IMG/VR virus record: IMGVR_UViG_3300035208_005614
Span: 1-64,000 of that record
Strand: one strand, 5' to 3'
Source of the DNA: a virus
Taxonomy: Duplodnaviria; Heunggongvirae; Uroviricota; Caudoviricetes
Length of the DNA stretch: 64,000 nucleotides
In this document: positions 1 to 64,000 of the stretch, piece after piece
Position numbering within the stretch: position 1 is the stretch's first letter
Layout of the letters: the number at the start of each line of letters is the position of its first letter
The notes under the pieces: generated by a model
What the model was told of the DNA's origin: nothing
The model's input: the letters and a program-made list of their open reading frames with translations, nothing else
The model's database searches: none
Position numbers and translations under genes: made by a program

Positions 1-1323
1 CGATCTGCATTCAATACCAAAATTAAGAACAAACCTGTTGAAGACGTAAATGATTTCATAATAAATCAATTCGAAAATCAACATGCAAGAGGACAAAAAG
101 GTTTTGGAATCATTAGAATTAATGAAAAACAAAACATAGAAATAGATAGATCCTGTGAAACAACTAAATTTCTATTAGATTTATATCTAAAGAAATCAAA
201 AATGATAATAGCACATCATAGAACACCAACTTCCACAGAGAATCTACTAGGACAAACTCATCCAATGAGCATTTCCAATGATATATTGGAATTTGATTAT
301 GAAATAATTCATAATGGAATGATCTCAAACACAGACGATCTCTACAAAAAACACAAAGAATTAGGATTCACTTACAAAACAGAAATGTTTGAATATGGAT
401 ATGGAGATTCTATAAGAACAAAATGGAATGATTCAGAATCTATAGCGGTTGAATTAGCATTATTCATAGAAAAGAAAACATCAGCAATAGGAACTGATAA
501 TAATGCAGCATTCATTGTACTTCAATTAAACAAAAAAACACACAAAGCAGTTAAAGTATTCTTCGGAAGAAACGGAATAACATCCGCTTTAACAATGTTT
601 AAAGTAAAAGGAAGTTTGAGAATCTCAAGTGAAGGAGAAGGAGATGAAGTAGAAGAAAATCAACTATATTCTTTCGATATCAAAGACAAAAAAATGCAAT
701 TGCATAAAAGAAAAATAGAATTCAAGAAAAAGGAAATTCCAGCAATTGAAGATAAAGAAGAAAAAACAACAACAGATTCCAATTCATTAACAAAAAATCT
801 CATAGTAACAAACGGAAATCAAACAAAGACAAAAGATGAAGAAATCACCGTTAAAGTATTAAGAGAATGGGTAGATAGAGACAATGACGATCCAACTGAA
901 GAGGCACCAATCTCTTCTAATGAAATAGGAAAAGGATATGTTCAAGAATTAAGCGCATCTTTCAAAGACAAAATAAAAGTTGAAGATTCAAATGCAATAA
1001 CTCACATAATTGATGATTCGCTAGACGAAGAAGTTGGAAAAATCACAGATATATTAAGTGATTATAAAACAGCATTAATTAATGAAAAATTTGAAGATAG
1101 AGATATCTTCTTCTATTCATCGCAAATCTTCAGAATAGTTAAAGCAATGAAAGAAATCACAGACATAGCAGATCAAGATTACGGAGAAAAATTAGATCTA
1201 GAAGAAGAATTAGAAGATTACAACGGAAGCAACCCTGTAGGATATTTAAGTGAAGATTGGGACGGAAGAACATATGAAGAAAGAGAAAAAAACAAAAAAC
1301 AAATGGGATTCCTTAACGAATAA
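1..1323 (+). CDS. Class-II (Ntn-type) glutamine amidotransferase domain protein, 5'-partial, with an acidic low-complexity C-terminal half
   Basis: Frame 1 is open from nt 1, so the ORF runs off the window edge. Motifs IAHHRTPTSTENLLGQTHPM and IIHNGMISNTDDL parallel the GlmS/PurF-type GATase motifs (IAHTRWATHG..NAHP and HNGIIEN). Residues about 170-370 are D/E/K-rich. Confidence 0.55.
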   Translation, partial: RSAFNTKIKNKPVEDVNDFIINQFENQHARGQKGFGIIRINEKQNIEIDRSCETTKFLLDLYLKKSKMIIAHHRTPTSTENLLGQTHPMSISNDILEFDYEIIHNGMISNTDDLYKKHKELGFTYKTEMFEYGYGDSIRTKWNDSESIAVELALFIEKKTSAIGTDNNAAFIVLQLNKKTHKAVKVFFGRNGITSALTMFKVKGSLRISSEGEGDEVEENQLYSFDIKDKKMQLHKRKIEFKKKEIPAIEDKEEKTTTDSNSLTKNLIVTNGNQTKTKDEEITVKVLREWVDRDNDDPTEEAPISSNEIGKGYVQELSASFKDKIKVEDSNAITHIIDDSLDEEVGKITDILSDYKTALINEKFEDRDIFFYSSQIFRIVKAMKEITDIADQDYGEKLDLEEELEDYNGSNPVGYLSEDWDGRTYEEREKNKKQMGFLNE

Positions 1324-1328
1324 AACAT

Positions 1329-1748
1329 ATGAAATATCCAACCAAAGAACAAATTCTTGAAAAAGATCCAGCAATAAGGCAATTTACGATTGAAGTAGTT
1401 TTAAGTTGGAAAAAAGAATTCTTCAAAGATTGGAAGAATACACCAAATGAAGTAAAATTAGAAAGATTAAAATATTTAATATTAGGTATCCTAGCAATCG
1501 CATATTCAAATAAGCCATGGCTTAATATACGAGAAGGAAATAGCTATTATTATTTGCCAACAACTTATGAAATCTATCAAGATAAAAATAAGCCGAGCAT
1601 CATCTCAGCACTTCATGAATTATCACATCATCTTTACGGTCCATCCGAATTAAAAGCATGTAGATGGTCGATCTATATATTTAGAACATGCTTTCCTGAA
1701 ATGTACAAAAAACTTCAATGGAAAAATCATTTACTAATTAAAAAGTAA
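1329..1748 (+). CDS. Hypothetical protein with an HExxH motif (HELSH), possible small metallopeptidase-like protein
   Basis: 139-aa ORF starting 6 nt after the upstream stop. ALHELSHHLYG contains HExxH. No other recognisable similarity. Confidence 0.4.
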   Translation: MKYPTKEQILEKDPAIRQFTIEVVLSWKKEFFKDWKNTPNEVKLERLKYLILGILAIAYSNKPWLNIREGNSYYYLPTTYEIYQDKNKPSIISALHELSHHLYGPSELKACRWSIYIFRTCFPEMYKKLQWKNHLLIKK

Positions 1749-1779
1749 AAAGAATGAAAAGAGATAAGCCAACCTAAAA

Positions 1780-2082
1780 ATGCCACAAATCACAATACCA
1801 TTAGGTAGTGAAATAAGAGAATCTAAGAAGGATAATATAAAGATTAAGGTTCCTGGAACAAACTTCTCAGTCATAGGTGAAAAAACAGAGAATCTATGGA
1901 ATATATATCTAATAGACCCACAAACAAAAAGACAGATGACGATTAAAGCAGAAGTAACAACTAGAGCTTTCGCAACTATCTCAAGTCTAATCTTAAAAAC
2001 TCCACTACCATTCGAGAGAAAGAGAAAAAACAACGTTATATTAGTAAAAAGATTTATAAAGAAAATAATAAAAAACCAATAA
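1780..2082 (+). CDS. Hypothetical protein
   Basis: 100-aa ORF in the same-strand gene string. The antisense ORFs that overlap it are low-complexity. Confidence 0.35.
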   Translation: MPQITIPLGSEIRESKKDNIKIKVPGTNFSVIGEKTENLWNIYLIDPQTKRQMTIKAEVTTRAFATISSLILKTPLPFERKRKNNVILVKRFIKKIIKNQ

Positions 2083-2083
2083 A

Positions 2084-2524
2084 ATGGACAAAACAGCAAA
2101 AATAACCTTAACAGGTAAAGTAGAAAAGTTTAAATTAATAGCAAGAGATGCACTAAGAATGAATCTCATAACACCAAGACTATCAGCAGTCTCAAGACTT
2201 GAAAAATCAGTCGCAGATGTCGCAAAAGCTACAGCTGAAGTCAATCATGAAATAGAAGTATTAAATTACGATATTTCAAAGCTTGATGTTAACCATCCAG
2301 ATTATGCAGACAAGAAATCAGGAAAAGAAGATAGAGTTAAAAGTCTATCAGAACTTCTAACTGATAACGCAAAAGAAACTGCAGATCTTACAAAAGAAAT
2401 TGCAAATGAAAAAGATGGAATTGCAAAAATTGAAGCAGGAGAAACTAAAGTATCTCTAGATGAACTTAATGCTCTAGTAGCAAAGTTGATCGAAGCAGAT
2501 GCATTATCGCAAGTTAATGGATAA
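2084..2524 (+). CDS. Hypothetical coiled-coil protein
   Basis: 146-aa ORF starting 2 nt after the previous stop. K/E-rich heptad-like sequence. Followed by an intrinsic terminator. Confidence 0.45.
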   Translation: MDKTAKITLTGKVEKFKLIARDALRMNLITPRLSAVSRLEKSVADVAKATAEVNHEIEVLNYDISKLDVNHPDYADKKSGKEDRVKSLSELLTDNAKETADLTKEIANEKDGIAKIEAGETKVSLDELNALVAKLIEADALSQVNG

Positions 2525-2534
2525 ATAGAAGAAA

Positions 2535-2569
2535 GGTAGTTAGGTATAAAACCCTAACTGCCTTTTTTT
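2535..2569 (+). terminator. Rho-independent terminator
   Basis: Stem of about 10 bp (GGTAGTTAGG ... CCTAACTGCC, one G-U pair) with a TATAAAAC loop, followed by TTTTTTT, immediately after the 2084-2524 stop at a convergent gene junction. Confidence 0.75.
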
Positions 2570-2595
2570 AACGCAATTTCCCTAAGCTGCAAAAA

Positions 2596-3084
2596 TCAAA
2601 CATGCGCCGTGCTGGTACTTACAGATAGAATTTTTTCTTTCCAACAATAAGCACTAGCATTCCATGGCTTTAACCCCTCTTTTTTTATAAGGTAAAACCC
2701 ATATTCCAAACTATCCCATTCATCATGAATATCTAGGCCCATTTTTTTCATAACTGCCTCATGCCAAAAATCATTAATTTGGAGAGGCCCCCAATCTTTT
2801 GACCAAACATATTTAATTGTAGTTGTTGAACCGTCTTTATTTGTAACCGTTTTATAAGAATAGTTGTTATTAACTGCTTCCTTATACATTTTACTCTCAC
2901 ATCCTATTATTTTTTTAACTGTTGAACTTGATACTTCATATTTTGCTGATAATCTATTTACTTCACTTTCTAATGTTTTCTCTTCTATTTTAACTGTCTT
3001 AACTGACGCTGACGTTGAGTAAAACCCGAAGAACAGGGCTAAAAACAACGTGATAACTAATAAACAAATTTTTAGTATATTCAC
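2596..3084 (-). CDS. Lysozyme-like/lytic transglycosylase-like protein with an N-terminal membrane anchor
   Basis: Hydrophobic N-terminus (ICLLVITLFLALFFGFY). A CES...GPLQIN motif resembles the SLT-domain catalytic Glu and GLMQI motifs. Confidence 0.45.
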   Translation of the reverse strand: MNILKICLLVITLFLALFFGFYSTSASVKTVKIEEKTLESEVNRLSAKYEVSSSTVKKIIGCESKMYKEAVNNNYSYKTVTNKDGSTTTIKYVWSKDWGPLQINDFWHEAVMKKMGLDIHDEWDSLEYGFYLIKKEGLKPWNASAYCWKEKILSVSTSTAHV

Positions 3085-3387
3085 TATTAAGGTGGTGGTC
3101 GTTCATACTGATTCTCTCTATAAAACTATGCCAACATTCCCGACGACTAATCGGGGTTTATAGATGTGCCTTTTCTGTAAACTGACAATTTCAAAGAACC
3201 CCATAATGATACTACGGTTAGGCTAAAAAACAAGGCGAAATTGTCAACATAAGGTCTGTGAAAGAATTGCACTTTCTGAGGATACTTCTTCGATTTTTTA
3301 ACCGAATAGAGCTTTCGCCAGTATAATCGCTATTTCAGACCTGTCTCCAAAACATTTCCCTCGCGGGTACATAAATTATACACCCTC

Positions 3388-4545
3388 TTAGGAAAGAAAG
3401 ATATGAGATGAAGACGTTTTTTCTTTTCTTTTATGATCTATAAGGAAAAAAGCCTGTTTTGGCTTCTCATAATCAGCTTTAATCGAAATTGCAAAGGAAT
3501 TAAACCCTATAACGCTTCCATTACAAATAAAGTTTCCTCCATCTCTAAGTTGATGAAAATGACCAAAAACATCAAGATCCGCGTGTTGAACTTTATTCCA
3601 TTGAGCAATAGCTTTATTTACCGAGATATATATACCTGACATACCTCCATTATATTTCATAAAATGACCATGGTGAAAACGAATTGTCAATCCCCCTACA
3701 TCAATATAAGAGTGATAACTTGTAGGAATTATAAACTTTACACGAGGATTATCTTTAAAAGCATTTGCTAAGACGTGATATAAAACATATTCATAAGAAT
3801 GGCCTGCTTCTGTAGATGGTCGTATCTTCTGGGTATCTCTGGCATGATTTCCAGAATGACAAGGCAAAACGATATTAACATCTGTATTATCTAACAAATA
3901 ATTGATTCCTGCCTCTAAAACACCCTTTACTTCGAGCATTTCTTCGATTGGCGACATGGAATTGTTCTCAAGCGACTCTTCTCTCAAATGACCATTTATC
4001 ATATCTCCTAGCATCGCTAGAACAAGATTGTTGATTTGGCTGTGATGTTTGTAAATTATGATGAGTTTCGCGAGATTTTTGAAGAAAAACTCTAATCTTG
4101 TCTTCGCGATCTTAGGATTGTATTCATTTTTACCATTAACATTGTCAGATTTCACAGTTTCCGCATAATGTATGTCAGAAAGTACCGCAACTGCCGTGAC
4201 CTCCCCGCTAGGATCAGATTTTATTGATTTAATCGTATAAGTATTCGCTGTTCCTACTATTTTAAATGCTTCAATAATAGCTTCAGCATCTGCAAGTTTA
4301 CTACAAACCAAGTCATATTTCTTTTGAGTATGCTTTCCTTCATTCTCTAAGTTGCCCAAAACAACATCTCTTTCTATCTCCTTTTCAGGCGAAAGGTGTT
4401 TATTTTGGGCATTTTTGCGCACAGGAGGAAGATGGAGGGTATTTCTTCCCATTTTTCTGACAGCGTCTGCCGTTTGACCTGTCATTTTTCCTATATCTTT
4501 ATAGGATTTTTTCCCCCAATATCTTTTTATTGTTGATGTAATCAT
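3388..4545 (-). CDS. Calcineurin-like metallophosphoesterase with an N-terminal HTH-like segment
   Basis: Ordered phosphoesterase motifs LSDIHY (DxH), MLGDMING (GDxxxxG), GNHARD (GNH) and GHFHQ (GHxH). The N-terminal 40 aa (KSYKDIGKMTGQTADAVRKMGR) look like a helix-turn-helix. Confidence 0.65.
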   Translation of the reverse strand: MITSTIKRYWGKKSYKDIGKMTGQTADAVRKMGRNTLHLPPVRKNAQNKHLSPEKEIERDVVLGNLENEGKHTQKKYDLVCSKLADAEAIIEAFKIVGTANTYTIKSIKSDPSGEVTAVAVLSDIHYAETVKSDNVNGKNEYNPKIAKTRLEFFFKNLAKLIIIYKHHSQINNLVLAMLGDMINGHLREESLENNSMSPIEEMLEVKGVLEAGINYLLDNTDVNIVLPCHSGNHARDTQKIRPSTEAGHSYEYVLYHVLANAFKDNPRVKFIIPTSYHSYIDVGGLTIRFHHGHFMKYNGGMSGIYISVNKAIAQWNKVQHADLDVFGHFHQLRDGGNFICNGSVIGFNSFAISIKADYEKPKQAFFLIDHKRKEKTSSSHIFLS

Positions 4546-4561
4546 ATTAATTTATTAAAAA

Positions 4562-4592
4562 AACAGCAAAGTTTTCTACTTTGCTGTTTTTT
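4562..4592. terminator. Bidirectional hairpin terminator
   Basis: CAGCAAAGT-TTTCT-ACTTTGCTG with an A-run upstream and a T-run downstream, so a U-tract follows it on either strand. It overlaps the last codons of the 4576-4893 gene. Confidence 0.55.
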
Positions 4593-4893
4593 GCTCCAAA
4601 AATGCTTTTAATATCATTGAATAATTTGCAATATCATCAAGGGTATCCCCAATTTTTTCGTCAAGAACTCTGGCATCATCATCCAATAAAGTTGCTAATC
4701 TAGATATCTTATCGCACATTCTAACCACAATCCCTTTTTCTACAGAACAAATTCCTAAAAATTCAACTAATTCAAATGCCCTAAAAGCACTATCCTTTTT
4801 GTCTCCTGTATAATCCTTATTTTTTCTTTCCATCAAAGCAATATTATTTGCATAATACTCTTTTATTTTCTTTAAAAATGTTTTTTTATTCAT
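4576..4893 (-). CDS. MazG-like (all-alpha) nucleotide pyrophosphohydrolase family protein, tentative
   Basis: 105 aa. RAFELVEFLG and LDEKIGDTLDDIANY fit the ExxE ... E.GDxL pattern of MazG/HisE-type NTP pyrophosphatases. Confidence 0.4.
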   Translation of the reverse strand: MNKKTFLKKIKEYYANNIALMERKNKDYTGDKKDSAFRAFELVEFLGICSVEKGIVVRMCDKISRLATLLDDDARVLDEKIGDTLDDIANYSMILKAFLEQKTAK

Positions 4894-4921
4894 ATCATAA
4901 TTTTAATTATCTTTACGACCT

Positions 4922-5125
4922 TTATTTAGTTGGTGCGTGTTGATCAGGGAATTGTGTATCGCCGTATGGCTTTACTTCTTCCTCTTTTACTTCAACTTTT
5001 GTTTCCTCTTTTGTCTCTTCCACAACTTCGGTTGTAGGTACTTCTACTGCAGGTTTTTGTTCTACTGCTGGTGTCGGAGCTGGAGTATTATCTAATCCTC
5101 CAACGCTCAAAAATTCTTCTGTCAT
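4922..5125 (-). CDS. Small acidic Pro/Thr/Glu/Val-rich protein
   Basis: 67-aa ORF with low-complexity PAPTPAVEQKPAVEVPTTEVVEETKEETK sequence. Confidence 0.35.
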   Translation of the reverse strand: MTEEFLSVGGLDNTPAPTPAVEQKPAVEVPTTEVVEETKEETKVEVKEEEVKPYGDTQFPDQHAPTK

Positions 5126-5151
5126 CTTTTTTAAAAATTAAAACTAATAAA

Positions 5152-5430
5152 TTAAATAATAGCTATTACGTCAGATTCATTTACTAACAAATAACTTTTT
5201 CCTTCCAATTGTATCATAGTACCATACTGAAAAATTATGTTATCTCCAACTTTAACTTCCATGGACTGGATAATTCCATTATCCATCATTCTTCCATTTC
5301 CAGCATAGACAACTTTACCTTTAGAAAAATCACTTTGATCTGTTGTTTTTGAAATAACTAAACCACTTGCTGTCTTCTCTATCGCTTTGTCTGATTCCAC
5401 TATAACTCTTGCTCCTAATATTTTTATCAT
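5152..5430 (-). CDS. groES: Co-chaperonin GroES (Cpn10)
   Basis: 92 aa. IKILGARVIVE..EKTASGLVIS...GKVVYAGNG...VKVGDNIIFQYG...YLLVNESDVIAII matches the Cpn10 pattern along its full length. Confidence 0.85.
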   Translation of the reverse strand: MIKILGARVIVESDKAIEKTASGLVISKTTDQSDFSKGKVVYAGNGRMMDNGIIQSMEVKVGDNIIFQYGTMIQLEGKSYLLVNESDVIAII

Positions 5431-5434
5431 ATTT

Positions 5435-6448
5435 TTATTTGTTATTTAACTGATAATCAACTGTCTTCTTTAAAGACTTTTCAAAATCTACTTTGGGTTT
5501 CCATCCAAGTTCGGCCAACTTAGACCCATCGAGCGCATAACGACAATCATGGCCAGGTCTTGAACTATGAAAATTTATAAGTTCATAATTCAACGGCTTC
5601 CCTATATATTCAGCGATAAGTTTTGCCATAGTAAGATTGTCCACTTCTTTTTCTCCCACAACATTAAATCTTTCAGGGGTCTCGAAATCAGGATACATTC
5701 TAGGAGTGACATTGTTCATTATGAACAAAATTGCATCAGCAACATTTCTTGCATGAATATAAAAACGAGAACCTGCTGTCTTTCCATCTGGATATGAATG
5801 GATGAAAATTTTCTCTCCTGAAACTGCTCTATCAATACACAATTGCACGAACTTTTCCTTATCTTGTCTTTCCCCAAAAACATTCATTGTATTCGTAATT
5901 ATAAGAGGGACGCTATAAGTTCTCCAATAAGAGATAGCAACAGCTTCCTGGGCCGCTTTTGACGCACTGTAGGGGTTGCTAGGAACGATTGGTGACCATT
6001 CTTTATGGTTTATTCCAATAGGGGCTTGTCCGTAAACTTCGTCAGTTGAAAATTGCAAAAACATTTTAGGTTTAATTTCTCTTGCAAACTCCAACATATT
6101 AAGGACCAAGTTCACATTATTTTGCACAAAAGGAACTGGATCAGTAATTGATCTATCTACATGACTATCAGAAGCAATATTCAAAATGATATCTACTTGT
6201 CCAATCGCTTTTTTAGTATCTTCCGTGAACGGAGAAACGAGATCATGGGTCAAAATTGTGACTCTATCTTTGTGATCTTGATAATTCTTGTCATCAAGAA
6301 TACGAGTAGGAATACCTTTATGTTTCCATGAAGCTATTCCAACAATCTCATGATCTGTATTTTTCAACAAATGAGATAAAACGTGTGAACCCACAAAACC
6401 TGACACTCCAGTCAAAAGTATTTTCATATTTTTAATTGTTAATCCCAC
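5435..6448 (-). CDS. NAD-dependent epimerase/dehydratase (dTDP-glucose 4,6-dehydratase-like)
   Basis: Rossmann motif LLTGVSGFVGSHV and YSASK (YxxxK) catalytic motif. The true start may be the internal MKILLTG. Confidence 0.8.
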   Translation of the reverse strand: MGLTIKNMKILLTGVSGFVGSHVLSHLLKNTDHEIVGIASWKHKGIPTRILDDKNYQDHKDRVTILTHDLVSPFTEDTKKAIGQVDIILNIASDSHVDRSITDPVPFVQNNVNLVLNMLEFAREIKPKMFLQFSTDEVYGQAPIGINHKEWSPIVPSNPYSASKAAQEAVAISYWRTYSVPLIITNTMNVFGERQDKEKFVQLCIDRAVSGEKIFIHSYPDGKTAGSRFYIHARNVADAILFIMNNVTPRMYPDFETPERFNVVGEKEVDNLTMAKLIAEYIGKPLNYELINFHSSRPGHDCRYALDGSKLAELGWKPKVDFEKSLKKTVDYQLNNK

Positions 6449-6882
6449 AAATCCATCATATATTTTCCGAGTAGTTCAAAACCCTCCTGAACCTTTTTAT
6501 GATGTTCTTTTAAAGCTTCTCCCTCCAAATATTTATATTCAGGATCATTTTCGGCATTATATGCATCAGTTAACGCATATTCTATTTTAGATAAAACCAC
6601 TAACCACGCCGCTGGATCAGAAGCAAAATCCATAGGAAGCGAATGTCCGTGTTCTTCTTCGTATCTTACAAAAGCTATAAATGGTTTATATATTTTATTT
6701 AAAATATAATAATTCAAGCTATATACATCAACATCAGCATAACCCCTTGTTAATCTCTGATAAGTATTTTTAACTTCACTAGGTATTTCTTCTATTAAGT
6801 GCCAAAGCCTATTAAAGAAACATCGAATAGGGTGTTCCTTTTGATAATTTTCTAATTCTTCCATAAAATCTTTACAATTCAT
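6439..6882 (-). CDS. Hypothetical protein
   Basis: 147-aa ORF overlapping the downstream gene start by 10 nt, which suggests translational coupling. Confidence 0.45.
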   Translation of the reverse strand: MNCKDFMEELENYQKEHPIRCFFNRLWHLIEEIPSEVKNTYQRLTRGYADVDVYSLNYYILNKIYKPFIAFVRYEEEHGHSLPMDFASDPAAWLVVLSKIEYALTDAYNAENDPEYKYLEGEALKEHHKKVQEGFELLGKYMMDLWD

Positions 6883-6896
6883 AATTTTACTATTAA

Positions 6897-7769
6897 TTAA
6901 TAATGACCGACTTTCATTTTTATTGCTTGTAATTTTAACACTTCTTTTTTAAATTGTCCAAAGTTTTTAAAATATCGATAAAGATATCTTCCCTCATTCT
7001 CAGGCAATAACTTTTTAACTCTTAATTCTTTACCTTGCTCCAATCCTCTAAGACCAACTTCTATCAAATGCTCTCTCCATTCCTTTTTAGTCTTAAATTG
7101 AGGATTGTATGTAGAAAAATTTGGTTGCATCTTAAGATAATCTCTACAATATTTAATATAACTTCCATATCTATAATGCATTATTGTTATAATACCTCCC
7201 CCATATTCCTTTTTAATATCTGTAAGAGTAGGAGTTTTACCTAATTTTTTACCTAAACTAATTATTTTGGTCATGATTTGGAGATCACAAATACCATAAG
7301 CATTTTGTCCTTCCTTTGCTTTCTTTTTACCTTTTCTATTTCCTGCTTCTCTATTCTTCTTTTTAAAACCGTAACCATTACTATTTCCTAATTGCATTTT
7401 CCCTTCTTTTTGTAATTGAGTGATAACTTCTGATTGTCTTAATCTAAGTTTCTTTGATTTCAAAGCTGTCTGAGTAAACAAACCGAATTTTGCTCTATAT
7501 TGTTCTCCTGTCATTCCGTGCTTGACTGAAAAGTGTGTAGGTAGTTGTTCAAACCATTTACCACACTCATGACATTGCAATTTACCTGTCTCCGAATCTT
7601 CTGCAAGAACTCCAACAAAACCGAATCCTGTTGAGACTGGCATAAAAGGTGGTTCCCATTTTTTAATATTAATAAAACCTGACTCGGCTTGATCGTAAGC
7701 TATCTTATTCTGTTTTTTATGTGGATATACTGGCATGTTTTTTAATAATGAGTTAAGTCGAGGGGGCAA
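6897..7769 (-). CDS. Ros/MucR-family zinc-finger transcriptional regulator-like protein with a C-terminal extension
   Basis: KLQCHECGKWFEQLPTHFSVKHGMTGEQYRAKFGL closely matches the Ros/MucR CxxC...HxxxxH finger and the following EYRxKWGL motif. About 150 extra C-terminal residues are unassigned. Confidence 0.7.
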   Translation of the reverse strand: MPPRLNSLLKNMPVYPHKKQNKIAYDQAESGFINIKKWEPPFMPVSTGFGFVGVLAEDSETGKLQCHECGKWFEQLPTHFSVKHGMTGEQYRAKFGLFTQTALKSKKLRLRQSEVITQLQKEGKMQLGNSNGYGFKKKNREAGNRKGKKKAKEGQNAYGICDLQIMTKIISLGKKLGKTPTLTDIKKEYGGGIITIMHYRYGSYIKYCRDYLKMQPNFSTYNPQFKTKKEWREHLIEVGLRGLEQGKELRVKKLLPENEGRYLYRYFKNFGQFKKEVLKLQAIKMKVGHY

Positions 7770-7927
7770 GATTCGACTTGCAGTCTTAATATGTTTCGTC
7801 TAGAACTCCACATATCCACCTGACTTAATAATTTCTCGTCCAACAAACTTGGCGCTGTTGACATGAGTGGACGTACATTTCCACGTTAGTTTAGATACTT
7901 CATGTATCGACACCCTCGACTTAACTC
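7750..7927 (-). ncRNA. Structured leader or candidate ncRNA closed by a 15-bp perfect inverted repeat
   Basis: GAGTTAAGTCGAGGG (7750-7764) and CCCTCGACTTAACTC (7913-7927) bracket about 150 nt containing nested hairpins (GCAAG/CTTGC, GTGGA/TCCAC, CGTCCA/TGGACG). It is GC-enriched relative to its surroundings. It lies downstream of the 8044-8071 promoter and upstream of the MucR-like gene. Confidence 0.4.
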
Positions 7928-8043
7928 ACTATTTTTTTTAATTAACTTAATAAATAGGATTTACGGGGGGTTTAACAAAAATGATTTCTCATTAATTCGA
8001 GTATTGTTTATTCCTCGAAGCCCCCACAATTCCTACTACTTTA

Positions 8044-8071
8044 AGTATACTCCTATCTTTTTACTTGTCAA
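8044..8071 (-). promoter_or_regulatory. Sigma-70-like promoter TTGACA-N16-TATACT (consensus copy 1)
   Basis: Minus-strand reading cTTGACAagtaaaaagataggagTATACTta. Identical to the 20828 copy. The -35 box lies inside an ACTTGnCAAGT palindrome. Confidence 0.65.
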
Positions 8072-8095
8072 GTGAAAAGTCACTTGACAGACTCT

Positions 8096-9751
8096 TTACA
8101 TCATGTCGGGTTTATCTTTTGGTATTTCTGCCATAGCTACTTCTAGGGTTAGGAACATTCCTGCTCCACTAGAAGCATTTTCTAAGGCACATCTCTCTAC
8201 TTTCAATGGATCAATAATTCCACTTTCAATAAGATTATCAACAAAAACATTATTAAAGGCATCAAAACCGCCTCCATCTTCTTGATTTTTAACCTCATTT
8301 ACCACTTCCTCTCCATCTCCTAATCCACAGTTAATAGCAATGTGTTTTAAAGGTATCTCCATTGCTTTGGCAAGAATATCAAAACCTAGAAGCTCATCTA
8401 CCGTGTATTCACCCTCATTTTTGGCCTCTAAAACCCTCGTAGACGCATGAATTAATGAATATCCACCTCCTGGAACTATACCCTCCTCCAAAGCCGCTTT
8501 TACGGCATTTATAGCGTCTTCAACTTTTAGTTTAAGATACTTAGTTTCTGTGTCTGTTGAAGCTCCAACTTTGATTCTTGCAACACCACCAGAAAGTTTA
8601 GCAATTCTTTCCTCAACTTTAAGTTTGTCGTGCTTAGATTCGAGAGTTTCCATTTCTAATTTTGCGGTAGCAATACGCTCATCAATCTTAGTTTTATCTC
8701 CTTTCCCTCCGATAATTGTTGTCTTATCTTTTGTAGAAACAACTCTTTCGGCAGAACCTAGATGATCTAATCCCACTTTATCCATTGTCATACCTAAATC
8801 TTTTGATATAAATGTTGCACCAACTGTAATTGCTATATCTTCCAAATAATCTTTCTTTCTTAAACCGAATCCTGGAGCTTTAACTCCTAGAGTGATAAAT
8901 CCATTTTGGAATCTATTTGCAAGAACTGTTTGAAGAGCGTCTCCAACGATATCTTCAGCGATGATAACTAAATCTTGTTTCCCAGAGGCTTTTAATGCTT
9001 CCATGATCAAATAAACATCTTCAGCAGAACCGAGTTTCAAATCCGTAACTAAGATCGAAACATCTTTAACCACAGATTCTCCACGAGCTGGATCGGTCAT
9101 CATATATGGAGTTATAAAACCTTTATCTAATTCTAAACCTGAAGAAATTTCACTTGTAATTCCAACAACTGGACTTTCCTCCACTGTAATTATTGCATCT
9201 TGTCCTAATTCAGATACTGTCTTTGCAACAACTTTACCTATTTCTTCTGATTTCGAAGAAATGGTTGCAACACGAGTAATCTCTTCATTTCCATTTATTG
9301 GTTTAGAGATAGTTTTTAAGTAATCAACTGCAATCTTTGAAGCTTTATCTATACCAGATTTAACTCCAATAGAATTTACTTTTGCAGGTTTAAGAGAAAT
9401 CAATCTCAAAATCTTTGTCCATAAAGAACCTTTGATTAATTTCATTCCCTCAGTAGCAATAGCCTGATACAAAAGAATTGTGGTTTTTCTTCCATCTCCA
9501 GCGATATCATTTGTTTTTTGTGCTACTTCTTTTTCTAAATTTGCTCCAACATTCTGCATAGAATCTTTTAAAACAATCTCACGTGATATAGAACCGCCAT
9601 CTCCTGTTATTGTTGGTCCACCAAAACCACGATCAAAAACTACATTACGCCCCCTTGGACCTATTGCGGGTTTTATAGAATCACCAACTGCGTCTATACC
9701 GACTTTTAATTCCTTTCTTGCTTCCTCTCCAAATAAAATTCTTTTTGCCAT
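8096..9751 (-). CDS. groEL: Chaperonin GroEL (Cpn60)
   Basis: 551 aa. AKRILFGEEAR...GPRGRNVV..GDGTTT-like region...AVKAALEEGIVPGGG... The C-terminus ends in MM. Collinear with GroEL over its full length. Confidence 0.9.
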   Translation of the reverse strand: MAKRILFGEEARKELKVGIDAVGDSIKPAIGPRGRNVVFDRGFGGPTITGDGGSISREIVLKDSMQNVGANLEKEVAQKTNDIAGDGRKTTILLYQAIATEGMKLIKGSLWTKILRLISLKPAKVNSIGVKSGIDKASKIAVDYLKTISKPINGNEEITRVATISSKSEEIGKVVAKTVSELGQDAIITVEESPVVGITSEISSGLELDKGFITPYMMTDPARGESVVKDVSILVTDLKLGSAEDVYLIMEALKASGKQDLVIIAEDIVGDALQTVLANRFQNGFITLGVKAPGFGLRKKDYLEDIAITVGATFISKDLGMTMDKVGLDHLGSAERVVSTKDKTTIIGGKGDKTKIDERIATAKLEMETLESKHDKLKVEERIAKLSGGVARIKVGASTDTETKYLKLKVEDAINAVKAALEEGIVPGGGYSLIHASTRVLEAKNEGEYTVDELLGFDILAKAMEIPLKHIAINCGLGDGEEVVNEVKNQEDGGGFDAFNNVFVDNLIESGIIDPLKVERCALENASSGAGMFLTLEVAMAEIPKDKPDMM

Positions 9752-9753
9752 AC

Positions 9754-11451
9754 TTATTTTTTATATTTTAATTTCAAGCTATTAATATACTCATCTAACA
9801 TACTGTCCTCTTCTTCTGTTTCTTTTCCTTCAATTAATTGGTCTATAATTTCTTGTTTTCTAGACAAAAGTTTTTTCATAAAACCATCAATTGTCCCTTT
9901 ACTTATTATTTGATAAATGTTCAAACATTCATATTCTGCCCCTGGTCGGTGAGCTCTATTCTCACCTTGATCAAGATCTGCAGGATTCCAAGGAAGATCT
10001 AAAAAAATAACATTTGAAGCCGCGGTTAACGTAATTCCAACACCCGCGCTTCTTGTTCCTCCAAAGAAAATTTTACAGTTCGGATCTGTTTGAAACTTCT
10101 TTACCATCTCTCCTCTCTCGTCAATCGGAGTACTTCCAAGTAAAAGAACAGAATTTTCTTCATATTGATCCGCTAATTCCTGTAGAGGAGCATTGAAACT
10201 TGAAAAAACAATAACTTTTTCATCAGCTTCAATGATTCCGTCTATTAATTCTTTAGCAGTTGTAATTTTGCCCATAGCATTAATCTCTCTAAGAAGATTC
10301 AACTTAACCAATCTTTCGGCCGCCATTGATTTTAAGATTTGTTTATCTGTCTTATCTTTCTTATATGTTTTAAGATATTTAACTAAGTTTTCTTCAACTA
10401 ATTCATACTGAGTTCGCTCCGCTTCTGGCAAATCGATCGGAACTTCGACTCTATTTTTGGGTGGTAACTGGGAAAGAACTTCTTCTTTTGTTCTTCTAAG
10501 AAAATATTTACTTATCTTTTCTTTTAATTCTGCAAGATTTGTAGCTCCTTTCGCTTCAAACCCCCAATAACCTTGCTTGCCATCGCAATACTTCGTTGCA
10601 TACTGATAATAATTGTTCCATTTTTTAGGATCAATCATTGAAAGAACATTAAACATTTCTATAGGTCTTGAAAGAACTGGTGTTCCTGTCAACATGATTA
10701 TGTTTGGAATATTTCTAGCCAACAATTTTATAATTTTAGAACGTTGTGCAGTTGGTGATTTGATCAAATGACTTTCGTCACAAACCAAACAATCAAACTT
10801 ATACTTCATAAATTCATTATAAAACTTCTTTAATATATCATAATTTACTATAACGCAGTTAACATCAAAAGGTATAGATTCTAAATCTGTCTTTGGCTCT
10901 ACAACAAAAGATTTTAAATCTGTCCATTTCTCTATTTCACTCTCCCAAGCAAATTTTACAGAAGCAGGGCAAACAATTAAGCTTCTCTTGTGACCTACAT
11001 GGGTAATGTAACCTAAAGTCTGTGCCGTCTTACCGACACCAGGACTATCAGCCAGCAGAGCTCTCCCCCCACTATTTACTAAAAATTCAACTCCCAACTT
11101 TTGATATTCATACAAATTTCCTTTAATCCCTTTTACAGATATTGTAGAAACTGTAGACTCTTTAATTCTTTCAGCATTTTGTGCTTTCTCTTCTTCAACA
11201 ATAACGCTTTTTTCATATGATTCTAAATCGTTTTTAACATCAACATTAAATTCTAAACCTTCAAATTTTCCTTTTAAAACAGTAATTAGAGAAGGATCAG
11301 TAAAACGCCAGACTTTATTATCCGCATCCCAACTAAATTCTTTCCAACCGAGAGTATTTTTAAGATATTGACAATATTCAACGACAATGTCGTTGTATTC
11401 GCTCTCAAATGCGTATTCGTGATATTGTGTCTTCTCTTTTAATATTCTCAT
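9754..11451 (-). CDS. SNF2-family helicase/ATPase
   Basis: Walker A LLADSPGVGKTAQ, DESH box (CDESHLIKS) and helicase-C motifs (DLPWNPADLDQGENRAHRPG). An N-terminal region of about 110 aa is unassigned. Confidence 0.8.
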   Translation of the reverse strand: MRILKEKTQYHEYAFESEYNDIVVEYCQYLKNTLGWKEFSWDADNKVWRFTDPSLITVLKGKFEGLEFNVDVKNDLESYEKSVIVEEEKAQNAERIKESTVSTISVKGIKGNLYEYQKLGVEFLVNSGGRALLADSPGVGKTAQTLGYITHVGHKRSLIVCPASVKFAWESEIEKWTDLKSFVVEPKTDLESIPFDVNCVIVNYDILKKFYNEFMKYKFDCLVCDESHLIKSPTAQRSKIIKLLARNIPNIIMLTGTPVLSRPIEMFNVLSMIDPKKWNNYYQYATKYCDGKQGYWGFEAKGATNLAELKEKISKYFLRRTKEEVLSQLPPKNRVEVPIDLPEAERTQYELVEENLVKYLKTYKKDKTDKQILKSMAAERLVKLNLLREINAMGKITTAKELIDGIIEADEKVIVFSSFNAPLQELADQYEENSVLLLGSTPIDERGEMVKKFQTDPNCKIFFGGTRSAGVGITLTAASNVIFLDLPWNPADLDQGENRAHRPGAEYECLNIYQIISKGTIDGFMKKLLSRKQEIIDQLIEGKETEEEDSMLDEYINSLKLKYKK

Positions 11452-11456
11452 ACATT

Positions 11457-11672
11457 TTATTTCATTTTTTTATTATCCTTTAACTTTAAACCTTTTCTCT
11501 TAGATTCTTCAATCTCCTTAATCGCTTTTAAGGTTTTCTCAGAATCAAAAATATTCATTTTTCCCACTTTCGTAATAGGTTTAAGCAACCCGATTGAGAA
11601 ATAATAAGCCAACTTGCTCTTATTTATCCCCAATTCTATGGCTAGCTCTCCTAATGATGCCTGTTTATTCAT
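11457..11672 (-). CDS. Small HTH DNA-binding protein
   Basis: 71 aa. LGELAIELGINKSKLAYYFSIGLL resembles a MerR/Xis-type helix-turn-helix. First gene after the 11701 promoter. Confidence 0.5.
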   Translation of the reverse strand: MNKQASLGELAIELGINKSKLAYYFSIGLLKPITKVGKMNIFDSEKTLKAIKEIEESKRKGLKLKDNKKMK

Positions 11673-11700
11673 GATTATTTTTATTATTGATACTCTGTAA

Positions 11701-11728
11701 GTATACTCCTTTCTCCTTACTTGTCAAG
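11701..11728 (-). promoter_or_regulatory. Sigma-70-like promoter TTGACA-N16-TATACT (copy 2)
   Basis: Minus-strand reading cTTGACAagtaaggagaaaggagTATACTtac, between the Fic stop and the HTH gene start. Confidence 0.65.
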
Positions 11729-11734
11729 TAAGAT

Positions 11735-12292
11735 TTATCTAAACCATTTATAATAGTTCTTCTGTTCATCTCCCCCTTTATCATAATCAGCATGGATTAC
11801 TTCTATTGGAAGCCTATATTGAATGCGATGCCACAACATGATAAGTCTTCCAACACGACCATTTCCATCCTCAAAAGGATGAATATTTTCAAACTGAATA
11901 TGAGACGTTTTTACAACAGATTTAGGAGAAAGTGACTCATCTTGTGAATAAATTAATATATCTTTACAAAAATTTTCAAGATCATCATTTATCAATTGCC
12001 ATGAAATAAAGGGTTTAACGTGCCCCCCTATCCACACATCACAATTACGGTATCTTCCCGCTATATCTGGTCGAAGATCTTTCATTAGAATTTTATGAAT
12101 TTTAAGTATTTTATTAGGTGTTAAATATTTTTGATATTTTAAGTAATTCCATGCTTTTTTTGCCTGAATAAAAGGTTCTAATCCCTCAACTCTTTCAATT
12201 GAATTTGATTCTCTGATAAAATCATCTATATTTTTGTTTCTTGTTGCTCTCTTTTTTAACTTTTGTTTTTTCATATCATTAATTTTTTTCAC
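11735..12292 (-). CDS. Fic/Doc-family protein (AMPylation-type enzyme)
   Basis: Canonical Fic motif HPFEDGNGRVGR. Confidence 0.8.
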   Translation of the reverse strand: MKKINDMKKQKLKKRATRNKNIDDFIRESNSIERVEGLEPFIQAKKAWNYLKYQKYLTPNKILKIHKILMKDLRPDIAGRYRNCDVWIGGHVKPFISWQLINDDLENFCKDILIYSQDESLSPKSVVKTSHIQFENIHPFEDGNGRVGRLIMLWHRIQYRLPIEVIHADYDKGGDEQKNYYKWFR

Positions 12293-12632
12293 AAAATAAC
12301 TCTACTGTGATATTTTTATAAATTCCTATTGACATATTTGTATAATTAGGTTTTAGTATATTTGCTCGATGTGTTGGAGAATCCATAAGAGCTTTCTCCT
12401 CTGAAATAGCACTAGGATAATTCTTTGCTAGATTCTCCCCTATATAATCACAATCCAAATTAACAAATGAATTTTTCCATCCTAAATGAGACCACTGTCC
12501 TGTATCATACAAATACTTTGCTCTTACTCCTGCCATTTGTGCCATCTGTGGGTACGTCTGAAGAGGGGCTAAATTTGCTCTAGCTCTATCATTGTTTGTC
12601 AGCATAAATAATAAGAGTAATTGTGATATCAT
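12279..12632 (-). CDS. CAP/SCP/PR-1 (YkwD-like) domain protein
   Basis: GENLAKNYPSAISEEKALMDSPTHRANILKPNYTNMSIGI matches the CAP-domain C-terminal motifs (GEN..., W..S.GHR.NIL...IG). Hydrophobic N-terminus. Confidence 0.6.
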   Translation of the reverse strand: MISQLLLLFMLTNNDRARANLAPLQTYPQMAQMAGVRAKYLYDTGQWSHLGWKNSFVNLDCDYIGENLAKNYPSAISEEKALMDSPTHRANILKPNYTNMSIGIYKNITVELFCEKN

Positions 12633-12931
12633 TTTATTAGTTTTTTATAATCCCTAATACAAATTGGTAGGTGGTCATTCTTTCTTTTACTTAAAAAGTC
12701 TAAAGAATATTCATAATACTCAAACATTTGCTTTCTTGAGTATTTATAACGAACAAAATCTACCATATCTGTCATATTAAAGAAATAATCATTAATATGA
12801 TAAACTCCTCCAACTTCATTTGCTACCCACCAACGTTCATTATCTTTGCCGAAGTATTTTATTGCAAAATACACAGCAAAATCATTTGTATACCACTCCC
12901 AATTCTCTAAAAATTGATTAATTTTTTTCAT
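12629..12931 (-). CDS. Hypothetical protein
   Basis: 100-aa ORF overlapping both neighbours by 4 nt (ATGA-type coupling). Confidence 0.4.
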   Translation of the reverse strand: MKKINQFLENWEWYTNDFAVYFAIKYFGKDNERWWVANEVGGVYHINDYFFNMTDMVDFVRYKYSRKQMFEYYEYSLDFLSKRKNDHLPICIRDYKKLIK

Positions 12932-13290
12932 TTTGTTTTTACAATTAGATTTTTATCCGCCATTCCAAAAGAAACTTCATCGTCAAAAGCAATATCGACT
13001 TGACCGTGAATAGTGTCATCATATTCGGCTTTTCCAAAACACTGATCTACCCACTTTTCTAAGCCAAATTTTAACACTATTTGCTCTGCGTATTCCTTAC
13101 CACCACCACTCCAAACATAGATCTTGCAATTTTTAATATGTTCATGAAGCAATTCCATAAGTTGAACTGTTCTCAAGTTCAATACTGGTTCAGCTTTATA
13201 CATGAATGGTGATCCATATATTGTTCCGTCTACGTCAAACGAGATGATAATTTCTTTCATATTTTTATCTCCTACCGTAATAGTAGGCAA
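12928..13290 (-). CDS. HAD-superfamily phosphatase-like protein
   Basis: ISFDVDGTI matches HAD motif I (DxDGT). Confidence 0.5.
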   Translation of the reverse strand: MPTITVGDKNMKEIIISFDVDGTIYGSPFMYKAEPVLNLRTVQLMELLHEHIKNCKIYVWSGGGKEYAEQIVLKFGLEKWVDQCFGKAEYDDTIHGQVDIAFDDEVSFGMADKNLIVKTK

Positions 13291-13513
13291 TTAAATTTTG
13301 TAATTTTAACTTTTTCGACTTTTCTTCTTTTTCTGTGGAATCCTCCACAACTGCTGTCTCCCATTCTTCTTTAGAATAATAACTAACGGGTTGCATTTGT
13401 GGACGTGCCATTTGTACCTGGGAGGCTAGAATGGTTCTTTCCCAATCTTTTATGCGGTTCTCCCTTATACGCATCTCCTCCTGATAACTATTCGTATAAG
13501 CCATGAGAGTCAT
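13265..13513 (-). CDS. Hypothetical protein
   Basis: 82-aa ORF in the operon string. Confidence 0.35.
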   Translation of the reverse strand: MTLMAYTNSYQEEMRIRENRIKDWERTILASQVQMARPQMQPVSYYSKEEWETAVVEDSTEKEEKSKKLKLQNLIAYYYGRR

Positions 13514-13514
13514 G

Positions 13515-13934
13515 TTATTTAACTATATGAACGGTATTCTTCCCGACTAGACCATCAACTAACTTATTTAGAATATCCTTCATGTCTTTAACATCAAAAC
13601 CTAGATTTTCGAAAGCTTTGGTCAAGATTTCTGCTTCTTTTGTTTTGTTATTTAGATTCATCTTCAACTCAGCATTTTCTTTAGTCAAAACCTTTGTTGC
13701 TTCTGCTACTTTATTTTCCAATTCTAAATCTTTTCTAGTAACAATAATCTCATTATCTTTAGCGAGATTATCTGCTTTTTTCTCCAATCCTTCAATCTCT
13801 TCTCTATGAATCTTACCTTGTCTTTCTATTTTTTCTTCATACTCCTTAACTATTTGTCCTTCTCTTTCCTTGCTCTTATTTGCATCTGCTTTTTCAAGCA
13901 AATCATTATATGTTTTATCTGATAAAAATTTCAT
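13515..13934 (-). CDS. Hypothetical coiled-coil protein
   Basis: 139 aa, K/E-rich heptad-like. The antisense ORF 13582-13809 is low-complexity. Confidence 0.4.
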   Translation of the reverse strand: MKFLSDKTYNDLLEKADANKSKEREGQIVKEYEEKIERQGKIHREEIEGLEKKADNLAKDNEIIVTRKDLELENKVAEATKVLTKENAELKMNLNNKTKEAEILTKAFENLGFDVKDMKDILNKLVDGLVGKNTVHIVK

Positions 13935-13935
13935 T

Positions 13936-14250
13936 TTATTGGTATCTTGCGATACATTCCTGTATCATTTTACTCTTATAATTTTCGTCTTCGCACTGTT
14001 TTTTTGCCTCAGTATTTGTGATCGATCCACAAATATCTGAATCTTTTCCTGTATCAACCACAGGTTCATCTGGTTCTGGAATATATGCTACTGCGGTCTG
14101 ATTAAATCCACTAACTTTGGTTGATGTAGTAGTCGAATTTGCTTTATTTTTTGCTCTAGCACTTTCAATACTCGCCATCACTACTGATGAAAAAATACCT
14201 ATAATTGCTATTACAACCAACATTTCTATTAACGTAAAACCTTTTTTCAT
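13936..14250 (-). CDS. Type IV pilin-like protein (prepilin N-terminal cleavage/methylation domain)
   Basis: N-terminus MKKGFTLIEMLVVIAIIGIFSSVV is the class-III signal (G|FTLIE) followed by a hydrophobic helix. Confidence 0.7.
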   Translation of the reverse strand: MKKGFTLIEMLVVIAIIGIFSSVVMASIESARAKNKANSTTTSTKVSGFNQTAVAYIPEPDEPVVDTGKDSDICGSITNTEAKKQCEDENYKSKMIQECIARYQ

Positions 14251-14251
14251 T

Positions 14252-14512
14252 TTATTTTTTTATATACCACGCTTTTAATCTAGGTAGATTATCTAAGACC
14301 AACCTTATCTGCTCCTTAGTAATCTTGCCTTGTCCTATCCCGTCTTGTAAAAGAACTACGATAGCTCTTTGAGTTAATTGAGACTTCTGAAGTTTTTCGA
14401 ATCCTTCAGAAACTGAAATTATGCTTTGAGCTAAAAGTTCTATCGACTCGGGATTCTCTTCATTCTTGACTACTCTAATATTTTGTTTTCCCATATTATT
14501 TTGTCTCTTCAA
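14252..14512 (-). CDS. Hypothetical protein
   Basis: 86-aa ORF tightly packed between neighbours. Confidence 0.4.
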   Translation of the reverse strand: MKRQNNMGKQNIRVVKNEENPESIELLAQSIISVSEGFEKLQKSQLTQRAIVVLLQDGIGQGKITKEQIRLVLDNLPRLKAWYIKK

Positions 14513-14646
14513 TTGCTAAAAGAATCTTTTCTGCCACAGCACTAAGAAGAATTCCATCATGTGCCTTATTTGGAACACAGAATTCTCTTAAAACCGCTAT
14601 TATTTTTTCTTTTTTTTCTTCATTCATAATTTTAATTTATTAATTA

Positions 14647-15159
14647 TTAATCTCCCCACGAACCTGAATCACTACTTGAATAACTATCGCTACCCCATGA
14701 TCCTGAATCACTTCCCCAAGATCCTGAATCGCTACTTGAATAGCTATCGCTACCCCATGATCCTGAATCACTACCCCACGAAGTATCGTCTACTGCACTA
14801 CTTTCGTCTCCCCAACTTCCCCAAAAACTATCGTTTGACTTACTTCCACTTCCCCAAGATCCAGAATTACTATCTGAATTACTTGTTGTTTGACTAGGAG
14901 CAGAATCACGATAGGTAGTATTATTGTAATAAGTATTACCTCTTGATCCTCCAAAAAGCCACATCCAGAAAAACGGTTCATACGAGTTGTTCTGCGGTTG
15001 CGATTGAACAACGACATTTGTCGTTGTTCCTGCAACTGTAGTGGAAGAAACATTCTTAGCCGCCTTAAACATCGGAACGAAAGCTAGTACAAGAAATATT
15101 GCGACTAGAATAGAACCGATAACTAAGATTGCCTGTAAATTTTTATGTCTTTCCCACAT
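14647..15159 (-). CDS. Membrane-anchored protein with a Ser/Gly/Trp/Asp-rich repeat tail
   Basis: N-terminal TM segment (ILVIGSILVAIFLVLAFVP). C-terminal SGSWGSDS repeats are encoded by a 57-bp tandem DNA repeat at about 14650-14790. Confidence 0.55.
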   Translation of the reverse strand: MWERHKNLQAILVIGSILVAIFLVLAFVPMFKAAKNVSSTTVAGTTTNVVVQSQPQNNSYEPFFWMWLFGGSRGNTYYNNTTYRDSAPSQTTSNSDSNSGSWGSGSKSNDSFWGSWGDESSAVDDTSWGSDSGSWGSDSYSSSDSGSWGSDSGSWGSDSYSSSDSGSWGD

Positions 15160-15163
15160 ATAA

Positions 15164-16081
15164 TTATTTTAATTGGATTACTGGAATCGTGTTTCCTCCC
15201 ATCATCGTTGATGGATAATGTCCGTCCCATTGCTTGATTGCTTGTAATGCTACGTAATCAGCTCCTCCTTGTGAGTTTATAGCTTGTGCTGAAATTCTTA
15301 TCGCTTCTGCATCTGCTTTTGCTTTTTCTACTGTTTGCTGTGCTTCATATTGAACTTGAACTAATTTGTTCTTTTGAGCTTCAGCGTCTTGAACTGCTGT
15401 AACTTTAGCTTCAATTGATTTGCTAAATGCATCTGAGAAAGCAAAGTTTGTAACTGAGAATCTTTCCATAACTGCATTCTTTTCAACAAATTGTGTTGCA
15501 AGTAAAGCATTTACTTTGTCTGAGAATTCTGCTCTTTTTGTAACCAATTCTTCTGCTGTGTATTGAGCTGATGTAGATTTAACTATTTCTCTAATCATCG
15601 GTTCAATAACATTTGCTTGATAATTCTCTACTGAACTATATTGAGAGAATATTTCTGTTACTTTTGTTGCATCTACGTGATAATTTACAACTACTCCAAT
15701 TGCTACATCCTGAAGATCTTTTGATGCTCCAAAAAGATTTGTAGATTGATTTTTCTCATCTCCTGTATCTCCGCTCTTATCGTAATCAATTGTTTGAGTC
15801 TTAACGCTCATCAAATGAATTGATTCTAACCATGGGAGTTTGAAATAAAGTCCTGGTTGAACTGTACCTACTACCTTACCTAGATTTGTTTTAACTCCTA
15901 CTTCTCCAGCACTAACTGTACCAAATGATCCGAAGATTGTTGGTAATGCGATAAATAAAGTAATAAAAGCAATTGCTATATGTGTAATAACTTTTGCTAG
16001 ATCTACTTCAGTACCGTAATCTGTTTTCATTGAATAATCGAACATTCCTCTTTTTTTATTTTCCATTTTTATATTTTTCAT
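15164..16081 (-). CDS. SPFH/band-7 (prohibitin/HflKC-like) domain membrane protein
   Basis: N-terminal TM (IAIAFITLFIALPTIF) followed by GEVGVKTNLGKVVGTVQPGLYFKLPW, a band-7-like core, then a long A/Q/E-rich coiled-coil tail. Confidence 0.7.
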   Translation of the reverse strand: MKNIKMENKKRGMFDYSMKTDYGTEVDLAKVITHIAIAFITLFIALPTIFGSFGTVSAGEVGVKTNLGKVVGTVQPGLYFKLPWLESIHLMSVKTQTIDYDKSGDTGDEKNQSTNLFGASKDLQDVAIGVVVNYHVDATKVTEIFSQYSSVENYQANVIEPMIREIVKSTSAQYTAEELVTKRAEFSDKVNALLATQFVEKNAVMERFSVTNFAFSDAFSKSIEAKVTAVQDAEAQKNKLVQVQYEAQQTVEKAKADAEAIRISAQAINSQGGADYVALQAIKQWDGHYPSTMMGGNTIPVIQLK

Positions 16082-16093
16082 TATTATTAACTT

Positions 16094-16312
16094 TTAAACA
16101 ACTATACTCTTTTTTAAATCCTCTAAATCTGACAAAAGACTAACAAGTCTTCCTTCAAGGGTTGTTCTTGTTGGTAAGGGACCGTTGAGAGTCGCACTTT
16201 TTGATGGACTACTCTCAATAATAAAATTAGCCTTATCTCTTATTTCAAACACTTTCTTTGAACAATCGTCTATTATTTGTAAATAGACATTACTGTTTAC
16301 TTTTTCTTCCAT
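16094..16312 (-). CDS. Hypothetical protein
   Basis: 72-aa ORF, first gene downstream of the 16368 leftward promoter. Confidence 0.4.
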   Translation of the reverse strand: MEEKVNSNVYLQIIDDCSKKVFEIRDKANFIIESSPSKSATLNGPLPTRTTLEGRLVSLLSDLEDLKKSIVV

Positions 16313-16367
16313 TTTTAATAAAATTATTCGTGAGAAAAAATGACTAGTTTCTTCTCTAACTCAGCCA

Positions 16368-16395
16368 AGTATACTCCTTTCAAAATACTTGTCAA
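16368..16395 (-). promoter_or_regulatory. Sigma-70-like promoter TTGACA-N16-TATACT (copy 3, leftward)
   Basis: Minus-strand reading cTTGACAagtattttgaaaggagTATACTtgg, in the divergent region. Confidence 0.65.
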
Positions 16396-16407
16396 GTAAA
16401 AAGAAGA

Positions 16408-16436
16408 TTTACTTTCATTTAGTACTGTGGTATGAT
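16408..16436 (+). promoter_or_regulatory. Rightward promoter with an extended -10 box
   Basis: TTTACT-N17-TGgTATGAT on the plus strand, about 30 nt upstream of the 16468 gene and back to back with the 16368 leftward promoter. Confidence 0.45.
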
Positions 16437-16467
16437 GTATAAATTACTAGTTATAATATAAAATAAT

Positions 16468-16743
16468 ATGGATAAAATCTTTAGCACACGTGATCTTTAC
16501 TTAGCGGCGACTCTAGTTAGCCTTAAATTCTATCTAACAGGAATTGACTACCAAATAGAGGGAGAAAAAAACCTACCTATAGGTTATTTTAAGTTTGAAG
16601 ACACAAAAGAGATACAAGAAGCCAAATCTAAATACACCCAAGGATTATTGATGGTTGAACCTAAATCGTTCATCACTAATTTAAAAAGTTTAAAAAGCGA
16701 GATAGTTAATATTTATAAAAATCCTCATAATTTTGGTAAGTAA
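16468..16743 (+). CDS. Hypothetical protein
   Basis: 91-aa ORF, first gene of the rightward block. Confidence 0.45.
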   Translation: MDKIFSTRDLYLAATLVSLKFYLTGIDYQIEGEKNLPIGYFKFEDTKEIQEAKSKYTQGLLMVEPKSFITNLKSLKSEIVNIYKNPHNFGK

Positions 16744-16782
16744 ATTATAGTTCTTTTTACGCAGTTATTGTTTATTTTTTGT

Positions 16783-16836
16783 TTCTATGTTGTAACATAG
16801 AAATGTCTTTGACATATTAAGAAAAAGGAATATTAT
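16783..16836 (+). promoter_or_regulatory. Operator-like palindrome plus sigma-70-like promoter upstream of the replication genes
   Basis: Palindrome TTCTATGTT-GT-AACATAGAA (16783-16802) followed by TTGACA-N16-TATTAT (16809-16836). Confidence 0.5.
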
Positions 16837-16875
16837 TGTCGTATATGGGAAAATTTGATACCAAAATTGTTGAAC

Positions 16876-16945
16876 AAAAAGGTATATCCATAGCATCGAA
16901 AGATGCCGAGTCGTCAATCACTCGCCCATGTGGATATACCTTTTT
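16876..16945 (+). other. Long hairpin (15-bp stem, about 40-nt loop) followed by a T-run, in the leader of the replication initiator gene
   Basis: AAAAAGGTATATCCA (16876-16890) pairs with TGGATATACCTTTTT (16931-16945). A CATC-GAAA-GATG mini-hairpin sits in the loop. Could be an attenuator or an origin-associated stem-loop. Confidence 0.4.
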
Positions 16946-16979
16946 GCTTCGCAATTTTATTAATTAATGGGAAAAAACA

Positions 16980-17858
16980 ATGAAATATAATATCAATATA
17001 AATCAAAAAGCATTGAGCGAATTAAGCGACGATATGGACGTCTTAGATGCCTCTATTTTGGTTTATATTAATGATATTTGTGGCAGTGGCAGTGAAAAAA
17101 TACACAGTAGAAGATTTAAGGATGAAAACGGTATATTTTGGACATGGGTTGATCTACAAACCTTATGCGACGATATGCCTCTTCTTCGTATTGGATCTAG
17201 ATCAGCTATTTCAAATAGAATCAAAAGAATAGAAAAAAACGGTTTTATTTCTACTTTAACAAGAATGGTGGATCGTCATTCTCGTTTATTTATAAAGCTA
17301 AATGACAAGGTAGATAATCTCACGTTCGTGGAAAAGAACGTGTCAGTTGTTGACACGTTCTCCAAAACAAACGTGTCGAGGGGGGACACGTTCTGTTTGG
17401 AGAACGAGCACGTTCTCCTAGAAGAACGTGTGGAGGATTCACACGTTCTCCAAAACGCACGTATTATAGATACTAGTAATACAATACATAATAATACTAC
17501 TTACTCTGTGCAAAAAGGGAGGACGAGGAAAAAAGACATTCCTATGGATTCTGATAGGTTGTCTCTATTCAACGACTTCTGGGCAGCGTTTCCGATTAAG
17601 AAAGGGAAACAACTTGCGGAAGCACGTTGGAAAGAAATTGATATTGCCATAATGCCAATGATTATCGAGGATGTAAAAAAGAAGAGCATAAAGGATGATC
17701 AATGGATTAGAGGGTACGCTCCCCATCCCCCAACTTATTTAAATCAAAAACGATGGACAGACGAAATTGATCCCCCCAAGACGACAGCCCCTAAACTAGC
17801 TCCAGGAAATACTTATACAAAAGGAAAAATGAAAGATGTCGAAGAATTAATTGTTTAA
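16980..17858 (+). CDS. Putative replication initiator/replisome organiser carrying an internal origin-like palindrome array
   Basis: 292-aa ORF immediately upstream of the DnaC-like and primase-helicase genes. No closely recognisable domain. It contains a DNA palindrome array (see the repeat feature), as in the lambda O gene and its origin. Confidence 0.5.
   Translation: MKYNININQKALSELSDDMDVLDASILVYINDICGSGSEKIHSRRFKDENGIFWTWVDLQTLCDDMPLLRIGSRSAISNRIKRIEKNGFISTLTRMVDRHSRLFIKLNDKVDNLTFVEKNVSVVDTFSKTNVSRGDTFCLENEHVLLEERVEDSHVLQNARIIDTSNTIHNNTTYSVQKGRTRKKDIPMDSDRLSLFNDFWAAFPIKKGKQLAEARWKEIDIAIMPMIIEDVKKKSIKDDQWIRGYAPHPPTYLNQKRWTDEIDPPKTTAPKLAPGNTYTKGKMKDVEELIV
17321..17448. repeat. Array of five palindromes built on GAACGTG/CACGTTC half-sites (origin-like iterons)
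   Basis: CACGTTC-8-GAACGTG (17321-41), GAACGTGTC-8-GACACGTTC (17335-60), AACGTGTC-7-GACACGTT (17370-92), GGAGAACG-AGCA-CGTTCTCC (17399-418) and GAACGTGTG-7-CACACGTTC (17424-48), all inside the 16980-17858 reading frame. Confidence 0.7.
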
Positions 17859-17877
17859 AAATATAATATAAAATAAA

Positions 17878-18429
17878 ATGAAATTAGATTACACAAAAAT
17901 AATACCGAGGAGATACCACGACGTTTCATATGAAAATGACGTTACGGATGTGGTGAAAGGAGTAGTTAAGGAACAGATTCAAAAAAGAGACGGTTTATAT
18001 ATCCGTGGAGATGTAGGAGTAGGGAAAACTCACTTGGCCTGTGCTTTAGTTAAAAAATTTATAGAGGAGGGTCTTGATGTAAGGTTCTATAACACAAGTG
18101 ATTTTTTAGAGAGACTTAGAGACGAGTTTAAGAACGGAGTTATTACCGATGAGAGTTCTGAAGGGTTATTCAGAGATACGATGAATTATAAAGGGATTCT
18201 TGTTTTAGACGACATAGGGACAGAGAAAGTGACCGATTGGGTCAACGAAAGACTTTATCTCATTATAAACAAAAGATATGAGGATATGCTTCCCACGATT
18301 TTTACTTCAAATTGCGATATGGAAACCTTTTCAGCGAGATTAGGAGATCGATTTTCATCTAGAGTAAAGCAAATGACTAGAATTATTAACCTTGTCCACT
18401 CAGACAGAAGATTAACTCCAAAACTCTAA
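17878..18429 (+). CDS. DnaC/IstB-like helicase loader ATPase
   Basis: Walker A RGDVGVGKTHLA, Walker B ILVLDDIG and sensor TSN. 183 aa. Confidence 0.8.
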   Translation: MKLDYTKIIPRRYHDVSYENDVTDVVKGVVKEQIQKRDGLYIRGDVGVGKTHLACALVKKFIEEGLDVRFYNTSDFLERLRDEFKNGVITDESSEGLFRDTMNYKGILVLDDIGTEKVTDWVNERLYLIINKRYEDMLPTIFTSNCDMETFSARLGDRFSSRVKQMTRIINLVHSDRRLTPKL

Positions 18430-20192
18430 TGAAAACTATAAATGAAAAATTGTTAAATTTCGCGTTAGAGTCTCTTAAAAAAGGAATTTCAGTTATTCCT
18501 GTAGGTAAAAACAAAATTCCGCTTTTATCATGGAAAGTTTATCAAACTCGTTTCGCGTCAGAAGAAGAAGTTAGAGGATGGTTCGAAGGATATGACGATC
18601 CTCAAATAGGTTTTGTTACAGGAAAGATATCAAATCTTCTGGTTATTGATATTGAAAAAGGAGGGGATCCTAGTTTTCTTCCACAAGATACAACGATAGT
18701 TCACACGGGAGGAGATGGATATCATTACTACTTTAAATTTGAAGATGGAATTATGAATAAGGCTAGAATCAAACCCCTTATAGATTGGAGAGGAGAAGGA
18801 GGTTATGTAGTTTCACCGTATTCAGTTTCAGAAAAAGGACCCTATACGATTCTTCAAGACTTGCCATGGTTACCATTTCCTAAGGAATTATTTCCGCCTA
18901 AAGTAGATATTTTCCAATCCCCAGGATTGAATAGCGCCAGAGTTTTTGAAAGAAGACCGATCGTTGAATACCCAGGTTATGGAACAGGACAAAGAAATGA
19001 TCAGATGGCGAGATACATTGGTTATTTGTTAACACAATTACACCCTGCAGATTGGGATACCCAAGGTTGGAATATTATTTTAACTGCTAATCAAAAAAAT
19101 ACACCGCCATTAGCACAAAATGAGCTCCTTACAACGTTTAATAGCATAAAAGGTGTTGAGAGACGTAATAACCCATTCGGGCGCGCTGGCGGGGCAAATA
19201 CCTCCCAAAACACGTACGCTTCAAGCACTTTTCAAGAGAACCCAGTAATTCTAAATGATGGAAGTGACGAAATTAAACATCTTGCCGAAGTTGCCGATGA
19301 ACAGGTTATAAATCAAGAAGATATTTATCCACTTCAAATGAAATGTTTTGATGATGTTATTTTAGGAGGAGTCTGCCCTGGAGATCTTGTTGTTATCGCA
19401 GGACAGTCGGGACATGGAAAAACATCTCTTGCACAGGACTGGACACTTTCTTTTGTCCGTGGTGCAAAAAAGGCAAAGAGCCTTTGGTTCTCTTATGAAG
19501 TTTTACCAACCCACTTGTGGAAAAAGTTTCAAGAAATGGGAATGAGTAGAGAAGACTGCGTTTTTATTCCCTCAAAGAACACTTCGGGTAATGTCGCTTG
19601 GGTAGAACAAAAGATCAAGGAAGGTAAGGAAAAATTTGGAATCAAGGTAGTTATGATCGACCACTTAGGGTTTCTATTACCCAAGACAAATGGCACTTTA
19701 GGAATGAAAAATATGTCAAGCAATTACTCAACATTTTTGACACAGGTTGTGAGAGATTTGAAGACTATAGCTTTGAAGGAAGAAGTTATAATCTTTTTGC
19801 CAGTTCACATGAGAAAGGCGGAGAAAGGAAATAGAAAATCTGATATTGATGATATTAAAGATTCTTCTGGTGTAGCACAGGAATCAGATCTAGTATTTTT
19901 AATTGAAAGAGAAAAAAATAAAGATACAAATGCAAGGTCATATTTTACAGATAAAACCAAAATTACTTTAGCTAAGAATAGAAAAACTGGAACAACTATT
20001 ATTGGGAACTTCTCTATGGTTAAAGGAAGATTCGCTTATGACGATACTTATGACAAGAATTTAGAAGCTTTTGAGAAATTTGGAGAAGAAAAACCTCCAG
20101 AACCAGTAAAGGTCGCAAGATATTACGATACTCCCGATAGTGAGATAGACGAAGATATCACTTGGGAGAGAACTAAAGAAGTAGAAGAATAA
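18429..20192 (+). CDS. Primase-helicase (N-terminal bifunctional prim-pol domain plus C-terminal DnaB/RepA-like RecA-fold helicase)
   Basis: N-terminus ISVIPVGKNKIPLLSWKVYQ...LLVIDIEKGG...HTGGDGYHYYF...GGYVVSPYS matches the primase/polymerase N-terminal domain. C-terminus has GDLVVIAGQSGHGKTSLA (Walker A) and VVMIDHLGF (Walker B). Confidence 0.8.
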   Translation: MKTINEKLLNFALESLKKGISVIPVGKNKIPLLSWKVYQTRFASEEEVRGWFEGYDDPQIGFVTGKISNLLVIDIEKGGDPSFLPQDTTIVHTGGDGYHYYFKFEDGIMNKARIKPLIDWRGEGGYVVSPYSVSEKGPYTILQDLPWLPFPKELFPPKVDIFQSPGLNSARVFERRPIVEYPGYGTGQRNDQMARYIGYLLTQLHPADWDTQGWNIILTANQKNTPPLAQNELLTTFNSIKGVERRNNPFGRAGGANTSQNTYASSTFQENPVILNDGSDEIKHLAEVADEQVINQEDIYPLQMKCFDDVILGGVCPGDLVVIAGQSGHGKTSLAQDWTLSFVRGAKKAKSLWFSYEVLPTHLWKKFQEMGMSREDCVFIPSKNTSGNVAWVEQKIKEGKEKFGIKVVMIDHLGFLLPKTNGTLGMKNMSSNYSTFLTQVVRDLKTIALKEEVIIFLPVHMRKAEKGNRKSDIDDIKDSSGVAQESDLVFLIEREKNKDTNARSYFTDKTKITLAKNRKTGTTIIGNFSMVKGRFAYDDTYDKNLEAFEKFGEEKPPEPVKVARYYDTPDSEIDEDITWERTKEVEE

Positions 20193-20196
20193 AAAA

Positions 20197-20409
20197 ATGA
20201 GTAGACCAGAACATTTAAATTGTGTGAATACTGTTGAGGGGATAAGAAGAATTAATGAAGAACAAAGAGAATATGATAAAGACCCCGAACAATATGAAAG
20301 AAGAGAAAGAGAAATTAAAGAAGAGAGAGAAAGAGAGCAAGAACAAGAAAGACAAGATTATTTAGAACAGGAAAAAATATTAGAAGATAACGAACAAAAT
20401 TATGGATGA
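20197..20409 (+). CDS. Small Glu/Arg-rich coiled-coil protein
   Basis: 70 aa with ERREREIKEEREREQEQERQ low complexity. Confidence 0.4.
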   Translation: MSRPEHLNCVNTVEGIRRINEEQREYDKDPEQYERREREIKEEREREQEQERQDYLEQEKILEDNEQNYG

Positions 20410-20644
20410 AAAATCAATTAGAGAATTTTTAGAAGAATTAGATCCTGATAATAAAATCCCTGAAGATAGAAAAGAAGATTTTATTCAGGAAGTTATTTAC
20501 AGAGAAGCACACCCTATTCCTGACGGAACAGTTATTGATGGAATAACATATTCCACATTAGAAGAACAAATGGCAAACGAAACGGACTGGAGAAAAAAAG
20601 CGTCGATCGCAGCCCGAATTATTAGTAAGAGATTAGAAGAATAA
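20402..20644 (+). CDS. Hypothetical protein
   Basis: 80-aa ORF overlapping the upstream gene by 8 nt. Confidence 0.4.
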   Translation: MDEKSIREFLEELDPDNKIPEDRKEDFIQEVIYREAHPIPDGTVIDGITYSTLEEQMANETDWRKKASIAARIISKRLEE

Positions 20645-20646
20645 CA

Positions 20647-20838
20647 ATGTACGAAGACAATGAATGTCCTACAGGTAAAAAGATTTATGATAAAAAAGGA
20701 GCAACAACATTAAAAAATAAAACGATGGAATTGCATCATATTGAAATGCGAATATATCCTTGCCCGAGATGTAATGGGTGGCACCTAACAAGCGTCGGGA
20801 AGCATAAACCGTTTAGACACTGTAAACTTGACAAGTAA
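20647..20838 (+). CDS. Small Cys-containing (zinc-ribbon-like) protein
   Basis: 63 aa with CPTGK...CPRCNGWH. The stop codon overlaps the -35 box of the 20828 promoter. Confidence 0.4.
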   Translation: MYEDNECPTGKKIYDKKGATTLKNKTMELHHIEMRIYPCPRCNGWHLTSVGKHKPFRHCKLDK

Positions 20839-20855
20839 AAAGATAGGAGTATACT
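20828..20855 (+). promoter_or_regulatory. Sigma-70-like promoter TTGACA-N16-TATACT (copy 4)
   Basis: cTTGACAagtaaaaagataggagTATACTtaa on the plus strand, identical to the 8044 copy. Confidence 0.65.
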
Positions 20856-20861
20856 TAAAAG

Positions 20862-21105
20862 ATAGTTGATTGATTTCTGGGGTTTGGCGTGTCATCTAGA
20901 TTGCTTCCGCATCGCTAAGGTGGCCCGTCAAAGGAAGTCCTCAGACGTCAATCAATTATCTGTGCGAATCGGTAGTTGTGTCCGTGATTTGAAGGTCCAG
21001 TAACTCTCTGCCACGCTTCGCGCTGGTTTAAAGTCTGGCGTAAGGAAATCGACCCGCCTTTGAATCGTGGGCTCAACTACTGAAAATTATTAGTTTAAAA
21101 GAAAA
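20862..21105 (+). ncRNA. GC-enriched structured leader or candidate ncRNA (about 245 nt)
   Basis: No ORF. Markedly GC-richer than the flanking sequence (GGGGTTTGGCGTGTC ... GCCACGCTTCGCGCTGG ... CGACCCGCC), with many short GC stems. Transcribed from the 20828 promoter ahead of the 21111 gene. Confidence 0.4.
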
Positions 21106-21110
21106 TAACA

Positions 21111-21896
21111 ATGGAAATAAAAATATTTGGAAAGAGTTTGTTTAAGTTTAGTAAAAATGAAGCATTATTTGTGGGTATTAATTCATCAATGAAAGAAAGT
21201 AAATATCTTCCTGATTTTTACGGCAGATCATTTGGTGGAGGAAGTATGAGTATTGAAAATGTCATATCTTCATCTTTTGCAACAGAATTAGCTGGAACAG
21301 GGGCAGTTACAAAATATGCAGAGACAAAAAAGGAAGAACCTGCTAAAGAAAAAGAAAAAATAACACCAAAAGGAGTTTATAATTTACAAATGTTGAATGA
21401 TAAGAGTTTTAAATTAAAAGTTGAACCGACCTACCTTGACAACTTAATTCAGTCTTTCAAGGATAAATTGTCTCTAATTAAATCTGAAGAATATGATATG
21501 AGAAATGGTACTCAAGAAATTGCAAGTATTCTTATGAGACTAGAAAATAGAAAAAAGTATAGCGATCATAAGAAAATGTTTGAGGAATTCCCATATACTA
21601 CAACAAATAAGATAAATGAATTGGTTAAGGAACACGATCATTTAAAGATAGGACAAGTTGCAGAATTTATGGCTGATATGCCAAAAGAGGCAATTGATGT
21701 TATGAAGAAATATAATAAAGAAGTTGATTTGCTTTGTAAAAAGCAAGCAGTATTCTATATTATTGCAAACAAAGAAGATTTCAAGAAAACAGAGAAGAGA
21801 AGAGATCCAATACTTTTGGCACAATCACCATTCGGTCACTTCTGGCAGATACTTGGAGCTTGGGATGAAGAAATGATGTTAATCGAAGAATTATAA
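21111..21896 (+). CDS. Hypothetical protein
   Basis: 261-aa ORF. Confidence 0.5.
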   Translation: MEIKIFGKSLFKFSKNEALFVGINSSMKESKYLPDFYGRSFGGGSMSIENVISSSFATELAGTGAVTKYAETKKEEPAKEKEKITPKGVYNLQMLNDKSFKLKVEPTYLDNLIQSFKDKLSLIKSEEYDMRNGTQEIASILMRLENRKKYSDHKKMFEEFPYTTTNKINELVKEHDHLKIGQVAEFMADMPKEAIDVMKKYNKEVDLLCKKQAVFYIIANKEDFKKTEKRRDPILLAQSPFGHFWQILGAWDEEMMLIEEL

Positions 21897-21902
21897 AAAA
21901 AT

Positions 21903-22214
21903 ATGGAAAAAGAAAAATCACTAGGATATAGTTTGTTTGTAGACGAAGATATGAATGATCTTTTAGTTCTACTTTGCAACCTATATTCTATGGCAGAAGA
22001 GAGTGGACTCTTCGAAAAATATCCACCAGATGATAGTTTGAAGATACAGTTAGCGTTTATGAGATTATTAAAAAATGCAGTCGAACCTGCCCACAAGCTA
22101 GGTTGGTGCAAAGACCCAGATTGCGAATGGGTTGATAAAGATAAAAAAGATGACAAAAATAACACAAACAAAGATGGGAAGAGCAAAAATGATAAAAAAG
22201 ACGGTAACAAATAG
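21903..22214 (+). CDS. Hypothetical protein with a Lys/Asp-rich tail
   Basis: 103-aa ORF. The last 30 aa are KD-rich low complexity. Confidence 0.4.
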   Translation: MEKEKSLGYSLFVDEDMNDLLVLLCNLYSMAEESGLFEKYPPDDSLKIQLAFMRLLKNAVEPAHKLGWCKDPDCEWVDKDKKDDKNNTNKDGKSKNDKKDGNK

Positions 22215-22383
22215 ATTAGGTAAGAAAGAAGTTGGAAGAATTACAGGATATGAACCTTGTACTCCAAGGAAAAATGTAAGTGATCCCAAAACTTACAAAA
22301 CAGCGTTAGTATCAGAAGGTCAAATTATCAACTGGGGTAAAAGAGAAAGAAAAGAAACCCGAAAGTTAATGAAACAATTATAA
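22132..22383 (+). CDS. Hypothetical basic protein, start uncertain
   Basis: Its stop (TAA) overlaps the recA ATG (TAATG), suggesting translational coupling. Its 5' part overlaps 21903-22214 in another frame, so the true start is probably an internal Met. Confidence 0.35.
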   Translation: MIKIKKMTKITQTKMGRAKMIKKTVTNRLGKKEVGRITGYEPCTPRKNVSDPKTYKTALVSEGQIINWGKRERKETRKLMKQL

Positions 22384-23399
22384 TGAAAAAAGAAAAAAAA
22401 GAGGTAGAAGAAGTTAAGACGGATAAAGTGGAAGATGCATTAGCAAGACTTCAAAAGAAGTATGGTGCTGATGTTCTTATGCAAATGGATAAAAATATTG
22501 ACTTCAAAGTAGATTGGCTTTCAACAGGATGTTTTTCTTTAGATGATCTTATCGGAGGAGGAATTCCTAGAGGAAGAATCATTGAAGTTTTTGGAGCAGA
22601 ATCAGGAGGTAAGAGTACCTTATCATTATTCATTATGGCACAAATTCAAAAGCAAGGAGGTAGAGTCGCATTGATTGATGCTGAAAATGCTTTTGACGGA
22701 TCTTATGCTGCTAATATTGGGTTAGATGTATCAAAGTTGATGGTTTCTCAACCAACCTCTCTCGAAGAATCAATGGATATCATTAAGGAACTTGTAGAGA
22801 CAAGTATGATAGATATCATCGTTGTCGACTCTGTGAGCGCCCTAGTGCCCAAATCAGAGGTTGAGGGAGAAGATTTTATGAAGGATACGATGGCTATTCA
22901 AGCGAGACTTATGAGTAGAGCATTAAGAATTCTTTCAGGACCTATATCTAAATCAAAAACAGTGGTTATCTTTATCAATCAAATTAGAGATAAAGTAGGA
23001 GTTTTCTTTGGAGCCAAAACAACAACCAGTGGAGGAAGAGCATTAAAATTCTTCAGTTCAGTTAGGCTTGAAGTTTCAAAAGGTTCTAAAATAGAAAAAG
23101 GAGATGTTCAAATCGGTAATGAGATTATAGTTACAGCAGTTAAAAATAAGGTGGGATTCCCATGGAAGAAAACTAAACTAGATCTTTATTATGCAAAAGG
23201 AATAGATCTTTATGCAGATACCTTGGATTTTGCTGAAAAACTTGGAATTGTAACTCAAAAAGGAGTAACATATTATTTTAAAGAAGCTGGAATAGGGGTA
23301 GGAAGAGATAAGGCAAAAAAATTCCTTATTGATAATGAAGAAACTTTCAAACTTATTCAAGAAGAAATAAAGAAAAATATATGTCCAACAAAATCATAA
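22383..23399 (+). CDS. recA: Recombinase RecA
   Basis: GGGIPRGRIIEVFGAESGGKSTLSL...ALIDAENAFD...IVVDSVSALVPKSEVEGE is collinear with E. coli RecA ([24 protein letters not shown]...FIDAEHALD...VVDSVAALTPKAEIEGE). Confidence 0.9.
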   Translation: MKKEKKEVEEVKTDKVEDALARLQKKYGADVLMQMDKNIDFKVDWLSTGCFSLDDLIGGGIPRGRIIEVFGAESGGKSTLSLFIMAQIQKQGGRVALIDAENAFDGSYAANIGLDVSKLMVSQPTSLEESMDIIKELVETSMIDIIVVDSVSALVPKSEVEGEDFMKDTMAIQARLMSRALRILSGPISKSKTVVIFINQIRDKVGVFFGAKTTTSGGRALKFFSSVRLEVSKGSKIEKGDVQIGNEIIVTAVKNKVGFPWKKTKLDLYYAKGIDLYADTLDFAEKLGIVTQKGVTYYFKEAGIGVGRDKAKKFLIDNEETFKLIQEEIKKNICPTKS

Positions 23400-23605
23400 A
23401 AAATATTAAATTCCTTATCAAGGCGATAGATAGAGGATATGGTCATAATTGTGAAGATGTTTGTTGGGATTGCCCATGTTGTAAAGCACATCATCTTCAA
23501 GACGGTTTAAGATGGATGTTAGAATTAGAAGAGTTTGGAGAACAATGTAAGAAAACTAAATTTAAACAAAAAAATGTTAAATCAAGGAGAAAAAACAATA
23601 AATAA
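23381..23605 (+). CDS. Hypothetical Cys-rich small protein
   Basis: 74 aa with CEDVCWDCPCCKAHH. Overlaps the recA end and the next ORF. Confidence 0.3.
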   Translation: MSNKIIKNIKFLIKAIDRGYGHNCEDVCWDCPCCKAHHLQDGLRWMLELEEFGEQCKKTKFKQKNVKSRRKNNK

Positions 23606-24119
23606 AAAAATATATGCTTTGCTTTTAGAATCAAGCAAGACTTATTTTTTGAGTGTGCAATCTGCCTATTCTTTAGAGGATGCATTTCTTTTAGCCAAGA
23701 TAGAGTTCGCAAAACTTAATCCTTTATCAAAAGGAGAAAATTCATTGGAAGGAGCAAAGATAGGTTTATTCTCGATCAAAACTGTAGAGGAACTTAACTC
23801 ACAAAATTCAGATAAAATTACTTCAGTTGATAGTGCTATTCAAACACAAGAGGAAACGTCTTCTGGAAGAACAGTAAAGATCGGTCAGGTAGACCCTGAA
23901 GACTTTCTAAAAATATTGGAAGAGGGTTTTCTTCCAAAAACAAGGAAGAGTGATATTAAAAAGATAATTCCTAAGACGCCTCCAGAAGAAGAACCTAAAA
24001 CCAAGAAGAATAAATTAATGTTAGAAATCATCAAAAGTAAAGATAAAAGAATCCTAGAAATGAATAAGGAGCTTTTTACTCCTGAAGAAATCAAATATAT
24101 TGAAAAACAGATGGAATAA
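23535..24119 (+). CDS. Hypothetical protein
   Basis: 194-aa ORF. Confidence 0.45.
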   Translation: MENNVRKLNLNKKMLNQGEKTINKKIYALLLESSKTYFLSVQSAYSLEDAFLLAKIEFAKLNPLSKGENSLEGAKIGLFSIKTVEELNSQNSDKITSVDSAIQTQEETSSGRTVKIGQVDPEDFLKILEEGFLPKTRKSDIKKIIPKTPPEEEPKTKKNKLMLEIIKSKDKRILEMNKELFTPEEIKYIEKQME

Positions 24120-24139
24120 TCTGTCAAGGTATTATTTAC

Positions 24140-24167
24140 TTGACAAGTAAAATAGAAGGAGTATACT
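24140..24167 (+). promoter_or_regulatory. Sigma-70-like promoter TTGACA-N16-TATACT (copy 5)
   Basis: cTTGACAagtaaaatagaaggagTATACTtac on the plus strand, upstream of 24232. Confidence 0.65.
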
Positions 24168-24231
24168 TACAACAAGGTCGATGTTCATGTTATAAGTTAA
24201 ATTATTAAAGTTAAATTAATTAAAAAAAGTT

Positions 24232-24879
24232 ATGGTAGATATATTTCAAACAAAAGAGAAGGTTATGCCAGAGTGGATGAAGTTCGTTAATGCGGGCGAT
24301 GCTATTCAAGGTACATATGTAGGTAAAATAGTAGGACAGATAGACGGTTACGGCAACGAGCAAGTAATTTATCAATTACTAAAAGACGATAAGATCGTTA
24401 ACGTTGGATTTGGATTGAACAAAAAATTCCTTAATAAGGATATGGAGTCAGTCAAATTTGGACAAATTATTGGATTCAAATATAAAGGAAAAGTAGAAGT
24501 AAAAGATAAGTTCGGTAAAGCTGTTATGGTTAAAGATTTTTCTCTTCATCAAGATCCTAAGATTGTAGATGAAGCATGGTTAAAAGCAAACCCAAATGGA
24601 GTTGAAGTTCAAGTTGCTGATAAAACTTCTGTATCAGAAAAGCCAAAGGGATTTGGAGATTTTGACAATGTAGTAGCAACAAACACAGAAGATGTTCCAT
24701 TTTCTAGTGCAGGTTCTTTGACAAACGCAGACAAGTTAACTGTTATTGAAAAACTTGCTAAAGACAAACTAGGAGTTATAGGTTCACAAGCAGTTAAGGA
24801 TAAAGTAATGGAAGTAACAGGTATAGCATTTATACCAGTCAACTTCGACAAGATTACAGAAAAATTGATATCTATGTAG
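24232..24879 (+). CDS. Hypothetical protein; the recombination-module position suggests a possible ssDNA-binding role
   Basis: 215-aa ORF between recA and sbcD. No convincing OB-fold motif seen, so the function is a guess from context. Confidence 0.4.
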   Translation: MVDIFQTKEKVMPEWMKFVNAGDAIQGTYVGKIVGQIDGYGNEQVIYQLLKDDKIVNVGFGLNKKFLNKDMESVKFGQIIGFKYKGKVEVKDKFGKAVMVKDFSLHQDPKIVDEAWLKANPNGVEVQVADKTSVSEKPKGFGDFDNVVATNTEDVPFSSAGSLTNADKLTVIEKLAKDKLGVIGSQAVKDKVMEVTGIAFIPVNFDKITEKLISM

Positions 24880-24905
24880 TTAATTAGTTTTTATAACTAG
24901 CGACT

Positions 24906-26006
24906 TTGAGCAAGTCGCTAGGTGTAAAGACACCTAAAAATATGAAAAAAAACATGATTGGAGTTATAGGAGACATGCACATGAAAGATGACCTATCATA
25001 TGCAGACAATATATCGGATAGACGAGTTTCAGAAAAAAAATCTATTTTAGATTTTATTGTTGAATCATTCAAGGACTGCGATCATGTCGTATTTCTAGGA
25101 GACAATTTTAACAGTAGAAATAATAGTTCTGAGACGAATAGAGAGTTCGTGGAATTTTTAGAGAGATTTAATGATAAACATTTATACATAATATCTGGGA
25201 ATCATGAGAAAAAAGGTAATGGTAAGACAGCAATTGATTTTTTAGGGGAAATTAAAAAAAGTAATTGGCATATCTTTACTAAACCAGGAACAGTTACATT
25301 AGGAATTAAAAATCCATCAGTTGGAGTTTCTACAGCAAAAAAGGAAAACTTAAAATTGGATTTTCTTCCGTACATGTTAAATCAAGAATTAGAAGTGGAA
25401 AATACTGAAGAAGCAGTTAAAAAAATAATAAAGAATTTAGAAGGAGGAGATATATTATTTGCACATCACGCGATATCAGGAACAGTATTTAATGGAATTT
25501 TGACAGACACTCTTAAAGAGATTGTTCTACCAGAATATGATTTAAAAGATGAATATAAACTTATTGTAGCAGGACACATACATGTACCTTGCCAATACGG
25601 TAAAATACTTATCACTGGGAATGTATTTACGACAGAAGTAGGAGATAAAGAGAAGTTCATTTACAAAATTAATACAGATTTAGAAATAGAAAAAATTAAG
25701 GTACCTGCAAGACCCATAGGTAAAATAGAAAACCCTACAGAAGAACAATTGTCAAGTATACCTAATAATGCTATTGTTAAAGTCATATTAACAGATAAAA
25801 AAGTCAATCTTGAAACATTGAAGGAACAGTTATCTAGATTTGATGCATCACTTATTATTGAAGATTATCCTAACGAAAGGGTAAAGGCTCATATAGAAGA
25901 AGGAGCATTTGATTTCAGCATAGAAGCAGTACTTAAACTTTATGCAGAACAAAAGAAAATTGATCACGAAAAGTTACTTAAAGGATTGCAATTAATAAAT
26001 GGCTAA
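24906..26006 (+). CDS. sbcD: SbcD/Mre11-family nuclease
   Basis: Phosphoesterase motifs GVIGDMH, VVFLGDNFN, IISGNHE, FAHHA and VAGHIHV in the canonical order. The start is probably the internal MKKNMIG. Confidence 0.8.
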   Translation: MSKSLGVKTPKNMKKNMIGVIGDMHMKDDLSYADNISDRRVSEKKSILDFIVESFKDCDHVVFLGDNFNSRNNSSETNREFVEFLERFNDKHLYIISGNHEKKGNGKTAIDFLGEIKKSNWHIFTKPGTVTLGIKNPSVGVSTAKKENLKLDFLPYMLNQELEVENTEEAVKKIIKNLEGGDILFAHHAISGTVFNGILTDTLKEIVLPEYDLKDEYKLIVAGHIHVPCQYGKILITGNVFTTEVGDKEKFIYKINTDLEIEKIKVPARPIGKIENPTEEQLSSIPNNAIVKVILTDKKVNLETLKEQLSRFDASLIIEDYPNERVKAHIEEGAFDFSIEAVLKLYAEQKKIDHEKLLKGLQLING

Positions 26007-26574
26007 ACAAAAAATAATAACTTTAGGACTAGATTTATCACTCACGGGAACGGGGGTAATTATTCTAGAAAATGGAAAGATAATTAAGAGGATCTTGATT
26101 AAATCAAAACCAGTTGGAGATCTTCCGATTGATGAACTTAAAAGAATTCAGAAGATAGTATCGGATATCGAAAACACATTTCAAGACAAGAATGGAACTG
26201 GACCGTACATTAACGTCGCTGTTATAGAAGGATTAGCCTTCATGGTGCGTAATGCAACAGCATTAGTTCAGTTATCAGCCTTGAATTATATGACGAGAGC
26301 TTTGTTAAAAGATCATGGTATACCGTTTGTAATCGTAGCCCCCACAAGTCTTAAAAAATTTGTAACAGGAAGTGGAGCAAGCAAGAAAGATGTTATGTTG
26401 ATGGAAACGTTTAAGAGATATAATGTCAGTATTTTAAATGATAACGAGTGCGATGCATTTGGACTAGCGAAGATAGGAGAAGCATTATTAATGACTTCTG
26501 GCCCAAGATGTAGTTTACCTATCTTTCAACAAGAAGTGTTAGATTTATTAGATAAGCAAATCAAAAATATATGA
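25999..26574 (+). CDS. ruvC: RuvC-like Holliday junction resolvase
   Basis: IITLGLDLSLTGTGV resembles the RuvC N-terminus (ILGIDPGSRVTGYGV). C-terminal NECDAFGLAKIGE resembles the DAADALA motif. 191 aa. Confidence 0.6.
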   Translation: MAKQKIITLGLDLSLTGTGVIILENGKIIKRILIKSKPVGDLPIDELKRIQKIVSDIENTFQDKNGTGPYINVAVIEGLAFMVRNATALVQLSALNYMTRALLKDHGIPFVIVAPTSLKKFVTGSGASKKDVMLMETFKRYNVSILNDNECDAFGLAKIGEALLMTSGPRCSLPIFQQEVLDLLDKQIKNI

Positions 26575-26798
26575 AGAATGAATTAAAAAATAAATTGTTG
26601 ACAAAAGAACAAGTAGATGTCGTAAAAGAAATGATCATAGATTCTATGAAAAGTGTTTATATCGATCAGGGTATCAATCCTGGAGAAGCCTTTCATATAG
26701 TTTCTGGCGGAATAGCAGATAAGATCATAGTAAATTCACAAAAAGCTCTTATTCAAACAAATGTTTTGCTAAAGCAGTCAAAAATAGCAAACCTTTAA
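26571..26798 (+). CDS. Hypothetical protein
   Basis: 75-aa ORF overlapping the upstream gene by 4 nt. Confidence 0.4.
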   Translation: MKNELKNKLLTKEQVDVVKEMIIDSMKSVYIDQGINPGEAFHIVSGGIADKIIVNSQKALIQTNVLLKQSKIANL

Positions 26799-26826
26799 AA
26801 ACTAAGAAGTCTAAATAATTAAAAAC

Positions 26827-27111
26827 ATGCCAGACAACAATGTAATAAAATCAATCGTAACAAATACATGTCCACACTGTGGAAAGGAGATTTATATTGA
26901 AAGCCAAATGACTCCTCCAGTGATTAATTCTGTATATACAGCAGAAGCTGTCGCTAAAGCAAAACAAGATTGTATTGAAAGAATTGGGACTTTGGCAATT
27001 GATGATGAAAAAAAGGTCGTAGTAATTAAGTGGTTAAATGATCCTGAGACTATATTTGGACCAAATGAAGTTGAAAGTATAATCTTGAGCTTATTGAAAC
27101 CGCAAGAATAA
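26827..27111 (+). CDS. Hypothetical protein
   Basis: 94-aa ORF with a CPHCGKEIY motif. Confidence 0.4.
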   Translation: MPDNNVIKSIVTNTCPHCGKEIYIESQMTPPVINSVYTAEAVAKAKQDCIERIGTLAIDDEKKVVVIKWLNDPETIFGPNEVESIILSLLKPQE

Positions 27112-27112
27112 A

Positions 27113-27394
27113 ATGAAAGTAAATGAATTGATGTTTTCTTTTTTAACAGAACATAAGGAAGCGAGGGAAAGAAAAAATAAGAACCGATGTATAGCTTATG
27201 TGGTTTCTAGGATGCACCCTTCCTCAGATATTAAAATAGAATTATTAGAGGATATGGTAGGAGAAATCTTAACCATGGATCGAGCTTGGAGAAAGACGTT
27301 AGAAGATAATTCAAATTTGAGAGGAACTGATTATAAAGAGAAGGAAAGATTAGAGAAAAAAGTACAAAAAGATTTGGGATATCCAGTAAAATAA
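27113..27394 (+). CDS. Hypothetical protein
   Basis: 93-aa ORF. Confidence 0.4.
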   Translation: MKVNELMFSFLTEHKEARERKNKNRCIAYVVSRMHPSSDIKIELLEDMVGEILTMDRAWRKTLEDNSNLRGTDYKEKERLEKKVQKDLGYPVK

Positions 27395-27407
27395 ATTATA
27401 AACTAAA

Positions 27408-29519
27408 ATGATATTATTAAATGAAATTACAATTAAAAACTTCCTTTCTCACGAGGACACAACAATTCATTTCAATGAAAATGAGAAACTTTTGGTTGAT
27501 GGTAAGAGCGGTAGTGGTAAATCTTCCATCACAGAAGCTAATCTCTGGGTTCTCTACGGCAAAGGTAGAACCGACAATCGTTCCCTTGTTAGAAAAGGGA
27601 CAAAAAGCGCATCTGTCTCTCTTAAACTTGATGATGGACCAGTCTCAACGATCATCACACGTACTGTTTCCAGCGCAGGAAAAAATGTACTTACAGTTAC
27701 TCAAAGGAAAGGGAAAGATAAGTATCTTCCGATCGAGAGGACTGGGCTTAAGGACATGCAGGACTTTATTGAAAGAGAATACCTCAAAGCCTCTTACGAA
27801 CTCTTCACGAATAGCGTTGCGTACCCTCAAGAAAATGAAAATTCCTTTGTCAAAGCAACTGCCTCTAAAAGAAAAGATCTCCTCCTCGAAATAGTTCGAG
27901 CAGGTAATTTTGATGAGTTATATGAGAAAGCGCGCAAAGCACTTAATGCAAATGAAACAGGTGTCTCTAACGAAATGGTTAGAATCACTTTCTTAGAGAA
28001 TTCAATCAAAAATTCAGAGATTATAGCTTCAAAATACGACTCTCATAAAGAAGCCTATGATATGACTACAAAACAAGTTGAAGAAGAAGAGAAGATAGAA
28101 AAATCTTTAGAGGGGCAATTAAACAACGTTTCTCAGATATCAAAGATGATTACTAGTGAAACGAATACAAAAAATCTTCTAGAAAAGACTCTTAATAGTT
28201 CGAACACACAATTACAACTTTGTCAAAAAACTATCAAAGATCATGAAACTTTTGATATAAGTATCCATTATAAAAATGTAGAAGAAATTGGAGTATTTTC
28301 TAAAGAAGCAGACAAGATTGAACAAATTCTTTTTGAAAATTCAAAAGCACAACAACATATTAATGAACACATGTCAAATAGACCGAGTGTTTTTGATTAC
28401 AAAAAAGACATTGAGGACATTAATAAAAGTCTTATATCTTTAATGAAAGAAATGGGTAAATGCCCAGCGGGAGATAATTGTCCTTTTCTAGTTCCAGTAA
28501 AGGGTCAAATAGACTTCCTTTCAGGACAACTAGTTGAGAAAGCAGACAAATCAGTGGCTGAACAAGAGGCTTTTGAGAAATGGGAAGCTAGAGGTAAGAC
28601 TCTTACTCCCATAACGGACACTACAGATTTATATAATAAACTAAAGGACATTCGATCTAAAATCGAGGTGCTTTCTAAATCAAAAGATGTCATTACCCAG
28701 TACGAATTAGTCAAAAATAGTATCGGAGATTATAAGACAAAAGAGATCTCTTTAAACATAGAAATTGATCAAACTCGCATGGAAATCATTAAAATTGAAA
28801 AAGGTATCAGAGAATTAAATGAAGACCTTGTCAAGTATGATAGTAATAAAATAAACACCGAATTATCAACGATAAGAGTATTAAAGAGAAAAGCTCAGAT
28901 AGAGGTGGAAAATAGTGCCTCTGGAATGGCCATGGCTACAAATGCCCAAAAGGATATTAAGGAGGCCTCTACAGCCCTAAAAACAGCCTTAGCTGGGGTT
29001 TCTAAAGCTAATGAAGACAAGGAATCACTTGAATTAATTAAAGAAGCTTTTAGCCCTCGTGGAGTTAAGGCGGTTATCATTGATTACTTGGTTCCTCAGT
29101 TGGAGGAAAGAATAAACGGTATTCTTAAACAGATGTCTGATTTTAGAATAAGACTCGACACCCAGAAGGCTCTGGTTGATGATGAGGGCGTAAAAGAGGG
29201 CTTATTCATTACGGTTATAAATGATCACGGAGAGGAGTTACCATTCCAGTCATATTCGGGCGGGGAGAAAGTTAAGATCACTGTAGCAATTTCTGAAGCA
29301 CTAGCTTCCTTGATGAGCCAAGTAGGTTTTAGAATTATGGATGAGAATATAGTCAGTTTAGATAGAGATAGCACGGAAGGTTTCGTTAAGGTCCTTACGA
29401 ATCTTCAAGAGAAGTTTCCTCAGTTGCTTGTAATCTCGCACCTTCAGGAAGTTAAAGATATTTTTGAGAAGAAGATTACAATTATTAAAGCAAATGGTAT
29501 AAGCAAAATTTATGAATAA
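27408..29519 (+). CDS. sbcC: SbcC/Rad50-family ATPase
   Basis: N-terminal Walker A GKSGSGKSS, central zinc-hook-like CPAGDNCPF, C-terminal signature YSGGEKVK and D-loop ENIVSLDRDS. Long central coiled coil. Confidence 0.8.
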   Translation: MILLNEITIKNFLSHEDTTIHFNENEKLLVDGKSGSGKSSITEANLWVLYGKGRTDNRSLVRKGTKSASVSLKLDDGPVSTIITRTVSSAGKNVLTVTQRKGKDKYLPIERTGLKDMQDFIEREYLKASYELFTNSVAYPQENENSFVKATASKRKDLLLEIVRAGNFDELYEKARKALNANETGVSNEMVRITFLENSIKNSEIIASKYDSHKEAYDMTTKQVEEEEKIEKSLEGQLNNVSQISKMITSETNTKNLLEKTLNSSNTQLQLCQKTIKDHETFDISIHYKNVEEIGVFSKEADKIEQILFENSKAQQHINEHMSNRPSVFDYKKDIEDINKSLISLMKEMGKCPAGDNCPFLVPVKGQIDFLSGQLVEKADKSVAEQEAFEKWEARGKTLTPITDTTDLYNKLKDIRSKIEVLSKSKDVITQYELVKNSIGDYKTKEISLNIEIDQTRMEIIKIEKGIRELNEDLVKYDSNKINTELSTIRVLKRKAQIEVENSASGMAMATNAQKDIKEASTALKTALAGVSKANEDKESLELIKEAFSPRGVKAVIIDYLVPQLEERINGILKQMSDFRIRLDTQKALVDDEGVKEGLFITVINDHGEELPFQSYSGGEKVKITVAISEALASLMSQVGFRIMDENIVSLDRDSTEGFVKVLTNLQEKFPQLLVISHLQEVKDIFEKKITIIKANGISKIYE

Positions 29520-29955
29520 TATAGAAAAGAAAAAACAGATTAGAGAAATAAATAAAAGAACCATCAGAAGAATGAGAAGTGAGGGTAAGAGTCTTTATGA
29601 GATTTCATTACATGTTAATCTAACTTGTGAAAGAGTTCGCCAGATAGAGAGAGACGTACTTAAATTACCTGTAAGGGGGCATAAGAAAGCAAAGAGAATA
29701 CAAAGAAAGTGTGGTAATCCAAACTGTTCAAACATAATGACGGTAAAAGAAAATGATCATAGACAAAATTGTAGCAAGAAATGTTACTTGGAAGTGATGC
29801 CTCATAAGACACCTGAACAAAAAAGAATTGAACACAATGCAAGAATCCTTAAGTATTATCACGAAAATTTGAAACATGATCCTAAGTTTATAAGGAAAAA
29901 AAAAATTAGAAACAAAAGAGCGGCTGAAAAAGCAAGAGCTTTAAAAAACAAATAA
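29512..29955 (+). CDS. Sigma-70 region-4-like HTH protein with a C-terminal Cys cluster
   Basis: LTCERVRQIERDVLKKL is typical of sigma-factor region 4. Followed by CGNPNCS...CSKKC. 147 aa. Confidence 0.55.
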   Translation: MNNIEKKKQIREINKRTIRRMRSEGKSLYEISLHVNLTCERVRQIERDVLKLPVRGHKKAKRIQRKCGNPNCSNIMTVKENDHRQNCSKKCYLEVMPHKTPEQKRIEHNARILKYYHENLKHDPKFIRKKKIRNKRAAEKARALKNK

Positions 29956-29956
29956 T

Positions 29957-30490
29957 ATGGAATCAACAGAACAAACAGTAAGTACACATACTAAAGGAGA
30001 AATTGAGGCACAAAAATACCTTAAACGCCTTGTTGCGCCCCACACAAAAGTAAGTAAAGAAGTTACAAATAAGGATCTAGATAAGGTAGTGGAAGAAGTT
30101 AAGATATTATATAACTTGTGCTATGTACAAAACGGGTTATATCTAGGAGCATATGCTATGCATCACTCACAGATCGAAGATAAAGATCCTATGAGTTTCT
30201 TTGTTATTGCAGATAAAAGAATCATTATAAACCCAAAGATAGTTAAACATAGTAATTATACCAAAGACTCTAAGGAACAATGTATGTCTTTTGCGAATGA
30301 AGGTCCAGTTGTTGTTCAGAGATGGCAAAAGATAGAACTTGAATATCAAACTATAATGACTGACCCAGAACATGATGGCAAATTTAAATTATCTGATATA
30401 ATTAAGGAATCATTAAGTGGTTTTGAAGCGTTTGTTATGCAACATGAAATCGATCATGGTAATGCAAAGTTTATTTATCAATTAAAATAA
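29957..30490 (+). CDS. def: Peptide deformylase-like protein
   Basis: Motif 3 QHEIDHGN (QHExDHxxG), motif 2-like EQCMSF (EGCLS) and a weaker motif 1 GLYLGAYAM. 177 aa. Confidence 0.6.
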   Translation: MESTEQTVSTHTKGEIEAQKYLKRLVAPHTKVSKEVTNKDLDKVVEEVKILYNLCYVQNGLYLGAYAMHHSQIEDKDPMSFFVIADKRIIINPKIVKHSNYTKDSKEQCMSFANEGPVVVQRWQKIELEYQTIMTDPEHDGKFKLSDIIKESLSGFEAFVMQHEIDHGNAKFIYQLK

Positions 30491-30494
30491 AAAT

Positions 30495-30716
30495 ATGGAA
30501 AAAGAAGAGAAAAAAGAAAAAACAGTTTATACTCTAGGATTGCATGAATCCATGGAGATTAAGACTGATCTAGGAGGTAAGGTAGAAATAACAAGAGTCC
30601 CAGGAGGATGGGTTTATTGTTTTGAATATCCTGGCTTTAGACAAAGCCCTATTCTATTTGTACCATTTGATAATGAGTATCAAGTAATTACTAAAATTAA
30701 AACTAAAAAAGACTAA
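30495..30716 (+). CDS. Hypothetical protein
   Basis: 73-aa ORF. Confidence 0.4.
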   Translation: MEKEEKKEKTVYTLGLHESMEIKTDLGGKVEITRVPGGWVYCFEYPGFRQSPILFVPFDNEYQVITKIKTKKD

Positions 30717-30717
30717 T

Positions 30718-31080
30718 ATGGAACAATATCAAATTTTGTATGATGCTTTTATGAGTCAATATAATAAAGGAGAAACTTCACCTTCACAAGTTGGAGAGGT
30801 ACTTGCCAGAATAGCTGGTTTGTTCCCTAATTATAACATTGTGATGATTAAAGCAGAAAAAGAGTTCGCGTTAGTACACAAGACAATAGCCGAAGGATCA
30901 GATGATACAACTGGTAAAGCTATTTCATCTTCTAAAGCAGAGGTTCTTGCTGATGCTTCACCTGAAGCTTATGCATTTAAAATTGCTAGAGGACATAAAG
31001 AGAATATCGAGATGCTTGTTGGCACATTAAAATTCCTTCAAAAGTCACTTGAAGTTGAGTACCTTAACTCAAATATATAA
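30718..31080 (+). CDS. Hypothetical protein
   Basis: 120-aa ORF. Confidence 0.4.
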   Translation: MEQYQILYDAFMSQYNKGETSPSQVGEVLARIAGLFPNYNIVMIKAEKEFALVHKTIAEGSDDTTGKAISSSKAEVLADASPEAYAFKIARGHKENIEMLVGTLKFLQKSLEVEYLNSNI

Positions 31081-31352
31081 TGAAAAATAAAAAACTAGAA
31101 GAAAGAATATTCTGTGGTCAATGTGGAAAAGAATTAGACGCATATTGGATTCCTGCAGAAGAATGTAAGATAGATGTGTGTTCATGGGGAGATTCCTACA
31201 CGACCATTCTCGGCAGACCTTATAGTACGAAAAACGGTGAGAGACAATATGGAATAAAATATATATGTCCTAAGTATAAAAAAGGTTTCCTTTCAGATAA
31301 TGGCCATGATTGTTTTATTAAAGACGAGATTTTCACTAAAAAAGATATTTAA
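31080..31352 (+). CDS. Small zinc-ribbon-like protein
   Basis: 90 aa. The sequence CGQCGKELDAYWIPAEECKIDVCSWGDSYTTILGRPYSTKNGERQYGIKYICP has C-x2-C at its start and a second CSW...ICP cluster. Confidence 0.35.
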   Translation: MKNKKLEERIFCGQCGKELDAYWIPAEECKIDVCSWGDSYTTILGRPYSTKNGERQYGIKYICPKYKKGFLSDNGHDCFIKDEIFTKKDI

Positions 31353-31650
31353 AATGAAAAAAATACCATGTGGAACATGTGGTGTTATGTTTGAACCTAA
31401 AAGCGACAGAAACAAATATCACAATAGGAGTTGCTTCAAAAAAGCATTCTGGATAAGACAAAAAGAAAAGAATAAGAAGATAGGAAACTTCCCTACTTTT
31501 AAATGTCCAAATTGCGGACAAAAAATAACGTTACCGTTTGATCCTGTTAAGGAGATAAGTAAATGGGCTAATTATTCTTGCCCAGGGTGTAATACTCTTA
31601 TGATTAATGTATCTGAAGAGATAATAACTCAAGACGAACAAGTTTTATAG
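31300..31650 (+). CDS. Zinc-ribbon protein
   Basis: CGTCG...CPNCG...CPGCN. Overlaps the previous ORF by 53 nt, so the start is uncertain. Confidence 0.4.
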   Translation: MAMIVLLKTRFSLKKIFKMKKIPCGTCGVMFEPKSDRNKYHNRSCFKKAFWIRQKEKNKKIGNFPTFKCPNCGQKITLPFDPVKEISKWANYSCPGCNTLMINVSEEIITQDEQVL

Positions 31651-31652
31651 TT

Positions 31653-34600
31653 TTATTCGTTAGCTAAAATAGGTAATCCTCTCACAGTACCCCATTTTGT
31701 TTTTACTCCTTTGATCTGTTTCTCATGAGCATTAGCTGCTTTCTTTGCTTCATCCTGCGTACTGCCTAACCATAGAGATCCATCAGAGGCGTGAACATAA
31801 AAAGTTTTACCTCCCGTTGTATCATTAAACTTTCCTGACTTCATCTCATTAAGAGCGTCTTTAATCGCTTGAAGTTTTTTGTTATCAGTTGTGTTGATTA
31901 ACCCTGCTTTTAGTTTTTGATATTCACTTTGCTTAACTTTTCCATTACTAGAAGTTGCTCCTTGTGGTGCATAAGCCTGGTATTGATATGGAGCTTGTAG
32001 AACCTTAGTTAAAGAACCTTGATACCTATCAGGATCGTTTACAGCTCTATTAATAGCTGTGTTTATAATATGTTTAGTCTCAAAAGCTTGTTTGTCGGGT
32101 CTGTTACTTACTTCTCCATAAAGAATTGCAGCAGCCTCATCTATATCGCTATCCTTTACTTTAATTCCTCTTACATCATAAGTAGGTTCTTCTTTTGCTC
32201 TAAAAGTTGTAGTCAATCCTGGAAGTAATTTTTCTTTAACATTTCCCCAAGCATTAGAAATGCCAGTCCCTATGTCATCCATAAGACCCCCCTGTCCATC
32301 TGGACCTCCCTTACCTTCTTTTACTGTTTCTACTACATTCTGTGCGCTTGGAGTAATAACTTGAGAAAACGGATCAAATGATTCAGACCCTTGGTAATAA
32401 GTATTTGCTACTTTAGGAGAAGCATCTATTAATTCTCTATAAAGATAGATAAACTTCGGTTTATTATATATTTCTGCCCAAGATATATTTGCCAACTTAT
32501 CTGTTGCTGCCCAATATGAAATATTATCTAGATCAGCTTCTGTGTAATTACCTTCTTCTAAATTCTTAAGGAAGTAATTCTCAACTCTTTGTTTTGCTTT
32601 TTCTCTTATAGTTTTTCCTTCCTTCCCTGGGTTTGTTTGATATTCTAATTTAGCTTTTTTAGCAATACTAATAATATCCTTTAATTTTGAATTATTAGGA
32701 TTGTATTTATCTTTAAATGCTTGAGAAACAGCTTTTGCTCCTTCTTTGTGTATAATAACTTTTTGTTCTCCAGTAACATCATAAGACTTTAATTTTGAAG
32801 CAGCGAGTGTCTTTTCTTGTAATGGAGTTAATACAGTTCCTGCTTTTTTAAGGTTATTGTAATATTCGATAGTAGGAGCTAAACCTGTTTGTTTGATTCT
32901 TTGATTAGTTTTAGCATCTACTTTGCCTAGGAAAATATCATTAACTGTGTTTGCAGTCTCTCCAAGCGCTTTAATACCATAAGGTTTTTGTATATTTTTA
33001 AGAGCCCCAGTTAATGAAATTGGGTTAAGCGTTTCTCCACTATTAACGCTCCAAAGTTCTTTAGTAGCCCAGTTAGGATCGTCATTTGTTCTTTTAAGAA
33101 TATCGTCAGATTTCTTTGAGTCTACAGCTTCTCTTTGCGCCTGAGAAATCAATTGTCTTTCTTTTGTTCCCCATTTTGGAGTTGCAGTAAAATCCTCCTT
33201 AGAATTATAAGTAGTTCCTTTTTCTACAACATTGCCGTTAGAAAGTATTTCGTACTGACTGTATTTTTTAGGATCAGATTCTCCATAAACCTTGATAGTA
33301 ATATTATTATCTTTTACCTCATCCATAATACGTGAAGCCATGGAAATCATACTTGTTTGGTCATCTCCAACAAGTTGATTTTTTATAACTTTTTTAATAG
33401 TTTTATTTGTAGCAAGTTCAGGTGTGGATGATTTAACTTCAGTAAATGGAGTAGCTAGAGATCCTCTTTTAACGATAGCATCGACTTCGGCTTGTGACAT
33501 CCCACCTTCGCCTATTTTAGTTACGTGCATAGTATCAGCATCTTGATCTCCTTGTAGAATAATTCTTTCATTGAATGGGCTAACAATACCGTTCTCTTCT
33601 GCGAGACTTGTGTTACCTGATTTTGTACCGTCTACAACTCTAAGAACAGCAAGGTTGTTAATATCATAAGAAGGATCTCTACTTACAACTACGTAATCAC
33701 CTTCTTTAACTCCGAGACTTTTAATTTGCTCAGATCCTAAAATTATTTCGTGGTTATTGACATATCTAGTTTTTCCTGTTCCATCATAATCAGCCTTAAT
33801 AGGAGCAACCATCGTTACCATTGTACTATTTTTATAAGTAGGGTTTATTGCATTCTCCATAACTAAATTCTTTAGTATTTTGTTTATTTCAAAATGAAGA
33901 TTGTTTTTTGCAGCACTTAATTCTCCGAAAGATAATTGTTTAGCTCCTTGGAATAGATTCTCTTTTTCTAATTGAGGATATTTTTCAACTGCTTTATCAA
34001 ATACTTCTTTAAGCTCAGCATTGCTTTTTGTTTTTGCTATATCATCTATAAGAGTCTGTAGATCTTTAACGTCCTGATTAACTTTAATAAGTTTATTTTC
34101 AGATACACCAACATCAGTACTTAAGAATTTTCTTTCTCCAGAAGGAGATATTTTACTAACACTTCCTGTAGTTGATCTGTCTTTGCCATAAATATCAGAA
34201 AGAGGAAGATTAAAATCTCCGAGTTTTGGACCTATTTTAGCATTAGAATCAAAACTGATTACATCATTTTTACCAATTTCAATACCGTGAGTTTCTTTAT
34301 AACTATTTCTAATTGCCTCATCAGCTTTAATGGCCTGGCCTTTGTGATAAGATTTTTCTCCATTAAGAGTTGTATCAAGAATTATTTTAACAGATCCTTT
34401 ATGTCTATTTTTATCATAACCTAAACCTTCTATAAGTTTGTCAAAAGCATCCTCTCCAAGGATAAAAGGACCGTCTTGTGTCTTACCTCCGTGAAATGAT
34501 TCTACAGAAGCTTTTGCTTCTACCCCCTCTGGATTTTCAAACTTACTTGTATCTATTTTAAATTCTGGTGTATCACCTATAGTTTCAGCTTTAAGTGTTC

Positions 34601-37600
34601 TTAGTCTTGCTGTCTGTTCAGGACCTAGGTACTGATCATATCTATGAAAAATAAGATTAGCTCTTTTAACAAAATCTACATCTTTAATATTTTTAGGCAT
34701 TCCAAGAACATCTACCATGTAGACTCTTGTAAATTTATCTTCTGGAGTAGTCAAAGTTTCGCCTTCGTTCTGATATTTTGTAGGATTTTGATCATACTTT
34801 TCAACCATCTTAGGTTCCATCTTGACAAAGACAGTATTTTCTATTCCTTTACCTGTAATTCCAATTGGAACAAAACTTTTATTTCTCATTTCATCTGTCA
34901 AAGTATTTAAAGCATTGCTACTTTTTTTAACGTAAGATTTGTCTCCTCCTGAATAATCGTTATCCTTTCCAACATGAACCACCTCCATTGAGTTCTCTGG
35001 AAGTCCATTAGCTTTATTAAAATCTTTTGTAAGTAAATCAATCTTTCCTACATTTTGTGTTCCACCTTCTTTAAGTTGCGCTTTACCGTCAGAAATAATA
35101 ATCTCATTTCTTGCTCCTGAACTTGCAAGTGTAGTATAAAGATTCTTAAGATCTCTCAAATCTCTCTTATCTGATATTTCAAAGGCATCATTTCCACTAG
35201 CTGTTTTAATTTTTTGTGTGAAATCGTTTAAGAAAGTTGGCCATCCATCAATAATCCCTTGTCTTGTTTCTCCGTTACCAGATACTGACTTAGCAACTTC
35301 AGTTAATTTAGCGCGTGTGAAATCACTTCTCTTTTTAGGATCTGAAATTTCTTTAAGAGCAACTTCGTTGATTCCTTCCTTTCCTCTTCCTGTTTGTTTA
35401 AATTGTCCAGGATCAGCTCTTTCAGGGGCTTTTTCTATAGTGTCTAGAGCGCTTTGTACGTTAGTTTCAGCAACGGGTAGTGTATTCGCTTCATTAAGTG
35501 TTTTAGACATCTCCTGTGCCGTTTTTGGGGCTTCTGTAGGCTTAATTATAGGCAATTCAGCATCAGAAAGTGACTTAAATGATGTATCTGTAGTTTTAGG
35601 CGCCACTTTAGCTTTTTTGATCATGTCAATAAGTCTCTGACTCATTCCTTGTTTCTTCAATTGTGCAATCTCTTCTGGGGTAACTTCTGGTGTAACATTA
35701 GAAACTGGTAACGGTCCTTTTTTACTTCTTTCCATATAAGAAATCTGATCAGAAGTAAAACCTTGTTTTTTTAATGACTGTACTTCCTCTTCAGTAAATT
35801 CTTTAAGTGGAGTAGAAACTTTTTCTTGAATATTACTTATAGCACTAGACACCTGTTTTTTAATAGGTTCAAATGATTTACCTTTAAATGCAATACTTTC
35901 TGCCCAATTCTCGGGTTTAATATTGACAGCCAAGAAATATTCTCCTGACTTATTGCTTTTAGTTAGTTTAGATTGGTTAGCAGTTAGAACAGATAAACCG
36001 TTGTCTCTCATTGCTTGAGCAATTTTTGAGTTATTTAAATTTGAATCAAATTTTTGAAGAGGATTTTCTGCCTTGATTCTAGTAAGAAGAGTTTTGTTAT
36101 CTATTTTTGATAAATTTTCTGCGAATAAAATATTTGCTTCTTCTTGAGTTAATGAAGGTTTAGATTGATCTTTAAGAAGATTATCATAAAATTCTTGAGG
36201 TGTTTTTGACGCCTTTCTTATTTGTCTGATTCTATTCATCATTGATCTGAAATTCTCGTTGAAGTTGAATTTTCTTGTATCAATTCTTTCTCCTGTAGAT
36301 GCGTAACCAACTTCTCTTATTTGTCTTCCATTAGGTGTTTCTGCAATATAAAAAGTTCTGATTGTATCCTCGGGTTTAGCAATAGGAGCAGGTCTACCTT
36401 GAGATAACTCAGCGAAGTTTATAACCCTTGACACTCTTTCATTTTTTGGATCTAATACAAAGTAAAGTTGGTCAGAGTGTTGTTCTCCTTTTACTCCTTT
36501 ATCATAAGCCCCTATATTAATACTATTTTTTGCACTTATTCCTTTTGCGTTTCCAGTTATTGGAATATCTCCTGTAGGTAAGTTACTTAAATCTGCAGTT
36601 ATTTCAGGAGCAGGTTGTATATCAAGAGGAACTGAATTTAATATATCTGAATAATCTCCAGCAGGTTCTGGTCTTAAATTATTTTTAGATGGAGAAATTT
36701 TACTCTTCATTTGAGTAACTAAAGATTGAAGATCTTGAATTTCTTTTTGTTCTCTTGCACTAGGTTTGATATTTGGATCTGTTGTGACTCCATATGTCTG
36801 TGTTCCAGGATCTAATGTTCTGTTATAAAGTTGGTTTCCTGCTGTGCCGAAACCTAGAAGTTCTGCGTCTATATCTTCTTGAGAAAAATCATTACCTGAA
36901 GCGCGAGCTTCTGATATAATTTTTCCATATCTATTTATTGCTACTCTAGTTATTAACTGTGTGACATCCTCCTGAGTTTGAATTGGCATTCTAGAAATAC
37001 TTGGATCGTTTGGATTTTCTTTAAGAAATTGCTGTCTAAAGTTTTCTGCCGTAGGTATATCATATTTAGTTTGAGCGATAGGAGTTTCTCCTTTCATAAC
37101 TGCAGGAACTAATTCAGGAACAACAGAATTCATTCTTGCTGATGCCATTTTGAATGCTTGATCTGAAGCGATTGTCTTTAATCCTTGATTTACACCAAGA
37201 GTTGCACCCCCTGCTTCGAATTTACCTGGAGCCCCCATCATGTGAAGAGCCGACATTAAAGCTCCTTGTTTAAGAGCTTCTTGTATTGAATTTTCTTTAT
37301 TACCACCAAGAATAAGAGAAAGAGTAGTTGCACTTAATCCAACTCCGAGATATCCCTTGATGCTTTGTCCATATCCTGCTGTAAGTCCTCCGAATGCAGC
37401 ATCTGAGAAGAATTGACTCATGTGAGCTCCCAAATCTGCTTCTTCTTGACCAGTTAATTGCCTTCCAGTTTGTCCTATTTGTCCCCACGTTCCTAGAAGA
37501 CCCGCACCTTTAAGCATTTCTGCTGCTTGTTTTTTCCAAGCGATATTTCCTACTGTTTCTGTCCCAGCGTCTATTATTGCTTTCTTTGTTACGAGACCTG

Positions 37601-38825
37601 CAGTATCCATAGCTCCTTCAGCCATAGTAACGGCTTTTGCTGCATTAACAGCTCCTCCGAAAATTCCATCATATTCAAGAATTGGAACGGCCGCTGCTTT
37701 TGCTGCGCCTCCCATAAGACCAAGAGCTCCGAGTCCTTTCCCAACTAAACCTATACCTGTCATCATACCGACGATATTACCAGCTAAGTTAGTTACTTTT
37801 CCGAGGGTTCCAGATGATTCACTTGCTCCTGTTCCAGGGGCAATTCCTGCAGTAGCTCCTCCGACTAATCCTTTTGCAAACTCTCTAATTGGATCTGGCA
37901 ACCATCCTTCTCCGAATTGATCCATATTTTCTTTGAATGATTCTCCGAAATATTTCAATGCTCTTTTATCAAAAATTCCTACAGGTTTGCTAATTGCATC
38001 CTTCCATTGTTGTGCATATTTTTCTGCGACTTTAGTATCTAAATAACCTTTGTCATTAACTAGATTAATATCTGGAGCATCATCAACGTTTGTTTTCCAG
38101 TTTAAAGCCATCGCTTTTGCTTCGCTCTGAGTTATTTTTCCATTAGCAAGCAATGTTAAAGGAACTGCTTGTATAGCAGTTTTTTTGTCGTGAGATACAT
38201 TATCAAAAACTTCAAGATTTTTTAGTGTGTCTGCTCCACCTGCCCATAAAGGGACGATGTGGTCTACTTGGAATAAAGCAGGAGACAAATTACCGAGAAC
38301 TTGCTGTTTAACTCCTGGATTTATTTTATTATCCATGATTACACGATCAGATTTAATTAGTTTTCCAGGTTGAGTTGGATCAACAACATATTGTCCTCCC
38401 CCCATTGAGAGAGGAAGATTTCTAGCGACAACGGCAGATGATGGTGTAACCCAATTACCATTTGCATCTGGAGCAGTAAATTGACTATATCCTTCAGGTA
38501 AAGATTCTGTTGGAGTAAAAGTTGATGGAGCTACATAACCTGGAGCATAAGGAACAACTGGTGTCGGTTCTTTAAAAGCTTCTGTTATAGGAACTCCTAT
38601 AGGAAAATTATAATCAGTTGGAGCTTTTGTTGTTTTCGTTTTTCCTGTACCAAAAATAGCACCATAATCTGATACATTAAAGTGTGAATCTAGAGATCCT
38701 TTTACCACACTTGACGAAGTCTTCTGTGCGTTTTGTTGTAATTGTTTAGTTAAACCAGAAAGATTCGCAATTGATGGTTGCGAGCTAGGAGTACCATATT
38801 GCGTATTTTCAGGTAAATTAGCCAT
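31653..38825 (-). CDS. Giant tape-measure-like virion protein (2390 aa) with an N-terminal HNH-like motif and a C-terminal SleB-type cell-wall hydrolase domain
   Basis: Gly/Ala-rich hydrophobic tracts (GIGLVGKGLGALGLMGGAAKAAA...) as in tape-measure proteins. DHIVPLWAGGADTLKNLEV...H fits an HNH nuclease motif near residues 185-225. The C-terminus NRAVNDPDRYQGSLTKVLQAPYQYQAY...FYVHA resembles the Hydrolase_2 (SleB/CwlJ) domain. Confidence 0.65.
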   Translation of the reverse strand: MANLPENTQYGTPSSQPSIANLSGLTKQLQQNAQKTSSSVVKGSLDSHFNVSDYGAIFGTGKTKTTKAPTDYNFPIGVPITEAFKEPTPVVPYAPGYVAPSTFTPTESLPEGYSQFTAPDANGNWVTPSSAVVARNLPLSMGGGQYVVDPTQPGKLIKSDRVIMDNKINPGVKQQVLGNLSPALFQVDHIVPLWAGGADTLKNLEVFDNVSHDKKTAIQAVPLTLLANGKITQSEAKAMALNWKTNVDDAPDINLVNDKGYLDTKVAEKYAQQWKDAISKPVGIFDKRALKYFGESFKENMDQFGEGWLPDPIREFAKGLVGGATAGIAPGTGASESSGTLGKVTNLAGNIVGMMTGIGLVGKGLGALGLMGGAAKAAAVPILEYDGIFGGAVNAAKAVTMAEGAMDTAGLVTKKAIIDAGTETVGNIAWKKQAAEMLKGAGLLGTWGQIGQTGRQLTGQEEADLGAHMSQFFSDAAFGGLTAGYGQSIKGYLGVGLSATTLSLILGGNKENSIQEALKQGALMSALHMMGAPGKFEAGGATLGVNQGLKTIASDQAFKMASARMNSVVPELVPAVMKGETPIAQTKYDIPTAENFRQQFLKENPNDPSISRMPIQTQEDVTQLITRVAINRYGKIISEARASGNDFSQEDIDAELLGFGTAGNQLYNRTLDPGTQTYGVTTDPNIKPSAREQKEIQDLQSLVTQMKSKISPSKNNLRPEPAGDYSDILNSVPLDIQPAPEITADLSNLPTGDIPITGNAKGISAKNSINIGAYDKGVKGEQHSDQLYFVLDPKNERVSRVINFAELSQGRPAPIAKPEDTIRTFYIAETPNGRQIREVGYASTGERIDTRKFNFNENFRSMMNRIRQIRKASKTPQEFYDNLLKDQSKPSLTQEEANILFAENLSKIDNKTLLTRIKAENPLQKFDSNLNNSKIAQAMRDNGLSVLTANQSKLTKSNKSGEYFLAVNIKPENWAESIAFKGKSFEPIKKQVSSAISNIQEKVSTPLKEFTEEEVQSLKKQGFTSDQISYMERSKKGPLPVSNVTPEVTPEEIAQLKKQGMSQRLIDMIKKAKVAPKTTDTSFKSLSDAELPIIKPTEAPKTAQEMSKTLNEANTLPVAETNVQSALDTIEKAPERADPGQFKQTGRGKEGINEVALKEISDPKKRSDFTRAKLTEVAKSVSGNGETRQGIIDGWPTFLNDFTQKIKTASGNDAFEISDKRDLRDLKNLYTTLASSGARNEIIISDGKAQLKEGGTQNVGKIDLLTKDFNKANGLPENSMEVVHVGKDNDYSGGDKSYVKKSSNALNTLTDEMRNKSFVPIGITGKGIENTVFVKMEPKMVEKYDQNPTKYQNEGETLTTPEDKFTRVYMVDVLGMPKNIKDVDFVKRANLIFHRYDQYLGPEQTARLRTLKAETIGDTPEFKIDTSKFENPEGVEAKASVESFHGGKTQDGPFILGEDAFDKLIEGLGYDKNRHKGSVKIILDTTLNGEKSYHKGQAIKADEAIRNSYKETHGIEIGKNDVISFDSNAKIGPKLGDFNLPLSDIYGKDRSTTGSVSKISPSGERKFLSTDVGVSENKLIKVNQDVKDLQTLIDDIAKTKSNAELKEVFDKAVEKYPQLEKENLFQGAKQLSFGELSAAKNNLHFEINKILKNLVMENAINPTYKNSTMVTMVAPIKADYDGTGKTRYVNNHEIILGSEQIKSLGVKEGDYVVVSRDPSYDINNLAVLRVVDGTKSGNTSLAEENGIVSPFNERIILQGDQDADTMHVTKIGEGGMSQAEVDAIVKRGSLATPFTEVKSSTPELATNKTIKKVIKNQLVGDDQTSMISMASRIMDEVKDNNITIKVYGESDPKKYSQYEILSNGNVVEKGTTYNSKEDFTATPKWGTKERQLISQAQREAVDSKKSDDILKRTNDDPNWATKELWSVNSGETLNPISLTGALKNIQKPYGIKALGETANTVNDIFLGKVDAKTNQRIKQTGLAPTIEYYNNLKKAGTVLTPLQEKTLAASKLKSYDVTGEQKVIIHKEGAKAVSQAFKDKYNPNNSKLKDIISIAKKAKLEYQTNPGKEGKTIREKAKQRVENYFLKNLEEGNYTEADLDNISYWAATDKLANISWAEIYNKPKFIYLYRELIDASPKVANTYYQGSESFDPFSQVITPSAQNVVETVKEGKGGPDGQGGLMDDIGTGISNAWGNVKEKLLPGLTTTFRAKEEPTYDVRGIKVKDSDIDEAAAILYGEVSNRPDKQAFETKHIINTAINRAVNDPDRYQGSLTKVLQAPYQYQAYAPQGATSSNGKVKQSEYQKLKAGLINTTDNKKLQAIKDALNEMKSGKFNDTTGGKTFYVHASDGSLWLGSTQDEAKKAANAHEKQIKGVKTKWGTVRGLPILANE

Positions 38826-38835
38826 TATTTTTTAA

Positions 38836-40863
38836 TTAAGATGTAGGAGCATTAGAGATAGTAGAAGCTATAGCGTCTGCATTTTCTTGATCGGTTCCTT
38901 TAAATAATTGAGAATATATTGCGTTAGCTGGTTGTCCAAGTGAAGCATAACTTTTTGCTGTAAGATTGATAGAATTATAAAGATCATTTAAGAAGTCGGT
39001 TCCTAAAGCACTATATTGTTTCATCCACTTTTCTTTAGTAGATGTATCTGTAAGAGCTGAAGCTGATTTACCTATACCTAAGAAACCTCCGTGTGGATTT
39101 ACCAGATCATTTACAGCATTTTTAACAGTACTTATTTTACCGAGAACGAAACCTGAAAGAGAATTACTTATACTTCCAAATAATTGGTTTTGAAGAGTTG
39201 TTCCCCATGTTTCACTTTCTGTATAACCAGAGTTTGTCAAATCGTCAATCAGGCCTTTAACTTGTTTAACTACTTTTGGATCGTTACCACTATTCTTAAG
39301 AGTATTTACTAGACCTCTTCTGATTGTTTCTGTCAAGGCTCTCATATCTCCTTGTTCAATAGCAACCTGTGCATATAAACCAGCTAGACCTTCTGTTCCA
39401 ACCCTTGTCATATCAAGAGATCCTCCATCTGTAGCTGTTGCTGATTCTGGTTGTAACCACTGTTTAGAATATGTATCTATATCTTTAAGATAATCTGCAT
39501 TACTTGTTATTTGGCCATCAGAAACTCCAAGAACAGATGAACTGTTTCCATAAAGTTGTTGTTTAAGTAAGGCAAGATTGTATGCTTTTGTAGGAGCATT
39601 TTCTAGTTCTGTATAAGCACTACTCATCCTAGTCAAGAGATTATTATATTCGTTCTGTGCCATTGTTCCTTGTCTCGTTAATGCATCACTATAATCTTTA
39701 TAGATATTATCGTAATTAGATTGTGCTCTTGTAACATCAGCATTGTAATCAGCTACAGCAGAATTTAAGAAATTACCATAACGGGTATTTTGTCTTCCTT
39801 TAAGTGTGTAAAGATAATTTAATTGTCTGTTATACGCATTCAAATCAGCAGGATCACTTAAGTCTTTTGTTGTAGCTTGATTTTCTGTTTGTTCAATCAT
39901 GCTATCAATAAATTTAAGATATTGATCTTTTCCTCTGATATAGTTTTGTAAAGTTGGAACTAAGTTTGTACCTTCTGCTTTCAAATCACTAAGTGATTGT
40001 TCCAAAGGTTCTAGATTAAAATCTTTTTTAAGTTTAGCATCTAAGTTAGTTATATACTGGTCTAAACCTCCTCCGAATTTCGCGTCTGCATAATCCATAG
40101 CAAAGGCTGTTGCTCCTTCTCCTGAAGCGACTGCTTTTGCGACATCTGCATTTCCTCCTGTTGGAGGCGTGTATGTTGTATCAACTGGAGTACTTGATGA
40201 TGAAGAAGATTCACCGCTTACACCGCTAACTGCTGGTGCATTGCTTGTATCTGTTTTTGTTCCTCCAGAATTTAATGCATTTTTTACTGATTCAGGTAAG
40301 TTATTAATATCTAATCCCGTTTTAGTATCAGTTGCAACTACAGGTGCTTTTATATTTGTTTGAGGTGTAGTATCAGACATAGATGTTGTATCTATTTTTG
40401 TCGGTGTATTAACCCCAAAAGATGACAAAGGTTTCGGTGTATAAGGTGTTGATATCTGTCCTAATGAAGCATAACTTTTTGCTGGAGTTTCTACTGTAGA
40501 AGGTTTCCAAGAACTACTTACTGAAGCCAAATCTTTTTGCCAATCTGGAGTTGTTGTACTAGGAGCGGGCGTTGCACTAGATGAAGTTGTTTTAAAATTA
40601 GGAAGAGCTGGGAAAACCATTAAATTACTGAAATCGGGAGCTGTATAAGGAGTAGAAGCAAGAGTAGACTGAACTCCTCCTTTGCCGTCTTGAGTATTGA
40701 CACCACCCACTTTTTTCATTATAGAAAGAATTGACTTTGCTTGTTCTCTTTTTGTACTACCTATAGGAGAAGACATCGCTTCTTTGAAAGTTCTTGAAAG
40801 TTTTGGATTCGACATGATCGAATGAAATAACTCGTTCTTCTTTTTTATGTTGTCGTTTTGCAT
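38836..40863 (-). CDS. Ser/Thr-rich structural protein
   Basis: 675-aa ORF in the tail cluster with long S/T/P-rich low-complexity segments. Confidence 0.5.
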   Translation of the reverse strand: MQNDNIKKKNELFHSIMSNPKLSRTFKEAMSSPIGSTKREQAKSILSIMKKVGGVNTQDGKGGVQSTLASTPYTAPDFSNLMVFPALPNFKTTSSSATPAPSTTTPDWQKDLASVSSSWKPSTVETPAKSYASLGQISTPYTPKPLSSFGVNTPTKIDTTSMSDTTPQTNIKAPVVATDTKTGLDINNLPESVKNALNSGGTKTDTSNAPAVSGVSGESSSSSSTPVDTTYTPPTGGNADVAKAVASGEGATAFAMDYADAKFGGGLDQYITNLDAKLKKDFNLEPLEQSLSDLKAEGTNLVPTLQNYIRGKDQYLKFIDSMIEQTENQATTKDLSDPADLNAYNRQLNYLYTLKGRQNTRYGNFLNSAVADYNADVTRAQSNYDNIYKDYSDALTRQGTMAQNEYNNLLTRMSSAYTELENAPTKAYNLALLKQQLYGNSSSVLGVSDGQITSNADYLKDIDTYSKQWLQPESATATDGGSLDMTRVGTEGLAGLYAQVAIEQGDMRALTETIRRGLVNTLKNSGNDPKVVKQVKGLIDDLTNSGYTESETWGTTLQNQLFGSISNSLSGFVLGKISTVKNAVNDLVNPHGGFLGIGKSASALTDTSTKEKWMKQYSALGTDFLNDLYNSINLTAKSYASLGQPANAIYSQLFKGTDQENADAIASTISNAPTS

Positions 40864-40864
40864 A

Positions 40865-41278
40865 TTAAAATTTTTTTATATAAGACATCGGGTTCTTCCA
40901 TTTACCAAATGCGCTTGCTATTCGTATATCTAAGTGTGTTGGATCTCCTCCAGATGGACTATATGAGTTTCCAGTAGCGCCCATCTTAGCAATTGGTTGT
41001 CCTTTTTTTACCACCTGTCCTGGCTTTACATTTGCTCCTTGTAAGTGTCCGTATTGATGCACATTTCCTCCTGTATCTTTAAGTGTAACAACATTACCCA
41101 TTCCGTTTGTCGTTGGCCCTACAGACGTAACTTGTCCATCAGCAAAAGCAGGAACTGGTGTTCCAGGGGTATTTGCGATATCTACACCAGGGTGCACAGC
41201 TTCACCTCTTGTCTTTCCCATAAAAGGTGTTGTAATTTTTCCTGGTATTTTAAGTTTTGTTGTTTTTTGTTGATTCAT
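40865..41278 (-). CDS. M23-family peptidase (LytM-like)
   Basis: HPGVDI (HxxxD) and PTHLDIRIA (HxH-like) motifs. 137 aa. Confidence 0.7.
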   Translation of the reverse strand: MNQQKTTKLKIPGKITTPFMGKTRGEAVHPGVDIANTPGTPVPAFADGQVTSVGPTTNGMGNVVTLKDTGGNVHQYGHLQGANVKPGQVVKKGQPIAKMGATGNSYSPSGGDPTHLDIRIASAFGKWKNPMSYIKKF

Positions 41279-41282
41279 ATTT

Positions 41283-43148
41283 TTAATAACCTCTTAATTT
41301 GGTTAGAAGTTGAGTATTTTGTGTTGCCGATCCTGTATATCCAGTGATGCCGTTTTTCGCTGCTAATGCTGCTCTTGAAGAATATGAAGAATCTCCTCCC
41401 GTACTTGTGAGATAATCAACAATAGAAGATCCTTGATATCCTGTTTTTGCTGGAGTTGATGTTTTAACAGGAGTATAAGGGCTTGAAATTACTCCTAATG
41501 GAGATGAATTTGCTGGAGTTTGTGTTGTTTTTGGAATAGTAGATTTGGTTGTATCGGACATTGAAGTATCTACTGTAGTTATAGGATTATATGAATTTAA
41601 CAAAGACGGAGTTGTTGAAGGTAGAGGAATTGAAGGAGTTGTTGTTTTGGCTGGAGTTTGAATCGTAGAAGGAGTAGAGGTAGGCATTGGAGTTGATATT
41701 TGACCTAAAGGAGAAGAATTCGCTGGAGTAGGGGTTGAAGATCCAGAATTTAATTTATTTGAAATTGCGGCGGCGGCTGTAGAAGCTGCTTTTGTTGGAG
41801 AAGAAACTCCCATAACAGATCCTGAACTTGTAGAAACATTTGTATTTGTAGAAGCAGGAGTTGTTGTGTCTGGAGTACTTGTTTTTGTTAATCCAGTGTC
41901 TGTTGGACTTGAACCTGTATCTGTAGGTTTGTCAAGAACATTATTTGGATCTCCATAAGCTCTTTGTTCATCTGTTAAAGCTTTTTGTGTAACTAGAGTT
42001 TCAGCTGCATCTTTTGCTGACTTAGCGTTTGCTGCTATACCTGTATAATATTTAGTATAAATAGCACTTCTAAGATTACCGTTTTCATCAAGAATAGAAT
42101 CATGATATGCCTGGATTTGTGCGTCTGTCATATCAGGATATTTAGCTTTAAGATTAGCAACACTATAAGTATCGGCTACATCAGCAGATGGTTTAAGTAA
42201 GATAGATCTAAATTTAGATGGATCTACTCCAGCCGCAGTATCCTCTGCATCCATTTTAGCAATTGCTGTTTTTATGTCAGAAGGTGAGCCTGAAGCCAAA
42301 AGAACTTGTATTTCTTTATTATTAGCGTCAGTAACTCTTTGTTCTCTTGCTCTTTGATCATTAAGTCTTAATGTTTTTAGATAATTATCTATAGCTTCGT
42401 TCTGTAAACCACTTCCTGCTAATCCTTGAGTTTTATAAGAATCTTCTAATGTATTGATTTGTTTCCAAGCAGTTGCGGCATCATCACTTAATTTAATACC
42501 GAAGTTAACTTCAACTTGTTTTTTCCATTCATTATAATTGTAATCTGCAGAAGCTTTTTCTTGTTCACTTGTAGCTTCTAATTGAGAATTTGCTAAGTCA
42601 TAAAAAGAAGATTTTATATTTGCTACCGCATCTTTAAAAGTTTGTGATGAAGGATCTAATATAGGAACTAACATTTTAAAAGTATCTTCGTCCATATCTG
42701 CTCCGTATTTAAGAATCGCTGGATCCATTATTCCCGCAAGATTAAAAGTTGGAATAACTGTAGAAGCAGTTAATTTTGCCTGTTGTCCTTCAGCCGTTGC
42801 TGCATATTGGGTTCTTTCAAGGTCAGGATCTATTATTTTAAGACTCTTTGCAGAGGTGTTGCCTTGGGATTCCAATTCTCTTCTTTTCATATCATTCAAA
42901 ACATCCCCAATCGTATATCCTCCATAAGTTAAGGCATTAACATAAAAAGCGACTACATCTGGTTTAGATGCAATTAAGTTATTTAAAAAGCTTGAATTTA
43001 TAAGATTTGAACTTGTAGCAGAAGAAACAATAGATTTTTCTATTGCTGTGCTTCTGTCTTCTAGTGACTTATTTTGGTTATAACCATAGTAAGGAGTAGA
43101 AGAAGTTGGTGCTGATTCAAGACCTGTATTAAATAAATTTTCTGCCAT
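41283..43148 (-). CDS. Ser/Thr/Pro-rich structural protein
   Basis: 621-aa ORF with a C-terminal S/T/P low-complexity half. Confidence 0.5.
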   Translation of the reverse strand: MAENLFNTGLESAPTSSTPYYGYNQNKSLEDRSTAIEKSIVSSATSSNLINSSFLNNLIASKPDVVAFYVNALTYGGYTIGDVLNDMKRRELESQGNTSAKSLKIIDPDLERTQYAATAEGQQAKLTASTVIPTFNLAGIMDPAILKYGADMDEDTFKMLVPILDPSSQTFKDAVANIKSSFYDLANSQLEATSEQEKASADYNYNEWKKQVEVNFGIKLSDDAATAWKQINTLEDSYKTQGLAGSGLQNEAIDNYLKTLRLNDQRAREQRVTDANNKEIQVLLASGSPSDIKTAIAKMDAEDTAAGVDPSKFRSILLKPSADVADTYSVANLKAKYPDMTDAQIQAYHDSILDENGNLRSAIYTKYYTGIAANAKSAKDAAETLVTQKALTDEQRAYGDPNNVLDKPTDTGSSPTDTGLTKTSTPDTTTPASTNTNVSTSSGSVMGVSSPTKAASTAAAAISNKLNSGSSTPTPANSSPLGQISTPMPTSTPSTIQTPAKTTTPSIPLPSTTPSLLNSYNPITTVDTSMSDTTKSTIPKTTQTPANSSPLGVISSPYTPVKTSTPAKTGYQGSSIVDYLTSTGGDSSYSSRAALAAKNGITGYTGSATQNTQLLTKLRGY

Positions 43149-43149
43149 G

Positions 43150-44187
43150 TTATTGTTGTTGATTACCTATTTTACCGAACAAACCATCTAGCATTGAAAG
43201 CGATCTATTCTCTGCGTTAGGATCTGAAGGTTTTCCATATCTATTTTGTAATTGGCCTGGACTAAATTCTATATTATCCATTGATCCATCGTGTTTCATC
43301 CCCTTATCTTTTTCAAGTAAAGTGAATCCCGCAAGCGGACCTCCTGGTGCTAGAGCCTTAGAAGAAACTGTGACTATTGCTCTTTTAGCTGCTTCTGGAT
43401 CATCAAATGCAGCATCTAATGCTTTTTCGTTTAATATAGGACGTAATACTTTCTTCTTTTTGTCAACTAACCATAATGTTCCTTTATTCGGATCATTCTG
43501 TGACATTATTTTTACAAGAGCATGATCTCCCACAAAGAAAGAATTTACTTCTGGAGCGCCTTGTGACATATCACCTTGCATTCCCATAGGACTAGGTCCA
43601 CCTGTTCCCATCATAGGAGCACCAGACATAGGCATAGCAGGCATAGCAGAAGCTTTAGGAGTCTCTGGTATAGAGTTAACAGCGTTCTTTGTTTGTTTCT
43701 TCATCATGTCATTTGCAGCTTTTCTTTGCATCTCAAGAACGGATCTTATTCTTTTAGGATCATTTGGCATATTACTTCTAACCCATTCTGGATCAGGAGC
43801 AGGAAGTCCGTATTCATCATAAAGAGAAATGATATCTTGATCACTTAATCTAGGCATTGTAGCCTTATCCACCATCTGTCTATGTTTGATATTTTCTATA
43901 GCTTTATTTCCTTCGTCCTGAGTTTTTTTATCATCGTCTTCTTTTCTGTTTATTTCTAAACGTTTCTTGTGGAGTTCCTCCATAAGTTTAGGGAGTTCTG
44001 ATTGTCCTTTAACTGTCCAATATCCTGTATCATTTTGATTTCTCTCATTCGGTGTAAATCCAAACGATTGAAAAGCCTCAATCACTTGTTCTTTTGTGAT
44101 TTTCGGTTCTTCCTGAACACTCTTTTGCACGTTTTTTGCTACACTAGAGTATTGATTTGTTTTACCTAAAGAGGACTTTTGTGACAT
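43150..44187 (-). CDS. Hypothetical protein
   Basis: 345-aa ORF with an M/P/G-rich segment. Confidence 0.5.
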   Translation of the reverse strand: MSQKSSLGKTNQYSSVAKNVQKSVQEEPKITKEQVIEAFQSFGFTPNERNQNDTGYWTVKGQSELPKLMEELHKKRLEINRKEDDDKKTQDEGNKAIENIKHRQMVDKATMPRLSDQDIISLYDEYGLPAPDPEWVRSNMPNDPKRIRSVLEMQRKAANDMMKKQTKNAVNSIPETPKASAMPAMPMSGAPMMGTGGPSPMGMQGDMSQGAPEVNSFFVGDHALVKIMSQNDPNKGTLWLVDKKKKVLRPILNEKALDAAFDDPEAAKRAIVTVSSKALAPGGPLAGFTLLEKDKGMKHDGSMDNIEFSPGQLQNRYGKPSDPNAENRSLSMLDGLFGKIGNQQQ

Positions 44188-44390
44188 TATTTTTGTTGTT
44201 TATTAAGAAATTCCATTAGTCTTTGTAAGATACCAGAGAGTTCTATTACACCACTGACTTCTGCCTTGACTAAATTTACTGTATTACCATCAGTTTCAAT
44301 GATAATTTGACGCATTTTAGGAGTTTCTTTAACCTCCTTTCCTGCTTCCTTGACTTCTTCTGCATTTCCTTTTTTCTCTTCTTTTTCCAT
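44187..44390 (-). CDS. Small protein, paralog A of a tandem pair
   Basis: MEKEEKK...RQIIIETDGNTVNLVKAEVSGVIELSGILQ is alignable with the 44452-44694 product. Confidence 0.45.
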   Translation of the reverse strand: MEKEEKKGNAEEVKEAGKEVKETPKMRQIIIETDGNTVNLVKAEVSGVIELSGILQRLMEFLNKQQK

Positions 44391-44451
44391 ATTTTTATAA
44401 TTAATATTAATAATGTTCTTATTTTACCACAGTCCAATAGAAAACCCAATA

Positions 44452-44694
44452 TTAAGCATTCCCAATGGTTGTACCTTCTTTTTTGATCTTATTCTCTCTA
44501 CTCATTTGACTCTGATTTACAACATATTCTGTCATTAAGTCTAGTATTGCCTTGAATTCTATAAGACTTGCGACTTCTGCTTTTACAATATGAACTGATA
44601 TACCATCAGTTTCAATAATGATCTGTCTTTTAACCTCTCCTTTTAAAACTGCCTCTTTTTTAGGATCTATAACTTTCTCTTCTTCTTTTTCCAT
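44452..44694 (-). CDS. Small protein, paralog B of a tandem pair
   Basis: MEKEEEK...RQIIIETDGISVHIVKAEVASLIEFKAILD is alignable with the 44187-44390 product. Confidence 0.45.
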   Translation of the reverse strand: MEKEEEKVIDPKKEAVLKGEVKRQIIIETDGISVHIVKAEVASLIEFKAILDLMTEYVVNQSQMSRENKIKKEGTTIGNA

Positions 44695-44731
44695 AATTTT
44701 ATAATTAATCTAATAATACTAACATTATACA

Positions 44732-46636
44732 CTATGTAGTGTAACAAGGAATATAATAAGGAGTTCCTCCGACGAAAACTCTTATCTTTGCGTCTTGTAC
44801 TCCACCCACTGCAGCAAAAACCTTTTCTGCTCCATCAAAAGAAAATGCATATTCTAATCCTGTACTAGAATTGTTTAAATCAAAATCTATTCCTCCAATA
44901 GCTGTAGTGCTACTTGTGTGATTATAAATATACATACCACCACCAGAACTTGGACTTATGGCTTTAGTGTGAACAATACTTATTGCGTATCCTAGAGTGT
45001 CATGATCAATTTTCAAAGCAGGAGTATAAGAGTTAGATGAATTAGATATATAAATACCTGCCATATTATTAGCACTAGTATGAGTAACGCTTATTCCATA
45101 TCCATTTGCTGAATAAGCCAAATCTATCCCGTGACCACTGTTATTCCCAGTGGGGCCATCAATTTCAATACTTGTGTTACCTCCAGTATTATTTATAAAT
45201 ATAGGAGTTCCTGCAGATGAGTGATTAATATATAAGCTAGGACTTGCTCCTGAATTTCCTATATAAATTCCTCCAGAACTATGTGTTGCCGTTATTAATT
45301 GAGCATAATAATGACCATCATGTTCTATCTCTATACAAGGTTGTGAATTATTTGATCCATTACTTGTTTGAAATATATATGCACCTCTATTAATCACGTC
45401 AGAAGCATTTGTATAATAATAACCATAACCACTTACAGTAGATGAAATAAAAATAGCATTTGAAGTGCTTGCATTCATAGTAATTCTAATTGCTTTGTCT
45501 ACAGAAACTCCACCTCCCATTTGAGTTATAAGTGCATTAGTAGAATCATAAAAATTAATAGTGTTGTCTGCACTAGTAATTACCATTCTTTCTCCTATAC
45601 CAGATGCTGTTTGTATAACACCTCCAGTAATTGTTCCTCCATTTAAAGTTAAATCTGTTCCATCATATTTAAATATTTTGGTTGCTGAAGAACCTATTTC
45701 AAATTTAGGTTTTGTTACGGAGAAATCATACCCCAAAATAAATCCAGCAGTTGCATCTTGACCGAAGTCTGTTTTTCCATAATTAATCATTACATCGCCG
45801 TTCCCTGCAGTCGCAGTGATCCCATTAGCTCCAATACTCCAGTAATTTGTAGCAGATCCTATCTTACCCGCTGTAGCAGTTATTGTTCCAGCAAAAGACG
45901 CTGACCCATTTATGAGTATTTTTACATTTGCATTAGCAAGAGTTTGACTTGCTTGACATGCATAAAATCCCGTGTCATTCATTAATATACCTGCAGAACT
46001 AACAGTGCCGTCTCCAACGGTTGCTGAAGTTCTAATAACCGCATTTGTATTTACATTAAAAGTTGTGTAATTAATAATACCACTAGCAAAAGTTGGTGCA
46101 GAACCATCAGTAGGAAGATTAAAAGTAAGACCCAATACAGAGTCATATCCTCTAAGACCAGCTATATCCATGATAACTCCATTTGATCCTATACCTACAG
46201 TTGCTCCTGTTTTGATGATACCCGTAGTAGTTCCATATAAACTATCAGGACCTATAGTCCATCCACCAATAAGACCAGTCAACGCTTGAATATTTCCGCT
46301 AACATAAACGTTTGTAAATTCAGCATAACCAGTTTGTCCATCAATATAAAAACCGACTTTTTTAGGTTTCCAGTTAGTTGATCTGATCATATTATTGATC
46401 CAAAGATCAGCCATTCCTCCATCACTTTTAACTGGTTGAGTCTCTACGCTTCCATTGTCAATACTCCCATCGGTCTCTTCTGTAGATCCCGAGTTATTTG
46501 TTAGAGAATTTCCACTAGATGTATCAACTGAACCTGATGACGAAGTTGGATCTCCAATGTTAATAGTAGATCTATCCATATACACACCGTATGGACGATC
46601 TATATATTCATAGTTTTGGTTTGATGAGTTTGCCAT
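44732..46636 (-). CDS. Tail-fibre-like protein
   Basis: 634 aa, Gly/Thr/Ser/Asn-rich with repetitive beta-rich segments (TITGGVIQTASGIG...). The fibre assignment is structural context only. Confidence 0.45.
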   Translation of the reverse strand: MANSSNQNYEYIDRPYGVYMDRSTINIGDPTSSSGSVDTSSGNSLTNNSGSTEETDGSIDNGSVETQPVKSDGGMADLWINNMIRSTNWKPKKVGFYIDGQTGYAEFTNVYVSGNIQALTGLIGGWTIGPDSLYGTTTGIIKTGATVGIGSNGVIMDIAGLRGYDSVLGLTFNLPTDGSAPTFASGIINYTTFNVNTNAVIRTSATVGDGTVSSAGILMNDTGFYACQASQTLANANVKILINGSASFAGTITATAGKIGSATNYWSIGANGITATAGNGDVMINYGKTDFGQDATAGFILGYDFSVTKPKFEIGSSATKIFKYDGTDLTLNGGTITGGVIQTASGIGERMVITSADNTINFYDSTNALITQMGGGVSVDKAIRITMNASTSNAIFISSTVSGYGYYYTNASDVINRGAYIFQTSNGSNNSQPCIEIEHDGHYYAQLITATHSSGGIYIGNSGASPSLYINHSSAGTPIFINNTGGNTSIEIDGPTGNNSGHGIDLAYSANGYGISVTHTSANNMAGIYISNSSNSYTPALKIDHDTLGYAISIVHTKAISPSSGGGMYIYNHTSSTTAIGGIDFDLNNSSTGLEYAFSFDGAEKVFAAVGGVQDAKIRVFVGGTPYYIPCYTT

Positions 46637-46642
46637 ATTTTT

Positions 46643-48592
46643 TTATTCATTATCCATGTTTTCATCTGTTGTTGGTAGAGTTACAAGAGTCATACGAGAT
46701 AATTTACAAATTTGAGGACTTGAATCTCTTATAGACAAACTTACAAGTCTGCAGTAAGGAGGTTTACCTCTGGAACTATCTTTATCAGTTATTTTTACAA
46801 CAGAAAGACCTTTGGTTATTTTACCCTCTACTGGATAATATTCTTCGTTGTTTTCTAAGTTCACAAAAAGTTGCATACCAGAACCTCTTTCTACTTCTGT
46901 CATTAAGGCAATTAGTTTGCTTGAATATTCAAAAGCCTGAGTTGAAGAAGCATTCGCCTGTACCCCAACAGTTAATTTATTCGTATCTACTCTAAAATGT
47001 ATTGGTGATCCATCGTCTGTTTCTCCATTAAGAAATTCTTTAACAGCGTGATTGCCTGAAGTGTCCGTAAATTCCAATCTTCCAGAATCAGTTGCCTCAA
47101 CAAAAGTAGCAAATTCAGATGCTTTAACATTTGTATGAACATACCAATTTTGTTGAATAATATTAAATTCGACACAAACATCTTTAAGTATTTTATCAAT
47201 CGATCCATCAGGTTTATATAAAGTAACATCTCCAAGAGTAAAGAAGATGTTTCTTCCTTTCTTTCCTGCAGCAGAAGTTTCTTTACCTATTTTAGTTGCA
47301 CCCGTGATGTATTTTTCTATTTTATTTGAAATTAATTGTGGTACTCCCCCTGTTGTTGCATATATACCAGTGTAGTGTAGGAAGTACATTGTACCTATCA
47401 TTTTTACATAACCTTTTCTAGAAACACATCCAACATCAAGATCAAAGTTTTCTAAAGTATAATCATTCCACGAGATCATAGAATTTTTATTAGCAGCAAA
47501 CATAACGTTTCCTATATTTGTAAGTACGGTAATAGCATCATTCTCTCCTCCAGAAAGTTTAAAAGTATCGTATTGTTTTACATCACGTCCTGAAGTAGAT
47601 GGGTTATTTATCCATCTGAATATTTTTGAACCGTTGAATGTGCCCGCAATCCAAACTTCATCAGAAGCAAGGAGATTAGGTGTACCTGTCCAAGTTGCAA
47701 CCACACTGTCTTCATTAACTAAAGTAACAGTTATTGTAGTTATTAAGGTATTTCCTCTATAAATATCATATTGATTTGCTCCAGAATCTGCATACATATA
47801 TTTTGTTTCTGTTAATTTAACAGTAGATCCAGAGGCGGCTAATGGCATATCTTCATTAAGAAGACAGACAATACCTAATGGATAAGAAGAACGTAGAATA
47901 GTATTTTTATATCTAACTCCACTATGAATAAAGTCAGCCATGTATAATCTATTTTTGTAATAATTTATTCTAGAAGCTGGTGGGGTATTATAAAGATGAC
48001 CGCCTCCAGTTGTTGAAGTCGTAACTGTAACACCATCACTATTTATATATCTATTTGGAGAGTTCTGATTTACAAGAAAAACACATCCTTCTGCATATGT
48101 ATAGTCAAAAGTTCCTCCTGGAATATTTGTTCCATTACCTGTCAAAGGAATCCATTGATTACTATTATTAATATAATAAATAGTAGCAACTGTTCCAGTA
48201 TTATTATTAACAACATCAGTTAAAGAAAGGTCGTCTTTGACAAGGATAGAAAGGGATGTTGGAATATAAGTTTCAGCCATAAGAATAGTCTCAGAAATAT
48301 TAATAGAAAGAGTTGAGTTTTCGGCAACACTGATTCTATATAAACCTTGATTTGCAGCATTTTGAAATGAAAATAAACCGTAATTATTAGTAGTAACAAA
48401 AGGTTTTCCAACTGAGTTAGTACCTAAAACAGTTTGACCACCTCTTTTTTCAATAGTTCCAATAATAAGAGAACGTGCATTTTCAACATGTACGAACTCT
48501 GTCTTTTTTGCCATGTTAAAACTAACTAACGAATTAACGCCTTCAAAATATGGAATTATAAGTCTTTGTTGTTTTGCACCAGGTTCTAACAT
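46643..48592 (-). CDS. Virion structural protein
   Basis: 649-aa ORF in the structural string. No recognisable motif. Confidence 0.45.
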   Translation of the reverse strand: MLEPGAKQQRLIIPYFEGVNSLVSFNMAKKTEFVHVENARSLIIGTIEKRGGQTVLGTNSVGKPFVTTNNYGLFSFQNAANQGLYRISVAENSTLSINISETILMAETYIPTSLSILVKDDLSLTDVVNNNTGTVATIYYINNSNQWIPLTGNGTNIPGGTFDYTYAEGCVFLVNQNSPNRYINSDGVTVTTSTTGGGHLYNTPPASRINYYKNRLYMADFIHSGVRYKNTILRSSYPLGIVCLLNEDMPLAASGSTVKLTETKYMYADSGANQYDIYRGNTLITTITVTLVNEDSVVATWTGTPNLLASDEVWIAGTFNGSKIFRWINNPSTSGRDVKQYDTFKLSGGENDAITVLTNIGNVMFAANKNSMISWNDYTLENFDLDVGCVSRKGYVKMIGTMYFLHYTGIYATTGGVPQLISNKIEKYITGATKIGKETSAAGKKGRNIFFTLGDVTLYKPDGSIDKILKDVCVEFNIIQQNWYVHTNVKASEFATFVEATDSGRLEFTDTSGNHAVKEFLNGETDDGSPIHFRVDTNKLTVGVQANASSTQAFEYSSKLIALMTEVERGSGMQLFVNLENNEEYYPVEGKITKGLSVVKITDKDSSRGKPPYCRLVSLSIRDSSPQICKLSRMTLVTLPTTDENMDNE

Positions 48593-49197
48593 GTTATTTT
48601 GTTACTTTTTTTAAGATTATCTCTCCACCACATAGGTTGTAAATTTGTATAATGTACTGCTTTTAGAAATTGTTCTCTATCAGTTAAATCAAAATTAGCC
48701 AAAGGTACTTTATGATCTATCCACCACCCTTTCATTGTCCAATTCTCCCATGTCATGCCCGTAGTAAACTGATTTTCTAGATATTTTTTAAGTTCTGGAA
48801 TAGTACAACCTAGATCTCTTATAGCTGAACCTGACTTCGCATTGTCTTTAATGGCCATATAGAGTCTTTTACGTAATGATTTGGTCAGTTTATATTGGAT
48901 ATCTTTTTTAATTCGTTCTTTGTCATATCTTATTTTATTTATTATGATTTTTCTCTTATTTTTTGTATAGTATTTTTTATCTTTTTCTTGAAATTTTTCA
49001 GGATTTTCTTTGCGAGAATTAAATCGGTCTTTTAATATTTTTTCTCTGTTTTTAATATAATACCCCTTTTTATTTTTACTAATTTCTTCTTTATGTTCTG
49101 TATTATATTTTTTAGCTTTAACTGAAAGTTTTTCCTTGTTTTTTTTGTTGTATTCTTTTCTATACAACTTCCTTTTTAATGGGTTTTTAAGAGGCAT
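48586..49197 (-). CDS. HNH endonuclease
   Basis: C-terminal WWIDHKVPLANFDLTDREQFLKAVHYTNLQPMWWRDNLKKSNK fits the HNH core (DH..P...N......N.QP...N..K). Basic N-terminal half. Confidence 0.6.
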   Translation of the reverse strand: MPLKNPLKRKLYRKEYNKKNKEKLSVKAKKYNTEHKEEISKNKKGYYIKNREKILKDRFNSRKENPEKFQEKDKKYYTKNKRKIIINKIRYDKERIKKDIQYKLTKSLRKRLYMAIKDNAKSGSAIRDLGCTIPELKKYLENQFTTGMTWENWTMKGWWIDHKVPLANFDLTDREQFLKAVHYTNLQPMWWRDNLKKSNKITC

Positions 49198-49203
49198 ATA
49201 ATT

Positions 49204-50343
49204 TTATACATTACTTTGTCTTTGAATTCCCCACGCATCCAAGTTAGCATCACGTTTGACGCTAGCAATAATCATATCGTTGATTCCATTTGTATAGGAT
49301 TCAAGATACATTTTGTACTGTGGGTTTTGAAATTTTTGAAAGGCTCTATAAAGCATATAGTCCTTTATTACATATTCTCCTCCATTTGGAAGATCTACTT
49401 CATCGGTATTAAGAGACAACCTCGTTGCTCTTTTTTGATATATATAACTATAAGTTCCTCCTGCAACTGGGGTTGGTATGATTCCAAGCTTGAAACCTCT
49501 TATATAATATCTAGGACCAATTCCATTGAAGGAATATGCTTCTCTTAGAGGTATATATTCTATATCTCGTTTATTGAAACCCCATGACCCTGGACTTGTC
49601 GGATCGGTAATAACGAAAGCTATCAAGTGATCAAAATCAGTAGGAAGATCATATTCAATTTGACCTGCTACTAAAGTAAGTGTTGTAATAGCGGAAGATG
49701 AATATTCAACATTTGTTAGGTTAAGTTTGTTTCTCATTCTACCGTAAGCTTCAGAAGCCCATGAAAGAGCGTCCTCTCTAGTGACTAATTTTAATTCTTT
49801 GTTGCTCAACATACTGAAGAAATCAGCCAAGATTTGCTCAGTCATATTTGATTCAAATCCTATATAAGGAATATAGTTTGAAACCTGAGAGTAATTTGTA
49901 GTATTTGAATTGTAGAAACAATACCATCCATATCCTGTTGAGAATGTTTCATCGCTATAGGTCGTAAACCAATCGCTAGGTTGAAGATCTATAAATCCAG
50001 TTAGAGGAACTGCAGTTCCGATATCAAAAACGTCTGTAAGTGTATGGAAAAAACGAACTTGATTATAAGGAAGTATACTTACACGAGTGCTTTCAGCATG
50101 GGCAAATTTTGTAGGAGTAGTGATTGTAATAACCCCAGTATTGTTATTTACACTTTGTATTTGTACAACTTCAGCATCTTCAGCTCCAAAGTTGCTCAAA
50201 AGTAGATATGCATTAGTTGCATAAGCTGAATCTGTAGCGTTTAACACATTAAAACAGGTAATACCTGATAGTTGGTTTGTAACCAAGTAACTATATTTAC
50301 TTGACAGTGTTAATCTTCTATTGTCTGCTTCTAAAATTATCAT
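49204..50343 (-). CDS. Virion structural protein
   Basis: 379-aa ORF between the repeat-protein genes and the HNH gene. Confidence 0.45.
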   Translation of the reverse strand: MIILEADNRRLTLSSKYSYLVTNQLSGITCFNVLNATDSAYATNAYLLLSNFGAEDAEVVQIQSVNNNTGVITITTPTKFAHAESTRVSILPYNQVRFFHTLTDVFDIGTAVPLTGFIDLQPSDWFTTYSDETFSTGYGWYCFYNSNTTNYSQVSNYIPYIGFESNMTEQILADFFSMLSNKELKLVTREDALSWASEAYGRMRNKLNLTNVEYSSSAITTLTLVAGQIEYDLPTDFDHLIAFVITDPTSPGSWGFNKRDIEYIPLREAYSFNGIGPRYYIRGFKLGIIPTPVAGGTYSYIYQKRATRLSLNTDEVDLPNGGEYVIKDYMLYRAFQKFQNPQYKMYLESYTNGINDMIIASVKRDANLDAWGIQRQSNV

Positions 50344-50396
50344 TTGTTTTAATTAATTAACTATTAAATTATATTCTACCATAGTCCTACTTAAAC

Positions 50397-51338
50397 TTAC
50401 AGTGACCTTGACTTGCCCCCGATGGGACTTCTTCCATACATCATTTTGAAAGATTCCATATTAGGATATCCCGATACATTAACTGAATCATGAACTTTTA
50501 TACTCAAATTAAGATCTTGCACCTCAACTGAGTCAAAAACATATATATCTCCTAGTTGTGTGTTGTCCAGAGAGGTCTCTGAGACATTAACAGAATCACT
50601 AACAGAAAGTATCAAATCTCTAATTTGGTCTATGTTTTCCGATATATTAATAGAGTCAACCACAGACACAGGCATCGCCAAGGAATCATTGATATTTGTT
50701 GAAATATTAATAGTTTCAATACTATTGATGCCCCCCAATTGGCTATTTGTGATCCCTGTTACTGGGTTTGATATATTAATTCGGTCATTGACTGAAGATA
50801 TAAGTAGGGGATCTCCATAAACCTCAAAAAGTAAAGTATCGGCTGCGGTGCTCCCCCAAGAACTTCCATCTGAACTATAACACCTATCTCCAACTGCATT
50901 TGTGCTACTATAACCGATGTTTACTGTGTTTGTATTAACTTCTCCTGCAGTTACATGAAAAACAATACAATAATAAGTTCCACTAGTTAAAACCTTCTTA
51001 TTTGCTCCAGTAAAAGTAAAAGTTTTTAGAACATAATCTGTCGGTTGCCCATTATCCTGAGTCAAACCTAAAGATGATACGGAAACAACATCTGAAGTCG
51101 CAAGTGGAGATCCTGTAGGCTTCATACTGCTATGATAAGAACCTGACGAAGCATAAAGATACGCCATCGCGTTCCCAGTCGGAGTTCCATTTTTCGCTAA
51201 TGAAAATTTACAGCTACTTAAAATATAATTTGATCCAGCAAGAAAAGACTCACCAAAATATATTGGTCCACCAAAATCAGGGTATAACTGATCTGCTCCA
51301 TTTAATGTTTCACTAAAACTTGTAATTAATGTTGCCAT
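50397..51338 (-). CDS. Repeat-containing fibre-like protein (lectin-like domain plus INISE-type repeats)
   Basis: The N-terminal approximately 170 aa are paralogous to the four lectin-like domains of the 2680-aa protein (..TGNAMAYLYASSGSY...PTGSPLATSD...FTFTGANKKVLTSGTYYCIVF). The C-terminal half carries INISNPVTGI / VVDSINISENI repeats. Confidence 0.55.
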   Translation of the reverse strand: MATLITSFSETLNGADQLYPDFGGPIYFGESFLAGSNYILSSCKFSLAKNGTPTGNAMAYLYASSGSYHSSMKPTGSPLATSDVVSVSSLGLTQDNGQPTDYVLKTFTFTGANKKVLTSGTYYCIVFHVTAGEVNTNTVNIGYSSTNAVGDRCYSSDGSSWGSTAADTLLFEVYGDPLLISSVNDRINISNPVTGITNSQLGGINSIETINISTNINDSLAMPVSVVDSINISENIDQIRDLILSVSDSVNVSETSLDNTQLGDIYVFDSVEVQDLNLSIKVHDSVNVSGYPNMESFKMMYGRSPIGGKSRSL

Positions 51339-51343
51339 ATTTT

Positions 51344-52462
51344 TTATGAATCCCAGTTAGCACTTCCTACAGGTTGACCTTTACTTCCTGAACTTGCCTG
51401 TGGATCTATTCTACTTGAAGAACTTGTAAAATTCATCATCCTTCCTTTTGCTGTCGGTGCTCTATTTAATTCTGAATCAGTTTTACTTACAGGTTTAAAT
51501 ACAGATCCAGTAGCAATTACTTCATCAAGTCCCTTAGAAGCTTTTGGTTTGCTTCCTCCAGGAGACGGTGAAAATCTAAATGATTCTAATATCAATAATT
51601 CACTTATATTTACTTGATCTGAAACATTTAATGGAGAAAAAGTTTCATTAAGTATATTTTCACTAATATTTGTCTCATCTATAATATTGATATCTCCTAA
51701 TTGAGCATTTTCAATAGAAATTATTTCTGTTGAATATATTGTGTCTATTACAAAAAGAGAAAGAATTCCAGTGTCTGTAAAATTTTCTGAGATAACAACA
51801 GAATCAATTAAATTAATATCTCCCAATTGTCCTAAATTGGTGATGTTTTCAGAGATATTAATAGTGTCTATGCTTACTAAAGAAGTTTCTCCAGAGTTGA
51901 TTATCTCTTCTGTAATATTTACAGAACTAAATACATTTATTCCACCCAAATCTGGAGAATTAAGAGTTACTTCTTCTAAAATGTTTATGGAATCGCTTAT
52001 CTCTATATAAGAAAATAATAAACCGTTGTTATCCTCTGAAAGATTAACTTCATCAAATACAAACAAATTAATTTCTTCCAGACCACTGTTTTCTTCTGAG
52101 ATATTTACAAGATCAAATACATTCAAATTATAAAAATCAAAGAAAGAAGATATGGTAATTTCTTCTGAAATACTAATATTATCAACTGTAAATATATTAA
52201 TTTCTTCTGAACCAGTTGCTTCTTCTGAAATATTAATTTCATCAAATACAAAAGCATCGATTTCTTCTAGACCTATCGATTCTTCTGAAATATTTACAAG
52301 ATCAAACACATCCAAATTATAAGCACTGGATGACTCAGATATAATAACTTCTTCTGAGATATTTACATCATCACCAATATTAACATCATATATCAAAAGT
52401 TCCCCATTATATGAATATTTAGGTGAATTGTATCCTATTCCTATTTCGTTATATGTAATCAT
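51344..52462 (-). CDS. Repeat-containing fibre-like protein (INISE-type repeats)
   Basis: 372 aa dominated by VFDLVNISEE / INLFVFDEVNLSED repeat units of the same family. Confidence 0.55.
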   Translation of the reverse strand: MITYNEIGIGYNSPKYSYNGELLIYDVNIGDDVNISEEVIISESSSAYNLDVFDLVNISEESIGLEEIDAFVFDEINISEEATGSEEINIFTVDNISISEEITISSFFDFYNLNVFDLVNISEENSGLEEINLFVFDEVNLSEDNNGLLFSYIEISDSINILEEVTLNSPDLGGINVFSSVNITEEIINSGETSLVSIDTINISENITNLGQLGDINLIDSVVISENFTDTGILSLFVIDTIYSTEIISIENAQLGDINIIDETNISENILNETFSPLNVSDQVNISELLILESFRFSPSPGGSKPKASKGLDEVIATGSVFKPVSKTDSELNRAPTAKGRMMNFTSSSSRIDPQASSGSKGQPVGSANWDS

Positions 52463-52467
52463 GTATT

Positions 52468-55400
52468 TTAAAAGAATCCTGCTATCTTGCCTACAGGTTT
52501 TGAATCTCGACCTTGTCCTACAAGTTTAACACTAGTACCTCTTCCTACAGGTTGCATCTTGTTTCCCTGTGCAACTGGTTTACTATCTGAAGGTGAAAAT
52601 CTGAATGATTCTGAAACAATTGATTCTGAGATGTTTATTTGATCTAAAACACTTATATCATAATAAAAACCTAATCTTATATCAGAATCAATCTCAATTT
52701 CATCAAAAACATTAATATCTCCAAGTTGTCCGTTATTTTCAACATTCTCTGAAATTTCTATATTTTCTGCTACTTGTATTCCAGTAAGAAGTAAATCTAC
52801 CAATTCAATATCCGATATTGAGATTGAATCGTATATATTTATATCTCCAAGTTGTGGGTTAGAAAGGATTACATTTTCTGAAATATTTATACCGTCAGAG
52901 ACGTTTATACCTCCAAGTAGAGGGTTCTCCTGATTATCGGTATCCAAAACATTGACAGAATCTGAGACATTAATTCCTCCCAAATAAGAATTACCCAAGA
53001 TAATATTTTCTGAAATCTCAACCAAATCTTTTACTGAGATCTCTTGTTCTCCTGTATCTTGGAAATTTTCAGAAATATTTATCGTATCAAAAATGTCGAT
53101 TCCTCCTAATTGAGAATTTTCTACAGTTACTTCTTCAGAGATCTCAATTGAATCGTATTTGTCTATACCTGACTCCAAATAATCAACTATTCCGATATCA
53201 TCAGAAACATTAATATCTCCTAGCTGAGAATTTTCTAAAGTAACCGATTCAAGAATATCAATAAGATCAAATACAGAGACTTCTTGTTCTCCTGTATCTT
53301 GGAAGTTTTCAGATATATTGATTATGTCGTTGACAGAAACATTCAATTCTCCTGTATTTGTAATATTTTCTGAAATATTTACATTATCAACAATATTTAT
53401 ATCTCCTAACTGAGAATTATTTATATTTAAATATTCAGATATGTTTACAATTTCTATAATATTTATAGATCCTAATTGCGAGTTACTTAATGCTACATTA
53501 TCTGAAATATTTATAGAATCAGTAGCAAAAATATTTCCAAGTTGAGTTCTTATGACCAAATCTTCTGAAATATTTATAGAATCAGTAGTAGAGATATCTC
53601 CTAACTTGGAGTTATCCAATACGACTTCTTCTGTAATATGAATCACATCGTCAACAATAATAATGAGACTTCCTCCACCTGTGCCGAAATCAACAATATC
53701 TACTTCATCTGAAACGTTGATTCCTCCTAGTTGAGAATTTGAAACGATGACTGACTCTGAAATATTTACTGTATCTATTACTGAAGTGCTTAATATCCCC
53801 GCGTCTGTAAAGTTTTCTGAAATATTTATGTTGTCTACAACAGAAATATCCCCTAACTGTCCAGTTAGATTTACATTTTCAGATATATCTATTGTGTCGT
53901 AAACACTTATTCCTCCTAGATTTGAGTTAGAAACGGTAACTGATTCAGAAATGTTGACTGAGTCTGAAACGTTAATACCTCCTAGATTTGAGTTAGAAAC
54001 GGTAACTGATTCAGAGATATTTACTGAGTCTGAGACGTTGATACCTCCTAGATTTGAGTTAGAAACTGTAACTGATTCAGTGATGTTTATTGAATCGTAT
54101 ACTGAAATATTCTCTTCTCCCATATCTACGACATTTTCTGATATATTGATGGTGTCAAAAACTGAAGTATTCAATACTCCTGTGTCTGTAAAGTTTTCAG
54201 AAATATTTATCGTGTCATAGATATTAATATTTCCTAGTTGTGAGTTTAGAACAATTACTGATTCTGAGATATTGATGGTATCAAATACTGAAGTATTCAA
54301 CACTCCTGTATCCGTAAAGTTTTCTGAAATATTTACTGTATCCGAAAGATTAATATCTCCTAACTGAGAGTTTGAAATGGTAATTGTTTCTGAGATATTT
54401 ACTGTGTCAGAAACATCAATGTTACCCAACTGAGAGTTTGAAATAGTAACTGACTCAGAAATGTCCACTGTGTCATAAACATTTATATCACCTAATTGAG
54501 AGTTTGAAATAACAACTGACTCTGAAATATTTATTGTGTCAAAAACTGAGATAGAACTGAATCCTGTATCTGTAAAGTTTTCTGAGATATTTATTGAATC
54601 TGAGACATTAATATCTCCAAGATTTATAGAGGAATTGGTTGATTCTGAAACATTAATTGAATCATAAACATTAATAGTTCCTAGTTGAGTATTCGTGACT
54701 ATAAATGATTCTGAGATATTTACTATATCTATTATATTAATTTCTCCAAGAGTAGTTGAAGAAATAATTGATTCTGAAATATTTATTGTGTCTGATACGT
54801 TTATGTTTCCTAGTTGAGAATTTGAAATTACAACTGACTCTGAAATATTTATGGTATCTATTACTGAGGTACTTAATACACCTGTATCTGTAAAGTTTTC
54901 TGAAATATTTATTGAATCTGAAACATTTATGTCTCCTAGTTGAGAGTTTGAAACAGTAGTTAATTCTGAGATATTTATAGAATCATATACATTAATTTCT
55001 CCTAATTGAGAGTTTGTAAGTGTAACTGATTCAGATATGTTTATAGAATCATATACGTTAATTCCTCCTAGCTGAGAATTTGAAACAACAACCGATTCAG
55101 ATATATTAACTAAATCAACAACTGAAATATTTGAGACTCCAGTATCTGTAACATTTTCTGAGATGTTTATTGAATCTACAACGGAAATATCTCCTAACTG
55201 ACCAGTTAGACTGATACTTTCAGAGAAATTTATTGAATCAAAAACGTTGATATCACCTAACTGAGAGATTGAAACTATGACTGATTCAGAGATATCTACT
55301 AAGTCTGAAACGTTGATACCTCCTAGATTTGAGTTAGAAACTGTAACTGATTCAGAGATATTTACTGAATCCGAAACGTTGATGTTTCCTAGACTTGAAT

Positions 55401-58400
55401 TAGAAACACTTATTGATTCAGACATATTTATTGAATCAAAGACATTTATTCCTCCTAACTGAGTATTTGTAAGTGTAACTGATTCAGAAATATTAATAGA
55501 ATCGTAAACAGAAAGAGAGAATAAACCTGAATCTACAAAATTCTCAGAAATATTTATTGTGTCAAAAACATTAATGTCTCCTAATTGAGAATTTGAAATG
55601 GTAACTGACTCTGAAATATTTATAGTGTCATAAAGATTTATATAAGAAAGTATAGAATCAGTTAAATCTTCTGAGATATTTATTGAATCATATATATTTA
55701 TTCCTCCTAACTGAGCGCTTGTAAGAGTAACTGATTCAGAAATGTTTACTGAATCATAAAGATTTACATCTCCAAGAGGAGATCTAACTACAACTGACTC
55801 AGAGACATTAATTGAATCAGATAAAACATCGTCACCATATATTCCAAAAGCAAAACCTGGTGTATCTCTTGTCCAAGTCCCTCCAGAATAATATGCAGAA
55901 TCTCCCACTGCAGTTGACTGATCAATTGGAGCAAAAGTCTGGAAACCATAATCTCCAGTTGTTGACTCAACGGTCATGTAATAATGACCTGGAGCTAGAG
56001 AAATTATATTAGCTCCAGAAAATGTGAAGGTTGTGTAAGGACCTGGGAATGACCAATTAAGCGTATTAGCCTCTATTTGGTCTGATACGGCAAGTAATGT
56101 GCCTGGGATAGAATTAACCCCGTAGGTGCCAGAATCTGTGTAAATACGGGCTGTTAGATAACCTGTGCGTCCTCCATTTCTATACAAATAACGACTTGTA
56201 GTTCTTACTCTTGTTGTTTGACTGATTGTAAATGTTTCCCCAAAGGCATAATCTGTATAACCTATTCCACTATTTGTAAGATTTAAAGCATAATAATCAA
56301 GTAAGGTTGTGGTACTAGTTATATACAAAAATCCTTCATCCACTATATTTTCAGAAATATTTATATCATCTCCAACATCTATTGATAAATCATTAATAGG
56401 CGGAAGAACTGAAACACTTTCAGATATATTAATATCTTCTCTTGGATGTCTATCTTCAGCAACATAAAAAATAAGATCGTCATTTGCACCTATTCCAGGT
56501 AAACCAACCCAATTACCTCCTAATTTAACAGATGCATTACCTGGATGAGTTGGAGAGCCCAAATCACTGTAAATTAATAAGGTTCCACTTGTCGGAGTAG
56601 ACTCAATTGTTATTACATAATATTGACTTGCTGTAAGTGCTATTTTATTTATTCCCGAGAAATTAAAATAGATTATTCCATTTGAAGCAGGAATCGTTGA
56701 AATGTCTATTGAATCAGAAGTAGCAAGTAATGTATCTGGTATTGAATCATAACCAAACGTTCCTGTCATCGTGTAGATCTTTGAAACTACAGTTCCTGTT
56801 GCTCCATTACCATTTAGATAGAATCCAGAAAAATCTAAGGTTCTATTTGCTTTACATAGGAATGATTGTCCGAAGAATTGAAAACCGTAGAATGTACTAT
56901 TTGCATGAGTATAATCATAACTATCTATGTAATTAAGATTTCCAATGTCTCCAAGTTGTCCTGTGTTTGTTACACTTTCAGAGATATTTATTACATCATA
57001 ACTAATAACTATTAAAGGATTAACTTGGTATGATTCAGAAATATTTACTGTGTCATATGTATTTGCATATAAGAATGGATTTTCTATAGTAACGGATTCA
57101 GATATATTAACGACATCGTTTAATATTGGATGACCGTGAGCAATAAAGACAGTATTATAATTTTGTAACGCAGTCCAAACACCTCCACTCTGAGAAGCAG
57201 AATTACCGTTTGTAAAATTCTCTGGTGTATTAGCTGAGACTACTGGGTTGTTAGATGCTCCTCCACCTGGAAAATCAAAAACTAAGAAATAATCTGTATT
57301 TTCACTTAATGAAATTCTATTACTTCCTGAAAATGGGAAATTAAAATACGCACCACTTCCGCTATATGGAGGTAAAGTAGAAGCTTCAACTGAATCTGAT
57401 GTAGCCAAAGCACTCCCTGTAGGAACAGCATCAACTCCATATGTTCCCGTTGAAGCATATATTTCGACATAAATAGGTCCTGAAGGAGCGTTAAATTTAG
57501 CCAAAAGAACATCAACACTATCCAAGATCATTGAAGTTGTGCTCTTTGTCCCCTGTGCCCACGCATGATTAGCATACAAACCTCCATACCATGCGCCAGA
57601 TACAGTAGTAAAACTATCGTAAATAACGACATTTTTAATTATGTCTCCTAACTGTCCTGTATCGTTGGGAACATCTGAAATATTTAATGTATCGTAAAGA
57701 TTAATTCCTCCTAACTGAGTACTTGAAAGAGTCTTTGATTCAGAAATATTTATTGTATCTACGACAGAAACAGCTAGGGGTTCTTCAGAATTTTCACTTT
57801 CAGATATGTTTATGGAATCAAAAATAGATACGCTTAATGGTTCTTCTACATTAATACTTTCTGATACATTTATTGAGTCATATACATTTATTCCTCCTAA
57901 CTGAGCGTTTGTAAGAGTAACCGATTCAGAAATGTTTATTGAATCATAAAGATTTATATCTCCAAGTTGAGATTCTGTGATTGTTTTTGACTCTGATATA
58001 TTTACTGAATCATATAGATTTATTCCGCCTAGATTTGGATTAGAAATTGTAACTGACTCAGAGATGTTTACTGAATCATATAGACTTATATTTACGTCAA
58101 GAGTTTCTGTAATACTTTCTGATATATCTATTGAATCATATATATTTATTCCTCCTAGATCTGGATTAGAAATAGTAACTGATTCAGATATATTTACTGA
58201 GTCATCTTTATTTATTCCTCCGAGTTGAGAATTTGTAACAATTACATCTTCTGAAGTATCTATTGAATCATATAAATTAATACTTCCTAGTTGCCCTGTT
58301 CTAGTTATAGATTCAGAAATATTTATATCGTCATGAACATTTATTCCGCCAAGTTGCCCTGTTCTAGTTATAGATTCTGATATATTTATGTCATCGTGAA

Positions 58401-60510
58401 CACTAAGAGGTAGTATGGGACTTGCTGAAATGGTTACGTCAGCATCTTCTGTAATATTAATAGTTTCATATTTAAGAAATTGGGTAGAGATAATTTCAAC
58501 TTGTGGAACACCGTTATAAACTGCAAAATAAAGATCGTCAGTATAACCAGTCCATGTTGTGCCGTTGGAAGAACCACATCTATTTCCTCCTGCTCCAGTT
58601 CCTCCACCTCCTATTTGTAAATAATTACCTCCATCTCCCCCTGGATAGTAAAAAACTAAACAATAATAAGTTGCCGCCGACATGAGATATCTACCCGCTA
58701 CTTCAAAATCAAAAGAGACTTCTTGAAAAGCAGAAGTTGAAATAGTTTGTACATTTACCCCTTTAGAGGTAGCAAGAGCAGCACCAGTTGGTTTACCTGA
58801 AGTCGTTCCGTAAGTTCCCGTGTGCGCGTATAATTTAGCATAGATAAAACCTGTAGGGTTAGTGTACCTTTTAAAATAACCTATTCCTTTCCCTAAAATA
58901 CCAGCATTGGTATTTGTAAAAGATTGACCTGAATATGGAGCGGCACTATAAATAGTTAAATAACCTGGTGCAGAAAGATAATTTTCAATTAAATAAGTTA
59001 CATAAAGAGGTTCAGCAGCAACATTTAAATCATCATGAACTTGAATTTCAAGATAATGAATTACCGTTGTAGATTCTGATATATTAATTAATTGGTTTTG
59101 ATATGTTTCTCTAGCGTTAAGAACTTTTAATTCAACCCAACCTTCATTAATAAAAATACTTTCTATTCTACTTACGTACTCTATAGGTGTAGTTAAAGCA
59201 ACAGTAATACTCTCTGAAATATTAACTTTTTCAGGTATAAAAACTTGTCTTTGGACGAGATCTTCTATTTTTATTCTATCAAAAACCGAAAGGGGCAAAG
59301 AAATTGCGACTTTAACATCTTCCCTTATTTTTGGAGATTCAAAATTATATCCTTGCCATTTAGTTGCTGTCCCCACCGTTAATCCAGTAGGTGCTTCCTG
59401 AATACCTATATCATCGTGAACATAGATATTTATATTATTAGGATCGTTTATTTCTATAGAATTGAATACATGAGATGTCCCAGAATTCCAACAATATAAT
59501 CCTCCAAGAACCCACATATTTCTTTCTGTTACTCCAGAAACAGATCTAACAAGAACTCCATCAAGCCAGAAGGTAATATTCCCGTTTAGATCGTAAATAA
59601 TTTCATAAGTTCTTTCTACTGTTCCGTATCCTGAACCTATCGCAATTTGTGTTGTTCCTGCCTGTGTAATCAAAACACCTGAAGATTCCCATCTATATAA
59701 GAAAGAATAACTATTTGTAGGACCTGAAAAACCGATGTTATAATAAGAACCTGCTGTCGAGGTAAATTTGGCAATAAATTTAATAGACATTCCAGGATTA
59801 ATCAATGGAACTCTATAATTTATTGAAGATCTAGGACCACTTCCCGTTAATCCAGTTAGAGTCAAAAGACCCCCAGAAGCCGCCCATTGAGCTGGAAAAG
59901 TGGGTTCTGCCCAGTACATAAGATCAAGAACATTTAACTTAGTATTACCGTTAAATGGTTCAAACCATGGTGTTGCTGGTGGAAAAACATCAACAGAATC
60001 AACATTCATGATCATTCCTGAGTCATAAACGTTACCGAATTGGACTTTAAGATCTGAATCTAAGATTGCAGTAAGTGATCTATAAACAAGAGCTCCATCA
60101 ATAAAAAAGTTTGCAAATCCATTAGGTAACCATTCTATTTCAAAATTGTGTTGTGTAGCGTTAGCTACTATTCCAGTATTAAAATAAGTGTTTACAGTTC
60201 CATTGTAAATTTGGATATAAATATATGTTGCTCTATCCCAAGTCTGAGCAAAGGCGATAGTATCTGTTGGACCTACAAAACCTAAAGCGTGTCCGCTCAA
60301 TGCAGTATCTGGACAGTTTGCTCTAAAAGAAAGAGTTGTACCAGGACCAAAAGTATCATTGCTTCTAACTATACAAGTGGGGCTTCCTGCTCCTCCACCA
60401 GTAAGTTTAAGCATTCCACTAGCAATAGTAACGTTACCCGCGTATGTCCATTCCGCGGTGTTTATAGGTAAACTATCAAATGTGTCTATTAATCTCGGTA
60501 CGATCGACAT
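52468..60510 (-). CDS. Giant 2680-aa repeat protein: four paralogous lectin-like domains plus more than 50 copies of a 22-aa repeat
   Basis: Uninterrupted 8 kb ORF. The 22-aa repeat unit approximates SNSQLGDINVYDSINISESVTV. Four about 150-aa paralogous domains (..TGTYG...P.G.ALATSD.I...T......F.F.G.N.I.L....YY..) lie in the N-terminal half. Probable receptor-binding fibre. Confidence 0.7.
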   Translation of the reverse strand: MSIVPRLIDTFDSLPINTAEWTYAGNVTIASGMLKLTGGGAGSPTCIVRSNDTFGPGTTLSFRANCPDTALSGHALGFVGPTDTIAFAQTWDRATYIYIQIYNGTVNTYFNTGIVANATQHNFEIEWLPNGFANFFIDGALVYRSLTAILDSDLKVQFGNVYDSGMIMNVDSVDVFPPATPWFEPFNGNTKLNVLDLMYWAEPTFPAQWAASGGLLTLTGLTGSGPRSSINYRVPLINPGMSIKFIAKFTSTAGSYYNIGFSGPTNSYSFLYRWESSGVLITQAGTTQIAIGSGYGTVERTYEIIYDLNGNITFWLDGVLVRSVSGVTERNMWVLGGLYCWNSGTSHVFNSIEINDPNNINIYVHDDIGIQEAPTGLTVGTATKWQGYNFESPKIREDVKVAISLPLSVFDRIKIEDLVQRQVFIPEKVNISESITVALTTPIEYVSRIESIFINEGWVELKVLNARETYQNQLINISESTTVIHYLEIQVHDDLNVAAEPLYVTYLIENYLSAPGYLTIYSAAPYSGQSFTNTNAGILGKGIGYFKRYTNPTGFIYAKLYAHTGTYGTTSGKPTGAALATSKGVNVQTISTSAFQEVSFDFEVAGRYLMSAATYYCLVFYYPGGDGGNYLQIGGGGTGAGGNRCGSSNGTTWTGYTDDLYFAVYNGVPQVEIISTQFLKYETINITEDADVTISASPILPLSVHDDINISESITRTGQLGGINVHDDINISESITRTGQLGSINLYDSIDTSEDVIVTNSQLGGINKDDSVNISESVTISNPDLGGINIYDSIDISESITETLDVNISLYDSVNISESVTISNPNLGGINLYDSVNISESKTITESQLGDINLYDSINISESVTLTNAQLGGINVYDSINVSESINVEEPLSVSIFDSINISESENSEEPLAVSVVDTINISESKTLSSTQLGGINLYDTLNISDVPNDTGQLGDIIKNVVIYDSFTTVSGAWYGGLYANHAWAQGTKSTTSMILDSVDVLLAKFNAPSGPIYVEIYASTGTYGVDAVPTGSALATSDSVEASTLPPYSGSGAYFNFPFSGSNRISLSENTDYFLVFDFPGGGASNNPVVSANTPENFTNGNSASQSGGVWTALQNYNTVFIAHGHPILNDVVNISESVTIENPFLYANTYDTVNISESYQVNPLIVISYDVINISESVTNTGQLGDIGNLNYIDSYDYTHANSTFYGFQFFGQSFLCKANRTLDFSGFYLNGNGATGTVVSKIYTMTGTFGYDSIPDTLLATSDSIDISTIPASNGIIYFNFSGINKIALTASQYYVITIESTPTSGTLLIYSDLGSPTHPGNASVKLGGNWVGLPGIGANDDLIFYVAEDRHPREDINISESVSVLPPINDLSIDVGDDINISENIVDEGFLYITSTTTLLDYYALNLTNSGIGYTDYAFGETFTISQTTRVRTTSRYLYRNGGRTGYLTARIYTDSGTYGVNSIPGTLLAVSDQIEANTLNWSFPGPYTTFTFSGANIISLAPGHYYMTVESTTGDYGFQTFAPIDQSTAVGDSAYYSGGTWTRDTPGFAFGIYGDDVLSDSINVSESVVVRSPLGDVNLYDSVNISESVTLTSAQLGGINIYDSINISEDLTDSILSYINLYDTINISESVTISNSQLGDINVFDTINISENFVDSGLFSLSVYDSINISESVTLTNTQLGGINVFDSINMSESISVSNSSLGNINVSDSVNISESVTVSNSNLGGINVSDLVDISESVIVSISQLGDINVFDSINFSESISLTGQLGDISVVDSINISENVTDTGVSNISVVDLVNISESVVVSNSQLGGINVYDSINISESVTLTNSQLGEINVYDSINISELTTVSNSQLGDINVSDSINISENFTDTGVLSTSVIDTINISESVVISNSQLGNINVSDTINISESIISSTTLGEINIIDIVNISESFIVTNTQLGTINVYDSINVSESTNSSINLGDINVSDSINISENFTDTGFSSISVFDTINISESVVISNSQLGDINVYDTVDISESVTISNSQLGNIDVSDTVNISETITISNSQLGDINLSDTVNISENFTDTGVLNTSVFDTINISESVIVLNSQLGNINIYDTINISENFTDTGVLNTSVFDTINISENVVDMGEENISVYDSINITESVTVSNSNLGGINVSDSVNISESVTVSNSNLGGINVSDSVNISESVTVSNSNLGGISVYDTIDISENVNLTGQLGDISVVDNINISENFTDAGILSTSVIDTVNISESVIVSNSQLGGINVSDEVDIVDFGTGGGSLIIIVDDVIHITEEVVLDNSKLGDISTTDSINISEDLVIRTQLGNIFATDSINISDNVALSNSQLGSINIIEIVNISEYLNINNSQLGDINIVDNVNISENITNTGELNVSVNDIINISENFQDTGEQEVSVFDLIDILESVTLENSQLGDINVSDDIGIVDYLESGIDKYDSIEISEEVTVENSQLGGIDIFDTINISENFQDTGEQEISVKDLVEISENIILGNSYLGGINVSDSVNVLDTDNQENPLLGGINVSDGINISENVILSNPQLGDINIYDSISISDIELVDLLLTGIQVAENIEISENVENNGQLGDINVFDEIEIDSDIRLGFYYDISVLDQINISESIVSESFRFSPSDSKPVAQGNKMQPVGRGTSVKLVGQGRDSKPVGKIAGFF
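52560..55890. repeat. 66-bp-period coding tandem repeat, about 50 units
   Basis: Direct reading of the DNA shows reiterated ...AATATTTCAGA(G/A)ATATTTAT(T/G)GAATC... units. Shorter runs lie at about 57650-58450 and in the two downstream genes. Confidence 0.7.
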
Positions 60511-60554
60511 ATCAATATATTATCATAGTGCTTTAGCCGTTCTCCCTCTTAGAA

Positions 60555-60586
60555 TACAAAAAAGACGCCTAGCGGCGTCTCTTTTG
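60555..60586. terminator. Hairpin terminator AGACGCC-TAGC-GGCGTCT flanked by A- and T-runs
   Basis: A 7-bp GC stem preceded by ACAAAAAA and followed by CTTTTG. Terminator-like on either strand. It lies about 50 nt upstream of the giant gene start. Confidence 0.5.
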
Positions 60587-60660
60587 AGAGATCTCTATAT
60601 ATATGGGGCTTAGGAAATGAAAATGAAACCTAACCCCGTCTAAGCATAGCATAGTGCAAA

Positions 60661-60691
60661 CGAAAAACCACCCAAAAACGAGTGGTTTTCG
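60661..60691 (-). terminator. AT-rich hairpin just downstream of the 60713-60940 gene
   Basis: CGAAAAACCAC ... GTGGTTTTCG, a 10-bp stem with a short U-run after it on the minus strand. Confidence 0.35.
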
Positions 60692-60712
60692 GTAGGTAAC
60701 CCCTAATCTTTC

Positions 60713-60940
60713 CTACTGGGGAGATTTTGGATCACCTCCTTTGTCTTTGAATTCGTCTGTGTGTTCTTTTGCCCATTTCTCTGCACCTCCGTTTTCGGCG
60801 TAATGTTTCAACAACCAATCTGGGTGGTAATAGAGTTCGTCATCTGAACAACAATGTTCGACGCGCGTGGTGTGGCGATTCAAAGGATTTGTTAAGGCGT
60901 CAATGATTTGAGCTACATTGTAGCCTTTTAGATCAAACAT
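60713..60940 (-). CDS. Hypothetical protein
   Basis: 75-aa ORF, GC-richer than average. Confidence 0.4.
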   Translation of the reverse strand: MFDLKGYNVAQIIDALTNPLNRHTTRVEHCCSDDELYYHPDWLLKHYAENGGAEKWAKEHTDEFKDKGGDPKSPQ

Positions 60941-60999
60941 TTGACACCTCCTATGAGTGAATTTAATTTCCGAAATCAGCAGTCAAGCATATTATTAAT

Positions 61000-61509
61000 T
61001 TAGAACGTCTTTATCTCACCAAAACTACAATCAGAACTTGCACAACCTAGTATGTTACTTGGTGCACTTCCTCCTACTGCACCGCCTAGACTTGCTGAGG
61101 CTGAAGTCAAAGTATAATTTTGACCGTCAGTTGTTCCTGATGAACAATAACCTATAGTGTTTACTGCGTTAGATGTTGATCCTCCACAATACGTGATATT
61201 TGGGTTATATGTTCCGTAAGTCCAGTAATAATAAGGCTGATACCATGGTTGGTTGATATAAATTGGGGTTTGAATCGTCTTTATTGTTTCAATAATTTGT
61301 GTTCTACTTGCCAATTTCTCTATAGTTTCGCGCAAGAACTTAATCTCGCTCTCTAAACTCTTCTTGTCTCTTTCTTCGTCAGTCTCGCTAGTAAATAAAA
61401 TCTCTCTTGCTTCTTCTTTTGTTAGAATTGGCTTGGCACCTTCGGTGAGTTTTAACACTTCATCGATTGTGGGGAGCTTTGAAAGTCTCCACTTTAATTT
61501 TGTCGTCAT
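61000..61509 (-). CDS. Hypothetical protein with a Cys/Gly/Ser/Thr/Tyr-rich C-terminal half
   Basis: 169-aa ORF with an acidic coiled-coil-like N-terminus and YCGGSTSNAVNTIGYCSSGTTDG low complexity. Confidence 0.45.
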   Translation of the reverse strand: MTTKLKWRLSKLPTIDEVLKLTEGAKPILTKEEAREILFTSETDEERDKKSLESEIKFLRETIEKLASRTQIIETIKTIQTPIYINQPWYQPYYYWTYGTYNPNITYCGGSTSNAVNTIGYCSSGTTDGQNYTLTSASASLGGAVGGSAPSNILGCASSDCSFGEIKTF

Positions 61510-61584
61510 CTTCTTGTTATTTATTAACTTGACCGTTGATTTCGGGAATTAAATTTTGAAAGAACTGATCCTTTTATATTTTAT

Positions 61585-61656
61585 CATAGTACTAGCTCTT
61601 CGAGTAGGATTCGGACCTACGATCTATCGCTTAACAGGCGATGGCTTTACCACTAA
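61585..61656 (-). tRNA. tRNA-Asn (anticodon GUU)
   Basis: Hand-folded cloverleaf: acceptor TCTTCGA/TCGAAGA, D GCTT/AAGC, anticodon stem ATCGC/GCGAT with loop CUGUUAA, T-arm GTAGG-TCCGAAT-CCTAC. Coordinates within about 2 nt. Confidence 0.75.
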
Positions 61657-61661
61657 GCTAT

Positions 61662-61732
61662 CGAAGAATATGCTGGGGAAGATGGAATCGAACCACCATT
61701 AATCGCTTCAGAGGCGATCTTACTACCTTTAT
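61662..61732 (-). tRNA. tRNA-Gln (anticodon CUG)
   Basis: Acceptor TGGGGAA/TTCCCCA, anticodon stem ATCGC/GCGAT with loop CUCUGAA, T-arm GGTGG-TTCGATT-CCATC. Confidence 0.7.
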
Positions 61733-61750
61733 AAGATTCCCCAATTTGTA

Positions 61751-61822
61751 CTTTCTAACTGCTGGGGATCTTGGGTTCGAACCAAGCTACACGGCTTCAA
61801 GGGCCGTTGAACTACCAACTAT
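61751..61822 (-). tRNA. tRNA-Gln (anticodon UUG)
   Basis: Acceptor TGGGGAT/ATCCCCA, D GAAT/GTTC, anticodon stem ACGGC/GCCGT with loop CCUUGAA, T-arm CTTGG-TTCGAAC-CCAAG. Confidence 0.8.
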
Positions 61823-61835
61823 TCTAATCCCCAAT

Positions 61836-62198
61836 TTACCATTTTTTACCTTTTTTTCTAGCAGTTAATCTCCACTTTTTTCTAACCTCATTATAAGCAT
61901 TCATACAAAGTCTACATCTACATTTATGATGTCTATACATTGAATACATTCCATGTTTTGATTCCCCGTTATCAATCTTATTCTTTTCTTTGTGACATAT
62001 ATGACAAAGTAATTGACACTTAGAAACTTCTAATAAAACTTTTTGTATAGAATAAGACCATTTTTCTGTTATGGTAAATTTTTTTGTTTTAGGATCAATA
62101 TGATCAAACTCTAATCCTTCTTTACTTCCACAAACAACACATTTTCCTCCTAATAATTCTATTAATAAACTAATTCTTTTTTTATAATGTCTTATCAT
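61836..62198 (-). CDS. HNH endonuclease embedded in the tRNA array
   Basis: CVVCGSKEGLEFDHIDPKTKKF...LLCHICHKEKN is a canonical HNH pattern (C..C...DHI.P.....N..LC..CH..K). Confidence 0.6.
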   Translation of the reverse strand: MIRHYKKRISLLIELLGGKCVVCGSKEGLEFDHIDPKTKKFTITEKWSYSIQKVLLEVSKCQLLCHICHKEKNKIDNGESKHGMYSMYRHHKCRCRLCMNAYNEVRKKWRLTARKKGKKW

Positions 62199-62313
62199 TA
62201 GTATATCCTACCATAATACTTTAAAATGTCCTACCCTGCGGGCCGAGAAGGACTTGCACCCTCATTTTCCGCTTTGGAGACGGAAGTGTTTCTATTACAC
62301 TATCAACCCAATG

Positions 62314-62386
62314 GGTAACTATTGGGAATTGAACCCAACCTAAGAGTTTCACAAACTCCTGTGCGAACCGATACACTACAGTCACC
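62314..62386 (-). tRNA. tRNA-His (anticodon GUG) with an encoded G-1
   Basis: Extra 5' G opposite the C73 discriminator, acceptor GTGACTG/TAGTTAC (two G-U pairs), anticodon loop UUGUGAA, T-arm TTGGG-TTCAATT-CCCAA. Confidence 0.75.
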
Positions 62387-62389
62387 ATG

Positions 62390-62473
62390 TGCGTAAAAGA
62401 GGACTCGAACCTCTAACTCCTTTCGAAGACAACATTTTAAGTGTTGCGCGTATACCACTTCCGCCATTCACGC
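62390..62473 (-). tRNA. tRNA-Leu (anticodon UAA), class II
   Basis: Acceptor GCGTGAA/TTTACGC, anticodon stem CAACA/TGTTG with loop CUUAAAA, long variable arm of about 16 nt, T-arm AGAGG-TTCGAGT-CCTCT. Confidence 0.8.
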
Positions 62474-62477
62474 ATTG

Positions 62478-62551
62478 TGCACGAAAGAGGACTCGAACCT
62501 CTAGATCTTGGTTTTTGAAACCAATACGTTTACCAATTTCGTCATTCGTGC
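62478..62551 (-). tRNA. Atypical tRNA with anticodon CAA: Leu-like acceptor and T-arm but only a 5-nt variable loop
   Basis: Acceptor GCACGAA/TTCGTGC and T-arm AGAGG-TTCGAGT-CCTCT are shared with the two tRNA-Leu genes. Anticodon stem TTGGT/ACCAA with loop UUCAAAA. The variable region is only GATCT. Confidence 0.55.
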
Positions 62552-62555
62552 CCTG

Positions 62556-62626
62556 AGCCTCTCGTTAGAATCGGACTAACGTCTAAAGTTTACAAAACTA
62601 TCGTTCTACCATTGAACTAGAAAGGC
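62556..62626 (-). tRNA. tRNA-Thr (anticodon UGU), tentative
   Basis: Acceptor GCCTTTC/GAGAGGC (one G-U), D GTTC/GAAC, anticodon loop UUUGUAA on a stem with one mismatch, T-arm GTTAG-TCCGATT-CTAAC (unusual C55). Confidence 0.55.
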
Positions 62627-62670
62627 TTAATGTGACCGTCATCGACAAGAAACCGACACTACGTCACATG

Positions 62671-62754
62671 TGCACAAAAAGGGACTCGAACCCCCACCCC
62701 CTTTCGGAGATCAGTTTCTAAGACTGATGCGTATACCAATTCCGCCATTCGTGC
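62671..62754 (-). tRNA. tRNA-Leu (anticodon UAG), class II
   Basis: Acceptor GCACGAA/TTTGTGC, anticodon stem TCAGT/ACTGA with loop CUUAGAA, variable arm of about 15 nt, T-arm GGGGG-TTCGAGT-CCCTT. Confidence 0.8.
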
Positions 62755-62848
62755 AGAGTTCCACAATTAATTGCTAAGTTAATTAGCCTATCAAGTACCT
62801 TAAAAAAGGTACAGTGGAACTATATTGTCCAATCCGAAGATTGGAGTG

Positions 62849-62919
62849 TGCCATGAGATGGAATCGAACCACCGTGTCCTGTGCTTCAAACAGGAGTTTT
62901 ACCATTAAACTATCAGGGC
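62849..62919 (-). tRNA. tRNA-Phe (anticodon GAA)
   Basis: Acceptor GCCCTGA/TCATGGC (one C-U mismatch at 4:69), D GTTT/AAAC, anticodon stem CCTGT/ACAGG with loop UUGAAGC, T-arm GGTGG-TTCGATT-CCATC. Confidence 0.65.
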
Positions 62920-63104
62920 TATAATTCACTATAACATCCCTACTCTTGTTAAATGGCTCTGACGAGCTCCAGGGTTTTATATTTATAGTGGTGGCATCCG
63001 AGCCCCCGCTTACGCGGTGACTTGGCAAATTCGAAATTGGAACTTTTACTTTCAGCCACTTATCCAACTTCTAGAGAACCTAGTAACAAGACGGTTCCCT
63101 TGTG

Positions 63105-63176
63105 AGCATCGAGCTGGAATCGAACCAGCGCATGATAGTTTTGCAAACTATCGTCTTACCACTTGACTACCGATGC
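63105..63176 (-). tRNA. tRNA-Cys (anticodon GCA)
   Basis: Acceptor GCATCGG/TCGATGC, anticodon stem ATAGT/ACTAT with loop UUGCAAA, T-arm GCTGG-TTCGATT-CCAGC, discriminator U. Confidence 0.75.
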
Positions 63177-63180
63177 TTGG

Positions 63181-63261
63181 TGCATGTAGTTGGAATCGAA
63201 CCAACAGTGCCCGCGGGCGAAGGTTTTACAGACCCCTAGAATTCCACTATCTGATACATGC
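63181..63261 (-). tRNA. tRNA-Tyr (anticodon GUA), class II
   Basis: Acceptor GCATGTA/TACATGC, anticodon loop CUGUAAA, variable arm containing the GCCCGCGGGC hairpin, T-arm GTTGG-TTCGATT-CCAAC. Confidence 0.7.
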
Positions 63262-63262
63262 G

Positions 63263-63334
63263 TAGCAGGTAGGAGAATCGAACTCCTTTGAAGAGGTTAT
63301 GGGCCTCCCGACTTAACCATCCGTCTCACCTGCG
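63263..63334 (-). tRNA. tRNA-Met (anticodon CAU; elongator, initiator or Ile2-type not resolved)
   Basis: Anticodon stem GGAGG/CCTCT with loop CCCAUAA (C33), T-arm AGGAG-TTCGATT-CTCCT, acceptor CGCAGGT/ACCTGCT with a C1:U72 mismatch. Confidence 0.6.
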
Positions 63335-63350
63335 ATAAACTATTCAATTG

Positions 63351-63421
63351 TCAGAGAACTAGGGATCGAACCTAGGCCGTATGTTTCCAGAACACAAATG
63401 CTTCCGCTACACCATACTCTG
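63351..63421 (-). tRNA. tRNA-Pro (anticodon UGG), tentative
   Basis: Acceptor CAGAGTA/TTCTCTG (one mismatch), anticodon stem TGTGT/ACATA with loop UCUGGAA (C33), T-arm CTAGG-TTCGATC-CCTAG. Confidence 0.55.
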
Positions 63422-63432
63422 ATAAAGAACTG

Positions 63433-63507
63433 AGGGCAAGGCTGGTATCGCACCAGCTTCATTTCGGGGTATTAGCACGACGCTCTACTCTTAGTCGCTA
63501 CCTGCCC
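63433..63507 (-). pseudogene. Aberrant tRNA-like element (possible tRNA pseudogene)
   Basis: A good acceptor-like closing helix (GGGCAGG/CTTGCCC) and a T-arm-like hairpin GCTGG-TGCGATA-CCAGC, but no consistent D or anticodon arms could be drawn. Confidence 0.3.
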
Positions 63508-63712
63508 TTATTTTAACTTAATATTTGATGGAATGTCAAAATCTTTTCTATCTATCCTTCTCAAAAAGGCTCTTATATTCCTATGAGGTTTATAATTCCA
63601 TCCTTTCTGTTTGTATTTATTTATATCTTTATTTTTCATTACGCTATTGCAGAACATAATAGGTTGGATGGTCCGTAGCGAGCGGAGTCCATTAGTTTCA
63701 TTCTGCTACCTG

Positions 63713-63783
63713 CGGGACTAGCGGGAATCGAACCCGCACTTAATGTTAGACAAACAATAGTTCTGCCACTAAACTATAGTCCC
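63713..63783 (-). tRNA. tRNA-Asp (anticodon GUC)
   Basis: Acceptor GGGACTA/TAGTCCC (perfect), D GTTT/GAAC, anticodon loop UUGUCUA, T-arm GCGGG-TTCGATT-CCCGC, discriminator G. Confidence 0.75.
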
Positions 63784-63804
63784 AATAAATATATCATATC
63801 ACAT

Positions 63805-63858
63805 TAAAAAATAAAAACAAAAAGTCCTTCTTAGGCTCAAATTTTGCGCGAAGAAGGA
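63805..63858 (-). terminator. Rho-independent terminator (minus strand) just upstream of the tRNA array
   Basis: An 8-bp stem TCCTTCTT/AAGAAGGA with an 18-nt loop. On the minus strand it is followed by CTTTTTGTTTTTATTTTTT. A TATGAT -10-like box (63793-63798, minus strand) then sits about 9 nt before the tRNA-Asp 5' end. Confidence 0.55.
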
Positions 63859-64000
63859 TTAATGTCCCCTGATGGGGCTAAACGGCTATGCCCAAACAAG
63901 CTATTCGTCGTTCAGACCTTAAAGATTTCTCTCTAAAACCCTCCGTAACGAGACTCTTAACCTTCTAAGGCTAAGACTTATAGCGAGTAAGTGTATTTAG

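Follow-up and report, generated by a model that had tools for sequence, protein, structure and literature searches.

A giant protein from an uncultivated phage combines HNH-like, two-barrel RNA-polymerase-like and SleB-type modules and is a candidate injected transcription-and-penetration protein

The window analyzed here is a 64,000-nt stretch of DNA (positions 1 to 64,000 of the tailed-phage record IMGVR_UViG_3300035208_005614). Its minus strand encodes a protein of 2390 residues, which an earlier sequence-only reading had called tape-measure-like, with an HNH-like motif near the N-terminus, Gly-rich tracts in the middle and a cell-wall hydrolase at the C-terminus. Is this protein indeed a tape measure, and if not, what might a phage gain from such a combination? 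The locus itself is made up of two convergent genes:

31653–38825, minus strand: the whole ORF (2390 aa, ATG start), final gene of a minus-strand structural operon
31300–31650, plus strand: the convergent ORF

The giant ORF is open throughout, without interruption, and its product is 100% identical to a metagenomic protein (P0001) encoded on a 101,237-bp phage contig. Since the exact protein is present in public metagenomes, the ORF is real and not a local artefact. The spacing of only 2 nt between the two stop codons was also reported correctly, as TAG at 31648–31650 on the plus strand faces TAA at 31653–31655 on the minus strand. A terminator cannot be accommodated within 2 nt, and a search nearby did not reveal one either.

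The protein belongs to a family with at least 57 members, ranging in length from 1445 to 2969 aa. The variation in length comes from the exchange of whole modules, not from helical repeats. In BLAST alignments, residues 1 to about 1000 are covered in most of the 57 homologues, and about ten of them end near residue 535. Searching 50,697 GenBank phage records with the whole protein (tblastn) gave no match at 1e-5. A scan of 185,579 species genomes with an HNH pattern returned generic HNH cores of 30–80 residues only and not a single family member; therefore, it offered no prophage or host clue.

The family-wide N-terminal part can be divided into four segments:

38451–38825, minus strand: N-terminal leader, residues 1–125, with a conserved MANL..N..Y start across the 57 homologues
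38163–38279, minus strand: HNH (beta-beta-alpha-metal) core, residues 183–221, with D188 H189 ... N203 ... H212 ... K215 and without zinc-binding Cys residues
37236–37874, minus strand: Gly/Ala-rich hydrophobic region, residues 318–530, with two or three weakly hydrophobic candidate membrane segments (343–385, 488–509)
35439–37235, minus strand: the remaining conserved N-terminal module, residues 531–1129, delimited by BLAST alignment of homologues

The sequence-only reading had recognized an HNH core lacking the zinc-binding Cys residues, and this assignment holds. The motif DHIVPLWAGGADTLKNLEVFDNVSHDKK is present at residues 188–215 (nt about 38181–38264). Single sequences (the query and three homologues) score below the Pfam gathering threshold, at 13.9–19.2 bits versus 21.4, with E=0.008–0.06 for Pfam HNH (PF01844) and E=4e-4 for the PHROG HNH family. 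A family profile built from 34 sequences over residues 125–330 and searched against PDB matched Cas8f-HNH (E=1.9e-6), ZRANB3 (2e-5), McrA (2.7e-3) and the Cas9 HNH domain (0.04–0.1), and the 17 best-scoring of its 19 matches were all HNH nucleases. Residues H189, N203 and K215 are invariant across the 34 sequences and D188 is conserved in at least 90% of them. H189, from the D/H-H dipeptide that closes the first strand, is aligned to the HH of Cas8f-HNH. H212, at the metal-ligand position of the helix, is found in at least 60% of the 57 sequences and is mostly replaced by Asn in the remainder. Judged by the alignment, the core goes beyond chance resemblance, being the best-conserved stretch in a family of 57 or more proteins. 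By analogy with its matches, the module may act on DNA, presumably as a nuclease.

The Gly/Ala-rich tracts had been placed in the middle of the protein, but they are restricted to residues about 318–530, where Gly and Ala make up 34–39% of residues as opposed to 7–23% elsewhere. The true middle (about 1130–2165) is of the mixed alpha/beta globular type. Kyte-Doolittle hydropathy in 19-residue windows reaches 1.0 or more only at residues 343–385 and 488–509, and both segments are weak, with peak hydropathy of 1.55. The region is conserved in part across the family. Residues 531–1129, which follow it, have no family match in Pfam or PHROGs.

It is in the middle that the sequence-only reading overlooked the largest functional module. 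Motifs, Foldseek and hhalign point there to a two-barrel RNA polymerase (RNAP) with the following layout:

32334–35438, minus strand: single-chain two-barrel RNA-polymerase-like module, residues 1130–2164
34194–34496, minus strand: predicted first (beta-like) double-psi beta-barrel, residues about 1444–1544, placed by model secondary structure and invariant columns
33501–33836, minus strand: predicted second (beta-prime-like) double-psi beta-barrel, residues about 1664–1775, with invariant R1716-x-P1718
33534–33548, minus strand: DxDxD metal-binding motif DQDAD, residues 1760–1764, next to the beta-strand TMHVTKI

Among 11 module sequences at 17–44% identity, R1716, P1718, D1760, D1762 and D1764 are invariant. 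The first barrel has its own invariant positions (D1451 G1452, K1480, K1495, D1521, N1528, K1530 and G1532), and K1480, K1495, K1530 and R1832 are invariant basic residues, read from sequence columns rather than from coordinates. The pattern of R-x-P followed after 25–60 residues by DxDxD recurs in 72 of 80 further matches to the polymerase profile. Weak matches to this profile outside the family include five proteins without Pfam domains, likewise with R-x-P...D-x-DGD; two of the weakest matches, both cadherin-repeat proteins, were dismissed as Asp-rich noise.

The structural model of the module is of medium confidence (pLDDT 65.5, pTM 0.43, with the DxDxD loop below 50). It displays barrel-like strand/helix patterns at module residues 325–412 and 538–642, with helices at 447–531 in between. 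When the 1041-residue module was compared with PDB using Foldseek, the top 17 matches were all single-chain two-barrel RNAPs. E-values were 2e-7 for QDE-1, 4e-6 for RDR2 and 6.5e-6 for phi14:2 gp66 over alignments of about 1100 columns, with low TM-scores (about 0.2) and large rmsd for the matches to QDE-1 and gp66. At the sequence level, hhalign detected P23-45 gp96 at E=0.0065 over 71 columns, superimposing the second barrel onto gp96 residues 722–794 and DQDAD onto DFDGD 779–783 (KLGLKEGDIAFTFRNP...DFDGD versus SLGVKEGDYVVVSRDP...DQDAD). The corresponding alignment with phi14:2 gp66 was not significant (E=0.14), and hmmsearch of the middle-module profile against PDB sequences found no RNAP, returning only chance matches such as iridoid synthase (E=0.03).

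We also considered whether the barrels might serve some other purpose, for example as an RlpA/MltA/expansin-like wall domain or an inactive relic, which would leave a pure penetration device with an HNH module. The medium confidence of the model and the failure of profile searches to find an RNAP in PDB would be in keeping with this idea. However, the invariant R-x-P ... DxDxD with its beta-strand is a signature of beta-prime-type barrels that is absent from RlpA and expansins. Foldseek aligned the whole 1041-residue module to whole chains of QDE-1, RDR2 and gp66 (E<=2e-5), with no non-polymerase above E=3e-3. Moreover, the modelled module has two barrels with a helical stretch of about 120 residues linking them, an arrangement that is shared with QDE-1 and gp66. 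We thus regard non-polymerase barrels as highly improbable. That alternative is close to the view of the sequence-only reading. In our model, residues about 1130–2165 look like a two-barrel RNA polymerase in a single chain, akin to QDE-1, crAss gp66 and P23-45 gp96 and presumably catalytically active.

Two further features complete the protein:

32277–32315, minus strand: junction motif GKGGPDGQGGL, residues 2171–2183, ahead of the appended C-terminal module
31674–32198, minus strand: SleB/Hydrolase_2-type lytic-transglycosylase domain, residues 2210–2384, with invariant E2238 in 'YGE'

The junction, with the consensus (K)DGxGGP(Y)DGxGG(L), occurs in 21 of 123 long family members, 180–500 residues from the C-terminus, and precedes whichever accessory domain comes next. 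The C-terminal hydrolase of the sequence-only reading likewise stood up: NRAVNDPDRYQGSL, QAPYQYQAY and FYVHA all lie within the final 160 residues, and the domain has the fold of the SleB catalytic domain, although Pfam Hydrolase_2 (PF07486) reaches only 19 bits against a gathering threshold of 27. Weak Hydrolase_2 matches were obtained for 12 of 16 family members (best E=9e-4). A C-terminal profile searched against PDB sequences gave chance matches only and did not recover SleB. The invariant E2238 lies about 21 residues ahead of an invariant 'NR', as counted along the sequence rather than by residue-level superposition, and this spacing agrees with the SleB consensus. In SleB, the catalytic glutamate is essential (PMC12331253). 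By this likeness, the domain would act as a lytic transglycosylase.

How are these modules combined across the family? We took a census of 123 long members, a sample recruited by two different searches. The HNH module occurs together with the RNAP in 63 of them, with both RNAP and SleB in 7, with SleB in 21 and without either in 26. The polymerase module is missing in about 47 of the 123, and for this reason we consider it not essential to the N-terminal chassis. Conversely, where the polymerase module is present (about 95 clusters at 50% identity), it is nearly always fused to the HNH module.

Short-tailed virions have no tape measure, and the gene neighborhood bears on our initial question. 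Upstream of the giant gene, the operon encodes:

49204–50343, minus strand: SU10-type head-to-tail adaptor, 379 aa (Pfam PF24175 SU10_adaptor, E=2.4e-19, 71 bits versus a 27-bit cut-off)
41283–43148, minus strand: 621-aa protein with a peptidoglycan-binding-like C-terminus (phrog_2307, E=3e-13, residues 567–620)
40865–41278, minus strand: M23 peptidase, 137 aa (Pfam Peptidase_M23, E=8.4e-24), with conserved synteny
38836–40863, minus strand: 675-aa ORF, a candidate companion ejection protein at a conserved position

The genes follow one another in the order SU10_adaptor, proteins of 649, 634 and 345 aa, the 621-aa protein, the M23 peptidase, the 675-aa protein and the 2390-aa protein. The last of these is also the largest in the operon and is convergent with replication genes. 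The order from adaptor to giant gene is kept in two relatives, L001 and L006. In L001, the counterpart of the 621-aa protein has PG_binding_1 and LysM domains; counterparts of the 675-aa ORF, which has no family match, are 743 aa long in L001 and 952 aa in L006. The series downstream of the adaptor is T7-like, running from adaptor to core protein with the giant gene last and largest. Because an SU10_adaptor (PF24175) gene lies upstream, a short-tailed virion is suggested, as the SU10-type adaptor belongs to a short-tailed phage (PMC9509320). Apart from this adaptor, PHROGs and Pfam searches with neighboring structural-block proteins and with 10 kb beyond the window revealed no capsid, portal, tube, sheath or nozzle. 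Seven structural-block proteins, concatenated and compared with phages by tblastn, matched only a small HNH homing-endonuclease ORF. Four concatenated proteins had no phmmer match in PDB, and the adaptor ORF gave one weak tblastn match of no use. A second giant ORF (2680 aa) was considered as a possible second polymerase and dismissed, as it has no DxDxD and is repeat-rich and fibre-like.

Could the protein nevertheless be a genuine tape measure of a long-tailed phage, located in the tail tube, setting tail length and forming the DNA channel, with an RNAP fused to it? P23-45 gp96 provides a precedent, as its membrane segments and metallopeptidase are combined with a two-barrel RNAP, and tape measures typically have hydrophobic Gly-rich tracts along with a wall hydrolase. 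However, no tape-measure family in Pfam or PHROGs matches the protein, and the adaptor is of the short-tailed type. The genes directly upstream encode the 675-aa protein, the M23 peptidase and the 621-aa protein rather than small, tail-chaperone-like ORFs, and no baseplate or distal-tail genes come after the giant gene, where the operon ends. Moreover, globular alpha/beta structure makes up at least half of the protein, and changes in length by module swapping are not those of a ruler built of helical repeats. The tape-measure label is therefore not borne out, and we consider it unlikely to be correct.

Alternatively, the product might be a multifunctional enzyme that is expressed late and never packaged, such as a membrane-tethered transcription enzyme that aids lysis via its SleB domain. 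Non-virion two-barrel RNAPs are indeed encoded by P23-45 and many other phages, the C-terminal hydrolase could serve as an endolysin-like module, and neither a holin nor an endolysin was identified elsewhere in the window. On the other hand, the gene occupies the distal end of an adaptor-containing operon that also encodes a peptidoglycan-binding protein and an M23 peptidase, in conserved synteny. If the polymerase were made only late, it could not initiate infection, and the fusion of RNAP, membrane region and wall hydrolase suits entry rather than transcription in the cytoplasm. In addition, the exchangeable C-terminal wall hydrolases resemble virion-associated lysins. All this makes a non-virion enzyme a distinctly improbable account. 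A point against an ejected polymerase, the account we favor below, is that the replication genes are provided with five perfect sigma-70-like promoters, and thus much of the transcription needs no phage polymerase.

Taken together, these observations favor a role for the 2390-aa protein as an injected transcription-and-penetration protein over one as a tape measure. In our view, it is fairly likely an internal-virion protein of modular build, of the ejection or 'pilot' type. The phage itself is uncultivated, has a genome of about 100 kb and is probably short-tailed. It is the gene order that suggests packaging into the virion, from which the protein would then be ejected into the cell. Domain identities with their conservation, the architecture census and the synteny come directly from the analysis, whereas packaging, ejection, every catalytic activity and the part played by HNH are deduced from them.

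We next compared the protein with known systems. One of the closest is gp66 of the crAss-like Cellulophaga phage phi14:2 (PDB 6VR4), which is packaged in the virion and translocated (bioRxiv 10.1101/2020.03.07.982082). Like the protein described here, gp66 is a giant (2180 aa versus 2390 aa) from a phage of about 100 kb, and its gene is one of those coding for large proteins in the distal part of the structural operon. It too contains a two-barrel RNAP in a single chain, with a connector linking the barrels and a DxDxD motif. In contrast, neither tblastn nor hhalign detects a sequence relationship, the motif reads DFDID in gp66 and DQDAD here, and no HNH, Gly-rich membrane region or wall hydrolase has been reported in gp66, about 1600 residues of which lack identified homologues. 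With regard to this comparison, PHROG searches with the window and flanking ORFs tested here yielded no virion structural family.

Gp96 of Thermus phage P23-45 (PDB 8H2M/8H2N), a virion two-barrel RNAP fused to a tape measure (bioRxiv 10.1101/2022.12.01.518664), likewise unites an RNAP, membrane segments and a function that degrades peptidoglycan within a single polypeptide. It is also the only known RNAP with a sequence-profile match, albeit marginal, to the catalytic barrel here. However, gp96 is a tape measure of 5002 aa from a long-tailed phage, with the RNAP at its N-terminus and an M23-type peptidase. The protein described here has an internal RNAP, a C-terminal hydrolase of the SleB type and an HNH module, M23 is encoded by a gene of its own, and the adaptor gene suggests a short tail.

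The polymerase domain of phage N4 is T7-like, with a right-hand fold rather than two barrels. Otherwise, N4 gp50 and gp71 of Pseudomonas phage DEV are similar in being giant three-part proteins with a central polymerase, encoded at a similar position as the largest of the ejection-protein gene set. The DEV/N4 vRNAP is the gp16-equivalent ejection protein and the largest of its operon; according to the published proposal, it passes through the inner membrane so that its polymerase projects into the cytoplasm (PMC10925440). Neither HNH nor a lytic transglycosylase has been reported there. T7 gp16 includes a lytic transglycosylase domain and is a membrane-inserting protein. Its transglycosylase is N-terminal and of the SLT type, and, unlike here, polymerase and HNH are absent. 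Its gene is similarly the last and largest core-protein gene downstream of the adaptor and nozzle (gene order: PMC10925440). Finally, the middle module resembles QDE-1 and plant RDR2 most closely in overall fold (Foldseek E=2e-7 to 1e-5). Both also have two barrels and a DxDGD-type site in one chain, but they are cellular RNA-silencing enzymes without delivery modules and share only about 10–12% identity in the structural alignment.

How might such a protein work? We envisage four modules. The first would be a delivery chassis common to the family (residues 1 to about 1000), consisting of the leader, the Cys-less HNH fold, the Gly/Ala-rich, possibly membrane-inserting region and about 600 more residues. 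The second (about 1130–2165) would be the payload, a two-barrel RNA polymerase with its DxDxD site intact, followed by the conserved GGP-DG-GG junction as the third and the SleB-type lytic transglycosylase (about 2210–2384) as the fourth. In this arrangement, HNH and membrane region would be kept, and the polymerase payload and wall hydrolase would be swappable. During infection, the giant protein would exit the capsid via the tail together with the peptidoglycan-binding protein, the M23 peptidase and the 675-aa protein. SleB and M23 activities would open the cell wall, and the Gly-rich segments would be anchored in the membrane or cross it. The polymerase module could then reach the cytoplasm and transcribe the first phage genes, as has been shown for N4/DEV vRNAP, phi14:2 gp66 and P23-45 gp96. 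The HNH module might cleave the DNA of the host; alternatively, it might assist the polymerase by nicking the incoming DNA or holding it in place.

A more far-reaching version of this proposal, which we offer tentatively and as a whole, is that the HNH and membrane module (about 1000 residues) represents a general 'injection chassis' with interchangeable payloads and with HNH coupled to transcription. The payloads would include the two-barrel RNAP, an unrelated 500-residue module B, a histidine phosphatase and hydrolases of the SleB, glucosaminidase and SLT types. The GGP-DG-GG junction introducing each of them may be a processing site. In the polymerase-bearing majority, the coupling of HNH to transcription would be mechanistic; for instance, HNH might nick the DNA or hold it on entry, allowing a two-barrel polymerase that is promoter-poor and prefers single strands to start. 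We see this as a speculative possibility.

To our knowledge, ejected or virion two-barrel RNAPs have been described in only two groups, represented by crAss-like gp66 and P23-45 gp96, the N4-like enzyme being T7-type. What is new here is a sequence-unrelated family of some 95 clusters in uncultivated phages of about 100 kb, unmatched among GenBank phage records. Its members would join penetration of the T7 gp16 type and the N4/crAss-type strategy of 'bring your own polymerase' in one polypeptide. In it, the polymerase nearly always comes with an HNH fold and a membrane region in the same chain, and at times also with a SleB-type wall hydrolase, pointing to module swapping on a conserved delivery scaffold. 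The family offers constructs for testing the passage of a large polymerase through a tail and raises the question of what role HNH plays beside a polymerase. A further lesson is that the tape-measure label should be given to giant Gly-rich phage proteins only with caution. If the chassis reading is true, these proteins would launch phage infection in a new manner and would make up the third independent lineage among ejected two-barrel RNAPs.

The giant protein is encoded by an uninterrupted minus-strand ORF (31653..38825) that begins with ATG and spans 2390 aa, a length that cannot have arisen by chance in DNA of ~33% G+C. An identical protein (P0001), encoded on a 101,237-bp contig, appears in three public sources. 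The HNH-like string quoted in the sequence-only reading lies at residues 188-215, the quoted C-terminal strings are likewise present, and the convergent ORF 31300..31650 does stop 2 nt short of the giant protein's stop codon. Gly/Ala-rich hydrophobic tracts had been placed in the middle of the protein; they are in fact confined to residues ~318-530, where G+A reaches 34-39% and the sole hydropathy peaks (343-385 and 488-509) occur. That reading was right about two domains, HNH and SleB-type, and missed the key module, a polymerase.

Single sequences fall below the Pfam threshold for HNH, and the corresponding region of the giant protein gives weak matches to two PHROG HNH families. A 34-sequence profile of residues 125-330 matches solved HNH nucleases, its 17 best-scoring matches all being HNH proteins; E-values were 1.9e-6 for Cas8f-HNH, 2e-5 for ZRANB3, 2.7e-3 for McrA, 0.04-0.14 for Cas9 HNH domains and 0.13 for Pyocin AP41. 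This is the best-conserved segment across the whole family: H189, N203 and K215 never vary, D188 hardly varies, and most sequences carry His at position 212. Together, the profile matches and the conserved residues support the assignment of an HNH fold, and we infer nuclease activity for this module. The core had been described as devoid of zinc-binding Cys residues, a feature common to the core of Cas8f-HNH, the best-matching solved stretch.

A scan of the homologues for DxDxD revealed one conserved site, preceded by R-x-P (SRDPSYDINNLAVLRVV...GDQDADTMHV in the query, RYPTL...NSADTMKFDHDTDGDT in others). In an alignment of 11 sequences (17-44% identity), R1716, P1718, D1760, D1762 and D1764 are invariant, as is a second set of residues ~250 positions upstream (D1451, G1452, K1480, K1495, D1521, N1528, K1530 and G1532). 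The AlphaFold model of this middle module (pLDDT 65.5) contains two barrel-like strand/helix units with ~120 helical residues between them, the layout described for QDE-1 and for gp66, the virion RNA polymerase of phage phi14:2. The 17 best PDB matches in Foldseek were all single-chain two-barrel RNA polymerases, aligned over the whole module (QDE-1, 2e-7; RDR2, 4e-6 and 9e-6; phi14:2 gp66, 6.5e-6), the model being of medium confidence and the TM-scores low. No link at the sequence level was found to gp66 or to any RNA polymerase in PDB. With hhalign, the barrel aligned to residues 722-794 of gp96, the Thermus phage P23-45 polymerase fused to a tape measure, placing DQDAD over the catalytic DFDGD 779-783 (E=0.0065). 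The invariant R-x-P/DxDxD signature, together with whole-chain matches to polymerases, makes it unlikely that the module is a DPBB protein of some other kind. A profile search of the polymerase module against 1.84 billion representatives returned 95 clusters at E<=1e-10, nearly all within proteins of 2000-2969 aa. R-x-P...D-x-DGD is present again in five weak matches from outside the family; two other weak matches were dismissed as cadherin-repeat noise.

Among 5.8 billion proteins searched there were 57 homologues; they measure 1445-2698 aa, and many are encoded on 86-112-kb contigs. BLAST mapping showed that the start of the N-terminal module (~1-535) aligns in 57/57, in most out to about residue 1000, that the homologues carry two mutually exclusive middle modules, and that the C-terminal module (~2170-2390) is present in 16. 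The alternative middle module, module B (P0008 residues 986-1520; present also in ~30 other homologues), is a Lys-rich stretch of ~500 residues that never occurs together with the polymerase; it has no Pfam match and no DxDxD. The 123 collected proteins of at least 1400 aa were scanned with local HMMs for the three modules.

Module census of the 123 proteins
HNH and RNAP: 63 proteins
HNH only, with module B: 26 proteins
HNH and SleB: 21 proteins
HNH, RNAP and SleB (the query's type): 7 proteins
RNAP only, probably truncated: 5 proteins
None of the three modules: 1 protein, a cadherin false positive

These counts indicate that the polymerase is nearly always fused to the HNH chassis, which also occurs without it. 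In 21/123 long members, the junction ahead of an appended module, of whichever kind, is marked by a motif, (K)DGxGGP(Y)DGxGG(L). In the query it occupies residues 2171-2183 (nt 32277-32315, minus strand); it recurs in P0003, P0011, P0027, P0030 (in two copies), P0032 and others, and may be a hinge or processing site. Other domains at the C-terminal end of homologues include Glucosaminidase (E=1.4e-8), a weak SLT and a His_Phos_1 insert (E=1.7e-21). The latter, a histidine-phosphatase domain, separates the polymerase module from the SleB domain in P0003 (residues 2121-2276, L006) and in P0011, an unexpected additional payload.

The giant protein is the final gene of a single operon-like run.

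Features of the genome setting
Left block, minus strand: exonuclease, GroEL, SNF2-type helicase
16980..31650, plus strand: block for replication and recombination, with replication initiator, DnaC-like loader, primase-helicase, RecA/UvsX-like recombinase, SbcCD, RuvC and, within the block, peptide deformylase
~62200 down to 31653, minus strand: right block, ending with the giant protein
52468-60510, minus strand: repeat-rich, giant fibre-like ORF, 2680 aa
49204-50343, minus strand: SU10_adaptor ORF, 379 aa (Pfam PF24175, E=2.4e-19, above the curated cut-off)
Right block, minus strand, between the adaptor and the 621-aa protein: ORFs of 649, 634 and 345 aa
Right block, minus strand: 621-aa protein with a peptidoglycan-binding-type C-terminus
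Right block, minus strand, between the 621-aa and 675-aa ORFs: M23 peptidase, 137 aa
Right block, minus strand, just before the giant protein: 675-aa ORF

Two relatives keep the order peptidoglycan-binding protein, M23, 743-952-aa protein and giant protein, convergent with replication genes. The adaptor is the sole recognisable head-tail structural gene; PHROGs, Pfam, tblastn and phmmer recognised no other virion protein, and the phage lineage is remote from everything in GenBank. The adaptor match hints at a short-tailed virion. Phage SU10 itself is short-tailed, with a tail of portal, adaptor, nozzle and needle and with ejection proteins in the head (PMC9509320).

Several other features accompany these genes. 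In the 2680-aa ORF, an N-terminal part free of repeats gives way to dozens of ~20-residue tandem repeats (NISESVTxSNSQLGGINVYDS), broken by a few non-repetitive segments; the repeat also occurs in the downstream ORFs 50397-51338 and 51344-52462 (both minus strand). The 2680-aa ORF, with no Pfam match and only a faint PHROG match, resembles a giant fibre or adhesin. A free-standing 203-aa HNH endonuclease (48586-49197, minus strand) separates the adaptor from the structural ORF that follows and is 42% identical to Flavobacterium podophage HNH/endonuclease VII genes (E=1e-19). This enzyme, probably of the homing type, has no relationship to the giant protein's own HNH module. ORF 61836-62198 (minus strand) also gives a weak HNH match. 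The GroEL-type chaperonin (8096-9751, minus strand; phrog_5725, E=1e-114) is notable in a genome with proteins of 2400-2700 residues to fold. An iteron-like array at 17321-17462 (plus strand), within the replication-initiator ORF 16980-17858, comprises three copies of a ~54-nt unit made of CACGTTC...GAACGTG inverted repeats and is a candidate origin. A 170-aa ORF (14647-15159) contains 60-nt direct repeats in tandem (14653-14910, minus strand) that are 93% identical.

The window contains five perfect copies of TTGACAAGT-N13-TATACT, an extended sigma-70-type promoter with a conserved GGAG ahead of the -10 element (0.44 expected by chance).

Promoter copies
8044-8071, minus strand
11700-11727, minus strand
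16368-16395, minus strand
20828-20855, plus strand
24140-24167, plus strand

All five lie in the replication/early half, upstream of replication-block genes, and the structural operon has none, which suggests that the replication-block class is transcribed by host-type sigma-70 machinery, as in crAss-like phages, in which the host enzyme takes over once the early phase ends. A 147-aa ORF (29512-29955, plus strand) adjoining the peptide deformylase gene (29957-30490, plus strand) matches Sigma70_r4 weakly (E=9e-4), a match seen also in a relative (L006, 19262-19693), and could be a sigma-like or anti-sigma-like factor of the phage.

Taken together, the best-supported reading is that the giant protein is an ejected internal virion protein. 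The gene order of the operon resembles that of T7, where the genes for the core proteins gp14, gp15 and gp16 come after those for adaptor and nozzle, and also that of N4-like DEV. The giant virion RNA polymerase of DEV is a gp16-equivalent ejection protein, proposed to traverse the inner membrane, with its polymerase projecting into the cytoplasm (PMC10925440). In phi14:2, several giant structural proteins encoded at the distal end of the structural operon have been verified by MS, and the polymerase is one of them. This polymerase enters the cell together with the DNA and transcribes early genes (bioRxiv 10.1101/2020.03.07.982082). The tape-measure label given to the giant protein earlier is unsupported: a tape measure of the P23-45 kind is disfavoured by the SU10 type of the adaptor, by gene order and by a build that is modular and largely globular. 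The protein could instead be a non-virion enzyme, but its place in the operon and its fusion partners agree poorly with that reading.

By analogy with these ejected proteins, the giant protein would breach the wall through its SleB domain, together with the separate M23 peptidase and peptidoglycan-binding protein, anchor in the membrane by its Gly-rich segments, and start early transcription with its polymerase module; the HNH module could break down host DNA, or it could act on the incoming genome by nicking or holding it. Ejected or virion two-barrel RNA polymerases, and an ejection protein with a lytic transglycosylase, are already known. New here are the family of sequences, its architecture in four parts, the fusion of HNH with RNAP, which is near-obligate, and the swapping of payloads.

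Follow-up and report, generated by a model that had tools for sequence, protein, structure and literature searches.

We identified three consecutive genes built from a common short repeat in a 64,000-nucleotide stretch of viral DNA (IMGVR_UViG_3300035208_005614:1-64000, hereafter the window), and we propose, with a probability of roughly 0.5, that they encode accessory glycan-adhesion fibres of the virion. The products would be rods, two of them bearing lectin/CBM-type domains, each docked via a C-terminal peptide. The source clade consists of uncultured short-tailed phages whose largest contigs are ~100 kb.

Three repeat-stalk genes

The three genes lie on the minus strand. On the coding strand the gene for the 2680-aa giant comes first, followed by those for the 372-aa and 313-aa proteins, with gaps of 5 nt between them.

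52468..60510, minus strand: giant fibre gene, 2680 aa (open reading frame, translation and segmentation; identical in a second contig)
51344..52462, minus strand: second fibre gene, 372 aa, with a short N-terminal YN..YNG motif, ~13 acidic units and a 79-aa ESFRFSPS tail
50397..51338, minus strand: third fibre gene, 313 aa, with one lectin-like domain (L5), ~5 units and the tail ESFKMMYGRSPIGGKSRSL

These open reading frames coincide exactly with those of the initial annotation, which had also assigned one repeat to all three. The repeat, of 20–22 aa (INISESVTVSNSQLGGINVYDS, or INISENFTDTGVLSTSVFDT), is indeed common to the three proteins and occurs in ~90 copies in total. The units of the 372-aa protein are more degenerate (VNISEE...), and no globular domain was found in it. 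The 313-aa protein is present as an exact copy in four contigs from four samples. The giant runs A1-A2, degenerate units, L1, 13 units, L2, 3 units, L3, 2 units, L4, ~50 units and a C-terminal peptide; this segmentation into six globular domains, stalk runs and a terminal peptide agrees with the modular build described earlier. Two N-terminal ConA/GH16-like domains, the common C-terminal peptide and two alternating unit subtypes (22 and 20 aa) were absent from that first description.

A repeat array of this size could in principle be mis-joined or inflated during assembly, and two Logan contigs end inside the giant gene at ~53941, near near-identical 66-nt copies at 53912-54087. However, no exact DNA repeat inside the gene exceeds 46 nt, a length below that of a typical Illumina read, and units share on average only 66% nucleotide identity. 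The open frame runs unbroken for 8043 nt, at a genomic GC content of 33%. Another contig, whose ends differ (ENA ERZ27247350 k141_1893287; ~15.6 kb overlap with the window by coordinates), matches the window without a difference over the 12.9 kb compared, a stretch that takes in the entire giant gene, and two samples gave the same assembly of an orthologous 2209-aa gene. An artefact, which the initial annotation had named as grounds for rejecting its proposal, is thus hardly credible; the copy number of three 92%-identical units is the sole uncertain point.

The stalk

58996..59406, minus strand: 'mid' segment, aa 369-505, 2–3 degenerate units, 40% identical to its orthologue in the related phage L007
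57631..58461, minus strand: first stalk, aa 684-960, 13 units (TRF, segmentation, unit HMM)
52609..55812, minus strand: long stalk, aa 1567-2634, ~50 contiguous 20–22-aa units, predicted single-chain right-handed beta-helix

Cutting the giant at the I-N-I-S-E anchor yields units in which L14, G15 and I17 are invariant (32 of 32) and E5, D21, I3, N11 and N18 almost invariant. Clear copies number 58 by a unit HMM; by eye there are ~70, with two in 'mid', 13 at aa 684-960, three at 1134-1190, two at 1360-1400 and ~50 at 1567-2634. TRF reports periods of 66 nt and 126/132 nt at 53.5-55.8 kb and 57.85-58.2 kb. Together, HMM units, invariant positions and TRF arrays put the in-frame periodicity far above chance. 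The initial annotation had proposed a single 22-aa (66-bp) unit with more than 50 copies in the giant; the 66-nt period and the copy number stand, but unit length varies between 20 and 22 aa and there are two subtypes. Its run of about 50 uninterrupted units at 52560-55890 is likewise contiguous and in frame, although we place its limits at 52609 and 55812, and the shorter runs it saw near 57650-58450 correspond to the 13-unit first stalk.

Each unit is predicted to form one three-stranded coil of a right-handed parallel beta-helix. The models (five, pLDDT 62 to 84, from an alignment built from slices of the same protein) have one such coil per repeat with right-handed stacking, in line with the beta-helix or beta-roll anticipated for the repeat. 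Pfam and NCBIfam beta-helix repeat models gave no match to a 215-aa stalk segment even at E <= 10, nor to the whole proteins. The best fold matches are non-enzymatic adhesins, with HMW1 and EtpA at the top, and an antifreeze protein. TpsA adhesins (EtpA, HMW1) and autotransporter passengers (Pet, VacA p55, pertactin) are also beta-helical, but have no sequence similarity to the phage proteins (7–16% identity). The phage proteins differ further in being encoded in a virion module, in their more regular unit and in the lectin-like domains between stalk segments.

Lectin-like domains

58459..58995, minus strand: L1, lectin/CBM-like beta-sandwich, aa 506-684 (alignment, HMM)
57109..57645, minus strand: L2, aa 956-1134 (alignment, HMM)
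56431..56955, minus strand: L3, aa 1186-1360, between the 3-unit and 2-unit linkers (segmentation, alignment, HMM)
55810..56325, minus strand: L4, aa 1396-1567 (alignment, HMM)
50784-51338, minus strand: L5, aa 1-185 of the 313-aa protein (AF2 pLDDT 89.3)
59956..60510, minus strand: A1, ConA/GH16-like jelly roll, non-catalytic, aa 1-185, 45% identical to the L007 orthologue
59407..59955, minus strand: A2, second ConA/GH16-like domain, aa 186-368, 80% identical to the L007 orthologue

The five L domains share 27–32% pairwise identity, and an HMM recovers four copies in the giant and one in the 313-aa protein, the very set of paralogues first proposed from the sequence. The AF2 model of L5 has a lectin/CBM-like fold, as had been suggested, and carbohydrate binding by the L domains is therefore a plausible reading of the model. 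The fold also occurs in non-lectin PHR domains, and L-fold domains are present in tail and baseplate receptor-binding proteins; cyanophage A4 gp25 provides a precedent for the fold.

The only named sequence family matched by the L domain is choice-of-anchor R (NCBIfam NF041539). L5 scores 22.4–24.6 bits (E 2e-5 to 1e-4), under the curated cut-off of 30 bits, in a nearly full-length alignment (profile positions 23-152 of 155 to residues 31-173), and 14 of 47 L-family members match at E <= 0.01, the best of them at 2.2e-10. Both follow one logic, in which a single domain is joined to alternative C-terminal anchors. However, choice-of-anchor R, a family without known function, comprises surface proteins of bacteria that bear cellular sorting signals, whereas these are phage proteins.

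A1 and A2 are paralogous to each other (E 8e-11), and A2 is the best-conserved portion of the giant. Their profile matches the GH16 beta-glucanase 3wvj (E 2.9e-4) and, more weakly, agarases, a carrageenase and a galectin. Despite this similarity to the ConA-like lectin/glucanase superfamily, the GH16 catalytic E-x-D-x-x-E motif is lost: EIDIE of 3wvj aligns with IAFAQ and YSFLY. No Pfam model matches A1 or A2, and the only detectable homologue is the L007 orthologue. In about 14 members of the repeat family, Pfam Laminin_G_3 occupies the equivalent N-terminal position.

The common C-terminal peptide

52471..52608, minus strand: C-terminal peptide of the giant (ESFRFSPSDSKPVAQGNKMQPVGRGTSVKLVGQGRDSKPVGKIAGFF), putative cap and docking motif, common to all three proteins and orthologues

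The C-terminal tail is the only non-repeat element in all three paralogues. It is basic (ESFRFSPS..[KR]P[VI]G); in the giant, the 46 residues after the first E hold 8 K/R versus 2 D/E. Paralogues within a genome carry one tail type (3 of 3 in the window phage, 2 of 2 in L007, 3 of 3 in L030). Across the repeat family the N-terminal heads are variable (Laminin_G_3 and others) and a few tail classes recur. In the 313-aa protein and in stand-alone L proteins the L domain begins at residue 1, which leaves no space for an N-terminal anchor. One stand-alone L protein, which ends in a short C-terminal peptide, is encoded upstream of an adaptor gene, with one small gene between the two.

Genomic context and divergence

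49204..50343, minus strand: SU10-type adaptor gene, 379 aa (Pfam PF24175, E 2.4e-19), directly downstream of the fibre genes
46643..48592, minus strand: nozzle-like protein, 649 aa, with a 43–60-aa insertion like two fibre units (LSINISETILMAE...LSILVKDDLSLTDVV)
44732..46636, minus strand: protein of 634 aa, encoded downstream of the nozzle, whose translation (the sole basis) resembles a conventional tail fibre or spike

We place the fibre genes in the virion module because they adjoin an SU10-type adaptor gene, on the same strand and at distances of 5 to 53 nt; this bears out the phage structural setting first supposed for them. In the 14 related loci that extend into the adaptor region, synteny of the adaptor gene with the fibre slot is preserved, and fibre-like genes occupy the slot before the adaptor in most related loci covering it. 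In SU10 the gene in the equivalent slot (gp10) has a fold like that of a minor capsid or head-fibre protein (PMC9509320). From its translation, the 634-aa protein is a candidate primary receptor-binding protein; database searches gave no family match for it, nor any match for the upstream 961-aa and 348-aa proteins, the latter only 34% identical in a close relative.

The fibre slot is hypervariable. In L007 the adaptor is 86% and the nozzle 84% identical to those of the window phage, yet segments of the giant are only 31–48% identical; its giant is 2209 aa long with different modules, and it has two fibre genes rather than three. The rapid evolution suspected earlier is thus apparent in sequence, domain content and gene number alike. 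In other relatives poly-SSST giants occupy the equivalent slot. The repeat family, which the initial annotation could match to nothing, has no Pfam model, no PHROGs match and no match in GenBank phages, and no GenBank phage record resembles the fibre proteins in sequence. However, the L domain is distantly related to choice-of-anchor R, and among 1.84 billion proteins the repeat has metagenomic relatives in 575 cluster representatives, all of them unnamed.

Possible function

In the reading we favour, each protein would be a thin beta-helix rod. Two of the rods would carry non-catalytic lectin/CBM-type beta-sandwich domains: the giant has two ConA/GH16-like domains at its tip and four L domains along its length, and the 313-aa protein has a single L domain. 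At ~0.48 nm per coil, ~70 coils would span ~34 nm, and the giant with its six globular domains might reach a total length on the order of 50–60 nm. The basic C-terminal peptide (an ESFRF cap, then [KR]P[VI]G motifs) would dock each fibre at the capsid or head-tail junction, and the variable N-terminal heads would therefore face outward. Weak, multivalent and reversible contacts with surface or matrix polysaccharide could then make productive tail contact likelier, leaving committed receptor binding to the nozzle and the 634-aa tail-fibre-like protein. Module shuffling and gain or loss of units may retune reach and specificity. Known capsid-attached CBM or fibre proteins (cyanophage A4 gp25, T4 Hoc, phi29 gp8.5, SU10 gp10) lack both a beta-helix stalk of tens of coils and serial lectin domains, and A4 gp25 has an N-terminal anchor instead of the C-terminal one proposed here; the likeness to capsid decoration and head fibres is limited to synteny (a slot between head genes and adaptor) and the A4 gp25 fold. 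The polarity could also be the opposite. Conventional fibres are anchored by their conserved end, and between the window phage and L007 A2 (80% identical) is conserved above the C-terminal end of the giant (45%).

This conservation of A2, close to that of the adaptor (86%), is what would be expected if the genes encoded conventional primary tail fibres of normal polarity, with the giant docked on the adaptor by A1-A2 and the three products forming one segmented fibre or three types responsible for main receptor binding. Consecutive fibre genes often build a single fibre, as with T4 gp34-37 and SU10 gp12/gp13, and tail and baseplate receptor-binding proteins contain L-fold domains. The adaptor is moreover of the SU10/T7 type, which has a fibre-dock domain, but the SU10 fibre genes follow the adaptor gene rather than precede it (PMC9509320). 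The 372-aa and 313-aa proteins have no A domain or common N-terminal element, the shared element being C-terminal; the N-terminal heads differ widely across the family; and a tail-fibre-like protein is encoded separately, beyond the nozzle gene on its downstream side. We regard this arrangement as unlikely, though a serious contender. A role in enzymatic degradation of capsule or exopolysaccharide, with the beta-helix as a tailspike depolymerase, deserves scarcely any weight. Phage tailspikes and fibres (phi29 gp12, Pam1, the CBA120 TSPs, Andhra gp15) are N-terminally anchored trimers of parallel helices, and their wide, irregular coils shape grooves for catalysis or binding, whereas the coils here are minimal (20–22 aa) and highly regular, without long loops or insertions for a catalytic groove. 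No lyase or hydrolase match was found in Pfam or NCBIfam, the nearest folds are non-enzymatic, and the GH16-like domains lack the catalytic motif.

The glycosylation of HMW1 and EtpA, which are N-glycosylated adhesins, raises the question of mucin-like surface fibres with a shielding or colloidal role (capsid masking, anti-aggregation, protease resistance), whose NxS/T-rich units, or the poly-Ser/Thr stalks of relatives that fill the same slot, would be modified by phage glycosyltransferases. The giant has 99 NxS/T sequons versus 52 +/- 6 in shuffles, a conserved pair of methyltransferase-like and GT-A-looking genes lies beside the fibre genes in four lineages, in the related locus L015 GT4 and GT1 genes separate the MCP gene from the fibre genes, and the window encodes a nucleotide-sugar epimerase. 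However, the glycosyltransferase assignment is weak (one of four members matches Pfam at E 0.05, with no PDB match), and the sequons may be a by-product of the Asn ladder, since the sequon Asn varies within the repeat family (ITESVT units). Such a role would also leave the six lectin-like domains unexplained, and we consider it quite improbable. Still less probable, to our minds, is that the proteins are non-virion products of the infected cell, such as adhesins released from it or factors that bind matrix. Bacteria do secrete similar beta-helix adhesins, and choice-of-anchor R, to which the L domain is related, belongs to bacterial surface proteins, but the fibre proteins match no TPS secretion domain, signal peptide, autotransporter domain, beta-barrel translocator or other secretion-type family in Pfam or NCBIfam, and the N-terminus of the giant is ConA-like. 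The genes are also tightly packed on one strand in a structural block, and in most related loci they directly precede those for the adaptor and nozzle.

Beyond the proposal of accessory glycan-adhesion fibres, we offer tentatively, with the odds against it, the broader idea that these proteins belong to an unrecognised widespread class: a single-chain beta-solenoid rod with a short C-terminal peptide anchor, interchangeable anchors and lectin heads, perhaps glycosylated by the co-located methyltransferase and transferase pair. Such a class would reverse the plan of canonical N-terminally anchored trimeric tail fibres and would mirror, in phages, the 'choice-of-anchor' logic of bacteria. Its anchor peptides would be of the types ESFRF..[KR]P[VI]G, MRS..QQYPLGMDD..IL, ..LGVG and GPRG.

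Three repeat-built genes upstream of the adaptor gene

The window consists of phage DNA of ~33% GC with replication genes, GroEL, SbcCD and a UvsX-like recombinase. Its minus-strand structural block runs from an HNH gene through genes for proteins of 169 and 75 aa to three repeat-built genes, here called G, B and C, and an SU10-type adaptor gene. These are followed by a 203-aa HNH-like insert, a nozzle-like and a tail-fibre-like protein, proteins with peptidoglycan hydrolase domains and a 2390-aa protein. An ORF check on the minus strand recovered G, B and C exactly where the initial annotation had placed them.

Genes of the window discussed in the text
52468-60510, minus strand: G, 2680 aa (ORF and translation)
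51344-52462, minus strand: B, 372 aa (ORF and translation)
50397-51338, minus strand: C, 313 aa (ORF and translation)
49204-50343, minus strand: SU10-type adaptor, 379 aa (PF24175, E 2.4e-19)
48586-49197, minus strand: very basic 203-aa ORF between the adaptor and nozzle genes
46643-48592, minus strand: nozzle-like protein, 649 aa
44732-46636, minus strand: 634-aa protein with N-terminal Ser/Gly-rich region
31653-38825, minus strand: second giant ORF, 2390 aa, end of the structural block
61836-62198: further HNH gene
29957-30490: peptide deformylase-like protein
8096-9751: GroEL-type chaperonin (phrog_5725, E 1e-114)
5435-6448: nucleotide-sugar epimerase

The spacing between G and B and between B and C is 5 nt each, and a promoter and terminator scan showed no enrichment over shuffles. 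Segmentation at the I-N-I-S-E anchor divides the repeats of G into units of 20-22 aa, comprising a 22-mer (INISESVTVSNSQLGGINVYDS) and a 20-mer (INISENFTDTGVLSTSVFDT) that often alternate. L14, G15 and I17 of the 22-mer are invariant (32/32 units), and D21 (31), E5 (30), I3 and N11 (29 each) and N18 (28) are nearly so. The count in G is 58 by a unit HMM and ~70 once degenerate copies are included. B has ~13 units, which are acidic and more degenerate, and C has ~5. TRF reports DNA periods of 66 nt and 126/132 nt. Together, segmentation, HMM and TRF bear out an in-frame unit shared by the three genes and a run of about 50 copies in G, as had been claimed from inspection.

Repeat units in G
Segment aa 369-505 ("mid"): 2
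aa 684-960: 13
aa 1134-1190: 3
aa 1360-1400: 2
aa 1567-2634 (nt 52609-55812), contiguous run: ~50

The three proteins share a C-terminal peptide, which reads ESFRFSPSDSKPV..KPVGKIAGFF in G, ESFRFSPSPGGSKPKA..QPVG.. in B and ESFKMMYGRSPIGGKSRSL in C. The initial annotation had described the repeats and lectin-like domains correctly and had overlooked this peptide, the two unit subtypes and a pair of N-terminal domains in G (A1 and A2). G also contains 99 N-x-S/T sequons, compared with 52 +/- 6 in shuffles, which are created by the INISE and INVSD units.

An artefact at the DNA level was rejected on the basis of the mean nucleotide identity among units (66%), the longest exact repeat within the G gene (46 nt) and an identical second contig. 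The latter, ENA contig k141_1893287 (38.9 kb), has different ends and matches the window across the 12.9 kb compared, including the whole G gene; by coordinates the overlap is ~15.6 kb. Two Logan contigs end at ~53941, near three 92%-identical units, and uncertainty in copy number is confined to these units. The exact protein C was found in four contigs from four samples.

An undescribed repeat family

The repeat family is undescribed and absent from Pfam, PHROGs and 50,697 GenBank phage records. Searches of Pfam, PHROGs, NCBIfam and PADLOC with the three proteins gave only a weak match to phrog_5229 and a sub-threshold match to choice_anch_R. A word-indexed search returned 88 relatives of the stalk (the run of units) and 43 of the lectin-like domain, almost all unnamed; ~14 of the stalk relatives have an N-terminal Laminin_G_3 domain. 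An exhaustive HMM search of 1.84 billion proteins identified 575 representatives at E <= 1e-3 (50 at E <= 1e-30), including further proteins of 2000-3136 aa. The common plan consists of one or more variable N-terminal globular heads, a stalk and a short C-terminal peptide. The recurring classes of this peptide are few (ESFRF..[KR]P[VI]G; MRS..QQYPLGMDD..IL; ..LGVG; GPRG-rich), with one class per genome among paralogues.

Predicted folds of the domains and stalk

L1-L4, the four domains of lectin-like appearance in G, and L5, which opens C, are true paralogues, as first noticed, with 27-32% identity. A model of L5 with 46 relatives is a predicted beta-sandwich (pLDDT 89.3). The same predicted fold occurs in BFVD among minor tail proteins, DUF4815, VriC-like and collagen-repeat fibre proteins. 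At the sequence level the L domain has one named relative, choice-of-anchor R (NCBIfam), which L5 matches over nearly its full length with E 2e-5 and 24.6 bits, under the cut-off of 30. The NCBIfam model matches 14 of 47 L-family members (best 2.2e-10), and the L domain can be considered no more than a divergent sister of that family.

A1 and A2 (aa 1-368 of G) are paralogous to each other (E 8e-11). Because their profile matches GH16 beta-glucanase (E 2.9e-4) and the catalytic EIDIE motif is replaced, they are, judging from sequence, ConA-like, non-catalytic domains. A search for A1-A2 homologues returned none, and PDB sequence searches with the L profile, stalk and C-terminal tail gave no matches or chance-level ones (enolase; TraC, E 0.003).

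The predicted stalk, modelled on an alignment derived from G itself, has HMW1 and EtpA as its best structural matches. It would work like the rods of TpsA and autotransporter adhesins and like phage tailspike bodies, yet it belongs to none of these families: a TPS domain is missing, sequence searches gave no match, and the predicted coils are minimal and regular.

A hypervariable slot in related phages

The window phage belongs to an uncultured podophage clade whose largest contigs are ~100 kb. Searches of GenBank phages with the region, stalk, C, adaptor and nozzle (megablast, tblastn) found only a weak adaptor match in Microcystis phage MaAM05, and no cultured phage is close. The nozzle gene is common to 15 IMG/VR loci, several on contigs of 97-101 kb, and the adaptor gene adjoins it in 14 of the 15. 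Directly upstream of the adaptor gene lies a hypervariable slot. In the window and in loci L007, L014, L019, L022 and L030 it holds INISE/ITE-type fibres with [KR]P[IV]G tails; L023 and L024 have poly-Ser/Thr giants there (2759 aa in L023), and the remaining loci have other proteins. The very long poly-(SSST) tracts of L002/L024 (IMGVR_UViG_3300033145_002224) and L023 (IMGVR_UViG_3300022871_000009), found in proteins of 1032, 596, 238 and 220 aa and in the L023 giant, are not INISE units and represent another way of building a long spacer. An N-terminal YN..YNG(D/E)xL-type motif is common to the 220-aa protein, B and proteins P0046, P0047 and P0136.

In more distant phages, too, repeat or L proteins are encoded between the head genes and the tail genes. 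The gene in L015 is downstream of one for an SU10-type MCP, that in L016 has a portal/MuF gene on one side and other head genes on the other, and in L018 a stand-alone L protein of 183 aa is separated by one small gene from an adaptor gene downstream. In SU10, gp10 is encoded between the MCP (gp9) and adaptor (gp11) genes, has an Ig-like fold resembling a minor capsid/head-fibre protein and is invisible in the cryo-EM map (PMC9509320).

Most closely related to the window is L007/L001, with 86% identity in the adaptor and 84% in the nozzle. Its giant (2209 aa) keeps A1 and A2, has a Gly-rich domain in place of L1 and contains only two L domains; in place of B and C there is one 593-aa protein (units, L domain, units, tail). 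Identity to G is 45% in A1, 80% in A2, 40% in mid, 31-39% in the L domains, 40-48% in the stalk and 45% at the C-terminal end. Since the segments outside A2 (31-48%) fall below the adaptor and nozzle, sequence change in the fibres, A2 excepted, far outpaces that in the tail core. With the differing domain content and gene number, this substantiates the rapid evolution suggested initially. The copy-number comparison envisaged among related phages and isolates covers L007 only, with 32 clear units by the HMM against 58 in G; interior 26-mer exact-match scans of JGI metagenome contigs and IMG/VR gave no match. The 2648-aa protein P0132, considered as a copy-number variant, is the same protein called from Met33.

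Possible function of the fibres

We propose, with a probability of about 0.5, that G, B and C are accessory adhesion fibres of the virion, C-terminally anchored beta-helix rods with CBM/lectin-type domains. At ~0.48 nm per coil, the predicted rod would form a stalk of ~34 nm in G and would carry the CBM/lectin-type domains along it. The fibres are probably anchored at the C-terminus, where the peptide would attach them to the capsid or to the adaptor or neck with the heads pointing outward, and the domains would make multivalent, reversible contacts with polysaccharide. A structural match of the L domain is the capsid chain 9jwb_Z, which we take to be gp25 of cyanophage A4. This cement protein is described as a CBM with a short anchor peptide on the capsid (PMC12002296), a structural precedent for a CBM retained there through a linear peptide.

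Among the alternatives, conventional tail fibres docked on the adaptor carry the most weight and are possible though rather unlikely; the high conservation of A2 (80%) would fit their polarity. HMW1 and EtpA are adhesins N-glycosylated at N-x-S/T sequons, and the sequons of G, its matches to these two proteins and the epimerase gene at 5435-6448 raise the idea of fibre glycosylation; fibres that are glycosylated and serve in shielding are improbable. Adhesins outside the virion, to which the stalk's structural matches might point, are very unlikely given the missing TPS domain, and depolymerase tailspikes slightly more so, with the EIDIE motif replaced. Least probable is an assembly artefact, against which the divergence of the units and the second contig both stand.

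Phage fibres set where phages stick and which hosts are infected, and the examples solved so far are almost all trimers with an N-terminal anchor, taken from cultured phages. The present family appears to join a minimal beta-helix of adjustable length, a "ruler", to lectin domains and short anchor peptides that plug in. So read, it is a phage adhesion fibre built from an undescribed repeat, notable for its size, beads-on-a-rod architecture and probable C-terminal anchoring. It is not a new kind of biology, because the general category is already familiar. If confirmed, it would open a new route to annotating hundreds of dark-matter phage proteins, offer a natural scaffold of modular build on which binding domains stand at defined distances from a particle, and serve as a test case, in an uncultured podophage clade, for adsorption retuned by repeat gain and loss and domain shuffling.

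Other genes of the block and its relatives

Only residues 190-364 of the adaptor match the SU10_adaptor model (194 positions). The additional N-terminal ~190 aa, without family assignment and of a length kept across the clade, are a candidate docking platform. Adaptors of the clade are 369-387 aa long, or 461-463 aa in L023 and L028. The ORF at 48586-49197 resembles a homing-endonuclease insertion of the HNH type; at this junction L007 carries a different ORF, HNH-like and 143 aa long. At aa ~90-135 the nozzle-like protein contains an insertion of 43-60 aa that is similar to two fibre units (LSINISETILMAE..LSILVKDDLSLTDVV) and occurs in the window, L007, L014, L019 and L020 and not in more distant nozzle homologues. 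Its correlation with unit-type fibres is imperfect because L030 has such fibres without the insertion, and relatedness alone could account for the pattern.

The 634-aa protein has a 'GFYIDGQTGYAEF...GGWTIGPDSLYG' motif, and its C-terminal half is repetitive and rich in Gly, Ser, Thr and Asn. From its sequence it has the look of a conventional tail fibre or spike; no library searched gave a match. The 2390-aa ORF, which comes after genes with M23 peptidase and L-Ala-D-Glu peptidase domains, had no Pfam match and a weak HNH PHROG match; it may encode an ejection or internal virion protein. A search for head genes found proteins of 961 and 348 aa upstream of the window end, without PHROG, Pfam or PDB match or similarity to the SU10-type MCPs of related contigs. 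The 348-aa protein is probably not the MCP, being only 34% identical in the close relative.

L034 (JBAZRG010000008.1), a 20.8-kb contig similar to L029 with the clade's adaptor and nozzle genes, was binned in a groundwater 'Candidatus Paceibacterota' (CPR) MAG. This binning evidence may hint at the host range of the low-GC clade or reflect mis-binning.

A gene pair adjoins repeat-fibre genes in four phage lineages whose tail classes differ (L011:1197-2718, L014:1516-3708, L015:8485-9829, L016:15029-16521); in L011 it lies ~8 kb upstream of the giant, past window position 64000. One member is a class-I methyltransferase-like protein of ~190 aa. The other, 271-314 aa with 43-61% identity across the lineages, looks GT-A-like from its motifs (ILIAVPSTG..., E-x-D). 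A glycosyltransferase identity could not be firmed up for the 314-aa protein, one of the four members having a weak Pfam match (Glyco_tranf_2_3, E 0.05). The 271-314-aa protein could be a fibre-modifying or fibre-assembly factor.

What the first reader, a model, noticed from the sequence alone, without database searches (positions are those of the whole stretch)
61585..63783. Minus-strand array of at least 14 tRNA genes with a dedicated terminator and promoter arrangement
Hand-folding gives Asn(GUU), Gln(CUG), Gln(UUG), His(GUG, with G-1), Leu(UAA), a CAA tRNA, Thr(UGU), Leu(UAG), Phe(GAA), Cys(GCA), Tyr(GUA), Met(CAU), Pro(UGG) and Asp(GUC). Many are spaced only 1-4 nt apart. A terminator hairpin followed by a TATGAT box sits just upstream of tRNA-Asp. 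Several have non-standard features: C33 in Met and Pro, U-C-C in the T-loop of Asn and Thr, and acceptor mismatches in Phe and Met. These features suggest phage-evolved tRNAs rather than recent host copies.
Basis: seen in the sequence. Interest (0 to 1): 0.5.

Follow-up and report, generated by a model that had tools for sequence, protein, structure and literature searches.

The report
Phage tRNA gene cluster, 15 genes
This is a real cluster of 15 transfer-RNA genes (plus one tRNA-like element and a homing-endonuclease gene) in the genome of an uncultivated phage; it is a well-known kind of phage feature, though several of these tRNAs break near-universal tRNA rules.

Summary
ARAGORN finds 15 minus-strand tRNA genes at 61595-63783, and Rfam's tRNA model scores 14 of them above its curated threshold. 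It missed tRNA-Trp(CCA) at 62239-62309.

A 16th, sub-threshold tRNA-like element lies at 63433-63507. An HNH endonuclease gene (61836-62198) interrupts the array.

- C33 also in Gln(UUG).
- U-G-C T-loop in Trp.
- U37 in Asp.
- The CAA tRNA is a Leu paralog that lost its long variable arm.

The Met tRNA looks like an initiator (C1xU72, A73, A11-U24). Relatives carry a similar single tRNA-Met, and the phage encodes a peptide deformylase.

The array is a lineage-specific insertion between lysis-like genes and a tail-fibre module. It probably forms one unit: terminator, TGaTATGAT promoter, tRNAs, two small genes, terminators.

Phage T5's tRNA region is the closest precedent, so this is a new member of a known kind. 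Why these particular tRNAs are carried remains unresolved, and expression is untested. A 65-nt structured spacer RNA holding 10 of 12 strain differences is the most curious side finding.

The parts
63805..63858 (-). Terminator-like hairpin (stem UCCUUCUU/AAGAAGGA, 18-nt loop) followed by the U-tract CUUUUUGUUUUUAUUUUUU. It would end transcription of the upstream lysis-like genes.
   Evidence: Sequence; fold z -1.9. Not found by the consensus scan because the loop exceeds 8 nt.
63793..63801 (-). Promoter-like extended -10 element, TGaTATGAT. The tRNA-Asp 5' end lies 10 nt downstream of it.
   Evidence: Sequence. TATGATA also sits in front of the 169-aa gene and, after a terminator, in front of the 2680-aa gene. 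No transcript data.
63713..63783 (-). tRNA-Asp(GUC), G73. Unusual U37 and a U-U mismatch in the anticodon stem.
   Evidence: ARAGORN; Rfam 62.3 bits; loop table.
63510..63539 (-). Sigma-70-like promoter match, TTGACA-18-TAAAAT (11 of 12), ending 2 nt before the tRNA-like element.
   Evidence: The geometry would place the start site inside the element, so function is doubtful.
63433..63507 (-). tRNA-like element or possible pseudo-tRNA: 7-bp acceptor stem, T-loop UGCGAUA, nominal anticodon AAU, U73 followed by CA.
   Evidence: Rfam tRNA 25.7 bits, below the threshold of 29. ARAGORN finds it only at a relaxed threshold.
63351..63421 (-). tRNA-Pro(UGG) with C33, C1-G72, A73, U6xU67 and a 4-nt variable loop. 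ARAGORN's label is Ser(GGA).
   Evidence: Infernal alignment puts the loop at UCUGGAA; Rfam 46.4 bits; ARAGORN.
63263..63334 (-). tRNA-Met(CAU), initiator-like: C1xU72, A73, A11-U24, anticodon stem A29-U41/G30-C40/G31-C39, and C33.
   Evidence: ARAGORN; Rfam 32.4 bits; comparison with the tRNA-Met of relatives.
63178..63261 (-). tRNA-Tyr(GUA) with a long variable arm. It is the only tRNA here with an encoded CCA.
63105..63176 (-). tRNA-Cys(GCA), U73.
   Evidence: (64.6 bits).
62920..63104 (-). 185-nt spacer that folds into several hairpins, one with a GUAA tetraloop. Possibly a small stable RNA or a processing element.
   Evidence: Fold z -2.75. No Rfam family at E up to 10.
62849..62919 (-). 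tRNA-Phe(GAA), A73, C4xU69 mismatch, G37 and C38.
   Evidence: (61.7 bits).
62828..62845 (-). UUCG-tetraloop hairpin (7 bp) in the Phe/Leu spacer.
62757..62821 (-). 65-nt three-way-junction RNA element (8-bp closing helix and two hairpins). It holds 10 of the 12 differences between the window and contig L001.
   Evidence: Fold of the whole 93-nt spacer (this element plus the UUCG hairpin) z -6.0; difference map; both alleles fold alike; all 20 pairs kept, 2 by double changes.
62671..62754 (-). tRNA-Leu(UAG), long variable arm, A73.
62556..62626 (-). tRNA-Thr(UGU), U73, T-loop UCCGAUU (C55), and a U-U mismatch in the anticodon stem.
62478..62551 (-). tRNA with anticodon CAA. It is a Leu-family paralog lacking the long variable arm (10-nt deletion), with A73.
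   Evidence: (65.3 bits).
62390..62473 (-). tRNA-Leu(UAA), long variable arm, A73.
62314..62386 (-). tRNA-His(GUG) with an encoded G-1 (62386) opposite C73.
62239..62309 (-). tRNA-Trp(CCA), G73, T-loop UGCAAGU, and a D-loop without GG.
   Evidence: (54 bits).
61836..62198 (-). HNH endonuclease gene (120 aa) inside the array, with its own Shine-Dalgarno sequence.
   Evidence: PHROG 4234, E 1e-31; ORF; SD survey.
61762..61833 (-). tRNA-Gln(UUG) with C33, U1-A72 and G73.
61673..61743 (-). tRNA-Gln(CUG), U1-A72, G73.
61596..61667 (-). tRNA-Asn(GUU), G73, T-loop UCCGAAU (C55).
   Evidence: (69.1 bits).
60713..61509 (-). Two small protein genes (169 aa and 75 aa) directly downstream of the array, with no terminator in between. 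They are probably co-transcribed with it.
   Evidence: (no structure in 61510-61594).
60557..60692 (-). Two terminator-like hairpins, each followed by a T-run, that would close the transcription unit. A further TATGATA box (60521-60527) and the 2680-aa gene follow.

Best explanation
**What it is.** This is a genuine tRNA operon of an uncultivated, AT-rich phage whose adaptor and portal genes resemble those of the tailed podophage SU10.

**Proposed mechanism (inferred).**
1. Transcription of the upstream lysis-like genes stops at the hairpin and U-tract at 63805-63858.
2. It restarts at the extended -10 promoter TGaTATGAT, a few bases before tRNA-Asp.
3. It then runs through 15 tRNA genes, a tRNA-like element, structured spacers and an HNH endonuclease gene.
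4. It probably continues through the 169-aa and 75-aa genes to the terminators at about 60557-60692.
5. Host RNase P cuts the 5' ends, producing G-1 of tRNA-His. With gaps of only 1-5 nt, the same cuts leave very short 3' trailers.
6. Exonucleases trim those trailers back to the encoded C74, and the host CCA-adding enzyme completes the 3' end. Only tRNA-Tyr encodes CCA.
7. Host synthetases charge the tRNAs.

**What it supplies.** The phage gains its own pool for 12 amino acids, including an initiator-type tRNA-Met. This keeps phage translation going whatever happens to the host pool.

**Why these tRNAs.** The set does not match the phage's most-used codons and is no better matched to late than to early genes. 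Several members carry changes in the anticodon loop or elbow. My preferred reason is therefore independence from, or resistance to, loss of host tRNAs (nucleases, shut-off), with codon supply as a secondary benefit.

**Shown versus inferred.** Gene identity, order, structure and genomic context are shown. Transcription, processing, charging and the selective reason are inferred.
For: - **Gene calls:** 15 tRNAs by ARAGORN and Rfam.
- **Identity rules:** discriminator bases and key acceptor pairs fit bacterial rules for every isotype. Examples are G73 with U1-A72 in both Gln, U73 in Cys, G-1/C73 in His, A73 in Leu, Tyr, Phe, Pro and Met, and G73 in Asp, Asn and Trp (rules from established tRNA identity knowledge).
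- **One unit:** all genes are co-directional with 1-5 nt gaps.
- **Signals:** terminator and promoter are present upstream. The same terminator-then-TATGATA arrangement precedes the 2680-aa gene. No terminator follows tRNA-Asn.
- **CCA status:** C74 is encoded in 16 of 16 and CCA in 1 of 16. The same holds in crAss001 and in the 735-kb phage LR756501, whereas T5 encodes full CCA.
- **Insertion:** the array sits at a site that is about 150 nt in relatives. That site holds 1-4 tRNAs in other relatives.
- **Initiator reading:** the Met features recur in relatives' tRNA-Met, and the phage encodes a peptide deformylase.
- **Codon usage:** the tRNAs cover about 39% of codons in both early and late genes, and skip Lys, Glu, Ile, Gly and Ser.
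- **Repair genes in a relative:** L005 has RNA ligase and PNKP genes next to its tRNAs.
- **Published framework:** phage tRNAs with anticodon-loop changes evading host tRNases (PMC10264068; PMC11555353 and PMC11464382, listed).
- **Precedent:** the T5 tRNA region has the same architecture.
Against: - There are no expression, processing or charging data.
- The host is unknown, so neither codon compensation nor nuclease evasion can be tested against host tRNAs.
- The promoter has no good -35 and was not found by the consensus scan.
- The terminator hairpin has a large loop and a modest z-score.
- Some tRNAs are so deviant that they may work poorly or be decaying: Met scores 32 bits, three tRNAs have C33, three tRNAs plus the tRNA-like element lack U55, and Asp has U37.
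- All known copies of the array are nearly identical strains, so there is no evolutionary evidence of purifying selection on individual tRNAs.
Confidence: 0.8

Rival explanations
1. Codon compensation is the main reason for the array. The AT-rich phage (33% G+C) carries tRNAs for codons it uses more than its host does, which boosts translation of its genes, especially late ones.
For: Several members read A-ending codons that dominate their families in the phage. These are Leu UAA (UUA 36-38%), Thr UGU (ACA 46-51%), Pro UGG (CCA 43-44%) and Gln UUG (CAA 77-79%). This is the classical explanation for phage tRNAs (reviewed in PMC10264068).
Against: - The most demanded A/U-rich codons have no tRNA in the 72 kb examined: Lys AAA, Glu GAA, Ile AUA/AUU, Gly GGA, Arg AGA and Ser UCA/UCU.
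- Rare ones are served instead: Cys is 0.3-0.9% of codons, and Trp, His, Leu UUG and Gln CAG are also covered.
- Coverage is the same in early and late genes, 391 versus 390 per 1000 codons.
- Host codon usage is unknown.
Confidence: 0.3
2. The array is mainly a selfish or decaying passenger: a cassette spread by the HNH homing endonuclease. Many of its tRNAs would be non-functional relics, which would explain the broken consensus positions and the tRNA-like element.
For: - An HNH gene sits inside the array.
- One element is already below the tRNA threshold, and Met is barely above it.
- Deviations from universal positions are frequent.
- The array is absent from most relatives.
Against: - Fourteen tRNAs score 46-69 bits, which is normal for working tRNAs.
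- All stems are intact apart from single mismatches.
- Identity elements are kept for every isotype.
- Changes at 18/55 in Trp go together: the D-loop has no GG and the T-loop has G55.
- The same kinds of cluster in T5 are expressed (T5 annotation, and established knowledge).
Confidence: 0.1
3. The region is a bacterial tRNA operon on a host fragment or prophage flank, not a phage feature.
For: tRNA operons with short spacers are common in bacteria. One homolog of the neighbouring gene is on a contig binned as Candidatus Kaiserbacteria.
Against: - The array lies between lysis-like genes and a tail-fibre module, inside at least 72 kb of phage genes.
- The neighbouring gene family is in 29 IMG/VR viral contigs.
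- The metagenome-bin contigs are 3-17 kb and look like mis-binned phage.
- There are no rRNA or housekeeping genes.
Confidence: 0.02

Closest known systems
tRNA gene region of Escherichia phage T5 (NC_005859, about 28-41 kb)
   Same: - Many co-directional tRNA genes with gaps of a few bases.
- Several HNH endonuclease genes (hegA, C, D, E) among them.
- Promoters placed directly in front of tRNAs.
- Interspersed 'stable RNAs' and 'tRNA-like RNAs' of unknown function.
- Small ORFs between tRNAs.
- An initiator tRNA-fMet next to tRNA-Pro(UGG), and adjacent Gln(UUG) and Gln(CUG).

All of this is as annotated in the T5 record.
   Different: - T5 tRNAs all encode CCA (22 of 22 true tRNAs) and keep U33 and U54-U55-C56. 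The single ARAGORN call departing from each is a spurious 'Ser act' call inside the annotated stable RNA rnaX.
- T5 covers all amino acids with about 25 tRNAs.
- There is no sequence similarity beyond generic tRNA similarity.
- The host and phage lineage are different.
tRNA cluster of Bacteroides phage crAss001 (MH675552, 1.7-5.8 kb)
   Same: - 23 clustered tRNAs with an HNH gene inside.
- CCA is mostly not encoded, but C74 is (22 of 23), followed by A or U.
- The genome is AT-rich. From my own knowledge, Bacteroidota phages largely lack Shine-Dalgarno sites, as this window does (5 of 50 genes).
   Different: - All crAss001 tRNAs have U33.
- The set is nearly complete.
- The phage family is unrelated.
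tRNA arrays of the 735-kb uncultured phage LR756501
   Same: - N73 followed by CA in 19 of the 21 tRNAs without CCA.
- It also has tRNAs with Leu anticodons but a short variable region, 74-75 nt.
   Different: - The arrays are far larger.
- U33 is kept in 25 of 26, and the exception is G33, not C33.
- The genome is unrelated.
Phage T4 tRNA cluster (from my own knowledge, not checked here)
   Same: Eight tRNAs made as multi-tRNA precursors and cut by RNase P. Some lack an encoded CCA. Two small stable RNAs of unknown function and a homing endonuclease gene (segB) lie in the same region.
   Different: The T4 cluster is smaller, its endonuclease belongs to the GIY-YIG family rather than HNH, and it is an early or middle transcription unit of an E. 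coli phage.
Anticodon-loop variant tRNAs of cluster C1 mycobacteriophages and T5 (PMC10264068, PMC11555353, PMC11464382)
   Same: Phage tRNAs that differ from the norm in the anticodon loop. They are proposed, and for T5 tRNA-Tyr and tRNA-Lys shown, to escape host tRNA-cutting defences.
   Different: Here the host tRNAs and host nucleases are unknown, so the changes (C33 three times, U37, G37/C38) cannot be tied to any cleavage site.
Initiator tRNA-Met of multicellular eukaryotes
   Same: It is the one well-known natural tRNA class with C33 instead of U33 (PMC8887486). The phage Met tRNA is initiator-like and has C33.
   Different: The phage tRNA has bacterial initiator features, namely a 1x72 mismatch and A11-U24. 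There is no relationship by descent.

Membership tests
Phage tRNA gene cluster (T4/T5 type) | Several tRNA genes that pass a covariance model, clustered on one strand | tested here: met
   15 by ARAGORN; 14 at 46-69 bits and 1 at 32 bits on RF00005.
Phage tRNA gene cluster (T4/T5 type) | Located in a phage genome | tested here: met
   Phage replication, adaptor, tail and fibre genes surround it, and its relatives are in IMG/VR.
Phage tRNA gene cluster (T4/T5 type) | Transcribed as multi-tRNA precursors and processed to mature, charged tRNAs | not testable with these tools
   Only sequence signals are available: 1-5 nt gaps, an upstream promoter-like box, and identity elements.
Bacterial initiator tRNA (tRNA-fMet), for 63263-63334 | No Watson-Crick pair at 1:72, with A73 | tested here: met
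   C1xU72 and A73. Canonical initiators have C1xA72, so this is a variant mismatch. Relatives show C1xA72 or A1xA72.
Bacterial initiator tRNA (tRNA-fMet), for 63263-63334 | Three consecutive G-C pairs (29-41, 30-40, 31-39) in the anticodon stem | tested here: not met
   A29-U41, G30-C40, G31-C39: two of three. The same pattern is seen in relatives L016 and L019, whose acceptor stem is the classic CGCGGGG/CCCCGCAA.
Bacterial initiator tRNA (tRNA-fMet), for 63263-63334 | A11-U24 in the D stem | tested here: met
   Read from the ARAGORN structure.
Bacterial initiator tRNA (tRNA-fMet), for 63263-63334 | Formylation and use at the ribosomal P site | not testable with these tools
   Indirect support only: the phage encodes a peptide deformylase.
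tRNA-Pro rather than tRNA-Ser, for 63351-63421 | Anticodon position in a standard 7-nt loop closed by a 5-bp stem | tested here: met
   Infernal aligns the stem UGUGU/ACAUA and the loop UCUGGAA, giving UGG. ARAGORN's Ser register needs a U-C mismatch in the stem.
tRNA-Pro rather than tRNA-Ser, for 63351-63421 | Bacterial Ser tRNAs have a long variable arm and G73; Pro tRNAs have A73, G72, G35 and G36 | tested here: met
   4-nt variable loop, A73 and C1-G72. The rules come from established identity knowledge.
Bacterial tRNA-Leu (class II), for 62478-62551 | Long variable arm | tested here: not met
   There is a 10-nt deletion relative to its two paralogs, and the tRNA is 74 nt long.
Bacterial tRNA-Leu (class II), for 62478-62551 | A73 with a Leu-type acceptor and D arm | tested here: met
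   Its acceptor 5' strand is identical to that of Leu(UAG). It shares 78% identity over 41 nt with Leu(UAG) and 89% over 28 nt with Leu(UAA).
HNH homing endonuclease | HNH nuclease domain | tested here: met
   PHROG 4234, E 1e-31, covering residues 4-115.
HNH homing endonuclease | Site-specific cleavage and homing | not testable with these tools
   No data.
Intrinsic terminator, for 63805-63858 | G+C-rich hairpin immediately followed by a U-tract | tested here: inconclusive
   An 8-bp stem with 3 G-C pairs and an 18-nt loop, followed by a strong U-tract. z -1.9. Not called by the scan.

The most novel reading that the evidence does not exclude
The deviant tRNAs may be a deliberately 'hardened' pool. 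They comprise C33 in Pro, initiator-Met and Gln(UUG), U37 in Asp, non-U55 elbows in Asn, Thr and Trp, and an arm-less Leu. Such a pool would escape host tRNA-cutting defences or host modification enzymes.

The tRNA-like element and the fast-evolving 65-nt three-way-junction RNA in the Phe/Leu spacer could then be decoy or anti-defence RNAs under diversifying selection. That would make this a combined tRNA and RNA-decoy counter-defence locus.
Probability: 0.15. Interest if true: 0.6.

Novelty: new member of a known kind. Interest (0 to 1): 0.28.

Why it matters
Phage tRNA clusters have been known since T4 and T5, so the existence of this one is ordinary. Its value is as a case study.

- It comes from an uncultivated phage lineage in which most members carry at most a single tRNA, mostly an initiator-like tRNA-Met. 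The build-up of an array at one fixed intergenic site can therefore be traced.
- It contains natural tRNAs that break near-universal rules, yet they keep every identity element. These are U33 to C33 three times, a pyrimidine at position 37, loss of U55, and a Leu tRNA without its long arm.
- If these tRNAs work, they are ready-made test substrates for the current idea that phage tRNAs are shaped by host tRNA-cutting defences.
- The strain-variable structured spacer RNA adds to the unexplained 'stable RNAs' of the T4 and T5 tRNA regions.

Tried and rejected
1. **Source and close relatives.** Megablast of the region against 50,697 phage records found nothing. The sensitive search gave only generic tRNA similarity at 78% or less.
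2. **Exact-pattern scans.** IMG/VR and JGI metagenomes held no copy of the Met/Tyr junction or the Phe/spacer junction. A Met anticodon-arm pattern found one more near-identical strain and one chance hit.
3. **Fibre N-terminus.** The N-terminus of the 2680-aa fibre has no relatives in IMG/VR.
4. **Neighbouring 169-aa gene family.** It has 187 homologs, but the closest is only about 60% identical. Of 43 related loci examined, only a few carry 1-4 tRNAs. No alignable second version of the array exists, so no covariation test on the tRNAs was possible.
5. **Host search in GTDB genomes.** It gave three short metagenome-bin contigs (Kaiserbacteria, Omnitrophota, unclassified) that look like mis-binned phage. 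No host call was made.
6. **Ser(GGA) for 63351-63421.** Rejected in favour of Pro(UGG).
7. **tRNA-Ile2 (lysidine) reading of the CAU tRNA.** Considered because AUA is 37-41% of Ile codons. It is less likely than initiator because of the 1x72 mismatch, A11-U24, and the relatives' classic fMet acceptor stem.
8. **The 'N73-C-A' trailer.** It is present after 13 of 16 genes (P about 4e-15) and at first looked special. Controls show that C74 without CCA is general in crAss001, LR756501 and the relatives, so it is not a novelty of this array.
9. **Late-gene codon enrichment.** Rejected.
10. **Rfam families in the spacers.** None found at E up to 10.
11. **Bacteroidota-type promoter motif TAnnTTTG.** A raw count of the motif over the whole window was uninformative; its position relative to genes was not analysed.
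12. **tRNA-processing genes.** No RNA ligase, PNKP or CCA-adding enzyme was found among the roughly 47 window and upstream (L001) proteins scanned.

Full report

ARAGORN on the whole window returns 15 tRNA genes, all on the minus strand between 61595 and 63783, and none elsewhere. In order of transcription they are:

- Asp GUC
- 'Ser GGA'
- Met CAU
- Tyr GUA
- Cys GCA
- Phe GAA
- Leu UAG
- Thr UGU
- Leu CAA
- Leu UAA
- His GUG
- Trp CCA
- Gln UUG
- Gln CUG
- Asn GUU

Rfam's tRNA model scores 14 of them at 46-69 bits against a curated threshold of 29. The Met gene reaches 32.4 bits when the region is searched on its own.

Thirteen have the same anticodon in ARAGORN.

**2.

For 63351-63421, ARAGORN shifts the register by one base to keep a U at position 33 and calls Ser(GGA). 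That costs a U-C mismatch in the anticodon stem. The Infernal alignment instead gives a standard D stem, one base at position 26, the stem UGUGU/ACAUA and the loop U-C-U-G-G-A-A. That is anticodon UGG preceded by C33.

The tRNA has A73, C1-G72 and a 4-nt variable loop. Bacterial Ser tRNAs have G73 and a long arm, while Pro tRNAs have A73 and G72 (established identity rules). I read it as tRNA-Pro(UGG).

**3. The unusual features.**

- Asn and Thr have T-loops beginning U-C-C.
- Trp has U-G-C, together with a D-loop that lacks the usual GG.
- Asp has a pyrimidine (U) at position 37.
- Phe has G37 and C38.
- Mismatches are C1xU72 in Met, C4xU69 in Phe and U6xU67 in Pro. Asp and Thr have U-U in the anticodon stem.
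- His has an encoded G-1 opposite C73.

In control arrays analysed the same way, non-U33 was seen in 1 of 23 ARAGORN calls in T5. That one lies inside the annotated stable RNA rnaX and is not a true tRNA. Non-U33 was also 1 of 26 in LR756501, 0 of 23 in crAss001 and 0 of 10 in relatives. So 3 of 15 here is high.

Yet the discriminator and acceptor identity elements fit bacterial rules for every isotype. That argues for working tRNAs rather than wreckage.

**4. Further components.**

- A 16th, tRNA-like element lies at 63433-63507. It scores 25.7 bits on the tRNA model, below threshold, and ARAGORN finds it only when relaxed. Its nominal anticodon is AAU and its T-loop is UGCGAUA.
- An HNH endonuclease gene (61836-62198; PHROG 4234, E 1e-31) sits between Trp and Gln.
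- The CAA tRNA is a paralog of the two long-arm Leu tRNAs with a 10-nt deletion that removes the variable arm. Similar short 'Leu' tRNAs occur in the 735-kb phage LR756501.

**5. The Met tRNA is probably an initiator.**

It has no pair at 1:72 (C1xU72), A73, A11-U24, and G30-C40/G31-C39 below A29-U41.

Related phages that carry a single tRNA-Met show the same signature. L016 and L019 have the classic CGCGGGG...CCCCGCAA acceptor and the same A-U/G-C/G-C stem. L021 and L022 have A1xA72.

The phage also encodes a peptide deformylase at 29957-30490. One defining feature, three G-C pairs, is not fully met, so I call it initiator-like.

C33 is otherwise known from initiator tRNAs of multicellular eukaryotes, and it blocks t6A formation by the E. 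coli enzymes (PMC8887486).

**6. Context.**

The window is part of an uncultivated phage: 33% G+C, with GroEL, helicase, primase, RecA, SbcCD, an SU10-type adaptor, and giant proteins of 2390 and 2680 aa.

Contig L001 (ENA ERZ27247350) extends the sequence 8 kb upstream and shows no further tRNAs. Upstream lie a 348-aa gene and a 61-aa gene. In relatives the homologous 348-aa protein has Peptidase_C1 and PG-binding domains, so this looks like a lysis cassette. Downstream lie a 169-aa gene, a 75-aa gene and the 2680-aa fibre.

In relatives L043 and L045, the gap between the 61-63-aa gene and the homolog of the 169-aa gene is about 150 nt and holds no tRNA. L005 has four tRNAs there, followed by RNA ligase and PNKP genes. 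L021 has one. The array is therefore a lineage-specific build-up at a recurrent tRNA site.

**7. Transcription-unit model.**

Upstream of tRNA-Asp there is a hairpin (63825-63858) and a long U-tract, then TGaTATGAT (63793-63801).

TATGATA recurs just before the 169-aa gene. It also recurs, again after a clear terminator, just before the 2680-aa gene.

There is no structure between tRNA-Asn and the 169-aa gene. Two terminator-like hairpins follow the 75-aa gene.

I infer one unit: promoter, 16 RNA genes plus HNH, two small genes, terminators. None of this is shown by transcript data. The strong TTGACA-18-TAAAAT match at 63510-63539 sits too close to the tRNA-like element to give it a complete 5' end.

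**8. 3' ends.**

All 16 elements have C after the discriminator. Thirteen have CA, and only Tyr has CCA. Controls show this is general for phage tRNAs that lack CCA: crAss001 22 of 23 with C74, LR756501 26 of 26, relatives 9 of 10. T5 encodes full CCA.

So it is not special to this array. It does imply reliance on a host CCA-adding enzyme. It may also mean (inference) that trimming stops at C74.

**9. Why these tRNAs?**

The tRNAs read about 39% of codons in both replication and structural genes. They omit the heaviest codon families (Lys, Glu, Ile, Gly, Ser, Arg AGA) and include rare ones (Cys, Trp, His). The window is only part of the genome, so other tRNAs may exist elsewhere.

Codon compensation alone fits poorly. 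The anticodon-loop changes fit the published idea of tRNAs that escape host tRNases (PMC10264068). Without the host, neither explanation can be tested.

**10. Closest known system.**

The T5 tRNA region has the same ingredients: closely packed tRNAs, HNH genes, promoters in front of tRNAs, tRNA-like and other stable RNAs of unknown function, small ORFs, and fMet next to Pro(UGG).

This finding is therefore a new member of a known kind.

**11. Side finding.**

Over 12,165 aligned bases, the window and L001 differ at 12 positions. Ten of them lie within 62760-62824. That stretch is a 65-nt three-way-junction RNA in the Phe/Leu(UAG) spacer. The whole 93-nt spacer folds far better than shuffles (z -6.0).

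Both alleles fold the same way. All 20 pairs are kept, two of them through double changes. Two sequences give no statistical power. No donor copy was found in any held sequence. Its role is unknown.

Noticed in passing
window 62757-62821 (minus strand); L001 9378-9442: A 65-nt three-way-junction RNA in the Phe/Leu(UAG) spacer holds 10 of the 12 differences between two otherwise identical strains over 12.2 kb. Two stem pairs changed on both sides and one changed to G-U, so the fold is kept. It is either a fast-evolving element or a recombination patch. Its function is unknown.
   Followed up: partly
window 63433-63507 (minus strand): A sub-threshold tRNA-like element with nominal anticodon AAU and T-loop UGCGAUA. 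A near-consensus TTGACA-18-TAAAAT box sits directly upstream, too close to give the element a full 5' end.
   Followed up: partly
window 62920-63104 and 63508-63712 (minus strand): Two long spacers lie inside the array. The first folds into several hairpins (z -2.75). The second holds a 49-aa lysine-rich ORF (63508-63657) with no clear ribosome-binding site. They recall the unexplained stable RNAs and small ORFs of the T5 tRNA region.
   Followed up: partly
window 61596-63783; L049; L051: Every tRNA here encodes C74 but not CCA, and most have N73-C-A. The same is true of Bacteroides phage crAss001 and the 735-kb phage LR756501, but not of T5. It appears to be a general but little-discussed property of phage tRNA genes without CCA.
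   Followed up: yes
whole window: Only 5 of 50 genes have a Shine-Dalgarno core; the start regions are A-rich. The HNH gene and the 75-aa gene are among the exceptions. Together with low G+C and the C74 pattern shared with crAss001, this hints at a Bacteroidota-like host. The evidence is weak.
   Followed up: partly
window 29957-30490 (+) and 11735-12292 (-): The phage encodes a peptide deformylase and a Fic/DOC-family protein. The deformylase pairs naturally with a phage initiator tRNA.
   Followed up: no
window 52468-60510 and 31653-38825 (minus strand): There are two giant structural proteins. The 2680-aa one consists largely of dozens of short repeats of the type 'LGGINVxDSINISESVTV'. The other is 2390 aa. 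No family matches were sought for either.
   Followed up: no
window 8096-9751 (-), 22383-23399 (+), 5435-6448 (-): The phage encodes a GroEL-type chaperonin, a RecA and a GDP-mannose-dehydratase/epimerase-family protein.
   Followed up: no
window 60521-60527, 61582-61588, 63792-63798 (minus strand): TATGATA, usually as (G)yACTATGATAA, recurs just upstream of three transcription-unit starts in the late region. The one before the 2680-aa gene lies only 10 nt from the ATG, with no ribosome-binding site, which suggests a nearly leaderless mRNA. A weak sigma-70 region-4 match (29512-29955) hints at a phage sigma factor.
   Followed up: partly
L005 9198-9821 and 11199-12978: A distant relative has four tRNAs at the same site (Met with a reduced D arm, Pro, Trp, Gln). 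An RNA ligase and a polynucleotide kinase-phosphatase, a tRNA-repair pair, follow immediately.
   Followed up: no
L049 20334-20486 (LR756501): The 735-kb uncultured phage also has tRNAs of 74-75 nt with Leu anticodons (UAA, UAG) and no long variable arm. Arm-less 'Leu' tRNAs therefore recur in unrelated uncultivated phages.
   Followed up: partly
window 63894-63895: The only other strain difference is TT in the window versus AA in L001 and L047. It lies in the non-coding stretch between the 61-aa gene and the terminator hairpin.
   Followed up: no
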